Shown: piece after piece, positions 1 to 64,000 of the stretch
Layout of the letters: every line of letters begins with the position of its first letter
Numbering within the stretch: position 1 is the first letter of the stretch
From: Candidatus Hydrogenedentota bacterium
GTDB taxonomy: Bacteria; Hydrogenedentota; Hydrogenedentia; Hydrogenedentales; SLHB01
Reading direction: 5' to 3'
NCBI GenBank assembly: GCA_963668025.2
Contig: CAXXTH010000009.1
Location: 128,315 to 192,314, forward strand
DNA: 64,000 nucleotides
Notes under the pieces: generated by a model
The model's input: the letters and a program-made list of their open reading frames with translations, nothing else
What the model was told of the DNA's origin: nothing
Databases searched by the model: none
Position numbers and translations under genes: made by a program

Positions 1-173
1 TCGCTACGCCCTTCGCATGTTATCTCATAATAGCCAAAAAGGGCTTGGGCAACAATGGTGGCGGGCACGATTTTCTGAAGCACCCACTCGTTAGGAGTTC
101 GCAGGCAACATCCATGCGTGATGTGGTTCAACGTAAGGGCCTCGGGCGGAATCATTGCTGTGATGGATGCCAT
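1..173 (-). CDS. Partial CDS running off the window edge; possibly the N-terminal cupin/ligand domain of an AraC-type regulator, divergent from the GRE operon
   Basis: Hand-translated open frame from ATG at 173: MASITAMIPPEALTLNHITHGCCLRTPNEWVLQKIVPATIVAQALFGYYEITCEGRS. The AraC assignment rests only on beta-rich character and position. Confidence 0.4.
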   Translation of the reverse strand, partial: MASITAMIPPEALTLNHITHGCCLRTPNEWVLQKIVPATIVAQALFGYYEITCEGRS

Positions 174-660
174 GCGGCTACGCCTTTATGACTAAGATTG
201 CCTATGCCTGGCAAAAGCATATCAAATGAATCCGCATATTAAAAATGTTGCATGTTCCGTTTTCTCTAAGAATGAGGGCGGCGATGTATTTCGCGCATCA
301 TGGCCCGGATTGCTCACTGCGGCAGCCTTACCAGACGGGCAAAATTTTCAGATAAATATTCGCAATTCAAGGACATTCCCATGAAGACCAAATGGAGATT
401 ACAATATATCCATGAATCAACATGCATACAGCGATTCAACTGGCGATAAATGGTTGATTTTACACTGCGAAGTGAGCACCCGATGCACAGGCTGCTCTTC
501 TAACCCCCATCTCCGCAGAGGCGGAGGCAAACGCCAGGAAACGCGGCGCGTGGCAGGGACAACAGGCATGGATAAAGAGCGGCTTCGAGCCCATACCGGT
601 GAACATGAAGCATCACTTTAGGCGGATGTAGATTCTTCCTAAACGAGAGAGGAGCAAAAC

Positions 661-2946
661 ATGGCAAGTAAGGCAAGTGGAATGAACCGTCGGGATTTCT
701 TCAAATCCACGGGGGCGGGCGTTGCCCTTGCCGGTGGGTTGTTAGTTACAACTGCATCTGCATCCAGCGCCGCCGAAACCAAGCTTATTGACGGAACAAA
801 CCGCTATGTGTGGAGTGAGCCATGGCGGCCAGTTTCTCCGAGGCGTCTATCAGAACGGACGCATGAACTCACGCGGCTCGGGGCTTCGGGAGAACATGGC
901 CGTGCGATGGTAAAAGCCGATTTTAATCTGGACGAAGAGTTAATCAAGAGTCTCACACCTAATCAGCATTATGCGCAGGCGATTCGCTTGATCGGGGAGA
1001 AGGCCCCTTTGCGCATCTTGCCGGGCGAAAAAATCGTCGGCTCCGCCACCTTGCTTGAAGCGACTGCCGCATATACGCCGGTGTATAACCAACTAGCTCA
1101 AAATCACATGACGCTGGGCTTCGACCATGTGCTCACGATTGGATACAAAGGATTGCGTGAGCAGATCAATGAGCGATTAAGCCGGGGCGGATTGGACGCC
1201 AACGGGACGGACATGCTGCAAGCGATGCTGGTTTGCCTGGAAGGCGCGGAGATCTGGCGGCAGCGGAATATGGAATTACTGGCGAAACTGGCTAGTGAAT
1301 CCACCGGTGAAGATCAAGCCAATTATCTGCGCGTACGGGAAATCTTAGCGCGCGTGCCCGAGAATCCGCCCCAGACGTTCCATGAGGCGGTGCAATCGTT
1401 GTGGTTCATGTTCGCGTTCCAGCGGTTATGCGGCACTTTTTCAGGGATCGGCCGCTTCGACGAAATGTTGGGTGGCTACTTAGAGAAGGATTTACGCGAA
1501 GGGCGGCTAACCCTGGATGAAGCGCGTGAGATCGTGGCCCACTTCTGGATCAAGGGAACGGAATGGGTAGGCTGTTACAAAAATCCCGGCTCGGGCGATG
1601 GCATGTTTTTTCAAAACATCATCCTGGGCGGGATTGATGCCGATGGAAAATCGGTCACCAATGATGTCACCTACCTGGTGCTGGACGTGGTCGAGGAGTT
1701 GCATATTAGCGATTTCCCGATCGGGGTGCGTGTCAGCGAGCAGACTCCCAAAAATCTGCTTAGGCGTATCGCCGAGGTCGAGCGTTATGGCGGCGGGATC
1801 ATCGCCCTCTACCAAGAAGATGTCGTAATCGATGGATTGGTCAAGATAGGCGTTCCTCTTGCTGATGCGCGGCGCTTCACCAATGATGGCTGCTGGGAAG
1901 TCCAGGTGCCTGGGAAAACCTGTTTTATCTACTGGCCATTCGACATGCTGACTGTGCTACAGCGTTCGCTGGGCATTGATAATCCAGACACGCCCGCAGC
2001 CGATTTCGCCGACTTCGATGCGCTTTATGCGGCATATCATCAAGAGATGGACCGGCTGCTTACCCGTTTCCATACGGAAGCGGATTCTTATGCCTCGGGT
2101 GTCGGGACGACGCCGCTCGTTTCCATGTTTGTTCAAAACTGCATTGAAAGCGGGCGTGACTATTACGGGCGCGGCGCGCAATATCAGATGCTCTCGCCGC
2201 ATGCTGGCGGCATGGCGAACGTCGCCAACAGCTTGCTGGCGATTAAGCGGCTCGTATATGAAGACAAAACGCTCTCTTGGCCCGAGATGCTGGCGATTCT
2301 GCGTTCGGACTGGAAAGGGCAAGAGCAGTTGCGCCTCCTGGTGTTGAACCGGTTTGAATTTTATGGCAACGACAATGAAGAGTCCGATGCGATGATGCAA
2401 CGGGTATTCAATGATTACACGGATTTAGTCTGGGCCGTACCCGAACGCAATGGAGTTCTGCGGCCAGCAGGCATCAGTACTTTCGGACGCGAGTGCTACG
2501 CTTTCCTAGACACGGGTTTTTGCGGTTATGATACTCGCCGTGCTACAGCCGACGGGCACCGTGTAGGCGATGTGCTGGCCTGCAATTTTTCGCCTTCACC
2601 GGGAACCGATCGCAAAGGGCCTTCGGCTGTCCTCAATTCTTACTGCAAAATGGATTTTACTCGCACACCCAATGGAGCTACTTTGGAACTAAAGCTCCAT
2701 CCTTCGTCCTTGAAAGGTGAGGAGGGGCTCGATGCTCTGGTGGGGCTCATGCGCGGATTCATTCGCCAGCGCGGCTGGTTCGTCCATATCGACGTGGTCG
2801 ATTCGGCAATTATGGCCGATGCGAAGCTTCACCCGGAAAAATATCCCGACCTGGCGGTGCGCATATCAGGCTGGTCGGCCCGTTTCGCCTCACTTGACGA
2901 AAGATGGCAGAACATGATCATTAATCGTACGCAACAATACGTCTGA
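661..2946 (+). CDS. Glycyl radical enzyme (PFL-like superfamily) with N-terminal Tat signal peptide
   Basis: Cys loop NDGCWE (Cys411) and C-terminal Gly-radical loop LAVRISGWSARF (Gly737). N-terminus has MNRRDFFK, then the hydrophobic stretch GAGVALAGGLLV, then an ASA cleavage motif. AGGAG RBS at 650-654. Confidence 0.92.
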   Translation: MASKASGMNRRDFFKSTGAGVALAGGLLVTTASASSAAETKLIDGTNRYVWSEPWRPVSPRRLSERTHELTRLGASGEHGRAMVKADFNLDEELIKSLTPNQHYAQAIRLIGEKAPLRILPGEKIVGSATLLEATAAYTPVYNQLAQNHMTLGFDHVLTIGYKGLREQINERLSRGGLDANGTDMLQAMLVCLEGAEIWRQRNMELLAKLASESTGEDQANYLRVREILARVPENPPQTFHEAVQSLWFMFAFQRLCGTFSGIGRFDEMLGGYLEKDLREGRLTLDEAREIVAHFWIKGTEWVGCYKNPGSGDGMFFQNIILGGIDADGKSVTNDVTYLVLDVVEELHISDFPIGVRVSEQTPKNLLRRIAEVERYGGGIIALYQEDVVIDGLVKIGVPLADARRFTNDGCWEVQVPGKTCFIYWPFDMLTVLQRSLGIDNPDTPAADFADFDALYAAYHQEMDRLLTRFHTEADSYASGVGTTPLVSMFVQNCIESGRDYYGRGAQYQMLSPHAGGMANVANSLLAIKRLVYEDKTLSWPEMLAILRSDWKGQEQLRLLVLNRFEFYGNDNEESDAMMQRVFNDYTDLVWAVPERNGVLRPAGISTFGRECYAFLDTGFCGYDTRRATADGHRVGDVLACNFSPSPGTDRKGPSAVLNSYCKMDFTRTPNGATLELKLHPSSLKGEEGLDALVGLMRGFIRQRGWFVHIDVVDSAIMADAKLHPEKYPDLAVRISGWSARFASLDERWQNMIINRTQQYV

Positions 2947-2953
2947 GCCTGTC

Positions 2954-3856
2954 GTGGCGCAAGCGCTTGTTTTTCAGATACAACGTTTTTGCACGCACGA
3001 CGGTCCGGGCATACGCACGGCAGTTTTCCTTAAGGGATGTCCGCTGCATTGCGCATGGTGCCATAATCCCGAGTCACAGGGATTTGAGCGGGATTTGTTT
3101 TTCACGCCGGTGTTATGCATCGGGTGTGGCGCCTGCGCCGGGGTTTGTCCCCATAATGTGCATCGAATGGAGGATGGCCGCCATGTGTTGGACCGTAGCC
3201 GGTGCCACCGGTGCATGCGTTGTGTCGAGGTTTGCCCGGCCCGAGCCTTGGAGGTTGCGGGCCGGGCGGTGCTCGTTTCGTCGATTATCGATGAAGTAGA
3301 GCGCGACCGCATTTATTATGAAGAGTCGGGCGGCGGGCTGACCATCACCGGGGGCGAGCCGCTGGCGCATGTGAAATTCACCCAAGCCTTATTGGAAGAA
3401 GCCCGCCGCCGTGGCTTTCACACCTGCATCGAAACGTGTGGATTCGCTCCGCCCGAGCGGATAATGGCCTTGTCCGGGCTGGTCGATCTTTTCCTGTGGG
3501 ACATCAAAGACACGGATCCACAGCGCCACCAGGCAATGACCGATGCGCCACTGGCGCCGATTATGGATAATCTGAGGCGGGTGGATGCGGCCGGAGGGCA
3601 TACATGGCTGCGGTGCGTGCTGGTGGACGGCGTCAATCTAACCGAACCGCATATCGAGGCGCTGGCGGCATTATATAAAAGCTTGAGCCATTGCCAGGGC
3701 ATTATATTGCTGCCCTATCATCCCCTGGGTAACTCGAAACTGGAGAGGCTGGGGTTTACTGCGTGCGATGAGGATTTCAGGACGCCATCTCCCCAGGCGC
3801 TCGAAGCCGCCCGTGCCCGTTTGACTGGGTTAGGCGCTGTGTGCCTTGGCGAATGA
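2954..3856 (+). CDS. Glycyl-radical enzyme activating protein (radical SAM with two extra ferredoxin-type 4Fe-4S motifs)
   Basis: HDGPGIRTAVFLKGCPLHCAWCHNPE motif, two CxxCxxCxxxCP motifs, GGGLTITGGEPL. GTG start 7 nt after the GRE stop. Confidence 0.95.
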   Translation: MAQALVFQIQRFCTHDGPGIRTAVFLKGCPLHCAWCHNPESQGFERDLFFTPVLCIGCGACAGVCPHNVHRMEDGRHVLDRSRCHRCMRCVEVCPARALEVAGRAVLVSSIIDEVERDRIYYEESGGGLTITGGEPLAHVKFTQALLEEARRRGFHTCIETCGFAPPERIMALSGLVDLFLWDIKDTDPQRHQAMTDAPLAPIMDNLRRVDAAGGHTWLRCVLVDGVNLTEPHIEALAALYKSLSHCQGIILLPYHPLGNSKLERLGFTACDEDFRTPSPQALEAARARLTGLGAVCLGE

Positions 3857-3911
3857 GCCATTAATTTGGGTCTTCGCTAGAATCTTTATAAGCTGATGCA
3901 TCATTCATTTA

Positions 3912-3972
3912 AAACAGGCTGGACGATGTAGCGGCATTCTCAAGGCCGCTACATCGGAAAGCCAGCCTGTTT
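3912..3972. terminator. Nested inverted repeat between convergent genes (bidirectional terminator or GTAG-type REP)
   Basis: Outer arms aaacaggctgg (3912-3922) / ccagcctgttt (3962-3972). Inner arms gatgtagcggc (3925-3935) / gccgctacatc (3945-3955). Confidence 0.6.
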
Positions 3973-4055
3973 CAAATCTGTATTTATTCGGCCTGCTTGT
4001 ATCCGCGAATCCTCATGAGACCCGAAGTTTTTTAGGCGCAGGCCATCGCCAAGGA

Positions 4056-6665
4056 TTATTCGCCAGTGGCCGCAGCATTCTCCACTTTTTTATACGTGAT
4101 CAGGTCAGAGGTGCGCGGCTCGGGTAAATCGAGCACGAGGCGCTTCATCAGTTCCGAGCCTATCATCTGGATTGTCTTTCCCGTCCGGTCGCTCTTGAGT
4201 TCATACATGGATTGCGGTTCAAGCCCTTGAAGGCGGACATCAAGAGTGCCATAAGGCGAATCCTTGCGGCGGAAAACAAGGAGCATTCCCTCGCCCAGCT
4301 CAGGCCGGTGGTATTGCGAGGCCACCCAGCTTGTATTCAGATGCTCATGATAGGGCGGATAATGCATCCCGCCAAGTTTGGGATCAGCAGGAAATTTGTC
4401 ATAATCCCATTCCCACATCTCCGCTTCCGAGGTTTGCTGTCCTGAATACTCGTAGGGGTAGGGAGTCAGCGGATACCATGCCCCCACCATAAGGTGGCGC
4501 ACCTGAAGGTAGCGGTCCGTCAAGGCTTTGGCCCGAGTGGAATCGAAGTCGGGAGCGTCGGCGATCCAGCCTAAGCACAACGAAGCCGCCAATGCCGAAT
4601 GGAAGGAGTAATCATCCATATTATTAATATGCGTGGACAATGTATTGTTGGGTAAATACTGGCTGATGGACCACACGCTGGCCTGGTTAGCCTCATCGTC
4701 AAACCAGTAATCCGCCAATTGGTGTATGTCCAGGCGCATGACGGTTCCCAACTCGATCCGGTGGCCGCCGCTGGCGCATTCATCCATGAAGCAATCAGGC
4801 CAGGCTGCCCGAATACGGTCCCAATAGGCATACATGCCTTCGACATACCGGATCTCGGTGATCCCTTGCCGGTTGGGGTCCGTATCGCCAATGTGCCAAT
4901 AGGGCAGCGGGTCCATGTTGAAATCCTGGCGGTAGACGCGGAAACCCGGCAGATCCATGAAGCCTTTGACGATGTTAAAGAAGTAGTCTTGCACTTCTTT
5001 CATGCCAAAATTGGCCAGGCAGGTGGTGTTGTTGGGATCATCAGGGAACAGCAGCCAGTCGGGATGATTTTGATGCAATGAAGTTCCCTTAATCACCCGT
5101 TCGGGTTCAAACCACAGGCCGTAGATCATTCCGTTTTCCTTGGCTGCCGCGGCCACTGGCCCCATGCCGTTGGGATAGGCATCTTTGCGTGGATCCCAGT
5201 TGCCAGCGCCCGCTGGCCAGCCGCCGGTGAACCAGCCCGCATCGGTGAATATGGCCTCCAGGCCCAGCGGGGCATAGGCCTTTATCAACGATATTTGATT
5301 TTGCTCGTTGCATTCATTAAGCCAGCCGCCGCCACGGGTGAATGCGGTGTTGCAAAAGAGCGTGGGCAGTGGGGCTTTGCCGGTGCGGCTCACCGCATAA
5401 TGTTTATAGATGAGCTGGCGGAAACGGGCGTGGGCTTCGTTAACCGTTGCTTCGTTCAGGACGAGCACGCGCGGCTGGCGCACCTTTTCACCGGAGTGCA
5501 GCAGGAAATGGGTCTTTTGCATGCCAGCGCGGGCGTGTAAATTACCTTCCTGATTGGAGAACTCTCCCTGCCACGTGCCGGACCATTCCAAGGTGAACAC
5601 AAAGGTTCCCTCGCCCGTTTCTAAACGGAAGAACGGCGCGTTCGAGGAGGAGGTGCGGCCGGAGAACGAACCGATGGTTTCGGTCACGCCATCATGAAGA
5701 TTGACGGTGTTCGGCTGTAACAAGGTCGGATGCGGCACGCCGCCACGCAGTTTCTGCAGGCGGTAAGGAATCGAGCCAGGCATGGTGTGGTTCCAGTTGA
5801 GGTCCAGCGATTGAATATCTTCTAGAATGGCGGTGTCTTGCTGGCCCGTGTTTTCAAAGTACAGAATCCAGTCCACCGCCGGGAAATCTTTATAGTAAAT
5901 GGATTCCCAGGCCACTTTGAGCTTGGTCTCCGGATCTTTCCAGGTTAGAGTTTTTTTGAAGCGGTCTTGATCCAACTCGCTCGATTTCTCCTCACAAGGC
6001 CACGCCTTCAGTAGTTCCCGGCTTGGCTTGCCGCCGTATGTAAATGAAAACGGAAAACCTGAGGGCAACACCTCTTTTTTCAGGGGCATCTGATCGAGCA
6101 TTTTTATCGTCCCTTTTTCCGTGATGATGGCGGCGTCCGCCCAATCCGCATGATCGCAACCGATGCCATCTCCCCCGTCGAAGGCCACCAAATCAAACTG
6201 CTTGGCTCCTCCTATCGCCACTTCAATGTGCTGTGGCTCCGAGTCATAACGAAACAAGTTGGAGCGATATACCTCGCGTTCATCAACCACAACGGAGAAA
6301 ATTATTGAAGCGCCCGTGGCCTGTGGATTTTGATCTACGCCAATCCAGGCGGAAAACGTCTTGACTGGTTCGGGCGAGTTTACGCGGATATGGCTGTTGG
6401 CATGTGCGCCTAAGCCATGGGCAAATTCTTTTTGGCCGAGCTTCATCGGCGTTTGAACCGCGGACTGGCCAAACTGTAATTCACAAGCATCCTGCTTGAG
6501 CAAATTAAGAACAAAATCGGTAGGTTCTGGAATGGAGTCCGCCCCTTTGGCCAGTGACTCTTGCCAAGGAGTCAAGCCTTGCGCCTCGCTCGGTTTACTC
6601 CCAAACGCGAAAACCAGCGCGAGAATAGCAAGCGTTATTCTTAATCGTTGCATCTTCTTTTTCAT
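4056..6665 (-). CDS. Secreted GH36 alpha-galactosidase-like glycosidase with N-terminal NPCBM carbohydrate-binding domain
   Basis: Sec signal (MKKKMQR...SEA). NPCBM motifs HGLGAHANS and DHADWADA. GH36 motifs FTDAGWF, GLWFEPE, YRQDFN, ECASGGHR. Confidence 0.88.
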   Translation of the reverse strand: MKKKMQRLRITLAILALVFAFGSKPSEAQGLTPWQESLAKGADSIPEPTDFVLNLLKQDACELQFGQSAVQTPMKLGQKEFAHGLGAHANSHIRVNSPEPVKTFSAWIGVDQNPQATGASIIFSVVVDEREVYRSNLFRYDSEPQHIEVAIGGAKQFDLVAFDGGDGIGCDHADWADAAIITEKGTIKMLDQMPLKKEVLPSGFPFSFTYGGKPSRELLKAWPCEEKSSELDQDRFKKTLTWKDPETKLKVAWESIYYKDFPAVDWILYFENTGQQDTAILEDIQSLDLNWNHTMPGSIPYRLQKLRGGVPHPTLLQPNTVNLHDGVTETIGSFSGRTSSSNAPFFRLETGEGTFVFTLEWSGTWQGEFSNQEGNLHARAGMQKTHFLLHSGEKVRQPRVLVLNEATVNEAHARFRQLIYKHYAVSRTGKAPLPTLFCNTAFTRGGGWLNECNEQNQISLIKAYAPLGLEAIFTDAGWFTGGWPAGAGNWDPRKDAYPNGMGPVAAAAKENGMIYGLWFEPERVIKGTSLHQNHPDWLLFPDDPNNTTCLANFGMKEVQDYFFNIVKGFMDLPGFRVYRQDFNMDPLPYWHIGDTDPNRQGITEIRYVEGMYAYWDRIRAAWPDCFMDECASGGHRIELGTVMRLDIHQLADYWFDDEANQASVWSISQYLPNNTLSTHINNMDDYSFHSALAASLCLGWIADAPDFDSTRAKALTDRYLQVRHLMVGAWYPLTPYPYEYSGQQTSEAEMWEWDYDKFPADPKLGGMHYPPYHEHLNTSWVASQYHRPELGEGMLLVFRRKDSPYGTLDVRLQGLEPQSMYELKSDRTGKTIQMIGSELMKRLVLDLPEPRTSDLITYKKVENAAATGE

Positions 6666-6922
6666 ATATCTACTCCCCTTTGAACTGAGAAAGCTTTTTT
6701 ACAGTTATCAAGCATTTATAGGATCCATTGGGTTTGATTTTGTGTGCAGATGCAGTTCGCAGATTGATGAGTATGGTTTAGGTTTTTGTGTGGACCCTCC
6801 CCTATTATGTATACCGAGTATACTTTAGCGTAATTCAAAACGGTTGTATGATTCAACAAAGTGCGAAATCTTGATATCTGATTCTTGGCGCTACGATCAG
6901 CAAATTCTCGTGGAGATCCGGT

Positions 6923-7396
6923 TCATGCCGTTTGTTTTTGTAGCGCGCCGTTGAATTTTACAATGACCTTCTTGATTTCCCGTGGATGCCCGGATGGCGT
7001 TATCGCCGGTAGATGAATCTCGCCTGGAAAGAAGACGATGAAGAAGCCTGGATGTAGTGTAATAAGATCCCCATCTCCATCCAGATGGCATATGTCTTTT
7101 TCTTTATTATATTCGCTGCTATGCGTCATCAGGGCGGCATGGGAGAATCCTATTTTCTCTTGCCCTTCCGCCAGGAAATGCACATCCGCATATTTTTGAT
7201 GCGCTTCCCATTGCGCCTCTTCCGGCAGGCGGCTTTGCATGCGGCGCACTTTCACAAACACGTTGCCGCCATCCAGGGCATAATCGCCATGCTCAACGGT
7301 GGTGAAATCAGTCTGCTTCAGATATTCCAGCGCATGGCGGATTCCATCCCCCAGTGCGTAATATTTTTGGGCATTATCGATATGATCGATGATCAT
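6923..7396 (-). CDS. YhcH/YjgK/YiaL family protein (NanQ-like sugar anomerase/isomerase accessory)
   Basis: MIID start with AAGGA RBS; WEAHQKYADVH and FFPGEIHLP motifs. Confidence 0.88.
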   Translation of the reverse strand: MIIDHIDNAQKYYALGDGIRHALEYLKQTDFTTVEHGDYALDGGNVFVKVRRMQSRLPEEAQWEAHQKYADVHFLAEGQEKIGFSHAALMTHSSEYNKEKDICHLDGDGDLITLHPGFFIVFFPGEIHLPAITPSGHPREIKKVIVKFNGALQKQTA

Positions 7397-7427
7397 GCTG
7401 GTTTCCTTTTCTAGGTGCTCGCAACGC

Positions 7428-8588
7428 TCAACGGTAGCCCGTGCAAGCGTCGTAATCGACAAAAGTGGCGCGTTCGGCATCGGCTGCTTCGGGGGATAGC
7501 GGCAGGCGTACAGTCTCTTTGCGTTTAAGAGAAAGCAGTGCAGCCACGTTCAATTCATACGCTTTGTAACCGTCCCAGCCTGTCACCAATGGTTTTTCTT
7601 CATCGCGGATGACTTGCAGGAAGTTTTCGATCAATCCCATGAAGCCCCCGAATTCTTCATCGAACAGGAGCGTATTCGGGATCACGGGGCGCCAGCTTTT
7701 AGCGGGGCCTTCTTCGCTGTCATAAAGGTGAAGCTCGTATTGGTCTTCCACCGATAGCCACGCTTTCTCGCCGTAGATCTCGATCCGCTCCCAGGGCTTG
7801 AGGCTCAAGGCCGAACAACTGGTGTAGATCTGGCCTATCGAGCCTGATTCGAACTCGAAGTCGAGCATGGCGCTGTCGAAGGGATACAGATCGTGGTTGC
7901 GGTGGTATTTGTTGACGCCGATGGCGTGAACCGTGGCGGCGTCTCCCATGAAATAGCGCGCCAGGTCCAACACATGGATTGTTCCGGCTTCGAGCATATG
8001 CACCACGTAATCGTAGCCCAGGTTGAATTTGCCCGCCAGCATCGCCGGGTTGTGGACAAGTCCTTCATCGATCAATCGCTTGGCGCGGCGGTAGGGAGGA
8101 CTGAAACGCTTGTTGGAGACGGTCATCACCGGCACGCCGCGTTGGTCAGCCAGTGAGCACACACGGTGTCCTTCAACCAATGACAGTGTGAATGGTTTTT
8201 CGACGAGAATGGGCAACCCTCGTTCGATGCAGGCGATTGCGTGCTCCGCATGTACCTGATTGGGGCTGAAAATCATCACGCCATCCAGTGGCTCTTGTTC
8301 GAGCATCTGTTGGTAATCGCCATACCATCTGCCGCCCCATGTGCGCTCGATCAAGCGCCCGGCTTTCTCGTCGCGGCGGCAGAAGGCCGCCACCTCGACA
8401 GGCTCCCATATCGTTTGCAGGCGTTTGATCGCCGGGAAATGCTTACTGACGGTTACTCCGCCCGCGCCGATGATGCCGAGACGGAGAGGGCGGCGTGCGG
8501 CGCGGGCCTCGTCGAATCCCACGCCATAAACGTCAGCCTCTTCAAACATCTTCTTGATTGGTGAATGGCCATAGGTCTCTTCTAGCAT
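7428..8588 (-). CDS. Gfo/Idh/MocA family NAD(P)-dependent oxidoreductase
   Basis: LGIIGAGG Rossmann motif; HAEHA..LVEKP; GTIHVLDL. Confidence 0.9.
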   Translation of the reverse strand: MLEETYGHSPIKKMFEEADVYGVGFDEARAARRPLRLGIIGAGGVTVSKHFPAIKRLQTIWEPVEVAAFCRRDEKAGRLIERTWGGRWYGDYQQMLEQEPLDGVMIFSPNQVHAEHAIACIERGLPILVEKPFTLSLVEGHRVCSLADQRGVPVMTVSNKRFSPPYRRAKRLIDEGLVHNPAMLAGKFNLGYDYVVHMLEAGTIHVLDLARYFMGDAATVHAIGVNKYHRNHDLYPFDSAMLDFEFESGSIGQIYTSCSALSLKPWERIEIYGEKAWLSVEDQYELHLYDSEEGPAKSWRPVIPNTLLFDEEFGGFMGLIENFLQVIRDEEKPLVTGWDGYKAYELNVAALLSLKRKETVRLPLSPEAADAERATFVDYDACTGYR

Positions 8589-8605
8589 GATCGGTTGCCT
8601 TTCGT

Positions 8606-9274
8606 TCAGTCGATGACGCCTACGACGGTACAAGGTCCGCTATCCATATCTTTGACCAGCCATGGGTTGATACGGACTTCACGCAATCCGTTCAGGTCGT
8701 GTTCGAGGTTCATTTCCTCAATCACCAGGAAACGCCTGCCTTCGCCTTCCAACAAAACGTTATGGGCGCGCATGGTTTGTTCGAGGTGCGCGATGCAAGC
8801 GAGTGACGGCACATCGAGCCCCAGGGCGCGCAGTTGAGGGCATTCCCGGCGAATCCATTGTGCGGCTTCGATGCCTAGGCCCGGCATGCGCTGGCTGAAG
8901 CGTGGCTTATCGCTCCGGCGTATCGCGCCCGCGCCAAACCTTAAGAGTGCGAAATCAGTAGTTTTCAAGGCTTCCTGATGTGGAATGAGATCCTCTGGCA
9001 TAACCACTTGCCCATCATTCAGCTTTAGTTCCACTACGACAGGCTGCGAGAAAATCAGTTCCTCGGGAGCGAACTCGGTGATCTGCACGCCGCCTTCCAC
9101 CACATGGCAGGCCGTGTCCAGATGTGTGCCCGTATGATTGGCCACCGTGAGCACTTGCACGCTGGCGGCGTCCTTGGCGACCGTGGAGAGCGGCGTCAAG
9201 GACGGAGCCGGGATAGCAGGAGGACGTGGGCCATCCACATCGAGCGGAAAGGATAACCAGACATATCGTGGCAT
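8606..9274 (-). CDS. Cyclase family (kynurenine formamidase-like) metal-dependent hydrolase
   Basis: NHTGTHLD motif, LGLDVPS, C-terminal DSGPC. AGGAG RBS before ATG 9274. Confidence 0.85.
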   Translation of the reverse strand: MPRYVWLSFPLDVDGPRPPAIPAPSLTPLSTVAKDAASVQVLTVANHTGTHLDTACHVVEGGVQITEFAPEELIFSQPVVVELKLNDGQVVMPEDLIPHQEALKTTDFALLRFGAGAIRRSDKPRFSQRMPGLGIEAAQWIRRECPQLRALGLDVPSLACIAHLEQTMRAHNVLLEGEGRRFLVIEEMNLEHDLNGLREVRINPWLVKDMDSGPCTVVGVID

Positions 9275-9288
9275 TCCATGCACTCCTG

Positions 9289-10017
9289 TTACGGCAATTC
9301 CGGCGCATTCCGTTTGGCTTCGCGGACGATCTCGATATACTTTCGGCATTGCTTGGAGATCCAGTCCACGCCTTCGCGCTCGATCATCGCCGGGTCCACG
9401 AAATTACGCGCGCCGCTGATCGCGCAAGCTCCACAGCGTATGAAGTCGCCCGCATTTTCCAAGCTGATTCCGCCCGAGGGACATAGGTTGACCTCGGGAA
9501 AAACCATCTTGAGATTGGTCATGTATTTTGGCCCGCCCAGTCCTGCCGGGAAAATTTTGACCATGGTCGCGCCGGCCCTCATGGCGGTGAAGACCTCTGT
9601 CGCCGTGAAGGCCCCCGAGAAAATCGGCACGCAGTAACGGTTGGCCAGGTCGATGACTTCGGGGATCACGCACGGATTGACGATGACGCTTCCGCCGTGG
9701 AGGATCACCTCCCGTGCGCTCGTGGCATCGAGCACCGTCCCGGCGGCGACCCACAGCTTGCCCTTGAATTCACTGGCTATCGCTTCGATTGCCCCCAACA
9801 CGCCGGGGGTTGTCATCGTGATCTCGATGATGCGCGCGCCGCCTTCATAGAGCGCTTGGGCCCACGCCATAAAATCGGCTTTTTTCTTGAGTTTCATCGC
9901 GGGCAGTATGCCCGAAGCCTTGACTTGCTCGATGACGATCTCTTTAAGTGTGGCGTCGCTGCGGCCCGGCGCCGATGTGTCTGTATCCGTTTGCATGATG
10001 CTTTCACTCACTTTCAT
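9289..10017 (-). CDS. eda: KDPG/KHG aldolase family protein
   Basis: IEITMTTP, AGTVLD, VKIFPA, PSGGIS motifs. Confidence 0.85.
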   Translation of the reverse strand: MKVSESIMQTDTDTSAPGRSDATLKEIVIEQVKASGILPAMKLKKKADFMAWAQALYEGGARIIEITMTTPGVLGAIEAIASEFKGKLWVAAGTVLDATSAREVILHGGSVIVNPCVIPEVIDLANRYCVPIFSGAFTATEVFTAMRAGATMVKIFPAGLGGPKYMTNLKMVFPEVNLCPSGGISLENAGDFIRCGACAISGARNFVDPAMIEREGVDWISKQCRKYIEIVREAKRNAPELP

Positions 10018-11009
10018 CGCTTGACTTCAAAAGCGGTCTCATCGCTCGATTTTTTCATGAGAGTTTCGACTTCTTCCTTCGAGACATGGCCCACATCGCC
10101 CGGGACGGTGTGGTGCAGCGCACAAAAAGCGTTGCCGAAGTTCATCGCATACTCAGGATCGCCTGTAGTCAGATAGGCATACAGGAAGCTCGAACCCCAT
10201 GCATCGCCGCCGCCGAAGCGGTCGATTACATCAATAGTATGCTTTTTGCCGTGCAGCACCTGGCCGTCCGTATAGAGCATCGTATTCCATCCGCCGTGTA
10301 GGACGTCATAAACTTCGCGCAACGTGATCGCGACAATCTTGCAGCCGAACTCTTCGTGGAACTTCTTGATGATGTCTTCGTATGCCCCCTTGTAGCCGAA
10401 GACAATTTCCGAATCCCACTGGGTCGTGATCAGGATATCGGCATGTTTGATGATCTCGCTTTGCACGCGCCGGGCCTCCTCGGGGCTCCATAGGTGTTCG
10501 CGATAATTGACATCGAAGCCAATGAGGCAGCCTTGCCGTTTAGCGGCTTGAATGAATTCGAGAGCGGCTTCGGTGCAGTTCTTCGAAAGACCAGGAAAGA
10601 TGCCATCGGTGTACGCGAGCTTGGCTCCCTTGAGAATCGTGTCCCAATCAAAATCGCCTGGCGCGATGGTGCTGGCGGCTGAATTCTTACGATCATAGAC
10701 CACCGCGCTGGGGCGGGGGGTTGCGCCGAACTCGATATAATTCACGCCCAGGCGGGAACCATCCACCATCTGGATCAAGGAAGCATCCACACCGCAGCTC
10801 ATGTAATGGTCTTTCATGAGCAGGCCCAAGGCGTTGTTGGGCACTTTGGTGGCGAAGGTGGTTTTGAGTCCCAATCGCGCCATATTGCTGGCCACGTTGC
10901 CTTGCGAGCCGCATACATGCACATCAAACGTGTGCGCCCGGCGAATCCGTTCATAACGCGGAGGGGACAAACGCAGCATCCCTTCTCCTACTGTCACCAC
11001 ATCAAACAT
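10014..11009 (-). CDS. kdgK: PfkB family sugar kinase, 2-keto-3-deoxygluconate kinase-like
   Basis: GEGMLRLSPP, VVYDRKNSA, FDVNYREHLW, DRFGGGDAW. Confidence 0.82.
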   Translation of the reverse strand: MFDVVTVGEGMLRLSPPRYERIRRAHTFDVHVCGSQGNVASNMARLGLKTTFATKVPNNALGLLMKDHYMSCGVDASLIQMVDGSRLGVNYIEFGATPRPSAVVYDRKNSAASTIAPGDFDWDTILKGAKLAYTDGIFPGLSKNCTEAALEFIQAAKRQGCLIGFDVNYREHLWSPEEARRVQSEIIKHADILITTQWDSEIVFGYKGAYEDIIKKFHEEFGCKIVAITLREVYDVLHGGWNTMLYTDGQVLHGKKHTIDVIDRFGGGDAWGSSFLYAYLTTGDPEYAMNFGNAFCALHHTVPGDVGHVSKEEVETLMKKSSDETAFEVKR

Positions 11010-11070
11010 GCTGTTTTTCTCCTAGCATCTATTGTTGTTTGTTGGTACTGCATATGTTTCAGCGCCTATC

Positions 11071-12243
11071 TCAGCGCGGGGTCGCGTCGGGAAGTCCGCC
11101 GTCAATTGGAATCGTTGCACCCGTAGTGGGCGTTTGATGGGTTACGAAGAACAGCACCGCATTGGCCACATGGCGCGATGTCACACGCATCTTGAGCAGG
11201 TTGCGGTTTCGGTAGTATTCTTCTAGTCCACCTTCATCGAGTCCGCGCGCTTTCATCCGATCCGGCCCCACCGTGGCCCAGAGGCCCGATTTGGTCTTAC
11301 CGTCGTCCGAGAAAACGCCATCGGGAGCGACCATGTTAACTCGGATGCCAAACTCGGCTAGTTCCAGGCTGGCGATGCGGGCAAGCTGGTGGCTGGCGGC
11401 TTTAGTCGCGCTGTATGCTCCGAACCGCGCTCCGGGCGCGAAGACGTTCTTGGTCGAAACGAGTACGATATCGCCGCCTGTATGTTGGAGCTGCATAATC
11501 CGTGCTGCTTCGGCCAGCGTCAGCAATGTGCCATCCACATTGACCTGCTCTAATTTTTGGAAGGCCGCTAGTGTCAATTCGGTGAGCGCAGCCACATGGG
11601 CGATCCCCGCATTGAGGACGACGATGTCCACCCCGCCCCAGGCCAAACAAATTTGCGTAAAGCCATGTTTGACAGATTCTTCACTGGTGACGTCAATGGG
11701 CGTTGCGATGATACGCTGGCCAAACTCGGCTTCGAACTCATCTCTAAAATGCTCCAGCGCTTCTCCTGGCAAATCAGCTCCGGCCACATACGCGCCTTGC
11801 TCCAGCAACCGCCGGCAGATGCCCCGGCCGATAGCCCCGGCTGCTCCGGTCACCAGCGCCACACGTTGATGGAGTGGGAGGGATGATGTTGCGGCGTCTT
11901 CAGGCGCGGGCATCACAATGCCCCGCTGGCGCACGCACACCGCCGTTGGGCTTGCACCATGCTCCTGTGTGAATTGTGTAAAGGCCTCTGCCGCTTGCCC
12001 ACGCCAGGATTGCGGTGTTTCACCTTCCGCCATCGGCTCCACCACCAACGGCGGCTGGTTCAGCGATGCGGGCAACGCGGCCTTGCCTGGGCCTTCGGCG
12101 TACTCCCTTGATTCCGGATCCGTCATTGTTCTCAAGATCACAGGCTGCCAGGGCACATCGGCGTCACCGGTGGGCTGGGCGAACAGCCCGCGCAAGGCGG
12201 GGGCTAATGCGCCTAACATGCATTCGGCCATCGCGTTGCTCAT
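11071..12243 (-). CDS. SDR oxidoreductase resembling the C-terminal domain of bifunctional aldolase/dehydrogenases (RhaEW-like), with a shortened N-terminal domain
   Basis: VALVTGAAGAIG, VLNAGI, YSATK, C-terminal TTGATIPIDGGLPDATPR. Confidence 0.8.
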   Translation of the reverse strand: MSNAMAECMLGALAPALRGLFAQPTGDADVPWQPVILRTMTDPESREYAEGPGKAALPASLNQPPLVVEPMAEGETPQSWRGQAAEAFTQFTQEHGASPTAVCVRQRGIVMPAPEDAATSSLPLHQRVALVTGAAGAIGRGICRRLLEQGAYVAGADLPGEALEHFRDEFEAEFGQRIIATPIDVTSEESVKHGFTQICLAWGGVDIVVLNAGIAHVAALTELTLAAFQKLEQVNVDGTLLTLAEAARIMQLQHTGGDIVLVSTKNVFAPGARFGAYSATKAASHQLARIASLELAEFGIRVNMVAPDGVFSDDGKTKSGLWATVGPDRMKARGLDEGGLEEYYRNRNLLKMRVTSRHVANAVLFFVTHQTPTTGATIPIDGGLPDATPR

Positions 12244-12548
12244 GATGATGGCTCCGAGGCTTTCGGGAAGGCCTTGAGCGTGGGCAGCACTTCAGACCAC
12301 TCGAAGACTCCCGCTCGCATATAGGGGTCGGAGGCCATCAAGGCTTTGGCGTTTTCGAGTGTTTCGGCCTCGAAGATGATTAGTGAGCCGATAGACTTGC
12401 TCGTGTCACTATTTTTTAAAGGACCAGCGAAGAGAAGGCAGCCTGAGGCGTCCAGCCGCGCCATGTGCGCCAAATGCGCATCCCGGTTTGCGGTGCGTAA
12501 ATCGCCGCCCTCTAGCTTGTCTTTTGCATATAAAACAAAAATACACAT
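12240..12548 (-). CDS. YciI family protein (dimeric alpha+beta barrel)
   Basis: R..NRDAHL, FAGPL, GSLIIFEA, DPY..AGVF. Confidence 0.88.
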   Translation of the reverse strand: MCIFVLYAKDKLEGGDLRTANRDAHLAHMARLDASGCLLFAGPLKNSDTSKSIGSLIIFEAETLENAKALMASDPYMRAGVFEWSEVLPTLKAFPKASEPSS

Positions 12549-12568
12549 CTATCATCGCTCCTGTTGCG

Positions 12569-13456
12569 TTAGTTTGCCCGTTCGCTTTGGCGAAGCTCTT
12601 GCCATAGGGCGTATGCGTCCTTGGGCTTCATGTTTTCATGCACGACACGCGCGACTACTTCCATCATGGACTTGGGCGCATCGCTTTGGAAAATGTTGCG
12701 TCCCATGTCCACGCCAGACGCCCCGCCCTGGATGGCGTTGTAGGCCATCGTCAGCGCGTCCAATTCCGGCAGCTTTTTGCCTCCGGCCATCACGATCGGC
12801 ACGGGGCACGAGGAGGTGATCGTTTCAAAATCCTCGTCCACGTAATAAGTCTTGACGAGATTTGCGCCCAATTCGGCACAGATGCGGCAGGCCAGGCGGA
12901 AGTATCTAGCGTCGCGCACCATATCCTTGCCCACGGCGGTCACGGCCATCGTCGGGATGCCATATTTGAAACCCAAATCCACCAGCCGGGTCATGTTATG
13001 CACCGAGCGGGTCTCAAATTCACCCCCGATGAATACCTGCAAGGTCAGAGCGGAGACATTCATGCGAATGGCGTCTTCAATGTCCACTGCTAGTTCTTCG
13101 TTGGAGAGTTCCTTGAGGATCGATGGGCCGCCCGAGCAGCGCATCACAATCGGCTTGTTGAGTGTGGGTGGCACGACGCTGCGTAAGATGCCCCGGGTCA
13201 GCATCAGCGCGTCGGCCTGCGGCATCAACGGCACGATGCTCAAATCCACCCGTTCCAGCCCTGTTGTGGGCCCTTGGAAGTACCCATGGTCAATGGCCAG
13301 CATCACCGTGCGGCCCGTCGATGGGCGGAAAATGCGCGATAAACGATCTTTCATTCCCCAATCGAGGTTTTGTGCGCCTTTCAAGAAAAAGCCATCGCTT
13401 TTCTGGGGAATATCGGCATAGAACCTTTTCGCTTCTTTTTCATCTGCTTCCGGCAT
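12569..13456 (-). CDS. lsrF: LsrF-type 3-hydroxy-5-phosphonooxypentane-2,4-dione thiolase (class I aldolase fold)
   Basis: [51 protein letters not shown]. Confidence 0.9.
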
Positions 13457-13501
13457 GTTCGCTGTTCCTTTCTATCTAGATTTCTTGAACGGAGTGCATG
13501 G

Positions 13502-14203
13502 CTACTCGAGGACATCCGCCAAGTCTTCCGCACGCCCATATTTATATAGATAGCGGTGGCGTTCTTCGCGCCACAACGTCTCGGGGATCTCAACCACTCC
13601 GCCTATCGCTTGGACCTGAATGAGAATCTGCGCCGCTTTTTCGACAAACCGGCAGCAGACGACGGCCTCATCCATTGTGCGCCCGCCACAAATCACGCCA
13701 TGATTGCCCATGAGCACCGCGCACGCATCGGGGCCGATGGCCGCTCGGGCCGCCGCCGCCAGTTCCTTGTGGCGGCCCGCGGGAACATAAGGTGCGCAAT
13801 TGACTTGGCCTCCGATCACTTCGGCCATGTCATCGCTCAAGACGGGGATCGCCTTGTGGGCGCAGGCGACGGCCGAGCTCCAAGGAGCGTGGTGGTGAAT
13901 CAGCACGGCAAGATCGGGCCGTTCGAGCATGATCTGGCGGTGAAGCTCCGTCTCGCTGGTGGGCACGCGCTCGCCCTTGAGCTTCTTGCCTTCCCAGGAG
14001 ACCAGCGCCAAATCTTCCGGCGTAAGTTCCTCGTAGTTGACGCGCGAGGGCGTAACTAGCAATCCCTCTTCCGTGCGCACCGACATATTGCCCCAGGTGC
14101 CGACGAAGTACGCAAGCGTATCGCGCATGAAAAAACAAGTCTCCAATACGCGGCGACGCAGTTCGACGGTATCCGCAAGCGGCTGGATAGGTTCATTTGC
14201 CAT
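13502..14203 (-). CDS. Class II aldolase/adducin family (L-fuculose-1-phosphate aldolase-like)
   Basis: GNMSVR, VTPS, PTSETELH, IHHH, MGNHG. Confidence 0.88.
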   Translation of the reverse strand: MANEPIQPLADTVELRRRVLETCFFMRDTLAYFVGTWGNMSVRTEEGLLVTPSRVNYEELTPEDLALVSWEGKKLKGERVPTSETELHRQIMLERPDLAVLIHHHAPWSSAVACAHKAIPVLSDDMAEVIGGQVNCAPYVPAGRHKELAAAARAAIGPDACAVLMGNHGVICGGRTMDEAVVCCRFVEKAAQILIQVQAIGGVVEIPETLWREERHRYLYKYGRAEDLADVLE

Positions 14204-14205
14204 GG

Positions 14206-15369
14206 TTATTCCTTCCGATCTTTTTGGGTGAAATCCGCCAGCCATTGGCTGTCCCATAGCGAGGGAAATGAATGCGCCTCGTATGGGTGGGCGGCAATAG
14301 CGGCTTCATCGAGTTCAATGCCGAGTCCAGGGCCTTCTGGTAGCCTGAACTCACCATGCTGGACGGGCTCCCAGCCGCACACGAAGCTATTGCGCCAGGG
14401 CACATCGTATTGGGAGAAATTCTCTTGCATCCAAACCTGCGGCGTAGCCCATCCGAAATGCAGCGCCGCACAAAGCGCCACCGGGCCCACGGACACGTGC
14501 GGGGAAAGCCGGATATCTTGCGCTTGAGCCATAGCGGCGATTTTCTTGCCCATCCACAGCCCGCCGCAGTGCGAGAGATCCGGTTGAAGCACGTCCATCG
14601 CACGCATGGCGCAAGCCCGCCAGAATTCCTCCAATGTATAGAGCCGCTCCCCGGCGGCAATGGGATACGGCAGCGCCTGCTTGACTTCCATGAGCAAATC
14701 CAGGCTGTTGGGTGACACCGGCTCTTCGAAGAACGCCGGGCGGTATTTTCCGAGCCGACGCCCTATCTCGATGGCGCATCCAGCCGACAAGCGCCCGTGG
14801 CCTTCAAGCAAGAGTTCGATGTGTGCGCCGATGGCGCTGCGGACAACCGCGACCCGTTCCTCGGCCACGTCCATTTCCTCGCGTGTCATATCCTTCCAGG
14901 CGGTGCCAAACGGATCGAGCTTCATGCCTCGATAGCCCAGTGATACGACATCCTTCGCTTTTTCCGCATATTCTTCCGGAGTGTGTGCGCCACCATACCA
15001 GCCATTGGCATAGGCTGGGAGAGAGCGCCTCGCACGGCCGCCCAGCAATTGGTAAACGGGAACCTTAAGCGCTTTGCCCAGAATGTCCCACATGGCGATC
15101 TCGACGGCGCTGATCGCGGTCATCACGGTCGAGCCGCCTTGATACTGATCCCGGATTAGCGCACTTACGACCGCTTCGAGCTCAGACGGGTCTTTGCCCA
15201 TAATGCGGCTTTCAACCCATTCATGCAGCAGTGTCTGCACAGTCTTTTCTTGCCATTCCAGCGAGGCTTCTCCCAGGCCGGTCAGGCCCCGGTCCGTGGT
15301 AAGGCGCACGAACAGGTAGTTACGAAGGCCTGAGTTTGCAAGGAACGTTTCGAGTTTCGTGATCTTCAT
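14206..15369 (-). CDS. Mandelate racemase/enolase-superfamily acid-sugar dehydratase (galactonate dehydratase-like)
   Basis: EIAMWDILGK, PVYQLLGG, YANGW, FEEP, AAGE, QPDLSHCGG, PGLGIE. Confidence 0.88.
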   Translation of the reverse strand: MKITKLETFLANSGLRNYLFVRLTTDRGLTGLGEASLEWQEKTVQTLLHEWVESRIMGKDPSELEAVVSALIRDQYQGGSTVMTAISAVEIAMWDILGKALKVPVYQLLGGRARRSLPAYANGWYGGAHTPEEYAEKAKDVVSLGYRGMKLDPFGTAWKDMTREEMDVAEERVAVVRSAIGAHIELLLEGHGRLSAGCAIEIGRRLGKYRPAFFEEPVSPNSLDLLMEVKQALPYPIAAGERLYTLEEFWRACAMRAMDVLQPDLSHCGGLWMGKKIAAMAQAQDIRLSPHVSVGPVALCAALHFGWATPQVWMQENFSQYDVPWRNSFVCGWEPVQHGEFRLPEGPGLGIELDEAAIAAHPYEAHSFPSLWDSQWLADFTQKDRKE

Positions 15370-15383
15370 GAGTGTTCCGCCTT

Positions 15384-16454
15384 TCAGGCTCCTAGCAAAA
15401 CACGTGCGATGGCCTCGATGGCCGTCTTGTCACCACGGAAGGCCCACACCTGGCTATTCTCTTCGGTGGCGAACTGTCCCTCATGCGCGGCAATCGCTGG
15501 TGCGTGATATTCCATCTCGCAGAAGTCGCCCAGCGCGCTCTCGATATTCACGGCATTGATCGCATAACCTAGGTCTGCCGGGTCGCCCTTGGGCACATCC
15601 ACATATTCGCCAGAGGGATTAACGTGAAAGTTGCGCACCACCAGCGACCATTGCTCGCCTTGCGGATACAGGTAGCCCACTCGGCCGCAGATGGCTGCCG
15701 CGCGTATGGCGATTTTATGTTCACCAGGATAGGTCACGCTCCAGCGAAGCAGCCGATCACCAATGCTCATTTTATCCGCGGGCAGCTCGCCGAAAAGCGC
15801 CAGCGGTTCGGTTTTGTAATAGGTCGGCACGATCAGCTCGCCTCCATGGGGCAACTGAATCAAGTTCCAGATGCCTAGCGCGGTGGGATTCTTCTCTGCT
15901 TCTCCTAGTAGCGCCAGTGTCGTGCGCTGCGTGTAACCGGCATATGCGACGTTCTCTAGAAGCGAAGCATATTCTTGTTCATGACGCAATGGGCATGCGG
16001 CGGCGCTTAGCGTTTTGGATAGTTCAAGCTCGACCGTGCGGCAGGGCCGGGCCAGCTCGAGCTGCATGCGCTGCGCCAAGCGAAGCCCTGCGCCTGAGTG
16101 AGATATTGTATATTCACTTGCGTCCAATTGGGGTGGCTCCCAATGCGCCTGGCACTTGGGATAATCGGGAAAGAAGATATCCAGTTCGGGTGAAATCCAG
16201 GTGCGGTCGCCGCCGGTGTTATGCCAGCCCTCGCTGGCAAACAGCGCTTTGGCCTCGGAAGGCTCCTCCAACGCTTGATTGGCCCAGTAAAAATTCACTT
16301 CACTATTTGCAGGATACAACCCCAGCACGCGCGCGCCATGCGGCAATACAAGCAGCTTCGCGCCGTCTGTGCACGTATACACATGCGCCTCTTTGCCTGC
16401 CGCCGCCAGCCCCGCGAGCAGCGTATGCATCGTTCCTTCAGCCATGAGTTTCAT
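15384..16454 (-). CDS. Uncharacterised protein, probable galactose-mutarotase-like beta-sandwich
   Basis: GARVLGL and WHNTGGDRTWISPE; C-terminal CEMEYHAP; operonic position. Confidence 0.55.
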   Translation of the reverse strand: MKLMAEGTMHTLLAGLAAAGKEAHVYTCTDGAKLLVLPHGARVLGLYPANSEVNFYWANQALEEPSEAKALFASEGWHNTGGDRTWISPELDIFFPDYPKCQAHWEPPQLDASEYTISHSGAGLRLAQRMQLELARPCRTVELELSKTLSAAACPLRHEQEYASLLENVAYAGYTQRTTLALLGEAEKNPTALGIWNLIQLPHGGELIVPTYYKTEPLALFGELPADKMSIGDRLLRWSVTYPGEHKIAIRAAAICGRVGYLYPQGEQWSLVVRNFHVNPSGEYVDVPKGDPADLGYAINAVNIESALGDFCEMEYHAPAIAAHEGQFATEENSQVWAFRGDKTAIEAIARVLLGA

Positions 16455-16475
16455 CGTCGAGTTCCTTGATTGATG

Positions 16476-17540
16476 TCAGTTCGCCAGCGTGTTGCTCCAG
16501 GCCAGGATGATTACGGCCACCACCAGAATCGCCAGTGCTAGATACATCTGCATGCGTGGTTTGCCTAAAATGCCGCGCCATTCGCCTGAGATGAATCCTA
16601 CCGCCTGATTGCCCATAATCTGCATCGTCTGTTGGATCGCAAATCCCACCGATGCGCCCAAGACGCCCAGCAGCAGCATTCCCCTGCCCATTAAGTTCAC
16701 CGCCACGATGAATTGAACGCCGATTACGCAGGCAAGGAGCATCTCGGGAATGTTCGCAAAAAGCACGCCCCAGTTTTTGTTTTTGGTCATCAGGTAGGCG
16801 GGGAAGAGGATATTCACGGCGGCGCCGCTCATCAGCGCCGCCGCCCAAACCCCCATATTGGCCGCTAAATCGCCCGCCCCCTGCGCTTTTATGCCTTCCA
16901 CTATCGGGCCTTGGGCATATACGAAACTGAGCGAAAGCCCGGCTGATGTTACGCCCGCGATCACGGTCATGATTAATCCGCCCAAGAATCCGCCTTTGCC
17001 ATGCTTAGCAGCGTTCCCGGGATTTTGAGAATGGTTCCCGTTTTTCTGGAGCGCCTGGTTCCGGCCAAATCCGGCTAGAGAGGAAAACACCACTCCTATC
17101 AGCATGACGCCTAGGGCAAGCAAGATCACTTTTCCGCTATTCGAGGAGAGGTCTGGGGCGTTGCGGAATAATCCGGTTCCCTTCATCACCATCGGCAGTA
17201 TGGTTCCGGCAATCACGCCAAATCCGGTCATAATAGCGCCGGTCAGCGCCGCGCCGATCCGCTCGACACATAGGCCATATAGCACATTGGCTATTCCCCA
17301 GGCCAGCGCGAACAGGTTGGCTTTGAGCAATACGCCCCAGCCTACACTCGCGTAAACGGAAAACGCGTGGGGAACGCTTACAAGCACCACAATCCAGGGA
17401 ACGAGAAACAAGGCCACCAGCATGGCCACAAACCAGTAATGCTCGAATTGAAGCCGCCGCATCATTTTCATTGGCCACATGATGCTGCCCGTTCCCAAGC
17501 CCGCCAGCATCACCAAACAGATTCCGAGCATTGTTTCCAT
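16476..17540 (-). CDS. RhaT-type L-rhamnose/proton symporter family transporter
   Basis: About 10 hydrophobic helices; PMKMMRRLQFEHYW; C-terminal GEWRG. Confidence 0.8.
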   Translation of the reverse strand: METMLGICLVMLAGLGTGSIMWPMKMMRRLQFEHYWFVAMLVALFLVPWIVVLVSVPHAFSVYASVGWGVLLKANLFALAWGIANVLYGLCVERIGAALTGAIMTGFGVIAGTILPMVMKGTGLFRNAPDLSSNSGKVILLALGVMLIGVVFSSLAGFGRNQALQKNGNHSQNPGNAAKHGKGGFLGGLIMTVIAGVTSAGLSLSFVYAQGPIVEGIKAQGAGDLAANMGVWAAALMSGAAVNILFPAYLMTKNKNWGVLFANIPEMLLACVIGVQFIVAVNLMGRGMLLLGVLGASVGFAIQQTMQIMGNQAVGFISGEWRGILGKPRMQMYLALAILVVAVIILAWSNTLAN

Positions 17541-17643
17541 GTTTACCGCGCCCCCTGTAATCGTTTTTTCATATCACCGGCCATTGAAATGCTGGCCAAT
17601 CTCAAAAAATCATTTTCTCCATACCTCAATAGCACCGGAACAC

Positions 17644-18702
17644 CTAGCGCTTCGAACGGGCGGTAGCGGGATTTGAGGAACGGCGAATGATCAATTCCTC
17701 TCCAGCTACGATGTGCTGGATGGGCGCCTGTTCCGGATCCTCAATCAATCGAATCACCGTTTCCGCTGCCAGCTTTCCAAGTTCCTCAATGGGTTCATGA
17801 ACGGTCGATAAGCTGATTCCAGCGTGGTCTGTCATAAACAAATCCCCGAGGCCAACCATCGCAACATCCTCCGGCACGCGAATCCCCATGCGCGCGAAGA
17901 TATCTAGAATAGAAATCGCCAATGCATCCGACGAAACGAACAAGGCATCGGGATGCTTGCCCGGGCCGGAGAATATTCTATCCACCATGGATTCAATTCG
18001 GGCTTCCACATAATAGGAGAAGTCGAAAAACTCCCAGGCAATCCATTTATCGACAACAGGAATGTCTGCTTGCTTCATGCAATCCAGAAAGACTTCAAAC
18101 CGTTTTTTCGTCCACACGGTTTGGTGATCAGCGCCAATGAAACCTATACGCCGCCGTCCCGTTTGAATGAGGTGCTCCATGGCCACTTGCGTGGCCCGGC
18201 CCGCATCCCACAAGACATAATTGACATCTTGCATATCAGGCAGCACATCACTCAGGAATACCAAAGGAACGCCTCGTTTGATAATCTGCTGGTAAAGGGC
18301 TTTATTAAAAGGCATGGGCATGCAAATGATGGCGTCCACCCGGCGCTGGAGCATCGAGTTTATTTCCCGTTCCTCCCGCTTGGCGTCCCAATAACTCATC
18401 GATAGAAAGGGCGTATAACCCACGCTATCAAAAGCTGGCAGCATCCCCACCAGAATACGTTCGATCCAGTTGTAGCCTAAGCCGCGCGACACAAGCCCGA
18501 TGACTCCTGACTGGCGCATGCGCAAACTTCGAGCCAGCTCATTCGGAACATACCCAAGCTTTTGGGCCATTTCCATAACGTTTTCAGCCGTAGCCGCCGA
18601 AATATTCCGCTGTTCCGCTTGGCCGTTTAACACATAAGAAACCGTAGCGCGGGAAATCCCCAGCTTGCGCGCGATGGTGGTTGATGTAACGTTCTTAGGC
18701 AT
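17644..18702 (-). CDS. LacI family transcriptional regulator
   Basis: IARKLGISRATVSYVLNG HTH, GYVPNELARSL, RVPEDVAMVG. Confidence 0.95.
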   Translation of the reverse strand: MPKNVTSTTIARKLGISRATVSYVLNGQAEQRNISAATAENVMEMAQKLGYVPNELARSLRMRQSGVIGLVSRGLGYNWIERILVGMLPAFDSVGYTPFLSMSYWDAKREEREINSMLQRRVDAIICMPMPFNKALYQQIIKRGVPLVFLSDVLPDMQDVNYVLWDAGRATQVAMEHLIQTGRRRIGFIGADHQTVWTKKRFEVFLDCMKQADIPVVDKWIAWEFFDFSYYVEARIESMVDRIFSGPGKHPDALFVSSDALAISILDIFARMGIRVPEDVAMVGLGDLFMTDHAGISLSTVHEPIEELGKLAAETVIRLIEDPEQAPIQHIVAGEELIIRRSSNPATARSKR

Positions 18703-18824
18703 CTAGACTCCATTCTGGCCACGAATTGGCTTGGACTGGAAAACACAAATCGGTATTGATATAGGTTATCAAACTAAACTAGCGCATATTTTCACGATTG
18801 TTCTTTTGATTCATTAAACTGAGA

Positions 18825-18836
18825 TTACACGTGTAA
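18825..18836. promoter_or_regulatory. Candidate LacI-family operator
   Basis: Perfect 12-bp palindrome TTACACGTGTAA with central CG, in AT-rich DNA ~120 bp upstream of the lacI-like gene. Confidence 0.45.
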
Positions 18837-19308
18837 GTAGCGTCTAAATGTACATCATCCCCAGCAGTATGTCAAGCGGAATCTTCATCTCCGCGCCGAA
18901 ATAATCCCATGCGCTCAAACCCCGATGAAGTTGACAACAAATCAATGTATTCCTACAGCCGTCTGTATGCTCGAAAGCCCTGTGAGGCGGATGCATGTAC
19001 GGCAGTAGCCGGCGCATCTGCGGCCATGCGAAGGGCTTCTTTGGAAGTGTTTTTACCTGGTAGCCACGAAAAGTAGCCCCAACCGCCAAAGATGTCATGA
19101 AGTATCCAAACATGGTTCGCAATTGAGGTGAAGCGCCGGTGGAAGGCGGCGTTGGTGATCTTTCAGCAGTATAGCCGGATGATCTCGATTACAGTAGAGC
19201 GTAACCCGTGTGACTCAAAAGTCTTCTCGGCACACGCTGTCCTTGACTCATTTCGGAAAACGCGTTACTGTTTCATCCTTCTGTGTTATTCGGAGGAAAA
19301 GGGAACTC

Positions 19309-20211
19309 ATGAGACCTGGAACCGTACTCGATCAAATCGGCAATACGCCTTTAGTCACCCTCGATGGATTGACCGGGGCGCATATTTATGCCAAAGCGGA
19401 ATACCTGAATCCCGGGGGGAGCATCAAGGACCGGATTGCCCGGTTCATGCTTGAGGAAGCCGTCCGCCGAGGCGATTTGCGGCCAGGCATGACCATCATG
19501 GAACCGACCTCAGGGAACACGGGCATCGGAATGGCACTTGTTGGGTTGCGCATGGGCTATCAGGTAGTCATCGTCATGCCCGGGAATATGAGCGAAGAAC
19601 GCAAGAAGATTATCGCCGCCCTCGGTGCCGGTTTGATCTTGACACCGTCTGAAGAGAATATTGCAGGGGCGGTCCGCGAGGTGGAGAGACGCCGGAAGAT
19701 GGACAAGAATATATATGTGCCACAGCAATTCGAGAATCCGGACAATGCCCGCACCCATTTCCTTACCACGGGGCCGGAATTGTGGAACCAGATGGACCGG
19801 CACGTCGATGTATTCGTATCGGGCCTGGGTTCGGGCGGCACGCTGCAAGGCATAGGCTCGTTTCTCAAAGAACGCGACCCACATACACATATCGTCGCGG
19901 TGGAACCGAAAAACGTTTCGGCCCTCCTTGGCCATGAACCTGGCTTGCACAAGATCCAGGGAATCGGCGACGGCTTTGTACCGGCCATCCTCGATCCAAC
20001 GCTTGTCGACGAGGTCGTCGAGGTGACCGACGAAGATGCCATCATCATGGCGCAGCGCCTGGCCCGGGAAGCAGGTTTGCTCGTCGGCGTGTCATCAGGC
20101 GCGAATGTGTGGGCCGCTGTGAAATGCGCGGAACGCTTCGGCCCGGACAAGGCCATTGGCACCATTCTGCCAGACCGGGCGGAACGTTATTTCTCGACAA
20201 GCCTCATCTGA
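19309..20211 (+). CDS. cysK: Cysteine synthase (O-acetylserine sulfhydrylase)
   Basis: IGNTPLV, NPGGSIKDR (PLP Lys), EPTSGNTGIG, HKIQGIG, PDRAERY. Confidence 0.93.
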   Translation: MRPGTVLDQIGNTPLVTLDGLTGAHIYAKAEYLNPGGSIKDRIARFMLEEAVRRGDLRPGMTIMEPTSGNTGIGMALVGLRMGYQVVIVMPGNMSEERKKIIAALGAGLILTPSEENIAGAVREVERRRKMDKNIYVPQQFENPDNARTHFLTTGPELWNQMDRHVDVFVSGLGSGGTLQGIGSFLKERDPHTHIVAVEPKNVSALLGHEPGLHKIQGIGDGFVPAILDPTLVDEVVEVTDEDAIIMAQRLAREAGLLVGVSSGANVWAAVKCAERFGPDKAIGTILPDRAERYFSTSLI

Positions 20212-20310
20212 GTCTGTTTATGTTTAGCCGATCTCATGTCCACGGTTTCGATCTCGATATGTTCCTCTCCAGAAAGGCTGGACTTGTAACCGAGTAGAGT
20301 GAAGAAGTCC

Positions 20311-21073
20311 CTACTCTTTTCTCGACGGTAATGTGAGCCAATGTTGGGCTCCGTGCCCATAGAACTGACATCCGAGGAGCCGTCCGACGATGACACTTCT
20401 GACGAGAAAGATAATGCCCGTAAAGAATCGTTGCTGTAGAGGACCTGATACAACCACGGCGGCGGATGCCAGTACGCCAAGCCCACAGCAATACATAAAA
20501 ATCCCACCGAGAGCCATCAGAATGTACCAGTGAAAATCATGCCCACCTGCATCTTCGATACGGTCCATAAGTCGTGGACCTAACAGGTGCACCGAAAAAT
20601 AAATGAGCCCGTTCGTTCCTCCAATCCAAAAGATCGCTAGAAATGGATGTGGTAGTCCCACGGGAATATTTGGAAGCCAAACGATTGCGCCCGCGATGAT
20701 TAAATAGACACTGATACAAATCAGCGTCTGGACTGTGGCGATGCGTACAGCGCAATGCAGGGCCGTTTCGTCCTTTCGTCGAAGGCCTACACGCTTGAGG
20801 AAGGGTAGGAATTCCCCACTCAAGTACCAGTTCATGAGTTCGAAGGAAGAGACGGTAGGCGTCTGCGTAAGTCCGAGACATCGCCTAGACGCCTGAGGGC
20901 CGCCTGCACGGCGGTTTCTTCATCTGTAGCGTGTGGGCGTTCTTCTTCATAGAGTGAAACGAGATGTGCGTCAACTCCTCAAGCATTTTGTACTGGGTAT
21001 CATATATGGCCCGGACCGGGCGGACGATTTGTTCGACTTCCATCCGAAGACGCACATTTGTTTGCTCTTCCAT
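20311..21073 (-). pseudogene. Frameshifted membrane protein with a permease-prefix-like N-terminal domain
   Basis: MEEQTNVRLRMEVEQIVRPVRA...KMLEELT continues in another frame as AHLVSLYEEERPHATDEETAVQAALRRLGDVSDLRRRL. A third frame gives the multi-TM ORF 20311-20835. Confidence 0.65.
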
Positions 21074-21090
21074 AGCTAATCCCTTGGGAG

Positions 21091-21581
21091 ATCCCCCGGC
21101 TCCTAAATGTCGTAGAAAGGCGTTGTATAAGCAGTTGAGGCATTATTTGGGAGAAGTATTCCGCAAGTTGGCAATGCAGAAGGAAAGCCGGATTGAAGAA
21201 GGGCATCTGATGGAAGACCACGTGCATATGCTGATCAGCATTCCACCAAAGTACCCGGTGTCGCAGGTGATTGGGTATATCAAGGGGAAGAGTGCGATCC
21301 ATTTGGCCCGGGTCTACGGGGAGAACCGGCGCAATTTTGTAGGACAGCATTTCTGGGCGCGAGGCTATTTCGTATCGACGGTAGGTCGGGATGAGACAGT
21401 GATTCGGGAGTATATACAGCGCCAGGAAGTGGAAGACAAACGCCTGGAGCAGCTAAATCTAGGACTTTGACAGGCCACCATTGAGGTGGCCCAACACCGT
21501 CGGGGCTGCGTTAGCGTCCCCACATAGCCGCTTTGAGCGGCTCACATTATAAAGCCCCCGGCTTTGCCGGGGGATACTTAC
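21091..21581 (+). mobile_element. tnpA: IS200/IS605-family element, internally deleted (5'-truncated TnpA at 21102-21470)
   Basis: PKCRRKALY..DHVHMLISIPPK..IKGKS..FWARGYFVSTVG..YI (HUH, Y1); N-terminal YHVVF segment absent. Right-end hairpins at 21473-21491 and 21555-21573, ending in TTAC at 21578-21581. Confidence 0.88.
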
Positions 21582-21770
21582 TGTATGGAGTCTAACGTGA
21601 AGGGTTAGCATGATACGGTTATACCGGCCAGAATCACATCAAAGAAAAGTACGACATTTCACAACATTCCCCTCAGTGGCCTGGCGGCCATACCCCATAA
21701 AGCCGGGCCACCCTTCCGTACCTCGACCGCTTTTCACTCTGGTGTCCAGTGTAACGGTAGTATCTGGGCG

Positions 21771-22727
21771 CTATTTCTGTTCTGGCCCAGCCTCAGCTTT
21801 TCGTTCAGCAGTCAGTTCCTCGCTAAAAAGGATCTCCCGAAGAAGGTAAGCAGGAGTAACGGCGGCTATACCATTATTGGCGACAGACACGAGGTCTTTT
21901 CCAGTCGATGTCTTAAGTGGAACGCCTTCTGCTTGAATAGGCTGGAAGTCGTTCAAGAAACCTTTAACAACACCCGCCAGAAGCATATTTGAATGACCTC
22001 CCACAGCGAGAACACCAGGCACATTGTCCGGACTTGGATAGAAAAAGACCGGCCCACCGCTGTTACCACCGTAGGCTAGGATTTCAATCAGATAGAGATG
22101 CTGAGGCATTCCATCGACAGAGATCTTCTCATCTTCGGCTAGAGCTACCTTTCCAAACCGACAGATCTGGCAGACTCTCTGATTTGCCGACAAGCCATTG
22201 AGTATGCCTAAAAGGAATACGTCTGTACCTTCCTTTATGGTTCCATTCATGAAGACATCCTTTGGGGCAAGAGAGGATTCATCCAGCCCTATGATGTCAA
22301 TTCCGTTTACATCACCAGCCATTTTTATGACTGCAAGATCAACACTTGGGTCGCTGTGGAAAAAGACGTTCTTAGATGCATCTTCCAGAGATACGGCAAA
22401 TGCTTTATCTTCATATCCGGTGCCCTCCTTGTTGAATCGGACTATTCCTTTTGTAGGCAAGAGGTTAGGCTTCTCGGAGTTAACAAACATATGTTTAGCC
22501 GTTACAAAATAATTGAAAGACTTCCCTTGGTCTTTTACATTTGGGATTCCTACAATGAAACCGGTGCCGATCCCCGTGGAACCGTCTCCATACTCTACTG
22601 TAATCAGAGTCGCCATTTTCTTGATGTCTTGAGGCACCTGCATAGCGTCGCATTTCGCGTGAGGGACAAGATGTGCCAGCACTAACAGCACGATTAATGC
22701 ACCAAAGCTACAATAATGCTTTGACAT
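21771..22727 (-). CDS. Secreted trypsin-like (S1) serine protease
   Basis: Signal peptide; GTGF, VTAKH, DLAVI, GNSGGPV catalytic-triad motifs; AT-richer than the flanks. Confidence 0.85.
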   Translation of the reverse strand: MSKHYCSFGALIVLLVLAHLVPHAKCDAMQVPQDIKKMATLITVEYGDGSTGIGTGFIVGIPNVKDQGKSFNYFVTAKHMFVNSEKPNLLPTKGIVRFNKEGTGYEDKAFAVSLEDASKNVFFHSDPSVDLAVIKMAGDVNGIDIIGLDESSLAPKDVFMNGTIKEGTDVFLLGILNGLSANQRVCQICRFGKVALAEDEKISVDGMPQHLYLIEILAYGGNSGGPVFFYPSPDNVPGVLAVGGHSNMLLAGVVKGFLNDFQPIQAEGVPLKTSTGKDLVSVANNGIAAVTPAYLLREILFSEELTAERKAEAGPEQK

Positions 22728-23010
22728 TTTCGTTTTCCTCCTTGGGTAGATTTGCCAATACCCATACTACTCTTTTCTTTTCCAAATACTGTCACATGTA
22801 AGTGTTGAGATTCAAGCGCATAGATATCCGATGTACAGCCCGACTCGAAGAATACCATATCCCCCTAAAAGACCTTGGTTTTTGGGCTTTTTCAAAAACC
22901 GGTCGATGACACCGGTCAATGACACCTTTTGACATGCAATTTGCAGTTTAATGGTGTTGGTTGCCTGTCATTTTCGACATGATTCATTCCTGAAGTTTTA
23001 CACCACTATC

Positions 23011-23254
23011 TAATCCATTCATTTTGCTATGCTTACGGCGCAAATTGCCCATGAGAATGGTTAGTTTCACACTACTGTTTTTCGAGTTTTGCGCTGCGTA
23101 TCCCGTTTGATTAATGGAGTCCATAAAAAGGCGGCGAATTGCCCATGAAGCGCCCATAGTTTGGCGTAGGAATCTAAGTGCTTCATATTGCTATGGTTAC
23201 ATCGAAAATGACCCCTGAAAATGGGTAGTTTGGCGTAGGTATTTTTCGAGTTTC
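23011..23254 (+). repeat. Two 80-bp imperfect direct repeats (23011-23090 and 23175-23254) with a partial third copy between them
   Basis: Ungapped hand alignment gives 57/80 identical, offset 164 bp. Partial copy aattgcccatga...tagtttggcgtagg at ~23137-23170. Confidence 0.75.
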
Positions 23255-23380
23255 CGGGTTGAGGCTTTAGAGGGTTGAGTTATACTGGGCATATTGGCTG
23301 GCATGGCCATAGCGTTGGGGAGTGATCAGGTGGGCAAAAAGGCGATTTCCGGGTAGTGTCCTAATTTGAGCGGGAAGGCT

Positions 23381-23587
23381 CTAGGCCACAAATCCGTGAC
23401 CACATTTCTTGCACGTCATACTGAACCTCTCCTCTGGTGTTAAGGTAACATCAAAGGCTCCTTCCACTTGATCAATTGCCCGAACATTTTTACTCATAAA
23501 CGTGTAGTCATTGTCGGAATAATGCACAACACCTTCTGCCCCGCATTCCGGGCACTTGATTTTCTGTTCTAAATGTTCCCGCGACAT
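23381..23587 (-). CDS. Small zinc-ribbon protein
   Basis: CPECG and CKKCG pairs; GAAGGAG RBS. Confidence 0.7.
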   Translation of the reverse strand: MSREHLEQKIKCPECGAEGVVHYSDNDYTFMSKNVRAIDQVEGAFDVTLTPEERFSMTCKKCGHGFVA

Positions 23588-23789
23588 TACCTATTCTCCT
23601 TCACAATCGCCGCCCGTACAGCGTCCAGAGCCGAATTCAAATGTAGTCCACCCCGGCGCTCGGGCCGGAAGAGGGCCAAAAAGGCGCGAAATCATGCCAC
23701 TATGACTTAATATGGACTTACAAGATTCAATGTAATCAAAAAGCTTCAACTATCTGCTTGTGTAAGTCCTTGATGTTAAAGGCTTTAAA

Positions 23790-23866
23790 TGGCGCGCCTG
23801 ATGCGATTCGAACGCATGACCTACGGCTTAGAAGGCCGTTGCTCTATCCTGCTGAGCTACAGGCGC
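23790..23866 (-). tRNA. tRNA-Arg (anticodon UCU)
   Basis: Reverse complement GCGCCTGTAGCTCAGCAGGATAGAGCAACGGCCTTCTAAGCCGTAGGTCATGCGTTCGAATCGCATCAGGCGCGCCA folds as a cloverleaf with TTCGAAT T-loop and encoded CCA. Confidence 0.97.
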
Positions 23867-24101
23867 TTTTTGGGGGTTGAATTCTCAGGATTGCTTATCC
23901 TTTATATCTTTTAGTATGGCATATTGCTTTTGGAGATCTCCACTTTGGGATTTTTTTGATAATGCAGAATCGGATTTCTTTCCTGGTCATGAATTGACGG
24001 GGATATTCTGCTTCTCTATCATTCATTTTATGTGGTGTGGATGCGCCTTCGGAGGCGGGGTGTTTTTTGGAAGGCGTTTGTTTTTTCAAGTGGAGCAATG
24101 C

Positions 24102-26744
24102 ATGCATATATTCAATAGGAGAAGTCTTTGTTTTGGCATGGTTTTCGCCCTGTTGATGATGGCGGGATGTGCATTATGGTTATATGCCCATTTTTCTGAT
24201 CAACATGGTTATGACCTCGCATGGTTTCGGTTCATGTCTGGACGCCTTAGCCGCAGTCTCAGCGGCCAATCCACGAGGTCGTTGGACATCCATGTGGCGG
24301 TGGATCCCAAAAATGGCCATTTAAGTGCGCAGGTGTCTCTTGTAGTGGAGCTGCGTGTTCCTAATGAATATGAACTCACGTTTTTTCTTAATCCGGGTTT
24401 TGTGGTCTCTTCCGCATCTATCGCGAATGAGCCTGCACACATTAGTCGAAATGGCAGCCAGATCATCCTGCGTACGGCGAAGCCGCTTCCAAGCGGGCAG
24501 GATGTTCCGGTGTTGATAGAGTATAGTGGCGCGGTATGTTCAACAGCGTTGTGCGCTTATATTCCAGCAACAGAACAGATGGTTCTCCCGCCTTTTTTGT
24601 TTTGGTATCCATTTGATTTTAAGAGCTTTTCGTTAATGCAGGCGGCGGTGACGCTCCCTGAGGGCATGGCGGCTGTTGCGCCTCCTGATGCGCGGAATGT
24701 AGCGAACCAGGAGGTATCTCACACCATTTCCTGGCAAATGCCCCGGCCAGTCTATTCCATGGCGCTCGTCGCTGGGTGTTTTGAGCGTGCGCGCCGTATG
24801 TATGGTAATGCAGCATATGATGTGTATTGGCCTTCAAGCCGATCGGCCGATCCAGAAGCGCTTTTTGAAGTGGTTTCGGCGGCACATGGGGATTTTGCTG
24901 CACGGTATGGGAGCGACGATTTCTCCCATGTGGCTGTCGTGTTGTCGGATGCTTGCAGCATGGCGTGTAATGCCGGTGATTCTACTATCTTTTTGCCTTG
25001 GGCGGAGTATGAAGGTTTGAGAGAATCTCAAGCGCCTTATGGGCTGTTTATGCGGCTGGCTGGGCTTGCGGCGCGGAATTGGTGGGGGGGGACGGTGTCT
25101 GGGCGCTGGCTGACGGACAAGCCTGAGGCGGGCGCCTGGCTCATAGATTCCATGGCGGAATATAGCGCCAGGGAGGCCTTGATGAGGCGTTACGGCCGTT
25201 CCGCTTATCTGGAGCATATGGCCAGCCGTTGGATGCCCCCATCGATCCCTGCGCCGTTGAATACGGTGCGTCTTTTTGATATTTCGGAAAAAGAGTGTTC
25301 CGATGCGAAGGGCAATGCGGTGCGTGCGTATGGCCCAGCGGTAGCGCAGATGATTGCGTTGCGAGTGGGGCAAGAGGCTTTTGATGCGGCTTGCCGTAAT
25401 TTTTTTCGCGTATATCGTTATTCCACGGTATCGTATGCGTCTTTTCGCCAGGAACTTGAGCTGGCTTCCGCAACGGATCTTGGAGAATCGTTTCATGCCT
25501 GGTTTGATCGTTCAGGTGTTTTCGATTACGCCATCATGAGTTTGCGGAACACTCCCAATGCCGCGGATTCAGGACCGGGCCAGGTTTCTATTGTCATCAA
25601 TAATAGGGGTGATTTTCCCCTCATGTCGCCTATACGGATTGCGTTCTGGACGCCTGCGGGCATTGAGTTCCGCACGTGCGAGCCGGGCGGTGCGGGAGGG
25701 GGCTTCGAGTTTACGTTGCCGGCTCCCGCAAGCCGGGCGGTGCTGGATCCGGAATTTGATACAGCCGATATGGCCCGGGCTAATAATATATGGCCGCGGC
25801 GCTCGTGGCCGATTGGCGTGTCCGCAGCGCCCAATGGTGCGATTGCATGGTGGACGGCCAAGAATTGGAATGCTTCCACCGAGCAGAATCTTAGTGTGTT
25901 ATTGCCCGGCGCGGATTCGCTCGTAAAAGCTTCTTTGCCGCAACCGATTGTTAGCGGTCCATTGTGGTCGCCAGACAGCAGCCAGTTGGCCTGGGTGGAT
26001 GGAAAACAAGATTCTCGAACTGCATTTTTATATCTATGGGATTCACATGGCCAGCCGAAAACCGAGCGGCATACCGGCATCCAGCAACTAGGGGGATGGG
26101 AAGGCGGCTTGCTCATTGGCTGGCGCGCGGATCATCCCGAGTGGGCGCTGTATGATGTGAAGGAGGGGGGCCGTATATTCCCTGCGTGTTTTACACCATC
26201 CGCCATTGTTCCACATGCGGGGTCATACGCGCCTGCGTATAGCTCTGAGAGCGGAGGCGTTTTATGCCAGCTTCCCGTTGCATTCGCGGAGAATGGCCGT
26301 GACGCTGGAACGGTGCTCCTGTCTCACATAAAGCCGTATGGGGGACTAGGACGCTCCCAAGCCGATGGCGCTTTGCTGTATTTTGAGCGGACAGCCGGTG
26401 TGATGCGGCTTGCGGCTAATGACGCCAGCCCGTTATGTGTTTGCCCGCTGGAATCGCCAGTTCGCCAGCCTGCATTCAGTCCAGATGGAGCCCGGGCGGG
26501 CTGGATCAATGCCGCAGGCCGGCTCGTGTTGTTGGAGCTCAACACGAGCCGGCAGCGGATAGTCGAGCTTCCTGGCGAGACGGTATCCTGGAGCTGGACG
26601 GATAGTGCTTCCGTAGTGGCCCTATCAGCAGAAAAAGCGGCAAGTTTGCCGCTTTTGTGTTATGCCGATTATGTATTGTGGCGCATCCCCATGGATACGC
26701 TGTCGCCTGAACGCATTCCCGTAGAACCGTCCAGTGCGTCTTAG
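24102..26744 (+). CDS. Membrane-anchored M1 aminopeptidase-like protein lacking zinc ligands, with a C-terminal TolB-like beta-propeller
   Basis: N-terminal TM helix; M1-like architecture (..NWWG..AWL..AEYS..FRQELE..DL...F..WF); HExxH position reads GLAAR; WSPD/FSPDG propeller repeats. Confidence 0.7.
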   Translation: MHIFNRRSLCFGMVFALLMMAGCALWLYAHFSDQHGYDLAWFRFMSGRLSRSLSGQSTRSLDIHVAVDPKNGHLSAQVSLVVELRVPNEYELTFFLNPGFVVSSASIANEPAHISRNGSQIILRTAKPLPSGQDVPVLIEYSGAVCSTALCAYIPATEQMVLPPFLFWYPFDFKSFSLMQAAVTLPEGMAAVAPPDARNVANQEVSHTISWQMPRPVYSMALVAGCFERARRMYGNAAYDVYWPSSRSADPEALFEVVSAAHGDFAARYGSDDFSHVAVVLSDACSMACNAGDSTIFLPWAEYEGLRESQAPYGLFMRLAGLAARNWWGGTVSGRWLTDKPEAGAWLIDSMAEYSAREALMRRYGRSAYLEHMASRWMPPSIPAPLNTVRLFDISEKECSDAKGNAVRAYGPAVAQMIALRVGQEAFDAACRNFFRVYRYSTVSYASFRQELELASATDLGESFHAWFDRSGVFDYAIMSLRNTPNAADSGPGQVSIVINNRGDFPLMSPIRIAFWTPAGIEFRTCEPGGAGGGFEFTLPAPASRAVLDPEFDTADMARANNIWPRRSWPIGVSAAPNGAIAWWTAKNWNASTEQNLSVLLPGADSLVKASLPQPIVSGPLWSPDSSQLAWVDGKQDSRTAFLYLWDSHGQPKTERHTGIQQLGGWEGGLLIGWRADHPEWALYDVKEGGRIFPACFTPSAIVPHAGSYAPAYSSESGGVLCQLPVAFAENGRDAGTVLLSHIKPYGGLGRSQADGALLYFERTAGVMRLAANDASPLCVCPLESPVRQPAFSPDGARAGWINAAGRLVLLELNTSRQRIVELPGETVSWSWTDSASVVALSAEKAASLPLLCYADYVLWRIPMDTLSPERIPVEPSSAS

Positions 26745-27862
26745 CGCTTTAGGATGCCTCCACGGCCTTGGCTCAAGTTGATCCCTTGGAGGTTCATCTT
26801 CAACTCTTCCGGATTGTCCGAGGAGAGATAGGCGTCCTCTTCGGTCACCAGGTGGCGCTTGACGAGGCTATGCAAGCTCATGTTGAAGGTCTGCATGCCA
26901 TCATGTTCGCCGCCAGCGATGGCGTTCGGGATTTGGCGCATGTTGTTATCGCGGATAAGTTGGGCGATGCCTGGATTGTTGAACATCACTTCGATGGCCG
27001 GAACACGGCCTCCATCGAGCGAGGGGAGCAAGCGTTGCGCCACGCATGCCCGCAGTTGAAGGGATAGCTGCGAACGCACCTGCTGCTGCTGGGTCGATGG
27101 GAAGAGGTCAAGAATGCGGTCGATGGTCATCATGGCGTTTGTCGTATGCAAGGTGCTGAACACCAAGTGGCCCGTTTCGGACGCAGCGATGCACGCCTGA
27201 AAGGTCTCCGCGTCACGCATTTCGCCGATCAAGATCACATCGGGGTCTTCACGCATCACCGCGCGAAGCGCCACGCCGAAATCCTTCGTGTCGATGGATA
27301 CTTCACGCTGGGTGACAATGCTTCGTTTATTCTCATGCAAGTATTCGATGGGATCTTCAAGCGTGACGATATGGCATCGCCGGTTGCTGTTGATTACATC
27401 AATAACCGATGCGATGGAAGTTGATTTGCCGCTGCCGGTCGTACCCGTCACCAGCACCAAGCCACGCGGGGCGCGTGAAATGATCTCCATGGCGCCAGGC
27501 AAGTTGAGTTCTTCAAACGTTGGAATCTTGGATTTAACATAACGCATGACGATGCCGATAGTACCCCGCTGGCGCAGGCAATTGACGCGGAAGCGCCCCA
27601 GGCCGGGGACGCTGTAGGACATATCCGCGTCTCCCGTTTCAAGGAAATGGGCCTTTCTGGCGGGGACCATGAGTTCGTCGATAAATGTCATCATGTCATC
27701 ATTGGTAAGGTTTTCGGCATCCCGTATGAACCGGACCACCCCGTCGATCCGGACCGCTGGCGGGCTTCCCACGGTGAGATGCACATCCGACGCGCCATGC
27801 TTGATGGCATACGAGAGCACTTTTTGCAGCTCGATGGCATTGCTTTCTGGAGATTCACTCAT
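26741..27862 (-). CDS. pilT: PilT/PilU family type IV pilus retraction ATPase
   Basis: ASDVHL, GTTGSGKST, TLEDPIEY, REDPDVILIGEMRD, ETGHLVFSTLHT, GMQTF. Confidence 0.9.
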   Translation of the reverse strand: MSESPESNAIELQKVLSYAIKHGASDVHLTVGSPPAVRIDGVVRFIRDAENLTNDDMMTFIDELMVPARKAHFLETGDADMSYSVPGLGRFRVNCLRQRGTIGIVMRYVKSKIPTFEELNLPGAMEIISRAPRGLVLVTGTTGSGKSTSIASVIDVINSNRRCHIVTLEDPIEYLHENKRSIVTQREVSIDTKDFGVALRAVMREDPDVILIGEMRDAETFQACIAASETGHLVFSTLHTTNAMMTIDRILDLFPSTQQQQVRSQLSLQLRACVAQRLLPSLDGGRVPAIEVMFNNPGIAQLIRDNNMRQIPNAIAGGEHDGMQTFNMSLHSLVKRHLVTEEDAYLSSDNPEELKMNLQGINLSQGRGGILKR

Positions 27863-27923
27863 GAGTTTTGCTCCTTTTCTACTTTCCGGATAGATCCAAA
27901 ATGGGCGTCCAAGCCGTAGTGGA

Positions 27924-28985
27924 TCAAGATTCTTCGATACCCGTTTCCTGCCGGCTAAGATCAATCAAACTGAAACCTTCGATATAAAGAGAATAAAAAC
28001 CTATCACCACGACCACAAGGACGTTCGACAAATGTGTCACCACCGCCACGGCGGATGCTTGAGAAAAATTGATCGTGGGGATCAACATCGTTAAGCATGC
28101 GACCATAGCCACATGGTATTGGCCGATGAATCCTGGCGTACCAGGCACACTAATGACAATGGCCAGCACGGCTTGTATCACAAAAGGAGCATACCATGGC
28201 CAGTCCAAATCAAAGGCCTCCAGAAAACACACAAAATCTATCAAGAATACCGCCCATAGAAAAAGACTAACCACTATAGATGCTATCATGGCGCCGCCCG
28301 AACGAAAGACGGACAAGCCCTGGGCAAATTGTTCGAGCAGATGATGGGACCAATGCGCCAGGCGTTTGGATACAACTCCCACGATGGCGTCATTCAGTCG
28401 TAATGCAAGCCTCTGATTGAGAAACAACAACACGAGAACGGCCACCACTCCAAAGAAAAAAACCGACGAGCCGATGGCCCCTGAGCGCATGAGCGAGGCT
28501 GTGACGATGATATCATCTTCCCGCCCGAATGTTTGGCCCGGAATGCATATATTATGGTCGGGCCTGAACGCGAGCAGCGCAACCGCCATGGTTCCCATAA
28601 GGCCGAAAAGATCCGTTACGCGATCCAGTGTGACTAGCGCAAAACCTTGGCTGATGGAGGCTTTGCTCCGCTTCGCAAGCACGACGGCACGGATGAACTC
28701 GCCGATGCGGGCGGGCAATACGAAATTCGCCAGGAAGCCGATCTGGGTTGCATTGAATAAGGTGCGGAAAGAAACTTCAGGATCCACGGGGCGCACGATA
28801 TACGTCCACCGCCACACCCGGATAAACATACTCACCACGAGCAGCAAGATAGCGACAATGAACCATCCCATCCGCATTTGTTGCAAGGCTGCAAAAAAAT
28901 CATGCCAATTGGTGCCGCGAAACAAGAACCAAAGAAGCCCTATGCCTACTGCCAGCCCAACACAGAGTTGGATTATCCGTTTCAA
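27924..28985 (-). CDS. Lysylphosphatidylglycerol synthase TM / UPF0104 flippase-like membrane protein
   Basis: RVWRW, NFVLPARIGEFIRA, DRVTD, PGTPGFIG; multiple TM helices. Confidence 0.85.
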   Translation of the reverse strand: MKRIIQLCVGLAVGIGLLWFLFRGTNWHDFFAALQQMRMGWFIVAILLLVVSMFIRVWRWTYIVRPVDPEVSFRTLFNATQIGFLANFVLPARIGEFIRAVVLAKRSKASISQGFALVTLDRVTDLFGLMGTMAVALLAFRPDHNICIPGQTFGREDDIIVTASLMRSGAIGSSVFFFGVVAVLVLLFLNQRLALRLNDAIVGVVSKRLAHWSHHLLEQFAQGLSVFRSGGAMIASIVVSLFLWAVFLIDFVCFLEAFDLDWPWYAPFVIQAVLAIVISVPGTPGFIGQYHVAMVACLTMLIPTINFSQASAVAVVTHLSNVLVVVVIGFYSLYIEGFSLIDLSRQETGIEES

Positions 28986-29062
28986 TCTGTATCTCCTTGC
29001 CGTGAAGGCGCAACTATAGCATTACGTGGAAGAAGGCGGCAAATGAGGCCACTGCAAATGGG

Positions 29063-29560
29063 TTAGGAGCCGCTATACCGGTTTTTAGGGGCGAACCGAG
29101 AACCGCGCGTGAGGCGGCGCTTGGTATTCAACGAAGACACCACATTTAGATCGCCCATTTGCACGGATGGGGCCAGATAATGTTCGAGCGCCTCTTGTGT
29201 TTTTACGGCCATGTCTTCGGCGGCTATGCCAAAAGCCTGGTTCAAGATCATGCGGCAAACGAGGCAGTAATCCGAACCGGTTTGCGCGAGTTCCTTCCGG
29301 CATTTTTTACACTTTTGACGCGTATCCACCTGGCGCTTGAGGAAGGAAGTCTGGCGGATGATCTCGTTCACTTCATCCACGGGGAGCCCCGCGAAAGCGG
29401 CGATATCTTCCGGCTCCTTCATGCTCCAACGCTCGACGGCCTCTTCAATGAGCTGGAGGCTGTCCATGCGGCGTTCTGAACAAGTGGAGCATTCCCGTTT
29501 GCCTTTTTCAACGGCAAACAATTTGCCGCATTTGGGGCATTTTTTAAGTTTGGCAAGCAT
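29063..29560 (-). CDS. Double zinc-ribbon/HTH protein, YvyF-like
   Basis: CPKCGKLF..CSTC, central HTH-like EDIAAFAGLPVDEVNEII, CKKC..CLVC. Confidence 0.6.
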   Translation of the reverse strand: MLAKLKKCPKCGKLFAVEKGKRECSTCSERRMDSLQLIEEAVERWSMKEPEDIAAFAGLPVDEVNEIIRQTSFLKRQVDTRQKCKKCRKELAQTGSDYCLVCRMILNQAFGIAAEDMAVKTQEALEHYLAPSVQMGDLNVVSSLNTKRRLTRGSRFAPKNRYSGS

Positions 29561-30152
29561 GTTGCTTAACTTCCTCAATCAAACGATTTACTTGCATCCG
29601 CAAACGTTCAAGCGTGCCGCTGTTATCGAGCACCCAATCGGCAATCGCCAGTTTGCGCTCAGGCGGAGCTTGCGACTTCATGCGCTGCAATGCATCTTGA
29701 CGCGATATGCCGCGCCCTTCAGCGAGCCGCTGCAACCGTGTCTCTATTGGACAGTCTACCACAATCAGGCCGTCAAGAAACGCGGTTTTTTTACCATCTT
29801 CGGCGATAAGGGCGGCGTCAATGAGTGCGAATGCATGCCCCTGCCGTTCAAGCTTGGCGCAGCGCTGGGCGATTTCATCGCTGATGAGGGGGTGGACAAT
29901 GGCATTCAAGCGCAGCCGGGCGGATTCATCGGAAAACACCAGCGCTCCGAGTTTTGTGCGGTCGATGGCTCCGTTGCTCAGAATGCGTTCACCAAAGGCC
30001 GCCGACACGGCCTCAACTGCTTTTCCACCTGGCGCGATGAGCTCGTGGCCTATCAAGTCCGCATGGATGACCGGCACGCCTTGTTCAATGAAATAGCGGG
30101 CGGCTTCCGTTTTGCCGCTGCCCATGGCTCCCGTGAGGCCGTACACCCGCAT
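29544..30152 (-). CDS. coaE: Dephospho-CoA kinase
   Basis: GLTGAMGSGKT, IDRTKLGALVF, LNAIVHPLI, ADWVLDNSG. Confidence 0.93.
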   Translation of the reverse strand: MRVYGLTGAMGSGKTEAARYFIEQGVPVIHADLIGHELIAPGGKAVEAVSAAFGERILSNGAIDRTKLGALVFSDESARLRLNAIVHPLISDEIAQRCAKLERQGHAFALIDAALIAEDGKKTAFLDGLIVVDCPIETRLQRLAEGRGISRQDALQRMKSQAPPERKLAIADWVLDNSGTLERLRMQVNRLIEEVKQHACQT

Positions 30153-30401
30153 GCGGCTTATCGAAGAACCTGGATCATGTAGCTTGTTTTTTGGTATAAG
30201 CAAGGTTGCTCCATTTCTGGATATATCCATTGGCGAACGGATATATCCTACACCGGCGCAAGGAGCGGCGGTCAAGTGAGCGAAACCAAATTCGTTTACA
30301 TAGGGTCTAAGAAACATCAAGGGCTTGCAATCGCCACAAACCGGTGCGGGAGTTTTGCTGGAAATTTCAAGGCGCCCGTTCCAGAGCATATCGGAGAGGC
30401 C

Positions 30402-31745
30402 ATGCATAAAGCGTTCTATGTATTAGGATTAGCGGCAATGCTTTTGCCGCTTTGCGCCTGCGGCATCGTGGAAAAAGCCAAAACGGAAAAAGCGAAATCC
30501 GCGAAAGAAACAGAAGAAAAAGAAGAACGCATTATCGTTCCCGTCGAGGCGCAGAAACCGCATCGGGGGCCTGTTTCATCCTATTTCGAGACCACAACCC
30601 GTGTGGAAGCGGAGCGGCGGGTGAATGTGAACTCGGAAGGCACCGGGCGCTGCCTCACTGTTCATGCCGATGAAGGCGATAAAGTGAACAAGGGTGATCT
30701 TCTTGCTGAGTTGGACAAGACGGATATCCAAACGCAGTTGCAGCAAACCGAAGTAAAAGTCCGCCAGACGAAAGTTGATCTAGATCGATCGAAAGAAATG
30801 CTGGCTTCCGGGCTTATTGCGTCAGTGGAATATGATAACGCTCGGTTTGCATATGAAAGTGCATTGGCAAGTTTGGATGTACAGCGGGTGCAACTGAATA
30901 ACCTGTCGATTCAGGCTCCCATCAGCGGCGTGGTGACAAAGCGCATCGCGCAAGTCGGAATGCTGGTGTCCGCTGGTGCGCCAGTCTTCGAGATTGTGGA
31001 TCCTTCTTCTTACATATTGAACATTAATCCGCCAGAAAAGGAGCTGCCGCGCCTCCAGCTTGATCAGAAGGCGAAGGTCACGGTGGATTCGATTGCGGGA
31101 GAAGAATTTGCCGCTTCCGTAACTCGCATCAATCCAAGCGTGGATGCCACGAGCGGCACGGTGAAAGTCCGGCTGGAAATGGATGCGGCGACAAAGGCCA
31201 AGATGCGTGAATCGGCGTTCGCACGTGTCCGTCTCCTCATGGAGACGCATAAGGACGCGCTGCTGATCCCCAAGGATGCGGTGATTGAAGAGAATGCGCG
31301 GTATCATGTCTTTATAGTCGCGGATGAGAAATCCGTTGAATCTACGGATGAAGCCCAAGCAACGTCAGCGCAGGATGATGCTCTGGCCGAAACGGCGGCG
31401 GAGCCGAGCACATCCGCTGCCCCCGATACACCCCAGCCACTAGCAGAAAATATGAAATACGCCCGCCGCGTCGAAGTCGAAGTAGGCCTGTCAGACAGCG
31501 ATTTCACGGAGATTCTATCGGGCCTGGACGATCAATCGTTGGTGATCACCTTGGGGCAGAAGAGTTTAAAACAAGATACGGAAATCAAGGTGACCACATC
31601 CAAAGAAGAGCTGCAAGCATTTTCGACCATTTCCACAGAAGACGCACTAGGCGCAGCCAAAGAGAAGCAGGAAGAACTCAAGAAAATCAGTGAAGAGGAA
31701 CGTCGTGCGGCTAACTCGGAAATGATGAACCGTACGGCCCACTGA
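30402..31745 (+). CDS. RND efflux periplasmic adaptor (MFP), probable lipoprotein
   Basis: Signal peptide with LCAC lipobox-like site; EGDKVNKGDLLAEL, IQAPISGVV, INPSVD. Confidence 0.9.
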   Translation: MHKAFYVLGLAAMLLPLCACGIVEKAKTEKAKSAKETEEKEERIIVPVEAQKPHRGPVSSYFETTTRVEAERRVNVNSEGTGRCLTVHADEGDKVNKGDLLAELDKTDIQTQLQQTEVKVRQTKVDLDRSKEMLASGLIASVEYDNARFAYESALASLDVQRVQLNNLSIQAPISGVVTKRIAQVGMLVSAGAPVFEIVDPSSYILNINPPEKELPRLQLDQKAKVTVDSIAGEEFAASVTRINPSVDATSGTVKVRLEMDAATKAKMRESAFARVRLLMETHKDALLIPKDAVIEENARYHVFIVADEKSVESTDEAQATSAQDDALAETAAEPSTSAAPDTPQPLAENMKYARRVEVEVGLSDSDFTEILSGLDDQSLVITLGQKSLKQDTEIKVTTSKEELQAFSTISTEDALGAAKEKQEELKKISEEERRAANSEMMNRTAH

Positions 31746-31831
31746 AACCGCAGTAGTTAACCTTCGGATGTTGGTGCGATGCCATTCACGGCTTGAATGG
31801 AGCGCGCCTAAACCGCGAGTCCCCTAATCGC

Positions 31832-34800
31832 ATGAGCAACACGACACAAATCAATACTGCGAAGGAACAATTTCTGCCTATTCGCCGGCCCGTCACCACG
31901 GCCATGTTGTTCTTGACGCTGGCGGTGTTTGGCTGGAAGTCGTACCAGCAGCTTTCCTTGAACTTGATGCCGGATATCTCCTATCCCACGCTAACCGTGC
32001 GGACAGAATTCGAAGGCGCTGCGCCCGAAGATGTCGAAAAGCTGTTGACGCGGCCCCTCGAGGAAACGCTGAGCACCGTGAACGGCATGGTCGAGATCAG
32101 CAGTATTTCCTCGCCTGGCCTTTCCGAGATTGTCCTTGAGTACAAGTGGGACACGGACATGAACATGGCCCAGCAAGATGTCCGGGACCGCCTTGATTTG
32201 TTCACACCGCCGGAGGAAGTGACGGATAAGCCGGTCATTCTTCGGTATGATCCCACGCTGGATCCCGTGATGCGGGTGGCCATCACTGGCACGGAAACAT
32301 CGCTCACGGATGACGCCGCGCAAGCGGCGCAAGCCCGCAAAGAGCTTTCCGTGATTCGAGACGTGGCGGAGCGCCATATCAAGAGCGACCTCGAAGGGGA
32401 GCTCGGAATCGCCCAAGTGCTGGTTAAGGGCGGACGCGAAGAAGAGATTCAAATTCTCCTGGATTCCGAGCGCCTCAAGAATCTCGGGATCGCTCCCGCC
32501 ACGGTGGCAAACGCCCTCGCCCAGCAAAACATCAACTTATCGGGCGGCGGCTTGAAAGAAGGCAAAACGGAATACCTTGTCCGTACGCTCAATCAATATC
32601 AAAATATTGAAGAAATACGGCAGACCATTATTCCCGATCCGCAAAACCGCCAAATCCGATTGGATGATGTGGCTACGGTCGTGCAAGGCTTAAAGGAACA
32701 GAAGACCCTGGTGCATATCAATGGCCGCGAGGCCGTCGAGCTGGCCATCTTCAAATGGGGCGACGCCAATACGGTGGAAGTCGCCAATATGCTTAAAGAT
32801 ATGATGGGCTTTCCCCGTGAGAAAAGCGGGATGGAGCGCTTCACGGACTTCATGAATGAGCAGATCCGGCGCATGTCTGCGAAAAGCGACCCTACGAAGT
32901 CGTCTAGCAGCATGCAAGCGGCGAAAAACATCCAGTCTAGATTGCCCAAATTCGCCCATTTGACTCTCATTAGCGATCAATCGCGCTTCATTGTCGGCGC
33001 AATTCAAGAAGTGAAATCCACGGCTTATCTTGGGGGCGTCCTGGCGCTGCTCCTTATCTATCTCTTTCTGCGTGAACTGAAGAGCACCCTCATCATTGGC
33101 ATATCCATACCGCTCTCGATCATTGCCGCTTTCATTCCTATGTTCATGATGGATATCAGCCTCAATATTATGTCGCTGGGCGGGCTTGCTTTGGGGGTGG
33201 GCATGCTGGTGGATGATTCCATCATTGTGCTGGAGAGCATTGTCCGCTGCAAAGAAGAAGGCGACAATGACGTGGACGCGGCGAGCCGGGGCACACGCGA
33301 GGTGTTTGGCGCGGATGCTTCTTCCACTTTCACTACTATCGCCGTATTCTTGCCCATCGCCTTTGTGGAAGGCGTGGCGGGCCAGCTCTTCGGCGATTTA
33401 GCCCTTACCGTGACCTTCTCGCTGCTGGCCTCTCTTGCGGTAGCCCTTTATTTAATTCCGATGCTGGCTTCCCGGCGGCCTTTGGCGTTTCTGTCAAACC
33501 TTGATGTCGTCTGGGTATTGCGTGGCTACCGCCGGAGCCGCAAGGCTGGTATGGGCAGGATGCAAGCGTGCGCCGCAATTCCGCATGAAGCGTTATGTGA
33601 TGCCAAGCAATGGTTTGTTGAATGTGTAGCATATCATGCGAATTCCGCCAAGGCCAGTTTCCAGTTTTGCATGTCCAATGCAAATGGGCCTATTGTTGGC
33701 GTGTTCCGTAAACTACTGCTGCCATTTGCCGCTCTTCAAGTGCTAGCGCTTATAGGCCTTTTCGGACTCACCCTTATACTCAAAACGTTGTCTGCATTTG
33801 TGATTTTTATTCTGTTTATCATCACGACGGTTCTCGCAGCGATTATCTGGGTAGTGGGTGGCGCGCTCTCGATAGTGCTCTGGCTCCCGCTCACCATTTT
33901 TGAGAAGTGCTTTAATGCATTCCGCAACTCCTATAGCGTTTTTCTGCGTTTTCTAATCCCCCTGGGGCCAGGCGTTCTTATCCTTGTTTCGTTACTGGCT
34001 GTTCATGCGGTTGTCCTTGCGCCAAAATTAGGCACTGAACTTATACCGCCCATGAAACAGGGTGAGTTTGGCGTCCGCATGGAAGCCAAACCGGGCACCC
34101 GCTTGGAAAAGACGGCTGAATTGGCGGGAAGTATCGAGCGCGTCGCCACGGAAATGCCTGAAATTGATTCAGTAGCAGTCGAAGTGGGCCGGGAGGAATC
34201 GAAAGAAAGTGCGGAGCGCGGGGAAAATATAGCAGAGTTCACCATTCGCATCAAAGACCCTGAGCAAAACGCACAGCATCAGGATGATATTATTGAACGG
34301 CTGCGAACGGCTGTGGATGGTTTGACGCCATGCAATGTCACATTTACGTTGCCGGTGATTTTTAGTTTCAAATCGGCCGTGGAATTACAGATTCGCGGCG
34401 ACGAATTGGATGAGCTTCGTCGCATCGCGGATGATACGCTCACAGAGGTTCGCGGTGTTGACGGGGTGAAAGACGCGGAAGTATCCATGAAACAAGGCTA
34501 TCCGGAGGTTATCATCCAACTTGATCGCGATTTGCTCGCCGCCAAGGGATTAAATCCGGATACGGTCGCCCAGCGGCTGCGCACCGAGGTGCAGGGCGAC
34601 ATGGCCACGCGGTTTAGCCGTGGCGGCGATAATATTGATATGCGTGTGCGCACGGAACAATCCCGTTTGGCTAGATTGAATGATCTGCGTGCAGTCAGTG
34701 TGTCTGATGGCGCGCCGCCTGTTCCCCTCGAGTCGGTGGCGCATATCTCCGTGCAGGATGGCCCGAGTGAAATCCGGCGGGTGGATCAGCGCCGCACCGC

Positions 34801-35458
34801 CACGATCACGGCCAATGTCGAGGGGCGGGATTTGGGCGCTGTGACCAAAGATATTGAGCAGCGTCTTCAGCATGTAGATATTCCAAAGGATTATCAGTTT
34901 GTATTGGCCGGGCAAAACCGGGAGATTCAAACCTCGTACAAGAGCTTGCAGTTCGCATTGATACTAGCCTTCTTCCTAGTATATGTGGTGATGGCGTGCC
35001 AGTTTGAATCCATCCATCAGCCGGCCCTGGTCATGACGACCGTGCCCATGGCGTTTGTCGGCGTCATTTATGCTCTCTATTTCATGCATATCCATGTGAG
35101 CATTATCGTATTTATCGGCGGCATCGTGCTGGCGGGCGTGGTGGTGAACGACGCCATTATTCTGGTGGATTATACGAACCAGCTTCGGGCGCGAGGGATG
35201 ACTAAGCGTGAGGCCGTCATCCTTGCCGGCCGGGTGCGCTTACGCCCCGTGATGATTACGACGTTGACCACGATTTTTGGCTTGGTGCCCATGGCGGTCC
35301 AGACTGGCCAAGGCGCTGAGATGCGCCAGCCCCTGGCTATAACGATTATAGCGGGTCTTTCCTCGGCTACTATCCTCACGTTGGTGATTATCCCCATCGT
35401 GTATGATTTGTTCGGCGGGCGGGATAAGCCGATAAAGCCGGAGGCGCCGGTTTCATGA
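31832..35458 (+). CDS. RND transporter (AcrB/AcrD/AcrF family), subunit 1, with a hydrophobic insertion after TM6
   Basis: IRRPVTT, GMLVDDSIIVLE, RLRPVMITTLTT; ~150 aa longer than a typical RND. Confidence 0.92.
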   Translation: MSNTTQINTAKEQFLPIRRPVTTAMLFLTLAVFGWKSYQQLSLNLMPDISYPTLTVRTEFEGAAPEDVEKLLTRPLEETLSTVNGMVEISSISSPGLSEIVLEYKWDTDMNMAQQDVRDRLDLFTPPEEVTDKPVILRYDPTLDPVMRVAITGTETSLTDDAAQAAQARKELSVIRDVAERHIKSDLEGELGIAQVLVKGGREEEIQILLDSERLKNLGIAPATVANALAQQNINLSGGGLKEGKTEYLVRTLNQYQNIEEIRQTIIPDPQNRQIRLDDVATVVQGLKEQKTLVHINGREAVELAIFKWGDANTVEVANMLKDMMGFPREKSGMERFTDFMNEQIRRMSAKSDPTKSSSSMQAAKNIQSRLPKFAHLTLISDQSRFIVGAIQEVKSTAYLGGVLALLLIYLFLRELKSTLIIGISIPLSIIAAFIPMFMMDISLNIMSLGGLALGVGMLVDDSIIVLESIVRCKEEGDNDVDAASRGTREVFGADASSTFTTIAVFLPIAFVEGVAGQLFGDLALTVTFSLLASLAVALYLIPMLASRRPLAFLSNLDVVWVLRGYRRSRKAGMGRMQACAAIPHEALCDAKQWFVECVAYHANSAKASFQFCMSNANGPIVGVFRKLLLPFAALQVLALIGLFGLTLILKTLSAFVIFILFIITTVLAAIIWVVGGALSIVLWLPLTIFEKCFNAFRNSYSVFLRFLIPLGPGVLILVSLLAVHAVVLAPKLGTELIPPMKQGEFGVRMEAKPGTRLEKTAELAGSIERVATEMPEIDSVAVEVGREESKESAERGENIAEFTIRIKDPEQNAQHQDDIIERLRTAVDGLTPCNVTFTLPVIFSFKSAVELQIRGDELDELRRIADDTLTEVRGVDGVKDAEVSMKQGYPEVIIQLDRDLLAAKGLNPDTVAQRLRTEVQGDMATRFSRGGDNIDMRVRTEQSRLARLNDLRAVSVSDGAPPVPLESVAHISVQDGPSEIRRVDQRRTATITANVEGRDLGAVTKDIEQRLQHVDIPKDYQFVLAGQNREIQTSYKSLQFALILAFFLVYVVMACQFESIHQPALVMTTVPMAFVGVIYALYFMHIHVSIIVFIGGIVLAGVVVNDAIILVDYTNQLRARGMTKREAVILAGRVRLRPVMITTLTTIFGLVPMAVQTGQGAEMRQPLAITIIAGLSSATILTLVIIPIVYDLFGGRDKPIKPEAPVS

Positions 35459-38400
35459 AATTTTCGTTGCCGGCCATAGCCATCCGGCGTCCGATTTCGG
35501 TCCTGATGCTGTTGATCACGTTTGTGGGGCTAGGCGTTATCGCCTGGCAGCGCTTGCCGCTTGAGTTTTTGCCGAAGCTCGACTTTCCCTTTATTATTTG
35601 CACGATTCCATATCCGGGTTCCACTCCCGAGCAAGTGGAAAAAGAAATCGCCATCCCTGCGGAAGGCGAGTTCCGCACCATTTCCCAGCTTAAACGCATT
35701 GTCACCTCGTCCAACAGCAACATGTGCACTATCCGGATGATTTTCGGATTCGACGCTGATATGGACATTGCGGCGATGGAAGTGCGCGACCGGATGGAGC
35801 GCCTCAAACTAGAGCTGCCGGAATCCGTGGATCGCCTCTTTTTACAGCGATGGAGTTCCGACACCCTGCCCATCATGGTCTTATCGCTGTCGAGCGATAT
35901 GAATTATGACGATTTCTCTTACCTTGTACGCACCGTGGCCAAATCCAGGTTGTTGCGCGTGGATGGCGCGGCGGATGTCCAGATATTTGGAAAGCCCGAG
36001 AAAGAAGTCCTCATTCAACTGGATCAAAACCTGTTGAAGCAGCGTAATGTGAGCTTGTACCAGCTTATTACCACGTTGCAGCAGAGCAGTCTGAATGTAG
36101 CCGTGGGTGATCTTTCCGATGGAGCGCTGCGGTATTATGTGCGGGTGCTGGATGAACTCCGGACGCCGGAGCAGCTTCGTGAGTTGGTTGTAGGGCCCAA
36201 TAGTTTGCGTCTCAAGGATGTGGCGGAAGTGGGATATAGCTCACGCGAAGAAGACGCCGACTACGATATCGATGGCAAGAAGGGGCTTGTCCTGTTTATT
36301 CGCAAGGAATCAGAGGCGAATACCGTCGCTGTATGTACGGCGCTCCAGCATGAGCTTGACGCCATGCTCCAGGAGCCTTCGTTCAAAGGCACGAATAGTT
36401 TTATCATCTTCGATCAATCCAAGATGATTACTTCGGCGTTAAGCGCATTGGTCGATGCGGGAAAATCAGGCGCTCTTTTGGCGATAGGCGTATTGTTCCT
36501 TTTCTTGATGCGCATCCGGCCCACGCTACTGGTCGCGCTCGCCATTCCTACTAGTGTAGTCGCGGCATTGGCGGTCATGTTCTTTGCCGGGATATCGCTC
36601 AACATCATCACTATGCTCTCGCTCATCGTAGCTTTGGGCATGCTGGTGGATAACTCGATTGTGGTTATCGAGAACATATACCGGTATAACCAGCTTGGCT
36701 TGGGGCCGGTGGAGAGCGCTATTCGTGGGGCTGATGAGGTGGGCATGGCCATCACGGCATCCACGCTCACGACAATTGTTGTTTTTGTGTCCATCATGTA
36801 CATGGATGCGGGCGAATTATCTTCCTATATGCAGCAATTCGGGATACCGATCACTGTGGCGCTCATTGCAAGCTTGTTTGTGGCGCTGACGATGATTCCT
36901 TTGGCGGCGAGCCATATGCCAGAGCTGCGTCCTGGCCAGCACCACCCGTTGCATGAACGTCTAGCTGTCTGGGCGCGTATCGCCATGGGTGCCCCTGGGG
37001 CCGCATGTTTCCAGGTTATTGATCGCCTGCATCCGATCAAAGCATTTATAGATGGTTATGAGGCTTGTATGGCATGGGTGTTGCGCTGGCGCATGGCGGC
37101 TGTCTTATTAACTGCCATCCTCATGCTGGTGACTGCGGTCATACCCCTGCAAAGTATGCATGTAAAGGGCACCCCAGAGCCCGATCAGCGCCAAGTCAAT
37201 ATTAACCTTACCTTTGATCAGAATTTTGATCTTGATATGTCGCGCAACGTAGTGGAACAGATAAAAGAGATAGTGAACGCCAAAAAGGATAAACTCGGCA
37301 TCAAGAATGTCTTCGCCAATTATTGGACTCGCGGCGCGGCGGTCATGTTGTTCTTGGTTCAAGAAGAGGATCTCCCGGAAGGCCAGAAGGTGCCGTACTC
37401 CACGCGGGAAGTCCGGGACATCATGTGGCAAAGCATGCCGCAGTTCATGCCAGGCATCGAAGTAAAATTCGAAATTGCCCAAGCGGGCGAAGGCGAGAAA
37501 GGAATTGTGATCCGTCTCCGGGGCGATGATTCGAGCGTTCTGGCGGATTATGCGGAGACGTTGAAAAAGCTGCTTGTCGCCACGGTGCCGGATCTCGAGG
37601 AAGTGCATACGGGGCAAGAGCGGGCCGCCCAGGAAATCCAACTCCGAATTGACGAGACCTTGGCCGCGCAGGCAGGCGTGTCTCCGTATATTATTGCACG
37701 CACCGTGGATTTTGCGCTTCGCGGCACCCAGTTGCCTTATCTCAAGCAGGGCGGGCGCGAAGTGCCGTTATGGGCGCAATTCCGCGAGCAAGACCGGAAA
37801 TCGAAAGCCAATCTAGATAATGTGGGCATTCTCACGGAACGCGCCGGGCTGGTTCCCTTGGGCCGGTTGGTGGATTACACACATGCGATCACCCCGCAGA
37901 CCATTACGCGCGAGAATGGCAAAAACGTGACCTCCGTGACCGCCATGGTGAGGTCGAATAAGCTCAGTAAAGTAGCAGAAGATATCAAGACCGTAACCGC
38001 GCAATTCCAAATGCCGCAAGGCTATACCGTGGAGATGGGCGATACCATCCAGGAATTGGATACGGACATGAGCAATTTCATGATGAGCATGATTCTTTCC
38101 TGCGTCCTCATTTACATTGTCATGGCCGCCCTGTTCGAATCGTATTTGCTGCCCCTATCGATTCTGTTCTCGATTCCTTTGGCGGGGGTCGGCGTGGCCT
38201 GGACCATGTACCTTACCGATACGCCAATGGACGGGATCGCCCTCATCGGCACCGTGCTCATGGGCGGCATTATTGTAAACAATGGCATTGTCATCGTGGA
38301 TCATATTAACCAGCTTAGAAAGCAAGGCCTAAGCCGAAGCGACGCCGTGGTGCAAGCCGGACGCGACCGGTTCCGCCCCGTCATGATGACCGCCTTAACC

Positions 38401-38643
38401 ACGATTCTGGGTTGCGTGCCGGTTGCGATTGGAAGCACCATGGGGTCGGCGCTCGCATTCAATAGCTTAGGTTTGGCGCTTATCGGAGGATTGTCCGCGG
38501 GCACGTTGCTGACCTTGGTGATTGTGCCTCTCGCCTATACGCTCATAGATGATTTGAGCGACTGGAGCATGAATTTCCTGGCCAATGTGGCTGGAATGAA
38601 ACGGCGGGCTGTTGCACCGGACCAAGGGGATGGGCCAGCCTAA
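35455..38643 (+). CDS. RND transporter (AcrB/AcrD/AcrF family), subunit 2
   Basis: IRRPISV, GMLVDNSIVVIENI, RFRPVMMTALTT; ATGA overlap with subunit 1. Confidence 0.92.
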   Translation: MKFSLPAIAIRRPISVLMLLITFVGLGVIAWQRLPLEFLPKLDFPFIICTIPYPGSTPEQVEKEIAIPAEGEFRTISQLKRIVTSSNSNMCTIRMIFGFDADMDIAAMEVRDRMERLKLELPESVDRLFLQRWSSDTLPIMVLSLSSDMNYDDFSYLVRTVAKSRLLRVDGAADVQIFGKPEKEVLIQLDQNLLKQRNVSLYQLITTLQQSSLNVAVGDLSDGALRYYVRVLDELRTPEQLRELVVGPNSLRLKDVAEVGYSSREEDADYDIDGKKGLVLFIRKESEANTVAVCTALQHELDAMLQEPSFKGTNSFIIFDQSKMITSALSALVDAGKSGALLAIGVLFLFLMRIRPTLLVALAIPTSVVAALAVMFFAGISLNIITMLSLIVALGMLVDNSIVVIENIYRYNQLGLGPVESAIRGADEVGMAITASTLTTIVVFVSIMYMDAGELSSYMQQFGIPITVALIASLFVALTMIPLAASHMPELRPGQHHPLHERLAVWARIAMGAPGAACFQVIDRLHPIKAFIDGYEACMAWVLRWRMAAVLLTAILMLVTAVIPLQSMHVKGTPEPDQRQVNINLTFDQNFDLDMSRNVVEQIKEIVNAKKDKLGIKNVFANYWTRGAAVMLFLVQEEDLPEGQKVPYSTREVRDIMWQSMPQFMPGIEVKFEIAQAGEGEKGIVIRLRGDDSSVLADYAETLKKLLVATVPDLEEVHTGQERAAQEIQLRIDETLAAQAGVSPYIIARTVDFALRGTQLPYLKQGGREVPLWAQFREQDRKSKANLDNVGILTERAGLVPLGRLVDYTHAITPQTITRENGKNVTSVTAMVRSNKLSKVAEDIKTVTAQFQMPQGYTVEMGDTIQELDTDMSNFMMSMILSCVLIYIVMAALFESYLLPLSILFSIPLAGVGVAWTMYLTDTPMDGIALIGTVLMGGIIVNNGIVIVDHINQLRKQGLSRSDAVVQAGRDRFRPVMMTALTTILGCVPVAIGSTMGSALAFNSLGLALIGGLSAGTLLTLVIVPLAYTLIDDLSDWSMNFLANVAGMKRRAVAPDQGDGPA

Positions 38644-38680
38644 CAACCCGCTCTATCAACGACAACCAGTGAATTCCGCT

Positions 38681-40522
38681 CTAGAACAGTTCCGGGATCT
38701 TGGTCATATCCACGTTATCCTCGGGCGTATCTTCCTTTGGTATCTCTCTCGCTTGGATAAACTCGCCGGTAAGCATCTCTTTGTAAGCCAGGCCAGGCCC
38801 CACCATCGGGTAGACAAACGCGCTACGGTCGATAAGCACCTCGAGAAAAGCGGGCCCGTCATACGCGATGAACGCTTTGAGCGCTTCCATGACTTCATGC
38901 TTCGCGCCAATGCGCTGGGCGTAACCAAAACCATCGGCTTCGGCGGCCCGTACGAAGTCTTTCTTGTGAAGCGATTTATCCGTACCCGAGAAGCGTTCGC
39001 CGAAGTAGAGGGTTTGCCATTGGCGCACCATGCCATCACCCAGATTGTTGAGTAGCAGGACTTTCACGGGGATGTTATAGGTCGTGGCGGTCTCGAGTTC
39101 GCCTAGATTCATGCGGATGCTGCCGTCGCCATCCACGTCGATGACCACTTTATTGGGGCAGGCCACTTGAGCGCCTATGGCCGCGGGGAGTCCAAAGCCC
39201 ATGGTGCCCATGCTGCCTGAGGTGATCAACGTGCGAGGATATTTAAACCGGCAGTATTGAGCGGACCACATTTGGTGCTGGCCTACGCCGGTGGCGATAA
39301 TAGCCTCGCCTTTCGTGATCTCGTTCAGGCATTCCAGCACATAGTATGGCTGGATGAGCTTGCTTTCCCGGTCGTAATTCATGGCATGCGCTTTTTTCAG
39401 GGCCACGACATGCTTATGCCACGCGGTAAAATCCCGCTTAAATTCTTTTCCGCAGGCTATCAGGTCAAGGATGGCCTGCTTCACATCTCCGGTATGCGCC
39501 CAATCCACGGCCTTTACTTTGCCAATTTCCGCCTCATCTATATCGATTTGGGCGATATGCTTGGCGTTAGGGGCGAATTCAGCGACATTCCCCGCTACCC
39601 GGTCGTCGAATCGAGCGCCGAGGGTGATGAGAAAATCACAATCATCAACGGCGTAATTGGCATATGCCGCGCCGTGCATACCGAGCATATGGAGGGCCAG
39701 AGGCTCCATGGTGTCCATGCTGCTGACGCCCATGAGCGTAGTCACCACGGGAATGTTAAACCGCTTCGAAAATGCGTGCAGTTCTTGAGCGGCATTGGCG
39801 GCGATGATTCCGCCGCCTGCATAAATGAGTGGACGCTTGCTCTGCGCGAGCATGTGGAAAAAGCTGGCGCACTCTGTTTTTGTAATCCGTGATTGGGTCA
39901 GATCTTGGAGGCGTTTCTCGTATCCGCGAAAATGGAGGAGGCCTTCGCCTTTAAAAACGCCCATATGGTTTTGCACGTCCTTGGGCACATCAATGACTAC
40001 CGGGCCTGGCCGCCCGCTCCGGGCAATGGCGAAAGCCGTCCGGACGGTTTCCTCGATTTCCTCGGGATTTTTCACTAAGAACACCTGTTTAGCGCAGGCG
40101 GTCATGATGTTGAATACGGGGGCTTCTTGGAAGGCGTCGCTGCCGATAGCCGAACGGGGCACCTGGCCGCAGATCATCACAACAGGTATGGAATCCGCCA
40201 TGCAGTCGCGAATAGGCGTCACGGCATTTGTCGCGCCGGGGCCGGAAGTGACCAAAAAGCAACCCACCTTGCCGCTGGCGCGGGCGTAGCCAGCCGCCAT
40301 GAATCCCGCGCCCTGTTCATTAGCGGGCACAATCAACCGCAGTTGGTGGTTTTTCGGGTGTTCCTTATTAAAGCGGAAGATAGCGTCGTACGTAGGCAAG
40401 ATGGCGCCGCCGCTATACCCAAAGATGGTGTCCACTCCTTCATCCGATAACACCTGAAGGAGCATTTCCGCGCCGGACATCTGATGCCCTGCTAATGGAT
40501 GTTTTTTTTTCGCTGTGGTCAT
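38681..40522 (-). CDS. ilvB: Acetolactate synthase large subunit
   Basis: FGYSGGAIL, TSGPGATN, DAFQE, LGMHG, GVGQHQMW, GDGS..NN TPP motif. Confidence 0.95.
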   Translation of the reverse strand: MTTAKKKHPLAGHQMSGAEMLLQVLSDEGVDTIFGYSGGAILPTYDAIFRFNKEHPKNHQLRLIVPANEQGAGFMAAGYARASGKVGCFLVTSGPGATNAVTPIRDCMADSIPVVMICGQVPRSAIGSDAFQEAPVFNIMTACAKQVFLVKNPEEIEETVRTAFAIARSGRPGPVVIDVPKDVQNHMGVFKGEGLLHFRGYEKRLQDLTQSRITKTECASFFHMLAQSKRPLIYAGGGIIAANAAQELHAFSKRFNIPVVTTLMGVSSMDTMEPLALHMLGMHGAAYANYAVDDCDFLITLGARFDDRVAGNVAEFAPNAKHIAQIDIDEAEIGKVKAVDWAHTGDVKQAILDLIACGKEFKRDFTAWHKHVVALKKAHAMNYDRESKLIQPYYVLECLNEITKGEAIIATGVGQHQMWSAQYCRFKYPRTLITSGSMGTMGFGLPAAIGAQVACPNKVVIDVDGDGSIRMNLGELETATTYNIPVKVLLLNNLGDGMVRQWQTLYFGERFSGTDKSLHKKDFVRAAEADGFGYAQRIGAKHEVMEALKAFIAYDGPAFLEVLIDRSAFVYPMVGPGLAYKEMLTGEFIQAREIPKEDTPEDNVDMTKIPELF

Positions 40523-40575
40523 GTCGCCTCCTCATGATGCAGCGGCTGTGCCTAACCCGCCCTTTTTGAAGGAAA

Positions 40576-40603
40576 GCGGGCGCTGCTATCATGCAGCGCC
40601 CGC
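40576..40603 (-). terminator. Probable intrinsic terminator after rpsA
   Basis: 11-bp stem gcgggcgctgc/gcagcgcccgc with a 6-nt loop, followed on the minus strand by TTTCCTT. Confidence 0.6.
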
Positions 40604-40645
40604 CATGTGTGTTCATTGATTCGCTGGCCTTGCGGCCGGGCGAAT

Positions 40646-42514
40646 TTATTCGGCGCTTTTTTCTTCCGCAGGCGCCGCCGCATCTTCTGAACCTTGGGCC
40701 AGTTCCGCCATCATGGCGTTAGCGGCGTCCGTAGGATCAGCGCCGCCTTGCAGCAGCGACTTGGGCATGGCGTCGCGCATGACATCGCCAATGCTCACCG
40801 AGGCCGAACCGCTTGTAGCGTACGAACTCTGCACTTCTTGTTCTTTGTCCCGCTTGAATTCGCGGATGCTTAGGCCAATCTTGCGCTCAACCGGGTCCAC
40901 ACTGATGACTTTGGCCATCACTTTGTCGCCCACGGAAAGCACTTCCTCGGGGCGCTGCACCCGCTCTTCGGCCAGCTCACTCACGTGAATCAGGCCTTCG
41001 ACGCCATTGGCCAGCCGCGCAAATGCGCCGAAGCTGACGAGCTTGGCGATCTCGACTTCGAGGTGCGCGCCAATAGGCGTGCTCGCGACTACTTGCTGCC
41101 ACGGGTCATCTTCGAGCTGTTTGAGGCCTACGCTAATCTTCTCATTATCCGGGTCGATGCTGAGAATTTTCACTTCCACTTCCTGGTTCTTCTCGAGCAC
41201 CTCGGAAGGATGGGAAACCTTGCGCGTCCAGGACAAGTCGCTCACATGGAGCAGCGCGTCGATGCCGTCTTCAATGGCGATAAACGCGCCATATTCCGTC
41301 ATATTGCGCACAATGCCCTTGACGGTCGAATTAATGGGATAGCGCTCCGAGAGATCGCGCCATGGATTCGGGCGGGTCTGCTTGATGCCCAAGGCGATCT
41401 TCTCTGCGTCCGGATCCACATTGAGAATCATCACATCGACGATTTCTTCAAGGGTAAGCATCTCAGAAGGATGCCGCACACGGCGGGTCCAGCTCATTTC
41501 GCTCACATGGACCATGCCTTCGATGCCGTCTTCAAGCTGTACGAACGCGCCGTAGTCGGTCATGCTGACCACGCGCCCATGGGTGACGCTGCCGATGGGA
41601 TACCGGTCGACGGCGCTTTTCCATGGATTTTCGGTTTTCTGTTTGAGGCCGAGGCTGATGCGTTCGGTTTGCGGATCGAAATTGAGGACCATGACCTCAA
41701 TCTTATCGCCTACGGACACGACCTGCGAGGGGTGCTTCACGCGGCCCCAAGACATATCCGTGACATGCAGCAAGCCGTCAATGCCGCCCACATCCACGAA
41801 AGCGCCGAAGTCGGTGATATTTTTAACTTCGCCAGGGATAGTTTTGCCGATCTCGATGGTGGCCAGCAGGCGCTCTTTTTCACCAGCGCGCTGCTCTTCG
41901 AGGAGCTTGCGGCGGCTCACGACCACATTACGGCGGCGTTTCGTGAGTTTGATGATCTTGAGGTCCATTTCCTGGCCGAGGTACCGTTCGAGGTCGCTGG
42001 TGGGCCGCCAGGTGAGCTGGCTTGCGGGCATGAAGGCGTCAATGCCGATATCGACTTTAAGCCCGCCCTTCACACGGCGTACAATACGGCCGCGGATAAT
42101 TCCGTCTTCTTCATATATACGCTGAATATGCGTCCAATTCTTAATTTTATCGGCCTTAATCTTCGAGAGAACCGGCGTTCCTTCATCATTTTCCGGCTCG
42201 TCGATGAACACATCAAATTCTTCACCGACTTGCAGCTCGTTCACATTACTGAACTCAGTGACGGGAATGATCCCCTCGCTTTTATAGCCGATGTCAACAA
42301 GCACGTAATCATCGGTTTTCTCTACGACCCGGCCGCGCACCACTTCGCCTTGTTTGAAGTTTTGCATGGTTTCGTCGTAAAGCGCCTGGAGCTCTTCCGG
42401 TGTCATCTCCAGTTCAGGGGGTAGCGAATCGTCTGATGGGATTGCAGCCTTGAAGGCCACAGGTTGTGAAACCGTCTTCGCGGTTTCTTCGGTTCCTAAT
42501 GTTTCCTCAGCCAT
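40646..42514 (-). CDS. rpsA: 30S ribosomal protein S1
   Basis: Six S1 repeats (DIGYKSEG, TDFGAFVD, DGLLHVTDMSW, ISLGLKQ); GAGAGG RBS. Confidence 0.97.
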   Translation of the reverse strand: MAEETLGTEETAKTVSQPVAFKAAIPSDDSLPPELEMTPEELQALYDETMQNFKQGEVVRGRVVEKTDDYVLVDIGYKSEGIIPVTEFSNVNELQVGEEFDVFIDEPENDEGTPVLSKIKADKIKNWTHIQRIYEEDGIIRGRIVRRVKGGLKVDIGIDAFMPASQLTWRPTSDLERYLGQEMDLKIIKLTKRRRNVVVSRRKLLEEQRAGEKERLLATIEIGKTIPGEVKNITDFGAFVDVGGIDGLLHVTDMSWGRVKHPSQVVSVGDKIEVMVLNFDPQTERISLGLKQKTENPWKSAVDRYPIGSVTHGRVVSMTDYGAFVQLEDGIEGMVHVSEMSWTRRVRHPSEMLTLEEIVDVMILNVDPDAEKIALGIKQTRPNPWRDLSERYPINSTVKGIVRNMTEYGAFIAIEDGIDALLHVSDLSWTRKVSHPSEVLEKNQEVEVKILSIDPDNEKISVGLKQLEDDPWQQVVASTPIGAHLEVEIAKLVSFGAFARLANGVEGLIHVSELAEERVQRPEEVLSVGDKVMAKVISVDPVERKIGLSIREFKRDKEQEVQSSYATSGSASVSIGDVMRDAMPKSLLQGGADPTDAANAMMAELAQGSEDAAAPAEEKSAE

Positions 42515-42722
42515 AGTTCCTCTCGTTTCCTCCGTTGCTTTGGATTTGCGCATCTGCATGTAGCGCACAGAGGGTCAAGTATAGCAACCGCTCGCGGACT
42601 TCGTCAAATTCCATGGCTCCCAAGGGGCCTGCGTCAAAAAAGTGGGTTTTCGTTTCCCCCCCCTTTTTTTGGCCCGATGTATGTAGTAAGATTACTACAA
42701 TAAATAGAGAGGAGAACCAATC

Positions 42723-43103
42723 ATGGCCAATAAACGCACGCTGGAAGAAAAACGCTTGGACTTGCTCGAACAATTGGGCGAAATACGAACCTTGAGAAAA
42801 GGATCCCTCAATGAACAATGGTTTCCCTCTATCAAGGACGGGAAAAAAACGCGAGAGTTACGCGGACCCTATTACTTATGGACAAGCAAGAAAAACAATA
42901 AGACCGTGAGCGAACGCATTTGCGGCGAGCAAGAATTGAACCGCGCGCGTCAGGATGAGGAAAACTATAAACGTTTCCGGGATGTATGCAGACAATTCGA
43001 GTCGGTGGCCCAAGAACTGGGCGAACTGGAACGGATGCAGAGCGCCGAACAAGACGCCCTCAAAAAAAAACGCAAGCCGCCATCGAAAAAGACGCCGAAG
43101 TAA
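42723..43103 (+). CDS. IS accessory OrfA (DUF6788-like)
   Basis: LRKGSL..GPYYLWT; GAGGAG RBS; ends just after an A9 run (43062-43070) overlapping the transposase in the -1 frame. Confidence 0.75.
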   Translation: MANKRTLEEKRLDLLEQLGEIRTLRKGSLNEQWFPSIKDGKKTRELRGPYYLWTSKKNNKTVSERICGEQELNRARQDEENYKRFRDVCRQFESVAQELGELERMQSAEQDALKKKRKPPSKKTPK

Positions 43104-44406
43104 CGCGGATTTTCAACGCGGCAAAACGCGCGGCGGGAACGGATCTCGAAGCATTGGAACAAGCCCTGCGCGGCGCGGCCCTCATGGGAGGGGCCAAGGC
43201 GCTCGATGCCTTTTTAAGAAAGGTGGGCGTGGGCCGGCGCGGGGAAAAAGCGCGTTGCTCATGCATGGCGGTAATGAAAAGCCGTGGCCTGAAGACAAAA
43301 ACCATCGTCACTCTTTTGGGCAAGATCCGCTTTACGCGCACCGCCTACCGGTGCCCCCGGTGCGGCAAATGGCGGTATCCCGGCGACGAGGAGCTCGATG
43401 TCGCCAACACGCGCTATTCGCCGGGTGTGCGGCGTCTCGTGGCGGATTTCGCCAGCGACGCCCCATTCAAAAGGGTGTCGCAACAACTGAAAGCAGCCGC
43501 CGGACTCGTGATCAGCCGCAAGGACTGTGAGCGTATCGCGGAACAGACCGGCCAGCAAGCCGCCCACTGGTTCGCGCAAGAACGGGACCGTATCCGATTC
43601 CAGGAACCGCCGCCTCCCGATGCCGCCAAAACTATCGAGACCCTTTACATCGAGTTCGACGGCAGCGGCGTTCCCATGGTGCCCGAGGCGCTCGAAGGCC
43701 GCAAGGGAAAATATCAAAACGGCAAGCCCAAAACCCGCGAGGTGAAAATCGGATGCGTTTTTTCTCAAACCGCCTTCAACGAAAAAGGCCGCCCCATCCG
43801 GGATAGGGGCTCCGCCAGTTTCGTGGGCGCCATCGAGACGTCCGAACAGTTTCAATGGCGCATCTACGCCGAGGCCGTCCGCCGCGGATTGTTCAGGGCC
43901 AAACGCGTCGTATGCCTCACCGATGGGGCCGAATGGATACGAAACATCGTACAAACCCATTTTCACGCCGCCATCCACGTAGTCGACTTGTATCACGCGC
44001 GCGAGCATCTCGGGAACCTGTGCAAATTGTTGTTTGGACGCGACGAAAAACGTTTGGCCTTGTACAAGGGCAAATGGTGGGACGATCTGGATGAGGGAAA
44101 GATCGAAACCATCGTGGAAGAAGCCGCCGTGCTGTTGCCAAACAATGGGCCGGATGCCAAAGAAGCCGTTACCGCCATCGGCTATTTTGAGACGAACAAA
44201 GAACGCATGCGCTACAACGATTTTTTGCCAAGGGACTATTCGTTGGCTCGGGAGTCATTGAAGCGGCGTGCAGGACGGTCGTTGGCCAGCGTATGAAGCA
44301 CTCCGGTATGGAATGGACCGTCCGTGGCGCAAATGCCATTACGGCGTTGCGATGCCTTATTCAATCCAATCGCTTCGAGGAGTATTGGGAACAAAGAACC
44401 GGATGA
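42986..44406 (+). pseudogene. ISKra4 DDE transposase with a frameshift at the T6 run 44221-44226
   Basis: FDGSGVPM, REVKIG, TDGAEWI, VDLYHAREHL, RMRY. The conserved GSGVIEAAC..QRMKHSGMEW..GA segment is in another frame, ending TGA at 44404-44406. Confidence 0.85.
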
Positions 44407-44507
44407 AAACCCACTTTTTTGACGCAGGCCCTGCTCCCAAAACTGCAATCTTGCTTCCTTATCCATCCACCGAAAAACAGAGGTTTTTTTTTGCGACAGA
44501 CTTATCT

Positions 44508-46329
44508 GAGGCATTTGCGAAATAGCGTGGTTTGCGAACGCGCGGACGGTGCGGGCACACGCGGAGCGGTTTTCGCCTGTGGCAATGGGATTACGCCTCC
44601 GCTACGGGTGCAATAAATCATGCAGGAGGTTCGCGTGTAGGACCCTTGCGGCCCGAATGGGCATGGTTTGCCCTTGATTCGGGCCATCATTGCTTGTGCG
44701 GATTCGATGTGATCTATGCGGCGCGGGGCTGTCCGAGGAGCGAGCGCATGCGTTCTGCCTGGCCGGCTTCGAGCCATCCCAGGGCCATGCCGAGCATGAC
44801 GAGGAGGGCTAATCCGGTGCGGGCGCGCATCTTTTTCATACCGCGGATGTAGTGGCGCTCGAATCCGTATGCGCCGTCGAGTCGGCTGTTGACTCGCTCG
44901 ATGGCGGTGCGGTGTTTGTATTCGCGGCGCCAGGATTTGGCGCTGCGGGGCAGGGGGGTAAAGATGCGCCGGTCGATAGCGATGGGCACGCGGACAATCC
45001 GTCCGTGTTCGGGCTGGCATCCTTGGTTGCAGAGGTCTTGCTGGGTACAGGCGCTCCCGCGTGCCTTGGCTGGGCAACGGTATTTCAAGGTTCCCCGATC
45101 TTGCTCGAATCCTTGGTAGGCCATGGAATCATAGTTGTCGCGTTCGTTTGGGGCGCCGTTACGACACCGGCAGAGGACTTCACCTCGTTCGGTATGGAAG
45201 ATCGTGTCTACCCGTTCGGGATATAAAGGGCGGGGCCGTTCCGGTTCTTCTTTCCAGGTCGCCCGGATGTCCACGATGGGCCGGATTTCATGTTCCTCGA
45301 AGAGGCCCTTGTTGTTGGCTTCGGAATCATAGCCCTTGTCGGCGCTGAGGTACTCGGCGCGTTGGACGAGTTCGGGGTGGCGCGCGTCGAGAGCCGCCAC
45401 GAGGGGCAGCAGAAAGGGCGAGTCGTTGGCGCTGGCTTTCGTGACCGCGTAGCCCAGCGGCAATTCATATTTCGTGTCCACGATGAGGTGCAGCTTGTAG
45501 CCGAACCACCGTTTGACCTTCTCCCAGGGCGTGCCGTCCTTGTGAACGCCCTTGTAGGTTTTCGTGCCCCAGTCTGCGTCGCGGTCGCGCCGCCCGTCCG
45601 GCTCTTCGTTTTCCAGGACCGCGTCTTTGCGCGGAGGCTTGGCGTGGGTTTGGATGGCTTTCGAGTCTACGGCCAGACGCACCCCGAGATCCGGCAAGCG
45701 TTCCATCAGCCGGACGATGAGCGCGTCGAACATCCGGTCCACTTCTTTCCAGTGGCGCAGTAATCTGGCGAAGAACCGCGTGTACACCCATTCGGGCGGG
45801 ACCGCCTTGGCGCCCCGCAACACGTCGAATCCGCACAACTGGCGCAATTGCCCGTTTCGGGCTAGTTCGCGGCGCAGGCTTTCGACGCCGTCGTGCTGGA
45901 AGACGATCCCCGCCAGTATGCTGTTCCACATCGCGCGGATAGGATAATCGTCGCGCCGCCCCTTGCGTTCGGCTTCCATCGCCCGCATCAAATCTTCATC
46001 CGGCAGCGCCGCCAGCAACAGGTTCAGCCGATCCAGATCCGACGCCGCGTCGACCTGGTTCCACGAGAACAACCCCATTTGGTGTATAATGGCCATCGCA
46101 AACGTCTCCTTGGTGTGTGCGTGGTTATGTGGTCAACTATACTACAATCACACACGGGAGACGTTACGCCTTTTCCCGCTCGCCGAGGGCATTTGGGGTG
46201 ATTTTTCACAAAAAATCCTTATTCATGCCCCCGCCAAGCCCCTTTCCCCGCATTCTCCGGGGTAGGCGCCAATTCCGCCGCTTTGTAAACCCTTGTCAAT
46301 ACGGATTTTCTTTATTTCGCAAATGCCTC
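44508..46329 (-). mobile_element. IS1182/IS5-like insertion sequence
   Basis: 17-bp TIR gaggcatttgcgaaata at 44508-44524 and 46313-46329. 6-bp target duplication TTATCT at 44502-44507 and 46330-46335. Confidence 0.9.
44714..46096 (-). CDS. DDE transposase (IS1182/IS5-like), apparently intact
   Basis: AVDSK, WFGYKLHLIVD, ADKGYD, YKHRTAIERVNS. Confidence 0.92.
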   Translation of the reverse strand: MAIIHQMGLFSWNQVDAASDLDRLNLLLAALPDEDLMRAMEAERKGRRDDYPIRAMWNSILAGIVFQHDGVESLRRELARNGQLRQLCGFDVLRGAKAVPPEWVYTRFFARLLRHWKEVDRMFDALIVRLMERLPDLGVRLAVDSKAIQTHAKPPRKDAVLENEEPDGRRDRDADWGTKTYKGVHKDGTPWEKVKRWFGYKLHLIVDTKYELPLGYAVTKASANDSPFLLPLVAALDARHPELVQRAEYLSADKGYDSEANNKGLFEEHEIRPIVDIRATWKEEPERPRPLYPERVDTIFHTERGEVLCRCRNGAPNERDNYDSMAYQGFEQDRGTLKYRCPAKARGSACTQQDLCNQGCQPEHGRIVRVPIAIDRRIFTPLPRSAKSWRREYKHRTAIERVNSRLDGAYGFERHYIRGMKKMRARTGLALLVMLGMALGWLEAGQAERMRSLLGQPRAA

Positions 46330-46408
46330 TTATCTGTATACATGTGGCAAAAAAACAGATGGGTATGTTATGATGAGAAAAGGCGGGTGCGCATGGAGAG
46401 GGTGCCGT

Positions 46409-47623
46409 ATGTGGCTCTTAATAATGCCTGCAGGCCTTCAACAGATCCCGGCAATTCAAGAAGCGCGAAAGCTTGGATTGCGTGTCATAGCGATAGATCG
46501 CAATCCACAGGCTGAAGGCTTCAAGCATGCGGACGCTTCCGCCGCTATTGATCCCCTTGATACGCAAGATGTTATCTGCTTGGCTCGCGAGTATGGCGTG
46601 GATGCCGTGCTCTCCGTGGCCTGCGATCCTTGCGCCCTTCCCGCGGCGCTAGTTGCAGCGGAATTAGGCCTGCCAGGCCCGCCCGTGGAATCTGTTCGGA
46701 AATGCACCAACAAGGCCCTGGGGCGGGAACAATTGCACGATATGCTGCCCCCGTATTGCCCCGCTTTTCATGTGATCAGGCGGCCTGAAGACCTGGAATA
46801 TGCCTGCCGCAAGCTTGCTCCTCCTATCGTAATAAAGCCGGTTGACAGTAGTGGCAGCCGGGGAGTCTCCGTGGCCGCCGAAGAGGACTCGCTGGAATCG
46901 GCCTATCGCCATGCGCTTCATTTTTCCAAGCAAGGAGTGGTGATTGCCGAGGAATACCTTAGCGGAAGGCAATTTAGTGTGGAGTCCGTCACCTGCCGCA
47001 GGAAGACCGCCATCGTTTGTATTAGCGAAACGAAGGTGACGGAGCCGCCGTATTGCGTATCGTTGGGGCATACCGCGCCCGCCAGCCTTTCTTCGAACGC
47101 GCAGGATGCCTTGAAAGCTGCCGTTCGAGATGTCATTCAAGCATTCGACCTTACCGATTGCGTATCGCACATCGAGATGATCTTAACTGGACAGGGGATG
47201 AAACTGATTGAAATCGGCCCGCGCCAGAGCGGGGGAGCTATCGCCACCCATCTTGCGCCGCACGCCATGGGTGTCCATTTGGTGCAGGCGGCCATATCGC
47301 TGGCGCTGGACAAGGAGCCGGATATACGCCCGGCGGCGCATGAAGGCGGCGCGGCGGTCCGTTTTTTCACTGCGGCTTCAGGCCGCATAACGGCTGTAGC
47401 CGGTTTAGAGGATGTCCGAAAAGCAGCAGGGCTGGTAGATCTGTCGTTTCTGGGGGCAGTGGGGAGAAAGGTGGGGCCGCTCAAGGATTGCACGGGGCGC
47501 TTGGGGCATGTGGTGTGTGTGGGAGCCTCTCCCCAAGAAGCGGCGTCCAGAGCGGAAAAGGCGCTGGCCTCGGCCTCCATATCCGTTGAGCATGAATGCC
47601 GGTATGCGGAAAAGAAAGGATAA
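46409..47623 (+). CDS. ATP-grasp domain ligase (carboxylate-amine ligase)
   Basis: TNKA..R, IKPVDSSGSRGV, EEYLSG.QFSVE, IEIGPR.SGG. Confidence 0.88.
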   Translation: MWLLIMPAGLQQIPAIQEARKLGLRVIAIDRNPQAEGFKHADASAAIDPLDTQDVICLAREYGVDAVLSVACDPCALPAALVAAELGLPGPPVESVRKCTNKALGREQLHDMLPPYCPAFHVIRRPEDLEYACRKLAPPIVIKPVDSSGSRGVSVAAEEDSLESAYRHALHFSKQGVVIAEEYLSGRQFSVESVTCRRKTAIVCISETKVTEPPYCVSLGHTAPASLSSNAQDALKAAVRDVIQAFDLTDCVSHIEMILTGQGMKLIEIGPRQSGGAIATHLAPHAMGVHLVQAAISLALDKEPDIRPAAHEGGAAVRFFTAASGRITAVAGLEDVRKAAGLVDLSFLGAVGRKVGPLKDCTGRLGHVVCVGASPQEAASRAEKALASASISVEHECRYAEKKG

Positions 47624-47629
47624 GACATA

Positions 47630-48604
47630 ATGTATGACATCAGTATTATCATACCTATGCTTAACGAGGAGCAGAATTCCAGGCCCTTATATGAGCGATT
47701 ATCCGCCACTCTCGCCGCATATGGCAAATCGTATGAAATCGTGTTTGTGGACGATGGGAGTACGGATAAAACAGTTGAAATCCTGCAGTCATTTCAAAAA
47801 TCGGATTCCCGTATTGTCCTCGTGCAATTCCTTAGGAATTTCGGGCAGCAGGCCGCGATAATCGCCGGAATTCAATATTCTTCCGGACGGGTGGCGGTGG
47901 TCATCGATGGAGATTTGCAGCGCCCTCCTGAAGCGATTCCAATTCTTATTGATAAATTATCGGAAGGTTATGATGTGGTTTATGGCATTCGTGATCATCG
48001 CAAAGAATCATGGCGCCGCCGCATGGGTTCTTTTTTATTGGGGCAGCTTTTAGCGTTGATGACGGGCGACCGGGCTTTGACCCATATGAGCGCGTTCACG
48101 GCGATAAGTGAAGATATCGTGAAGAGCCTTAAAAGGCACCATGAGAATGAACCTTTTTATTTGGGTTTGATTTCGTATTTGAGCCATGGACGTTCGGCCT
48201 CGATTTTGGTGCAGGAATCCGCGCGCCTTGGCGGAGCCACCAAATACAACATGCGGCGGCTAATTAGCTTGGCGCTCAGTTTTATTTCCAGCTCGAGCAC
48301 GCTGCCGTTGCGGTTTATTCTCGTGTTAGGAGGGGGAACCGCTTTTCTAACGTTGTCTGGCCTGTTCATATGGTTCATCCTGTGCCTGTCGTTGTATGGG
48401 CAGCTAAGGCATGCCGGCCTGGCTCTTATACTGGGAGTTTTGGGCCTATTGTCGGGATTGCAGCTCGTGAGCATAGGCATCCTAGCGGAGTATATGCGCA
48501 AGATATATATTGAAAACCGGGGACGCCCATTATATATAGTACGCCGCTGCTTAAAGCACACTTCTGGCCACGGAAGTGATGAAGGCGCAATAGGAGAACA
48601 ATGA
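47630..48604 (+). CDS. GT2 polyprenyl-phosphate glycosyltransferase (GtrB/ArnC-like)
   Basis: IIIPMLNEE, VDDGSTD, RNFGQQAA, DGDLQ, two C-terminal TM helices, RPLYIV. Confidence 0.92.
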   Translation: MYDISIIIPMLNEEQNSRPLYERLSATLAAYGKSYEIVFVDDGSTDKTVEILQSFQKSDSRIVLVQFLRNFGQQAAIIAGIQYSSGRVAVVIDGDLQRPPEAIPILIDKLSEGYDVVYGIRDHRKESWRRRMGSFLLGQLLALMTGDRALTHMSAFTAISEDIVKSLKRHHENEPFYLGLISYLSHGRSASILVQESARLGGATKYNMRRLISLALSFISSSSTLPLRFILVLGGGTAFLTLSGLFIWFILCLSLYGQLRHAGLALILGVLGLLSGLQLVSIGILAEYMRKIYIENRGRPLYIVRRCLKHTSGHGSDEGAIGEQ

Positions 48605-49251
48605 ACACAACCGGGTGCGTGTTGGCTGAACAGGATCTCGATGCCGTAAGGCGGAGGTACCAGGAGCGGATCGCGCTTCATGGCGTGACAATGGCTTCTC
48701 TCAGTACGGGAGGGGAGGCGAAACAGCGCGCGCGATACGCGGTTCATGATTCGGTGGTTTGCACGCCCAATCCGTCAATCCTCGATGTAGGCTGCGGATT
48801 AGGCCTTTTCTACGATTACCTAACCGGGCAGGGAAAACGATGCGCGTATCATGGTTATGACATCGTCCCCGAGTATGTAGCAGAGTGCCGGAAACGGCAC
48901 CCAGAAGCCCGGTTTGAAGTCCGGAATATTTTCGATGAAGGTATTGATGGCCATTATGACCATATTTTCCTGTGCCAGGTGCTCAACAACCGTTTCGTGG
49001 CGTCGGATAATCTCCGAGTCATTCAAACGGCCATCGCGCTGGCTTTCGAGCATTGCCGGGTGTGCGCTTCCATTGATATGATGTCTACCTATGTCGATTA
49101 TCGGGACGAGCATCTCTATTATTATTCACCGGAAGGAGTGTTCGCCTTCGCCAAGCGGCTCACGCGCCGCGTGGCGCTCCGCCATGACTACCGGGGTTTT
49201 GAGTTCTGTATCCAGTTATTCCGTGAGGGAGCGCCAGGGTATGTGCCGTGA
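48601..49251 (+). CDS. Class I SAM-dependent methyltransferase
   Basis: ILDVGCGLG, YHGYDI; C-terminal LRHDY..EF. Confidence 0.88.
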   Translation: MNTTGCVLAEQDLDAVRRRYQERIALHGVTMASLSTGGEAKQRARYAVHDSVVCTPNPSILDVGCGLGLFYDYLTGQGKRCAYHGYDIVPEYVAECRKRHPEARFEVRNIFDEGIDGHYDHIFLCQVLNNRFVASDNLRVIQTAIALAFEHCRVCASIDMMSTYVDYRDEHLYYYSPEGVFAFAKRLTRRVALRHDYRGFEFCIQLFREGAPGYVP

Positions 49252-49555
49252 AGAATATTGCCTAAACTAGAAGAAGGAGATAGTAAAGTCTTTGTTTACA
49301 TCCTTATCTTTGCGAAACTCAACTAGTTTGGGCCTTTTCCACTAGAAAGGGGTAACGCTATAGCCGACAGAAGAAGCATCTGTTTTTTGGCAATGTGTAC
49401 TGCATCGCAGCGAGGTTGATACATGATATTCCATAAAACGACCGCTGGGGCATCGGTTCCACAGCTTTCATAATATACAGAGTGTGGTACCAGCGCTCTC
49501 GCCTGTTATTCTTCCTAAGTTTACTTAACTGATACAGAAAGGTAAAAGATGCAAA

Positions 49556-50401
49556 ATGAGCACTGATGGAACAACGCATTCGGAGATCGCCAAAGTAGAA
49601 CAACCTACAGTCACACAGATCGAGGAATTCCTACTTCAGGGAATTGGCGCGGCTTTGGATTCTCGGCTTGGGCGAGGGCCATGCGGCATTGTTCGTGCAG
49701 TGGCTGATAATTATCCAGGCGATGTGAGACCTGCGCCGAACATCGTCGCCCAAGCAGTCTGGGGGCTAGTGGTTCGCGGCCTAGCCTATTTCGATTTTAC
49801 CTCTGATAATGGTTCAGTTTTACCATCTAGTCCAGAAAATTGGTGGATTTATCCCACAGCAAGAGGTCTTGCTACCCGCAGTGCTCAGATTAATCCCGAT
49901 ATGCCGCAAGGTTACCTGGAGCAATTCGTGCGTGACATTCCACAAGCATCTGAAATTGTCCAGAAATATGTGAAGGAGGCTCTGGAGACGTATTCCCAGC
50001 GCTGTTACATGGCCTGTGCAGTCATGCTGGGCGTTGCCGCTGAAGCAGCGTTCTTTGAATTAATAGATAGCTTTGGTACCTATCCGGAACTTGATGATGC
50101 CAAGAAGAAGTCCTTTGATAGTACACAACACTCTTATAGCCAAATCCGCAAAGAATTCATAAAGCGCTTTGAGGCTTGCAGAGCTGATATACCTTACTTA
50201 GTCAAGGAGAACATTGACATTCAGTTGACTGCTATCTTCGAGCTCATCCGCAAATATCGGAACGATACAGGTCACCCAACCGGCTTCATCATGGATCGCG
50301 GGTCCTGTTTTCTCAGCCTCATTGCTTTTGTAGAAGCCGCTAAAAGGCTTTATGCCTTGAAAGGGTTTTTTGAGCATAAGGCTTATGATGAAAATATGTA
50401 G
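49556..50401 (+). CDS. Hypothetical protein with a C-terminal HEPN-like domain
   Basis: EALETY...MACAVMLGVAAE helix and RNDTGH (Rx4H) motif; AT-richer than neighbours. Confidence 0.6.
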   Translation: MSTDGTTHSEIAKVEQPTVTQIEEFLLQGIGAALDSRLGRGPCGIVRAVADNYPGDVRPAPNIVAQAVWGLVVRGLAYFDFTSDNGSVLPSSPENWWIYPTARGLATRSAQINPDMPQGYLEQFVRDIPQASEIVQKYVKEALETYSQRCYMACAVMLGVAAEAAFFELIDSFGTYPELDDAKKKSFDSTQHSYSQIRKEFIKRFEACRADIPYLVKENIDIQLTAIFELIRKYRNDTGHPTGFIMDRGSCFLSLIAFVEAAKRLYALKGFFEHKAYDENM

Positions 50402-50543
50402 CAACAAAATAATAATATAAAATTCTAGTATAGCGAGATGCTGTAAGCGACCAAATTCTGGCATTGCCGGATAAGCAACGCAAAGGAACTCCTTAGCTTA
50501 AATACGTGTAAATTATGCACAACGTCGGGAAAGGAAACGTGCG

Positions 50544-51956
50544 ATGCTGTTGAACAAGCGAGTTCTTTTGGCCCAGCCTATAGCACATGGAATTCCCCAG
50601 CTAACACCCGATATAGGCGTAGGCTTTCTGGCGGCGCGGCTCCGTTCGTATGGATACGAGGTGTCCGCTCTAGACTGCGTCCGGGAGAAAACGAACCTGG
50701 CGGAATTCACGCGCTTTGTGAAACAAGGCGGATTCGGAGTGGTTGGGCTCAAACTGTTCTCAACAGATATAGCCTCGGCGCGCGATATGCTCGAAGCCGT
50801 GAAGCAGGTTTCCCCTCACTCCGTGACGCTGTTAGGTGGGCCTCATCCTTCCGGCTCACCTGATGAAGTGCTGGAGCAAATCCCTTTCGCGGATTATGCC
50901 TTCCGGGGCGAGGCGGAGCTGGGCCTGCCAATATTGTTGGAGCAACTGGAACACGGCGATTGCCAGCGGGAGCAATTGGATGCGATCCCTGGATTGATTT
51001 TCAGAACTGGAGAAGGCATTCAAGCGAATGAAGCGGGCTATTTGGAAAATCTGGATGTCCTTGGCATTCCGGCATGGGATTTAATTGATCCGCGCTTATA
51101 TGAGAAGCATGAGAAGCTCTGGTCGTTTCAAAAACGCAAGACCGTGGCCCCGCTGCATGTCGTGAGGGGATGCCCGTATGCCTGCGGCTTTTGCGCCTGC
51201 CACACCATCACCAGCCGGATCGTGCGGTTTCGCGGATTGGACTTGGTCATGCGCGAACTCCGGCTTTTGTACGATGAATATGGCGTGCGCGAGTTTCAAT
51301 TGGTGGACGATTTCTTCTCGGCCAACCGCAAGTATGTGATGGAATTCTGCCAGGAACTCCAGCGCCAAAAGCTCGATGTGGCATGGTGCTGCCCGCATGG
51401 GCTGCGGCTGGATTCACTCGATGCCGAATTGCTGCACGTGATGCAAGACGCGGGCTGCTATGGCACATCCGTGGGCATTGAATCCGGCTCCCAGCGGGTG
51501 CTGGACTTCATCAACAAGCGGCTCACCAAAGACCTTGTCCGCCAGAAATTGGAGCTGATTAAAAACGAAACCAATTGGCTGGTCCAAGGCTCATTTATCT
51601 TGGGATTTCCAACCGAGACGCGGGAGGAAATGGAAGAAACGGTCGCATTCGCGGTTTCCCTGCCCCTCGACAGCATCATCATGACTTCGTTCCGGATTTA
51701 CAAAGGAACGCCCTTGTTCGACTATCTCGCCAGAACCACGGGCGAAACCGAATACTCGAAACGGGACGCCTACAAGATCGAATATGCCCCCGAAGGGATG
51801 ACCGTACCCGAGCTTAAGAAGATTATCCAGCATGCGTATTGGCGTTTCTACAGAAAACCCGAACGTATCGCCACGCTCCTGCGGTATCTCAACCGGCCGC
51901 GCCATATGCTGATGCTTGCGGGGAAAGTGCGCAGGCGCTTGCTGGGATTTTCGTGA
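50544..51956 (+). CDS. Cobalamin-binding radical SAM enzyme (paralog of 56813-58240)
   Basis: LGGPHPS, RGEAE, RGCPYACGFC, VDDFF, GIESGS. Confidence 0.92.
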   Translation: MLLNKRVLLAQPIAHGIPQLTPDIGVGFLAARLRSYGYEVSALDCVREKTNLAEFTRFVKQGGFGVVGLKLFSTDIASARDMLEAVKQVSPHSVTLLGGPHPSGSPDEVLEQIPFADYAFRGEAELGLPILLEQLEHGDCQREQLDAIPGLIFRTGEGIQANEAGYLENLDVLGIPAWDLIDPRLYEKHEKLWSFQKRKTVAPLHVVRGCPYACGFCACHTITSRIVRFRGLDLVMRELRLLYDEYGVREFQLVDDFFSANRKYVMEFCQELQRQKLDVAWCCPHGLRLDSLDAELLHVMQDAGCYGTSVGIESGSQRVLDFINKRLTKDLVRQKLELIKNETNWLVQGSFILGFPTETREEMEETVAFAVSLPLDSIIMTSFRIYKGTPLFDYLARTTGETEYSKRDAYKIEYAPEGMTVPELKKIIQHAYWRFYRKPERIATLLRYLNRPRHMLMLAGKVRRRLLGFS

Positions 51957-51966
51957 CGCAGGGCCA

Positions 51967-53109
51967 TCAACGGTTCAGCGCCAGCGCGCGCAGGCTGCGG
52001 GCGCACGCCTCCACGTGAACCACGTCCACGGTCTCATCAACCCACAGGTTCAAGATGCGCCTGCCGAAATCCTCCGCCGCCGGGCAGGCGTCCTCCGGCT
52101 GAAATAGGACATTCAGCGGCCAGAACAAATTGGATGCGTTGAAGCCTTCACGGCGGAGCGCTTCCGCCATTTTAACGGACAGGCCGCCGTCATCAAGCAG
52201 CAGCGAATAACGCCAGCACGCGCCGCTTTCGCGCCAGGTGTCAATTATGCGCCATGGCCCGCTTTCGAGTATGGAATGGTAACGCGCCGCTTTTTCCATG
52301 CGCCGTTCAAGATAGGTGTTTAGCATCGGCCACATCGCTGGAAGGCGTTCAGAAAAAATAAAGGGCTCCAGGTACAACGAATCGTATTGCGGCCGTAGGC
52401 GTGCGAATGTGGCAGGCAGATCGGTTTGGCCGACATTATGGTATTGAGCCAGCAAGGCCCGTTGAAGATCCCGGTAGCCAATAGCCAATTCCGCACGCCT
52501 GCAGGGATGCATCGCGGGCAAGGGCCGCGCTTCAATGGCTTCGAGCAAAGCGTCCAGGAGATATGGTGCGCGCGCAATGAGGAGCGCGCCGCCCGTGTCG
52601 AACATTTTACTCCTGCCAAAACTGTATAACACAAAATCCCCCGCGCGCCCTGCGGGGCCGCCATCGGACGCATGCGCACCTATGGCCTGGGCGGCGTCTT
52701 CGATCAGGAGCATGCCATGCGCCGCGCAATAGCGCTGGAATGTAGAAAGATCCGCGCAGCCGCCATAAAGATGGATGTATACGAATGCCTTCATCTGGTG
52801 GGAATGGCGTGTTTGAAGCGCATTCAATGCAGCGAAACCGGTCATGGGATCGATGTCGAGGAATCGTGGGGCCATGCCCGCGAGGCAGGCCATGTTTGCG
52901 ATACACGAGCAGGCGGTGGCGGGAATCAGGATTTCACCTTTTGAATGACCGCCCGCACCACGTTTGGATGCTTCGAATGCATAATACAGCGCCGTGGAGC
53001 CTCGTCCAAACCAAACCGCCGCATACCCATTGGTCTGCGCCAACAAATCGCATTCCATGTGGTGGAGTCCGGCTGGCGTGGGGGAGACACCCTGCATATC
53101 CACGATCAT
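51967..53109 (-). CDS. DegT/DnrJ/EryC1/StrS family PLP aminotransferase
   Basis: RGSTAL, HLYG, IEDAAQAIG, SFGRSK (PLP Lys). Confidence 0.85.
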   Translation of the reverse strand: MIVDMQGVSPTPAGLHHMECDLLAQTNGYAAVWFGRGSTALYYAFEASKRGAGGHSKGEILIPATACSCIANMACLAGMAPRFLDIDPMTGFAALNALQTRHSHQMKAFVYIHLYGGCADLSTFQRYCAAHGMLLIEDAAQAIGAHASDGGPAGRAGDFVLYSFGRSKMFDTGGALLIARAPYLLDALLEAIEARPLPAMHPCRRAELAIGYRDLQRALLAQYHNVGQTDLPATFARLRPQYDSLYLEPFIFSERLPAMWPMLNTYLERRMEKAARYHSILESGPWRIIDTWRESGACWRYSLLLDDGGLSVKMAEALRREGFNASNLFWPLNVLFQPEDACPAAEDFGRRILNLWVDETVDVVHVEACARSLRALALNR

Positions 53110-54062
53110 GTTGGAGCCCCTGGTTGTTCCCGCCAACGGGCCGCCGCACTGCGCAGGGTGCTCCATTCCCACGTTTCATTTTCGCGTTCAAACGATTCAA
53201 TCAAGCGGCGCATATTGTTGAAAACAGCATAAGGAGTATGGCTAATAAAGCCATCCGGTTTCATGGATGGCTCGATCTCCTCGGGATGCATCACGAGCAC
53301 CCATAAGCGCAGGCCTTCCGGCGCGCATGCCTGCTCGCGGCGCAAACGTTCCAGCGCTTCGAGGAATAGGGCTTCATGCACGGCTGGATTGATATACCGC
53401 GTAATGGGCTTATTATCCCATGGCGCTTGGATGGCCCAGGTGCTCATGGGCACTTCCAATAAAGAGCGGATGGAACCAGGACGCCGGATATCTTCGGGAG
53501 CCGGATGATAGGGCGTTGTGGGCGCGCCCATCCAATCCATGGGATGCCCGTCAGCGCCTTGCCTGCCGGGCACCGCCGAGGAATCACAGGTGATCCCAAA
53601 CGTTTCGATGGCGGCGAGGGTTTCCTTATGATGCCAGGCCTCCCCGTTTCGGAAAGACAAGGGCTTGAATGAAAACGCCGCCAGTTCCTCCCAGATGGCG
53701 TGCAATTCATCGCAGGCTTCGAGTGGCTCATCAATTAGCACAGCTTTTTTTGTCCGTGGCCGTACGCGATATAAATGGGGGTGCCATGCGATCTCCGAGC
53801 CCCGGTGCGCCTCGCGCCGCCAATCTTTACCGTATTCATGCAATAAATATGCAGAAGTTCCATACCAGTAGCGCAATTGCCCATCCGCTCGTACAAACCA
53901 AGTGATAGGCGCATAACGCCCTCCAATGGCTTGGCCAAGCTCTTCCGGTATTACAAAGGCCAGCTCGAGGCTGCGCCAGCTTCGCGCGTTTCTGTTTATG
54001 GTTTTACCGCAAGACCCATCGGGGTCCGTATCAATAGTCATGCAAACAAGGTGATGCGTCAT
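53106..54062 (-). CDS. Polysaccharide deacetylase-like protein
   Basis: TIDTD, TWFV, EIAWHPH, SFRNG, DSS, LEVP, VMHP. Confidence 0.75.
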   Translation of the reverse strand: MTHHLVCMTIDTDPDGSCGKTINRNARSWRSLELAFVIPEELGQAIGGRYAPITWFVRADGQLRYWYGTSAYLLHEYGKDWRREAHRGSEIAWHPHLYRVRPRTKKAVLIDEPLEACDELHAIWEELAAFSFKPLSFRNGEAWHHKETLAAIETFGITCDSSAVPGRQGADGHPMDWMGAPTTPYHPAPEDIRRPGSIRSLLEVPMSTWAIQAPWDNKPITRYINPAVHEALFLEALERLRREQACAPEGLRLWVLVMHPEEIEPSMKPDGFISHTPYAVFNNMRRLIESFERENETWEWSTLRSAAARWREQPGAPT

Positions 54063-54075
54063 GCCAGAATCCTTT

Positions 54076-54141
54076 TTCACCACAGAGACACAGAGAACGC
54101 GGAGTTTTGGATCTCTGTGCCCTCTGTGTCTCTGTGGTGAA
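54076..54141. repeat. Intergenic palindromic REP-like element
   Basis: 20-bp perfect inverted repeat TTCACCACAGAGACACAGAG (54076-54095) / CTCTGTGTCTCTGTGGTGAA (54122-54141). Confidence 0.85.
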
Positions 54142-54142
54142 T

Positions 54143-55666
54143 CTATACAAACCATTTCGCGAGTTTCCACTTGAGTTTCACTGACACAAAGTGAAGATAG
54201 TGCAACGCATACTCCCTGAGCTTATACGTCATGACAAACCGGCGTTTCGTTGTGAACAATCGGCGCACGCCTCCGCACAGCAAGATGAACACATGCGACG
54301 TTTTCGTCAGGGGCAGATGCACGTACCGGTTGTGGCGCAACAGAAAGGCGGAGAGGAACCGCGGCAGCACGCCCAGCAACACCACGAAATTCCGGACCTT
54401 GAGGAAGGCGTCTATGTCTTCCGGCTGCGTGACGGACAAGAGCCGTGATTGCCGGGCCTCCTCGAACCGGTTGATATCTTCATCATTGAGCATATTCTGC
54501 TCTTTGGCGATTTCAACGATCTCCGTACGCGGATAGTAACGCAACAACTGTACATGGGCCATGTCCACGGGATGCTCAAAATAGAACCGGGCCATCTCCT
54601 GGGCTTCCTGGATGCTCTGCCCGGGAAGCTGGAGGATGTTCTGCGTGCTCAGAAAGATGGAAGAGCCGCGCACGGCGTTGAAGGCCGATAAGATTTCTTC
54701 ATTCGTTTCGTAGCGATGCAAGAAGTGGGAGCGTGTCTCCTCGTTGGTGCTCTGTACGCCCAGGCTGATCTCGCGGCACCCTGCTTGTTCCAGCAGCGCC
54801 ACCGACCGTTTATTTGTCGTCCGTGGATGCGCCCAGGCGAAAAAGGGCAGGCCGATCTCCCGGGCATACCGTGGAGCGAATTCCTCAAGCCAATCGATGT
54901 CGTCGATCAGGTCGTCATCCCAGAAATTCACCCGGTCGAAGGAGTAGTTCGCCACCGCCTGCTTCAACTCCGCCATCACATTCCCGACGCTTCTCCGCCG
55001 GTGCCAGGAGCCTTTTCCCGAATAGATTTTTCTCATCAAGGGATTGCAGCAGAACGTGCAGGACATAGGGCATCCGCGCGATGCGACAATGTTGTAGCAG
55101 GAACTCTTGTACCCGCTCCCATTGCGCCAGAACAAGCCGGTGTCCGGGAAGGGCAGCGCGTCCAGCTCCTCGACCAGCGGGCGCGGCGGATTTATCAGCA
55201 GTTCCCCATTGCAGTGGCTGCCGGCGTTGGGGATACGGGCAGTCTCTTTTCCATGTTCTAGTGCATAAGCCAGTTCCGTGAACGCCTCTTCCCCTTCCCC
55301 CACGACGATATAGTCCACCTCGGGATGGGCCAAAACTCTTTCCGGAACGCTTGTCACGTGGACGCCGCCAAATACCGTGGTGGTGTTGCAGTGTTCCTTC
55401 AGCTTCCCCGCGACGCGCAACGCGGTGGCGAAGGTGTCTGTCATGACCGGGAAAGCGGCGATATCGAGGCGCGCGGAGGCCATCCGGGCGACAAGCAGGT
55501 CTTCCACGCTCAGCATGTGCGCAAGGCGCTTGCTGAGCACGAACGAATCATCCCCCAGCTTGGGATCAAAAAAGAGCAGCGTTTCATGCCCGGCTTGTTT
55601 TAGGCAGGCGGAGAGATACTCCACTCCCAACGATTCAAAGATTTGAACATAAAATCCGATGCGCAT
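54143..55666 (-). CDS. Cobalamin-binding radical SAM enzyme (paralog of 58307-59875)
   Basis: SLGVEYLSA, FGGVHVT, GEGE, SRGCPMSCTFC, WDDD. Confidence 0.92.
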   Translation of the reverse strand: MRIGFYVQIFESLGVEYLSACLKQAGHETLLFFDPKLGDDSFVLSKRLAHMLSVEDLLVARMASARLDIAAFPVMTDTFATALRVAGKLKEHCNTTTVFGGVHVTSVPERVLAHPEVDYIVVGEGEEAFTELAYALEHGKETARIPNAGSHCNGELLINPPRPLVEELDALPFPDTGLFWRNGSGYKSSCYNIVASRGCPMSCTFCCNPLMRKIYSGKGSWHRRRSVGNVMAELKQAVANYSFDRVNFWDDDLIDDIDWLEEFAPRYAREIGLPFFAWAHPRTTNKRSVALLEQAGCREISLGVQSTNEETRSHFLHRYETNEEILSAFNAVRGSSIFLSTQNILQLPGQSIQEAQEMARFYFEHPVDMAHVQLLRYYPRTEIVEIAKEQNMLNDEDINRFEEARQSRLLSVTQPEDIDAFLKVRNFVVLLGVLPRFLSAFLLRHNRYVHLPLTKTSHVFILLCGGVRRLFTTKRRFVMTYKLREYALHYLHFVSVKLKWKLAKWFV

Positions 55667-55687
55667 AAGCCTTCCCATGGGCCGTTA

Positions 55688-56805
55688 TTAGCCGGTGTAA
55701 TGAGCGAAGCAACAGCCTTGACAGCAGGCGAACAAGCCTGTTTTTAAGCGGCGGCGAAATTCCCGCATGCGTCCACCGTTCCAGATTTCCTTTATGCTTT
55801 GGTCGTGAATGTTTCCGGCCTGATAGGCGAAACAGGGATAGGCGTTTCCGTTCGCACCGATAATAAGCGAGGACCAGGCCGCCCGGCATTTATATTGCTT
55901 CATTTTATATCCGCCATTGTAGTAATCGAGCAGGTCGGCTAGAGGCATGTTTGGGAACCGTATCCCGATGCCGCACGCCTCGGCGGTTATCCGGCATTGC
56001 TCCAAGGATGTGCGCAAGATATCCGGCTGTATATGAGGATGGGGAAAATCATCCTGCGCAAACAGCCAAGGGGCCTTCTCGCCCAGGCGCTCCAGTTCAA
56101 AAGGCTCCACTTTACGTGCAAGGTTGATGGTGTTCGCCCCAGCCGCCGAAACCGCTCGCACCAGTTCGGAGATTTCTTGGATGTTTTGCTCACAAAGAAC
56201 GGCGGTGATGTGTATGTAGGGCCATTTCTTTCCTGATTCATTACGGAATGAAGCCAGCGCCTGGACCGCGCCCATGGACTTTTCAAAAGCGCCCGGCTGT
56301 CCCACGATTCGGTCGTGTGTATCTCGCAAGCCATGAAGCGAAACGCCGATGGCGAATAATCCATGCTCGAAGAGCGACCGGGGGGCCAGTTCAACACACC
56401 GCTTCGCGCGGGGCTCATCCATTTGCGTCGCGTTGGTGAGCAAATGGGTGCGACGCCGGGCGCTTCCGTACTCGATCAATTCCGGGAAATCCTCCCGTCG
56501 CCATGGTTCGCCGCCCGTGAAGGTCACCACGCTGAAAAGCCCGGTTTCGTCTATCAGGCGTTTCCATTCTAGATTGGTTAGCTCGCCTTCGCTTTGCTTG
56601 GCAGGAGGAACGCCGCGCAGCCAGTGGATATCCTGGCACAGGGAGCACCGCAGATTGCACTGGCGCGTCACCTGAAACAAGTAATGAAGTGGGGAAAAGC
56701 AAAGCCATTAGGCGAGAACCGGCGCGGCAGCGCGCCATGCAGAGCCGTGGCCATGCGATGTAAACGGGCAAGGTCAAGCCATTTGGTTTGTGTTTTCAAT
56801 TCCAT
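55688..56805 (-). CDS. Radical SAM protein with C-terminal SPASM/twitch domain; apparent 1-nt frameshift near 56691-56694
   Basis: CNLRCSLC, TGGEP, C..AW..I.ANG..YPC..GNI..IWNG..CCQGCC. ATG 56805 with AAGGA RBS joins the main frame if one extra C is added to the C4 run. Confidence 0.85.
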
Positions 56806-56812
56806 TCCTTGA

Positions 56813-58240
56813 TTAGCTTGCCAGTCTCAATCGTGCGACTCTGGCTAAGCGGGAGAGCTGCCAAAAGTGCCGTACATTCAGAAGCATGCGGAATATCCGC
56901 GAAGGCCGTGATAACAGGAATTTCCAATTTGCTTTTCTTAGTAGCGATGTGACCTCCTGTTTGGTCATGCCTATAGGGGCGTAATAGCGCACATGGATGT
57001 CCCCGCATTCGCGGGGCGGTGCTTCGCCATCTTCACGGGTTTTTAGTTCTTGCAGCACATAGTCGTGGAGCGGAGTGCCTCGAAGCGGCATGAATGTGAT
57101 CATCTGTATGGCGTCCAACGGCAATGAACAGGCGAAATTGATCGTTTCCTCGATATCTTCCCGTGTTTCCGTGGGCAATCCGATGATAAAGAATCCCACC
57201 AGCAACCATTTAGTTTCTTGCCGGACCATGCCGACATTGCGCCTAAGCGCTTCAATCGTGGTTCCTTTGTCGATAAAATCCAGGATGCGTTGCCGCCCTG
57301 ACTCGATTCCGACGCCCGCGCCGTAACAACCGGCGTCTTCCATGGCATGAAGCATCTCGGCGTCCAGCGAGTCCAGGCGCAGCCCCATCGGGCAAGCCCA
57401 GTTCATGTTCAACTTCTCCTGTTTTAATGCCGCGCAGAACCGCAGCATGTAGTCGCGGTCGTATGTGACCATATCGTCAATCAGATGAAACTCGCGTATG
57501 CCATATTCATCCGCGAGCAAATGCAGTTCTTTCATAACCATGCCTATGCTCCGCATGCGGACAGTTTGGCCTGTTAAAGGCCGGCCAGCGCAGAAACGGC
57601 AGGTGAATGGGCAGCCCCGAGTCAAATGGAGCGGTGCGGTAATCCGATTTCTCGCTATAGGCCACATCCCAAGGGAGTGAATGTAATGGTGCGGATTGAT
57701 TAGGTCCCATGCGGGAATGCCCAGCATATCCAGGTCGGCAACAGGCTGGGAGGGCCGGACACAAATGCCTCCATCAAGGCGGTACACCAGGCCGGGAATT
57801 TCCATGAACATTTCTTTGGGAGCATCCTCTTCCAGGCGCCGCAGCAGCATCGGCAAAGCGGTTTCCCCCTCGCCCTGGAGTGCATAATCGGCTTCGGGGA
57901 ATGTATCGAGCACATCATGGGGCGAACACGAGGGATGGGGGCCGCCAAGCACGACATGAGTTTGGGGATGGGCTTCTTTGAGAGCGCATATCATGCGCCG
58001 GGCCGATTCGAGGTCTAGAGAAAATATCTTGAAACCGGCCATGCCGAATTCATGCCGCTTGATATACGCCGCGAAATCCTCGATGCTCCATCCTTTGCAA
58101 ATGCAATCCAGGATTTCCACTTCGTAGCCATCACGTCGCAATGCAGTGGCCAGAAAGCCTAGGCCCAAATCTGGCGTCGCTTGCATGAGCTGGCCCTTGA
58201 GTACAGGCTGCACCAGCAAGACACGGCGATTGATAAGCAT
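56813..58240 (-). CDS. Cobalamin-binding radical SAM enzyme
   Basis: PDLGLGFLA, LGGPHPS, GEGE, TRGCPFTCRFC, IDD, GIESG. Confidence 0.92.
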   Translation of the reverse strand: MLINRRVLLVQPVLKGQLMQATPDLGLGFLATALRRDGYEVEILDCICKGWSIEDFAAYIKRHEFGMAGFKIFSLDLESARRMICALKEAHPQTHVVLGGPHPSCSPHDVLDTFPEADYALQGEGETALPMLLRRLEEDAPKEMFMEIPGLVYRLDGGICVRPSQPVADLDMLGIPAWDLINPHHYIHSLGMWPIARNRITAPLHLTRGCPFTCRFCAGRPLTGQTVRMRSIGMVMKELHLLADEYGIREFHLIDDMVTYDRDYMLRFCAALKQEKLNMNWACPMGLRLDSLDAEMLHAMEDAGCYGAGVGIESGRQRILDFIDKGTTIEALRRNVGMVRQETKWLLVGFFIIGLPTETREDIEETINFACSLPLDAIQMITFMPLRGTPLHDYVLQELKTREDGEAPPRECGDIHVRYYAPIGMTKQEVTSLLRKANWKFLLSRPSRIFRMLLNVRHFWQLSRLARVARLRLAS

Positions 58241-58306
58241 CTTTCGACCTCTCCTTTCAAGTTCAGCCCGCGATTCAGCGAAGCTCCATTTTTACGTATG
58301 CGGCCC

Positions 58307-59875
58307 TTACTTGCCTGATACGCCGTTCTTCAATCCATCCGCCGGGAACGCCCGCCGCTCCATCATCCACCGGGATCGCCATATCACGCCAAGTATGGCG
58401 AAGCGCAGCCAATGGCAGGCATATTCGGATAGTTTAAAGCCGCAAGGCATGTGCCTTTTCTTGCTGAACAAACGTCTTTGCAATCCGCACAATACGGTGA
58501 GCAATGTGGATGTTTTTGACATGGGCAAATATTTATAACGGGCATTGCGCAGCAGAAATAATAGGGCGGACCGGGGCAGAAGGCTCGTCAATAGGATAAG
58601 CGTGCGAACCTTCATCAAGTCTGTCTGGTCGCCGCTGTGCATCACCGAATTGCTGCGTCCGCTCATGGCCGTTTCCATGCATGCTTTGCTGTATTCCGCG
58701 CCGCTTTCCTCCTGAAGCATCTTCACGATGCGCGTGCGGGGATATGCCCTGAAAATGAAGGCATACGGCAAATCCACTGGATTATCCGCATAAAACCGGG
58801 CAAGATCGAGCGCTTCATCCAGTGTTTGTCCTGGCAGTTGCAAGATATTGTCCGTGCTCACAAACATATTCGTCCCGCGTGCGGCATCCAAAATATCCTT
58901 GATCTCCGCATTCGTGTCGCGCCGGCGCAGATACCGCCGCCGGGTGGTTTCATGGACGGTTTGCACACCAATATTGATCTCGCCGCATCCCGCTTTTTCC
59001 AGGAGCGCGACGGTGCTCTTGTCCGCAAGTTTGGGATTCACCCATGCGAAGAATGGAATGCCGACCGCCTTGGGATATTTATCCGCGAATTCCTCCAGCC
59101 ATGCGGCGTCTCCTACGAAGTTATCATCCCAGAATTGCACCCGGTTGAATGAGAACCGGCTCTTCGCGGCCACGAGTTCCGTGATGGCGTTGTCCACGCT
59201 CCTGCGCCTAAGCCAATGCCCTTTTCCCCTATACAAGGGGCGCAAGTAGGAATTGCAGCAATACGTGCAGGAGAAAGCGCAGCCCCGTGAAGTCATGATG
59301 GTGTAGCGGTTGGTATGGAGCGCGGTGGGACAATCCCAGAACAAGGCCTTATCCGGAAACGGCAGCGTATCCAGGTCTTCCACCAAATGCCGGACCGGAT
59401 TGATGGCCAGGTTCCCATTCTGTCGAAAGCACAGATTCTCGATACTGGCGGCAGGCCTGCGCTCTTGAAGCGCATCGGCCAAATCCACCAGCGCCTGTTC
59501 GCCTTCGCCCATGATGGCATAATCGATCTCTTGGTGTTCCATGACGCGCTCGGGGGCCGATGTCGCGTGGATGCCTCCAAATACCGTGGGGATGCCCGAT
59601 ATGCGTTTCAGTTTCGCGGCCACGCGGAGCGCGCGGGCAAATGTATCGGTCGTCACGGTGAACGCCGCCAGCTCGATGCCGCTCGACGCCATTCGTTCCA
59701 CAAGCAGATCTTCAATCGAAAGCAGCCGCGATAGCCATTGTTTTTCCGCGATAATGTCATCGCAAAGGGCGGGATCATAAAAAAGCTCCGTTTCATGCCC
59801 CGCTTGTTTCAAGCTGGCAGAAAGGTATTCCACCCCGAGGCTCTCGAATACTTGGACATAAAATCCGATGCGCAT
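58307..59875 (-). CDS. Cobalamin-binding radical SAM enzyme
   Basis: MRIGFYVQVFESLGVEYLSA, FGGIHAT, GEGE, SRGCAFSCTYC, WDDNF. Confidence 0.92.
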   Translation of the reverse strand: MRIGFYVQVFESLGVEYLSASLKQAGHETELFYDPALCDDIIAEKQWLSRLLSIEDLLVERMASSGIELAAFTVTTDTFARALRVAAKLKRISGIPTVFGGIHATSAPERVMEHQEIDYAIMGEGEQALVDLADALQERRPAASIENLCFRQNGNLAINPVRHLVEDLDTLPFPDKALFWDCPTALHTNRYTIMTSRGCAFSCTYCCNSYLRPLYRGKGHWLRRRSVDNAITELVAAKSRFSFNRVQFWDDNFVGDAAWLEEFADKYPKAVGIPFFAWVNPKLADKSTVALLEKAGCGEINIGVQTVHETTRRRYLRRRDTNAEIKDILDAARGTNMFVSTDNILQLPGQTLDEALDLARFYADNPVDLPYAFIFRAYPRTRIVKMLQEESGAEYSKACMETAMSGRSNSVMHSGDQTDLMKVRTLILLTSLLPRSALLFLLRNARYKYLPMSKTSTLLTVLCGLQRRLFSKKRHMPCGFKLSEYACHWLRFAILGVIWRSRWMMERRAFPADGLKNGVSGK

Positions 59876-59883
59876 GATGCCTC

Positions 59884-61329
59884 TCAGCTCTTTTGAATCA
59901 TTCGGACAAATAGGCGCATATATTTCCATATCTCCCGCCAAAACGAGCGGTAAGGCCACAGCTTCACTTTGAAGCAGTATCCATAGAACAAGTAGTAGAT
60001 TATCAAGTACAGTTTGTTCTGAGGAAGCTCGCAAAGCGCGCCGCCTATTCGCTTTAGAGCGGGGAACTTCACAATCAGGCCATAAAGTTTGTGCAGATTC
60101 TCTATGCGCCGTTTTTCTTGTTCGGAACCGAAATCGAGCAGAGAGGACCGTTTATTCGTTTCCAGCAAGGAGGCGTTTTTCGGCAGAAATCCGTGCTCCC
60201 GCACATAATCACCCACTTCCGTGCCAGGATAAGGATATAGGAGCGAAGCCCATGCGAAAGTCGGGCGGATCTCGATATTAAGTTCGAGCGTTTTTAAGTC
60301 GGTTTTGTAAGGTTCTTTTACCGGAAGCCCCAGCAGGCTAAAGGTCATGAGCTTCACCTGGTGCCGGTGCAATATTTTCGCCGCTCCCAACAGCTCGTCA
60401 TTGGAGATATTCCGGTTCAAGATGCTGTTTGCAATTTTTTCATCCGCGCACTCGACGCCCATGCCGCACATATCCAAACCTGCGCCCTTCAACTGGGCGA
60501 TAAGGTCTTCGGTGACTAAATTCGCCCGGGCGCAGCAGCCAAAAGGCAAGCCAATGCGTTTTTTGTACTCGTTGCAAAACTGGCCAACCCAGCCTGGTGG
60601 GCGAATCATGAATGTGTCATCTAGAATGGCCACCCAGTCAAGAAAATACTTCTCCCGAACCGCTTGAACCTCGGCCACTAAACGTTCGGGCGAATGATGC
60701 CTTAATACAGGGCCATTTCCGCGAAACATGCGGTTATATTTGTTATTGAAACAATAGGTACACATATAAGGACAGCCACGTCCCGCCAGGAAACTCTTCC
60801 TCCCTTCGCCTCTTATGCCGGGATCGGCCTCATACATCAGCTCCCGGTCCGGGAATGGGAGTGCATCGAGATCCTCGATAAGCGGCAGCAGCGGATTCCG
60901 GTGAATATCTCCATTCTTGCGCACAATGAAATTTGGCGTCTCCCAGTATGCCTCTCCATGCTCCAGCCGGTTGCAGAACTCCGGGAACGCATAATCGCCC
61001 TCGCCGATGCATAGCGCATCGCATCCGTCTTCATGGATCAAGTCTTGGTAAAAGGTGGGGTGGGGCCCGCCGAACACGGCGTGGAATGGGTATTGCTCCT
61101 TCAAACGCCGGTTCAAGTTCATGAGAGCGGCGTATTCGCCGGTCATCATGCTATAGGCAACCACACTCGGCGCGAAATCCCGCATGCATTGGTGAAGTTG
61201 TTTTTCACCGGCCTCTTGTACAATGATGTACTTCACTTCATGGCCATGCTGTTTGAGCGCCGCGCTGAGGCACATGACACCGATCCGGTCATGCACCACG
61301 GATTCCATCTGCAAAAAAAGGATACGCAT
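59884..61329 (-). CDS. Cobalamin-binding radical SAM enzyme
   Basis: IGVMCLSA, FGGPHPT, GEGD, GRGCPYMCTYC, LDDTF. Confidence 0.92.
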   Translation of the reverse strand: MRILFLQMESVVHDRIGVMCLSAALKQHGHEVKYIIVQEAGEKQLHQCMRDFAPSVVAYSMMTGEYAALMNLNRRLKEQYPFHAVFGGPHPTFYQDLIHEDGCDALCIGEGDYAFPEFCNRLEHGEAYWETPNFIVRKNGDIHRNPLLPLIEDLDALPFPDRELMYEADPGIRGEGRKSFLAGRGCPYMCTYCFNNKYNRMFRGNGPVLRHHSPERLVAEVQAVREKYFLDWVAILDDTFMIRPPGWVGQFCNEYKKRIGLPFGCCARANLVTEDLIAQLKGAGLDMCGMGVECADEKIANSILNRNISNDELLGAAKILHRHQVKLMTFSLLGLPVKEPYKTDLKTLELNIEIRPTFAWASLLYPYPGTEVGDYVREHGFLPKNASLLETNKRSSLLDFGSEQEKRRIENLHKLYGLIVKFPALKRIGGALCELPQNKLYLIIYYLFYGYCFKVKLWPYRSFWREIWKYMRLFVRMIQKS

Positions 61330-61344
61330 GTTCGAACTATCCTC

Positions 61345-62370
61345 TCATACGGTTGGTATCCCCGGTTTCTCGGATATGCCGGCTATGCTGATCCCAAAAG
61401 GCATGGAAACGTAGGGAATAAGCGCTATTTCGCCCATCAGGACTTGTTGCGCCAGTGTATTTAGCCATTTCGGCGGGAGGGCGAACTCACGCAGGATATC
61501 GGACGGAGCCGTTGAGCGAACGGGGAAAAGTTTTTCAATGAGGAGGTACGCGAGCGCCGGGAGGACAAATAACGGGAACAAATACGTGAGGCGTTTGGGA
61601 ACAAAGCCTGCGCCGCGCAGGCGTCTGCTTAATTCCTTGCGGGTATATCGCCGCTTGTGGCCGATTAAGCTGTCGCAATTGCGCCAGAGATGCGGCAGCG
61701 CGGGCGCTAGAATCAGAAAATGCCCGCCGGGCCGTAGCACCCGATGGGCTTCCCGCATCACGCCTACATCATCCTGGACATGCTCGAGGACATCCAGGCA
61801 GAGCACGGCATCAAATTGATTATCCGCGAATGGCAGCGCATCCCCATGCGATGCATAAATGTGATGCAATCCCTCATCCTGGCATTTCTGTAGCGCGGAT
61901 AGGGAAGCATCTATTCCCGCTATATCCGCTCCAAGCCCGGCCATATGGCGCGCGATGAATCCGGTGCCGCATCCAATGTCCAAAACACGGAGCCCGTCTA
62001 GCCTATGGTATTTCCGCACCATCTTTTCAATCAGTTTGCGGCGGACTTGGAATATGAAGTGGCCAGCTTTCTCCCTGTCGTACAGAAGCTCCAGTAATTG
62101 CAAGGAGAAGCCATCGTCAATAGGGGTGTTCCCGGCAGGAAGAAAATCAGGGAAGCCTTTGCTGGCTGGATAAGCTCTGCCGCATTGTCCGCAGGAATAG
62201 CCTTCAGAGGAAGCCTGAAGAGGCCCTTTACACCGGGGACATGCCAGCACAGGCCATCCAGGAGGACCGGTGAATGGCTCGGTTCTCATGCAGTTTCGCG
62301 TAATGCAAGCATTCTCCCGCAACATATTCGGTCCTTGCCTGCGCCGGTATGAAAGTAAACCGGATAGCAC
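61345..62370 (-). CDS. Class I SAM methyltransferase with N-terminal Trm112-like zinc finger (start uncertain)
   Basis: LACPRC..CGQC..YP..GFPDF; VLDIGCGTG; DVLEH; RVLRPGG; HKRRY. Confidence 0.85.
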   Translation of the reverse strand: MLSGLLSYRRRQGPNMLRENACITRNCMRTEPFTGPPGWPVLACPRCKGPLQASSEGYSCGQCGRAYPASKGFPDFLPAGNTPIDDGFSLQLLELLYDREKAGHFIFQVRRKLIEKMVRKYHRLDGLRVLDIGCGTGFIARHMAGLGADIAGIDASLSALQKCQDEGLHHIYASHGDALPFADNQFDAVLCLDVLEHVQDDVGVMREAHRVLRPGGHFLILAPALPHLWRNCDSLIGHKRRYTRKELSRRLRGAGFVPKRLTYLFPLFVLPALAYLLIEKLFPVRSTAPSDILREFALPPKWLNTLAQQVLMGEIALIPYVSMPFGISIAGISEKPGIPTV

Positions 62371-62481
62371 TCAGGTTACTAAACGGCTCATGAGAGAATT
62401 ATGTATCTATGCATGGAGGATGTCAAGATCCTAGTTCATCCATGCGTCCTTATGGCCGCTCCCGCATTCCCGCCAGCAGGC

Positions 62482-64000
62482 TTAAGAACCATGGGAATAT
62501 GCCGCCCGCTGTTTAGGCAGCCAACGGTCAAGCAGATCCCGGCAGTTGAGCACTTTCTCGGCCAGATCGAGCGGTACGTAGTAGTATTGATTCGAGGATT
62601 CAAATCCGATTCGGGAATCATGGGATTGGATGTCATAGAGCCGCCGGGCAAGCGCGATTTCCGCGCGCAATGATTTCTCTATTGCATTAAGACAACCGGC
62701 TTTACTGGCTTCTGGCATGTTTACGTCCGCAAGCGCATTTCTTGCCATAATATACTGGGCTTGGGTGGCGGCGCTGCGGAAATGCACGGCGGCGGCCTCC
62801 GCCACGCGCCATTCGGCAGTGGCTTCACACATTTGGCTTGCACTAAGTGAAGCCTGCTGTATGGCGGCGTTTAAGCAGGCGGAGGCGGCGTCAAATCCAT
62901 CCGCCACCCTATCGAGCTGGGAAGCGAAAACCTCTGAAGGATACACGCTACGCCATGCATCGAGATCATCGTAGGGGAAGCCTACCATGGATGCATGGTA
63001 CCCCCGTTGGCTTTTCCCATAATAGGTTAGCCGGACCCATCTGTAGGGGCGCGCTGTAGACCACGCCGATGTGGAAGGGGAATTCTTTAAAAGACGCGCT
63101 CATTGTCTTCCACGCCTGGACCACCGCTGGTGCAAGGGCTTGGCCGAAACGGTTCGCAGCCACATCGAGCATAGCCTGTTCCACGGTCATCGGAGCGGGC
63201 AGGTTCTTTTCCCCTATTCTCGCGACAATTTCCAGGTTCGGTGACGGGTATCCTCCAAGCGTCCAGCCAAGCATCAGCCCATCGATTTGGGCGTCGCGGA
63301 GATTGGCGGCGTGCCGTGCAACATTCTCGACGGCAGGGATGTATGGCACGGCGGAGAGTTCCCAGGTATTCCCCGCCTGGATTTTGGCCAGTGTCTTGAG
63401 CCCACGGCCGCGTGCGATGCCCCAATTGCGGAGCGCGCGCGGGCCCGGACCCACGGTCGAGATCGAATACTCACCCACCACACTGTCGACGCCTCCACGC
63501 TGGATAGGGATGTCCCACTCGCTCACGCTCAGAAGGCTTACTTGCTCTGGCAGCGCGTTAATAAGTGGTTCCACCCATTCGTTTGGCCATCCCCAGTCCC
63601 AGGCGATTAACCGGGCCTGGCATCCCGAACGTTCTATGCCCTCTTGGATGTTGCGGTGCAGCGTAGCGATGACTTCGGCAGGTGTCGATTTGCCGCAGCG
63701 GGCGCAGTTGAGGCCTTGGTTATGTGACCAGCAGTTGGTGAGGTTTTCCGAGGCCGAGATCGTGAAGAAACCGGCAATATCAGGAACGGCTTTACAGATG
63801 GATGCGATGGAATCACGGAGATATGCCTGCACATCGGGATGGCTCGAACAGAGAGCTGCGTAATCGCCTTCAACCACCCCCTTCAACTCTGGCCGGGAAT
63901 CATAGAAGGCGAGTGGCATGGCCCGGGGTTCATTCAAATATAGGAAGACGCCGATATCGTGCTTGCGCGCCCGTTCAACCAGTTTTCGGAGGTTTTCAAT
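62482..64000 (-). CDS. Large hypothetical protein, 5' end outside the window, with an apparent frameshift at 63001-63005
   Basis: ORFs 62966-63937 and 62482-62988 join as ...KPTGYHASMVGFPYDD... if one G is removed from the G5 run. Confidence 0.7.

Follow-up and report, generated by a model that had tools for sequence, protein, structure and literature searches.

A conserved Tat-type leader on an uncharacterised clade of glycyl radical enzymes suggests radical chemistry outside the cytoplasm

To our knowledge, every characterised glycyl radical enzyme (GRE) is cytoplasmic or housed in a microcompartment, near machinery able to re-install its radical. The closest described relatives of the enzyme treated here are the GRE 1,2-eliminases (B12-independent glycerol dehydratase 1r8w, 1,2-propanediol dehydratase 5i2a/5i2g, trans-4-hydroxy-L-proline dehydratase HypD 6vxc, choline TMA-lyase CutC and the PflD/YbiW anhydrohexitol-phosphate dehydratases), and we know of none among them that has a signal peptide or lies outside the cytoplasm or a microcompartment. 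Two kinds of exported system offer parallels. Tat substrates such as TorA, DmsA, the [NiFe] hydrogenases, the NADP-bound glucose-fructose oxidoreductase and other GFO/IDH/MocA proteins have leaders like the one described below (S/T-R-R-x-F-L-K type, with a weak h-region and an AxA site), and take cargo obtainable only in the cytoplasm out inside a folded protein. In the anaerobic sulfatase-maturating enzymes with their sulfatases, and in QhpD with quinohemoprotein amine dehydrogenase, a signal-less radical SAM maturase acts on a client with an export signal; hence maturation precedes export. The radical SAM maturases leave a stable modification (formylglycine, thioether), whereas a glycyl radical is reactive and oxygen-labile and would have to survive translocation. 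A literature search, to which subscription journals and supplements that may hold such a description were not open, found no exported GRE, and passages of PMC9324843 and PMC6258724 make no mention of one.

The window, a stretch of 64,000 nucleotides from a Candidatus Hydrogenedentota bacterium, encodes near one edge a GRE and, after a gap of 8 nt, a radical SAM enzyme (Table 1). By sequence this pair appears to represent an uncharacterised clade of putatively eliminase-type GREs with a dedicated activase. The first-pass annotation had described a GRE behind a strong ribosome-binding site, with both catalytic elements kept, a near-consensus Tat peptide whose RR is encoded at nt 688-693, and a signal-less activase alongside; all of these statements hold, and the activase begins directly at a conserved FQIQRFCTHDGPG block.

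Table 1. Features of the GRE locus; positions are those of the window unless a contig is given
Feature	Position	Strand	Basis or remark
AraC-family regulator gene, 5' part	1..173	(-)	ORF listing; divergently transcribed
AraC-family regulator, whole gene	G000:C9:127603-128487		extends beyond window edge
AGGAG, Shine-Dalgarno-like	650..654	(+)	read directly; 6 nt before ATG 661
GRE precursor, 761 aa	661..2946	(+)	PFL-like and Gly_radical domains; AlphaFold model
Putative Tat-type signal peptide, residues 1-34	661..762	(+)	sequence, family logo, hydropathy, low pLDDT
Cys loop G-C-W-E (Cys411 = nt 1891-1893; Glu413)	1888..1899	(+)	read directly
Glycyl radical loop R-I-S-G-W (Gly737 = nt 2869-2871)	2860..2874	(+)	read directly
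Radical SAM activase of the GRE, 300 aa, GTG as start codon, signal-less	2954..3856	(+)	TIGR02494, Cys motifs

Pfam searches assign the larger protein to the PFL-like family (348.6 bits) and detect a Gly_radical domain over residues 642-742 (78.6 bits vs 22.2). RISGW agrees with the glycyl radical motif R-V/I-x-G-[FWY], with V733, R734, G737 and W738 invariant in the family, and the catalytic cysteine lies in a loop (NDGCWE, N408-E413) that is invariant in 32 family members. The AlphaFold model (mean pLDDT 88.2) predicts the ten-stranded alpha/beta barrel, with TM scores of about 0.79-0.82 to solved GREs (0.80 to the 1,2-propanediol dehydratase 5i2g) and Foldseek E values down to 9e-46 against solved GRE dehydratases. 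Cys411 and Glu413 align with Cys433 and Glu435 of 1r8w, which we take to be functional residues of glycerol dehydratase, and His149 aligns with His164 of the same structure. Thus the enzyme shares with the 1,2-eliminases the fold, the Gly loop, the Cys-x-Glu loop, this histidine and an activase with two ferredoxin-type clusters. It differs from them in its shorter, family-specific N-terminal region, in an identity of about 22-26% to its closest matches by sequence or structure (CutC and the dehydratases of propanediol, glycerol and hydroxyproline), and in having Trp425 at the position of Asp447 of 1r8w, the leaving-group residue of diol/glycerol dehydratases. Neither a close curated family nor a close solved structure was found, and matches in the Protein Atlas are unnamed 'PFL-like' clusters only.

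The best NCBIfam score, for PFL2-3, is 348.8 bits against a cut-off of 678.2, and every equivalog or subfamily cut-off is widely missed, for instance those of HypD (332 vs 1100) and CutC (235 vs 1050). The identities HypD, CutC, HpsG/HpfG, indoleacetate/HPA decarboxylase and PFL, all far under their equivalog cut-offs, were rejected, as was a specific diol/glycerol dehydratase on account of the PFL2-3 shortfall and Trp425. At the level of reaction class, Glu413 stands at Cys+2 and the best PDB and NCBIfam matches are dehydratases; Glu at this position marks eliminases, with the limit that certain decarboxylases have it too. For residues matching His281/Ser282 the 5i2a and 1r8w alignments disagree, and no conclusion is drawn from them.

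The GRE N-terminus reads MASKASGM-NRRDFFK-STGAGVALAGGLLVTTASASSAA-E. The Tat motif N-R-R-D-F-F-K occupies residues 9-15 (RR, 10-11) and is followed by an uncharged stretch of 23 residues containing a Gly/Ala-rich h-region and by ASA-SS from residue 32. ASA (residues 32-34) provides a candidate cleavage site after Ala34, deduced from the motif and not called by a prediction tool, and S-A-A (residues 36-38) a possible alternative. Tat signals have h-regions of lower hydrophobicity than Sec signals, and those of the family are weakly hydrophobic and Tat-like: the best 12-residue hydropathy window is 1.97 here, vs 2.91 for the Sec-type signal of the neighbouring GH36 protein, and the family medians are 1.59 for leaders with RR and 1.76 for those with R-x. 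Residues 1-52 have a pLDDT <50 and lie outside the predicted fold. In many relatives the leader passes into a low-complexity linker of 20-30 residues before the fold begins at a conserved W-R-P-x-x-P-x-R-L-S, and many have ASA, AQA or AEA at the expected distance. The Pfam TAT_signal model (PF10518), whose gathering score is 22.7, reaches only 18.3 bits with the whole protein and 19.3 with the first 60 aa; it matches five of 10 family N-termini, all sub-threshold, and a precomputed match exists in 2 of 120 homologues. Modelling TatC in complex with residues 1-60 of the GRE (score 0.00, mark 0.32) gave evidence neither way.

We applied a fixed, home-made rule as a stand-in for signal predictors, namely RRx[FLIVMA] in roughly the N-terminal 45 residues together with at least 12 uncharged residues. 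By this rule an RRxF-type leader is present in 85 of the 120 best family matches, vs 1 of 100 full-length representatives of other GREs, an outcome in favour of the first-pass annotation, which had proposed testing whether homologues with the DGCWE loop conserve the peptide; 6 further family members listed have RR leaders or truncated starts. The family logo is [NDS]-R-R-[DE]-F-[LIV]-K. Judged from this conservation, the leader is neither a chance match nor a start-codon artefact. Among 78 usable genome loci, 33 have RR, 11 have R-x and 34 have no leader. The R-x forms are all from Bacteroidales and read S-R-[KAS]-x-F-L-K, the second Arg having been lost; given that 8 of the 15 GFO/IDH/MocA proteins of Alistipes hominis, a genome of this group, still carry the canonical RR, the signal in this subclade may have been weakened or re-purposed. 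Long variants with a ConA-like Laminin_G_3 insert between residues 179 and 184 have the leader in 41 of 43 cases. Where the leader is lost within the family it is lost completely, except in an Armatimonadia group that lacks RR and keeps an h-region-like stretch.

Trees of the mature domains (FastTree, IQ-TREE) place the signal-bearing enzymes in one clade of 49 rows, 44 of them with the signal, which spans Planctomycetota, Hydrogenedentota, Armatimonadota and Bacteroidota, whereas its sister clade of 27 rows has none. The signal state needs only 4 changes on the tree, a number reached in 0 of 500 label shuffles, and inside the 49-row clade the signal was lost at least three times. No alignment column separates the mature domains of the signal-bearing and sister signal-less enzymes at >=85%, and the mature part bears no mark of periplasmic life; as the mature domain cannot be told apart from that of the signal-less sister clade, the enzyme evidently functions in the cytoplasm too.

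Tat genes, whose presence the first-pass annotation had asked to have confirmed, are encoded in the same genome: TatC is detected with 212.3 bits (C11:129170-129877) and TatA/B-like genes lie at C10:98297-98449 and C11:129989-130075. Of 15 other holder genomes tested, 12 also have TatC, and the remaining three are drafts that may be incomplete. The genome further encodes a second, also RR-bearing copy of the same GRE clade, as well as two GREs from other clades that lack a signal, and Tat-type leaders occur on other enzymes both here and in Alistipes hominis. In the latter the signal-bearing GRE is the sole Gly_radical protein, and a single PFLE_PFLC activase is encoded elsewhere in the genome.

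The activase of the window scores 306.6 bits with TIGR02494 (cut-off 174.35) and has the CX3CX2C motif of a cognate radical SAM activase as CPLHCAWC at residues 29-36, with two ferredoxin-type CX2CX2CX3C clusters at residues 55 and 84. No signal peptide was found on the family activases, and because none of them bears one, activation must be cytoplasmic. Activase genes adjoin 26 of 40 signal-bearing GRE genes vs 4 of 29 signal-less ones (Fisher p = 2.3e-5, uncorrected for relatedness), which fits a need for co-expressed activation ahead of export.

Together, a conserved export signal on a GRE clade suggests radical chemistry outside the cytoplasm. We propose that the GRE precursor folds in the cytoplasm, probably as a dimer, and that there the signal-less activase, using SAM and a reductant, would place a backbone radical on Gly737. 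The Tat translocase would then read N-R-R-D-F-F-K and carry the folded, pre-activated enzyme across the cytoplasmic membrane, with the leader probably cut after ASA34; Tat, and not Sec, suits a GRE because the enzyme must mature while folded. In an anoxic periplasm the radical would move to Cys411, which with Glu413 and His149 could perform a 1,2-elimination that needs no cofactor, as a dehydratase or C-X lyase, on a candidate substrate that is a small polar compound, most likely carbohydrate-derived. For the enzyme of the window we lean slightly towards this course of events, in which export is predicted from the leader. The first-pass annotation had likewise proposed cytoplasmic activation followed by radical-bearing export, and its proposal stands in part: leader conservation, the Tat genes and the signal-less activases support it, and the sub-threshold TAT_signal scores, the lost second Arg of one subclade and the signal-less sister clade weigh against it. 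We give an even chance to the broader reading that the whole clade, in four phyla and including cultured human-gut Alistipes, is carried by Tat with its radical into the periplasm. That the Hydrogenedentota variants with the ConA-like insert act directly on non-importable glycans is a doubtful extension; if true, such lectin-insert enzymes would provide a radical route for polysaccharide breakdown.

If export with the radical in place is real, the clade would provide the first GRE outside the cytoplasm, and a protein-based glycyl radical would withstand membrane translocation. Compared with the cytoplasm-matured Tat substrates, the cargo would be a backbone radical and not a metal or nucleotide cofactor, and no gene for a dedicated leader-binding chaperone was seen adjacent to the GRE in the neighbourhoods examined. 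For radical enzymology the question is whether a glycyl radical can be installed once and then used unrepaired beyond the cytoplasm; for protein export, whether Tat accepts a radical-bearing dimer of ~160 kDa, and by what means export is delayed until activation. An activated GRE eliminase needs no diffusible cofactor and would thus suit a compartment that lacks ATP and NAD(P)H; with the enzyme in the periplasm, the cytoplasm would also be spared reactive aldehyde products. Anaerobic phyla that degrade glycans commonly have the family, which is also present in gut Bacteroidales, where Alistipes hominis is a cultured holder with no other GRE. Even with export disproved, there would still be a large GRE family, so far uncharacterised, whose conserved N-terminal module calls for an explanation. 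A point against the proposal is that the periplasm would offer no way to restore a radical once lost.

The most serious alternative, which we regard as unlikely, is that the leader does not serve translocation and the enzyme remains cytoplasmic or associates with the inner face of the membrane, with the leader acting, for example, in chaperone-style proofreading, activation timing or membrane tethering, or persisting as a NarG-like vestige. The shared mature domain of the signal-less sister clade, R-x variants in Bacteroidales whose other Tat substrates keep RR, the sub-threshold Pfam scores and the cytoplasmic location of all GREs known to be characterised would fit this account. A vestige is harder to reconcile with a full n/h/c architecture (F-L-K, a Gly-rich h-region of at least 12 uncharged residues, AxA) persisting over four phyla and with signal loss that is total outside the Armatimonadia group; the remnant leader of NarG has reportedly lost its h-region and cleavage site.

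It is distinctly improbable that the enzyme is exported by Tat with its leader uncleaved, as a signal anchor that keeps the enzyme at the outer side of the cytoplasmic membrane. The linker that follows many leaders would accommodate such an arrangement, and AxA-like sites, from which cleavage is deduced, arise easily by chance in Ala-rich sequence; however, the short, weakly hydrophobic h-regions would make a poor anchor, and the AxA-like triplets recur at the expected distance.

Less probable again is export with no radical outside, the enzyme leaving before activation or being quenched, and having an inactive or non-radical role in the periplasm. No coupling of activation to export is known, and with signal-less activases a periplasmic radical would not be regenerable. 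Against this stand the invariance of Gly737, Cys411, Glu413 and His149 among signal-bearing members, the preferential adjacency of activase genes to signal-bearing GREs, and Alistipes hominis, whose sole PFLE_PFLC activase would have no working client.

We consider it very improbable that the activase is a Tat 'hitchhiker' that leaves in complex with the GRE and re-activates it outside the cytoplasm. Hydrogenase and DmsAB are hetero-oligomers exported by Tat with a signal on a single subunit, and the two genes here are tightly adjacent; but SAM and a low-potential electron donor are not known to be available in the periplasm, and in many holders, Alistipes hominis among them, the activase gene lies at a distance from the GRE gene. 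Scarcely credible is an annotation artefact in which translation begins downstream and the RR peptide is never made, a possibility that the first-pass annotation had itself named: downstream of RR the frame offers just TTG27, GTG50 and ATG83 as starts, the first two of which speak for it, yet AGGAG is suitably placed before ATG1, an in-frame stop lies upstream at nt 640-642, and the leader is kept at the amino-acid level in at least 85 homologues and 44 genome loci from at least four phyla.

Clustering of the genes lying <=6 kb from the GRE at 78 loci recovered three recurrent neighbours and nothing else: the activase at 27 loci, an AraC regulator at 11 and a sulfatase at 7. The sulfatase loci, 4 with signal-bearing and 3 with signal-less GREs, give no basis for a link, and inferring a substrate from neighbours was abandoned, as Pfam matches in Odoribacter, Phycisphaerae, the second copy of the present genome and Alistipes hominis fall on unrelated or unannotated genes. 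No conserved periplasmic partner or transporter was found beside the GRE in the neighbourhoods examined. Alistipes hominis encodes a 950-aa secreted protein upstream of its activase, with no relatives at other GRE loci or in the genome studied here. None of the sequencing runs listed for the stretch is an RNA run; five runs of DNA or unspecified type, from three studies, contain part or all of it. Rfam and tRNA scans of the window detect one tRNA-Arg only, unrelated to the GRE. The AraC gene of the window co-clusters with the one that precedes the second GRE copy and with GRE-adjacent AraC genes at 11 loci, and the Pfam domains HTH_18/HTH_AraC are found on the copy beside the paralogue and on one cluster representative. 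This recurrent neighbour is a cytoplasmic sensor, and was counted against export.

An in-frame stop at 640-642 precedes the gene for the glycyl radical enzyme (GRE), and, as read from the sequence, an AGGAG at 650-654 lies 6 nt before its ATG. The protein opens with MASKASGM-NRRDFFK-STGAGVALAGGLLVTTASASSAA-ETK, in which the arginine pair occupies residues 10-11 (nt 688-693), 23 uncharged residues follow it, and A-S-A occupies residues 32-34. Pfam recognizes a PFL-like domain (348.6 bits, residues 138-601) and a Gly_radical domain (78.6 bits), with Cys411 and Glu413 lying within GCWE and Gly737 within RISGW. The activase gene downstream codes for CPLHCAWC along with two ferredoxin-type clusters, and its product has no signal, the sequence opening directly at the conserved FQIQRFCTHDGPG block. 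The first-pass annotation, made from the sequence alone, had described such a GRE with a twin-arginine (Tat) leader next to a signal-less activase, and re-reading of the ORF, the leader, Cys411, Gly737 and the activase shows it to be right in every detail. The convergent run on the minus strand additionally includes genes that Pfam assigns to YhcH/DUF386, a GFO/IDH/MocA oxidoreductase and a cyclase-family protein, and its last ORF (up to 18702) has, by eye, the look of a LacI-type regulator; no link between this run and the GRE is shown.

Coordinates and identifiers of the features discussed (window positions unless a locus is named; P, homologue from the relative searches; L, genome locus holding a GRE relative)
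Feature	Position or identifiers	Strand	Remarks
AraC-family regulator, 5' end	1-173		divergent, upstream of GRE
GRE gene, 761 aa	661-2946	+	first complete gene of the window
GRE activase, 300 aa	2954-3856	+	8 bases downstream of GRE; TIGR02494 306.6 bits, cut-off 174.35
Convergent run of genes	4056-18702	-	Pfam on part of the run
GH36 alpha-galactosidase	4056-6665	-	Sec signal and NPCBM domain (Pfam)
tRNA-Arg(TCT)	23790-23866	-	sole RNA gene detected in the window
Second GRE copy of the host genome	G000:C17:989289-991568 (L082 10001-12280)		
Long Laminin_G_3 forms	homologues P0007-P0114; loci L034, L039, L042, L049, L056, L058, L063-L065		
R-x forms (second Arg replaced)	loci L011, L013, L015, L019, L020, L022, L023, L024, L027, L032, L072		
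950-aa secreted protein, Alistipes hominis	L090 9616-12468 (G001:C7)		directly upstream of activase

A word-indexed search recovered 1781 relatives at E <=1e-10. A fixed leader rule, namely RRx[FLIVMA][LIVMFAKT] beginning within approximately the first 45 residues, with 12 or more uncharged residues after it, was passed by 85 of the best 120 of these, as against 1 of 100 full-length GRE representatives outside the family drawn from an exhaustive representative search. The family leader logo, [NDS]-R-R-[DE]-F-[LIV]-K, is the Tat motif in its canonical form. Among the 35 homologues failing the rule, four still have RR leaders that it misses (P0035, P0055, P0085, P0117), two are gene calls opening inside the uncharged central stretch of the signal, the h-region (P0010, P0013), and the remainder begin at, or shortly before, the conserved W-R-P-x-x-P-x-R-L-S with which the fold opens. 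For the window GRE, initiation further downstream (at TTG27, GTG50 or ATG83) is implausible, as it would leave the conservation of the peptide unexplained. An AlphaFold model of the GRE (32-row alignment, mean pLDDT 88.2, pTM 0.88) shows residues 1-52 at pLDDT <50 with a lone helix at 10-23, and a confident fold from about residue 55. The single out-of-family GRE passing the rule, P0202, belongs to a different clade (32% identity) and carries the Tat-like I-P-R-R-E-F-L-Y with an uncharged stretch; it could be an independent second case or a chance match.

Across the family the h-regions are Gly/Ala-rich and weakly hydrophobic, with a recurring ALGGGL core: the median of the best 12-residue Kyte-Doolittle window is 1.59 in RR forms and 1.76 in R-x forms, compared with 2.91 for the Sec-type signal of the neighbouring GH36 protein. 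The Pfam TAT_signal profile lends the Tat leader weak, sub-threshold backing. The window GRE scores 18.3 bits, under the gathering score of 22.7, and in the first 60 residues of 10 members the profile matches five (E 0.00056-0.054), all under the gathering score, with three RR forms and both R-x forms giving no match. Automatic annotation has picked up the signal, since a precomputed PF10518 match is present on 2 of the best 120 homologues; database entries may therefore already flag the leader even if no discussion of it exists.

Scanning one genome per species yielded 574 relatives, of which the best 80 loci were kept and joined by the two copies of the host genome, giving 82. Four loci with fragments or frameshifts (L035, L041, L060, L043) were dropped, the 'RR' of L043 being a false match inside the enzyme. 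The 78 usable loci comprise 33 RR forms, 11 R-x forms and 34 with no leader. In a tree built from the mature domains alone, with the two distant GREs of the host genome as outgroup, all 44 signal-bearing rows fall along with five signal-less ones in a 49-row clade (local support 85) that spans Planctomycetota, Hydrogenedentota, Armatimonadota, Bacteroidota, one Sumerlaeia and two records labelled Nitrospirales; the GREs of the host are placed among Hydrogenedentota and Planctomycetota rows. None of the 27 rows of the sister clade (support 97), which come from Chloroflexota, Lentisphaerota, Firestonebacteria and some Planctomycetota, has a signal. The trait requires only four changes of state on both FastTree and quick IQ-TREE topologies, against a shuffled mean of approximately 25.5, with 0 of 500 shuffles as low. 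These comparisons mark the leader as an old trait, strongly tied to its clade. At a support of 85 a single gain is not proven, and the 49-row clade has seen at least three losses of the leader. An Armatimonadia subgroup (P0081, P0084, P0088, L073) has an h-region-like stretch, ALGxGLxLFG, but lacks the RR, suggesting a leader in decay.

The host genome (6.15 Mb in 24 contigs, approximately 94% complete) encodes TatC (212 bits); a TatA/B-like gene follows it closely, and another TatA is encoded elsewhere. The nearest named relatives of this TatC are from Hydrogenedentes, at 45-52% identity, and, together with the tree position of the GREs, they make Hydrogenedentota, or a phylum close to it, the probable affiliation of the host. 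Two checks proposed at the outset, conservation of the RR leader among homologues and the presence of Tat genes in the genome, both came out in favor of the proposed export. A loose regex scan of 7881 long ORFs of this genome gave 72 raw matches, and by eye roughly 15-20 of these resemble genuine Tat leaders, carried by proteins of sulfatase-like and oxidoreductase-like type. TatC was also detected in 12 of 15 other holder genomes, the three misses being drafts that are possibly incomplete. Of the four GREs of the host, the second copy (64% identical to the window copy) likewise has an RR leader, lies next to a divergent AraC gene and is followed after 8 nt by an activase gene, while the two belonging to other clades (28-29% identity) have no leader.

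Counting activases within 2.5 kb, and using loci whose downstream sequence extends for 1 kb or more, we found one adjoining 26 of 40 signal-bearing GRE genes versus 4 of 29 signal-less ones (Fisher p = 2.3e-5, ignoring shared ancestry). This excess would fit a need for stoichiometric and timely activation prior to export. None of the adjacent activases across the loci has an N-terminal extension carrying a hydrophobic region.

No NCBIfam model is passed by the window GRE, the best being the PFL2-3 subfamily (348.8 bits against 678.2), with larger shortfalls for HypD (332 against 1100) and CutC (235 against 1050). By sequence and fold the nearest structures are 1,2-propanediol dehydratase, B12-independent glycerol dehydratase, HypD, CutC and PflD/YbiW, with 22-26% identity and TM 0.79-0.82 for the predicted model. 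It shares with the dehydratases the Cys-x-Glu loop, whose NDGCWE is invariant within the family, and its His149 aligns with His164 of the glycerol dehydratase structure 1r8w, whereas Trp425 occupies the position of Asp447 of that structure. Given that no NCBIfam cut-off is passed and that the Cys loop and His149 are dehydratase-like, it is filed as a putative eliminase-type GRE outside the characterized specificities. The hints of a carbohydrate link are weak: 1) AraC or IclR regulators adjoin the GRE; 2) genes for a ribose-type periplasmic binding protein and an ABC permease are found upstream of the second copy; 3) a convergent sugar-utilization cluster is present in the window; 4) variants of approximately 960 aa (950-980 aa; mainly Hydrogenedentota) contain a ~215-aa insertion with a ConA-like Laminin_G_3 domain, in a surface loop between residues 179 and 184 of the window GRE. 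A Tat-type leader is found in 41 of 43 of these long forms. Signal-less Lentisphaerota forms of ~875 aa (P0122; L059, L066, L067) have a ~150-aa insertion with no Pfam match at a different site, just after G-E-I-G-R-S-M.

The Tat system transports proteins that need folding or maturation in the cytoplasm, and the radical of a GRE comes solely from a cytoplasmic activase, dependent on SAM and a reductant, that acts on the folded protein. Because the radical is installed on folded protein in the cytoplasm, a periplasm-bound GRE would need Tat and not Sec, and the leader present is of just this type. Furthermore, an activated GRE does without ATP, NAD(P)H or B12, and its chemistry would therefore suit the periplasm. 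We lean slightly towards a route in which the GRE would fold in the cytoplasm, receive its radical there from the activase, be exported folded and activated by Tat, probably be cleaved after Ala34, and catalyze cofactor-free radical elimination in an anoxic periplasm. Periplasmic placement, by keeping an aldehyde-forming reaction outside the cytoplasm, could serve the end that microcompartments serve for other GRE eliminases.

Several observations count against export. The curated Tat profile is sub-threshold, the clade shows at least three leader losses in addition to 11 Bacteroidales R-x forms, and a radical quenched outside the cytoplasm could not be regained. Moreover, no alignment column separates the mature domains of signal-bearing forms from those of sister signal-less forms at >=85%, and the two sets agree in Cys count, length and net charge. 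With mature domains this alike, it is evident that many lineages use the same enzyme in the cytoplasm. The conserved Tat-type leader on a GRE is confirmed. The further proposal of the first-pass annotation, that such a GRE may be activated in the cytoplasm and then exported carrying its radical, is favored by all comparative tests run and is partly supported. Searches of about 8.1 million open-access PMC papers plus bioRxiv yielded no description of an exported GRE, including in their literature on GREs of Planctomycetes, Hydrogenedentes and Alistipes. The system would accordingly appear to combine an ordinary GRE-activase pair with a conserved export module of an unprecedented kind.

The R-x loci, all from Bacteroidales, read S-R-[K/A/S]-[E/D]-F-[LI]-[KR] (R-K in six, R-A in four, R-S in one), the remaining motif and the weakly hydrophobic h-region being retained. 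In Alistipes hominis, 8 of 15 GFO/IDH/MocA proteins retain textbook S/T-R-R-[DE]-F-L-K leaders, and hence the deviation at the second arginine is peculiar to the GRE. Its loss may reflect export that is weaker or slower, a change of pathway, or decay. Alistipes hominis New-7, the only one of the 80 loci not labelled metagenome-assembled or uncultured, has a signal-bearing GRE with the atypical R-S motif as its only Gly_radical match, and a single unlinked, signal-less 300-aa activase above the TIGR02494 cut-off. A 950-aa protein with no Pfam family, whose relatives are absent both from the surroundings of other GRE loci and from the genome that holds the window, is encoded directly upstream of this activase and is predicted to be secreted.
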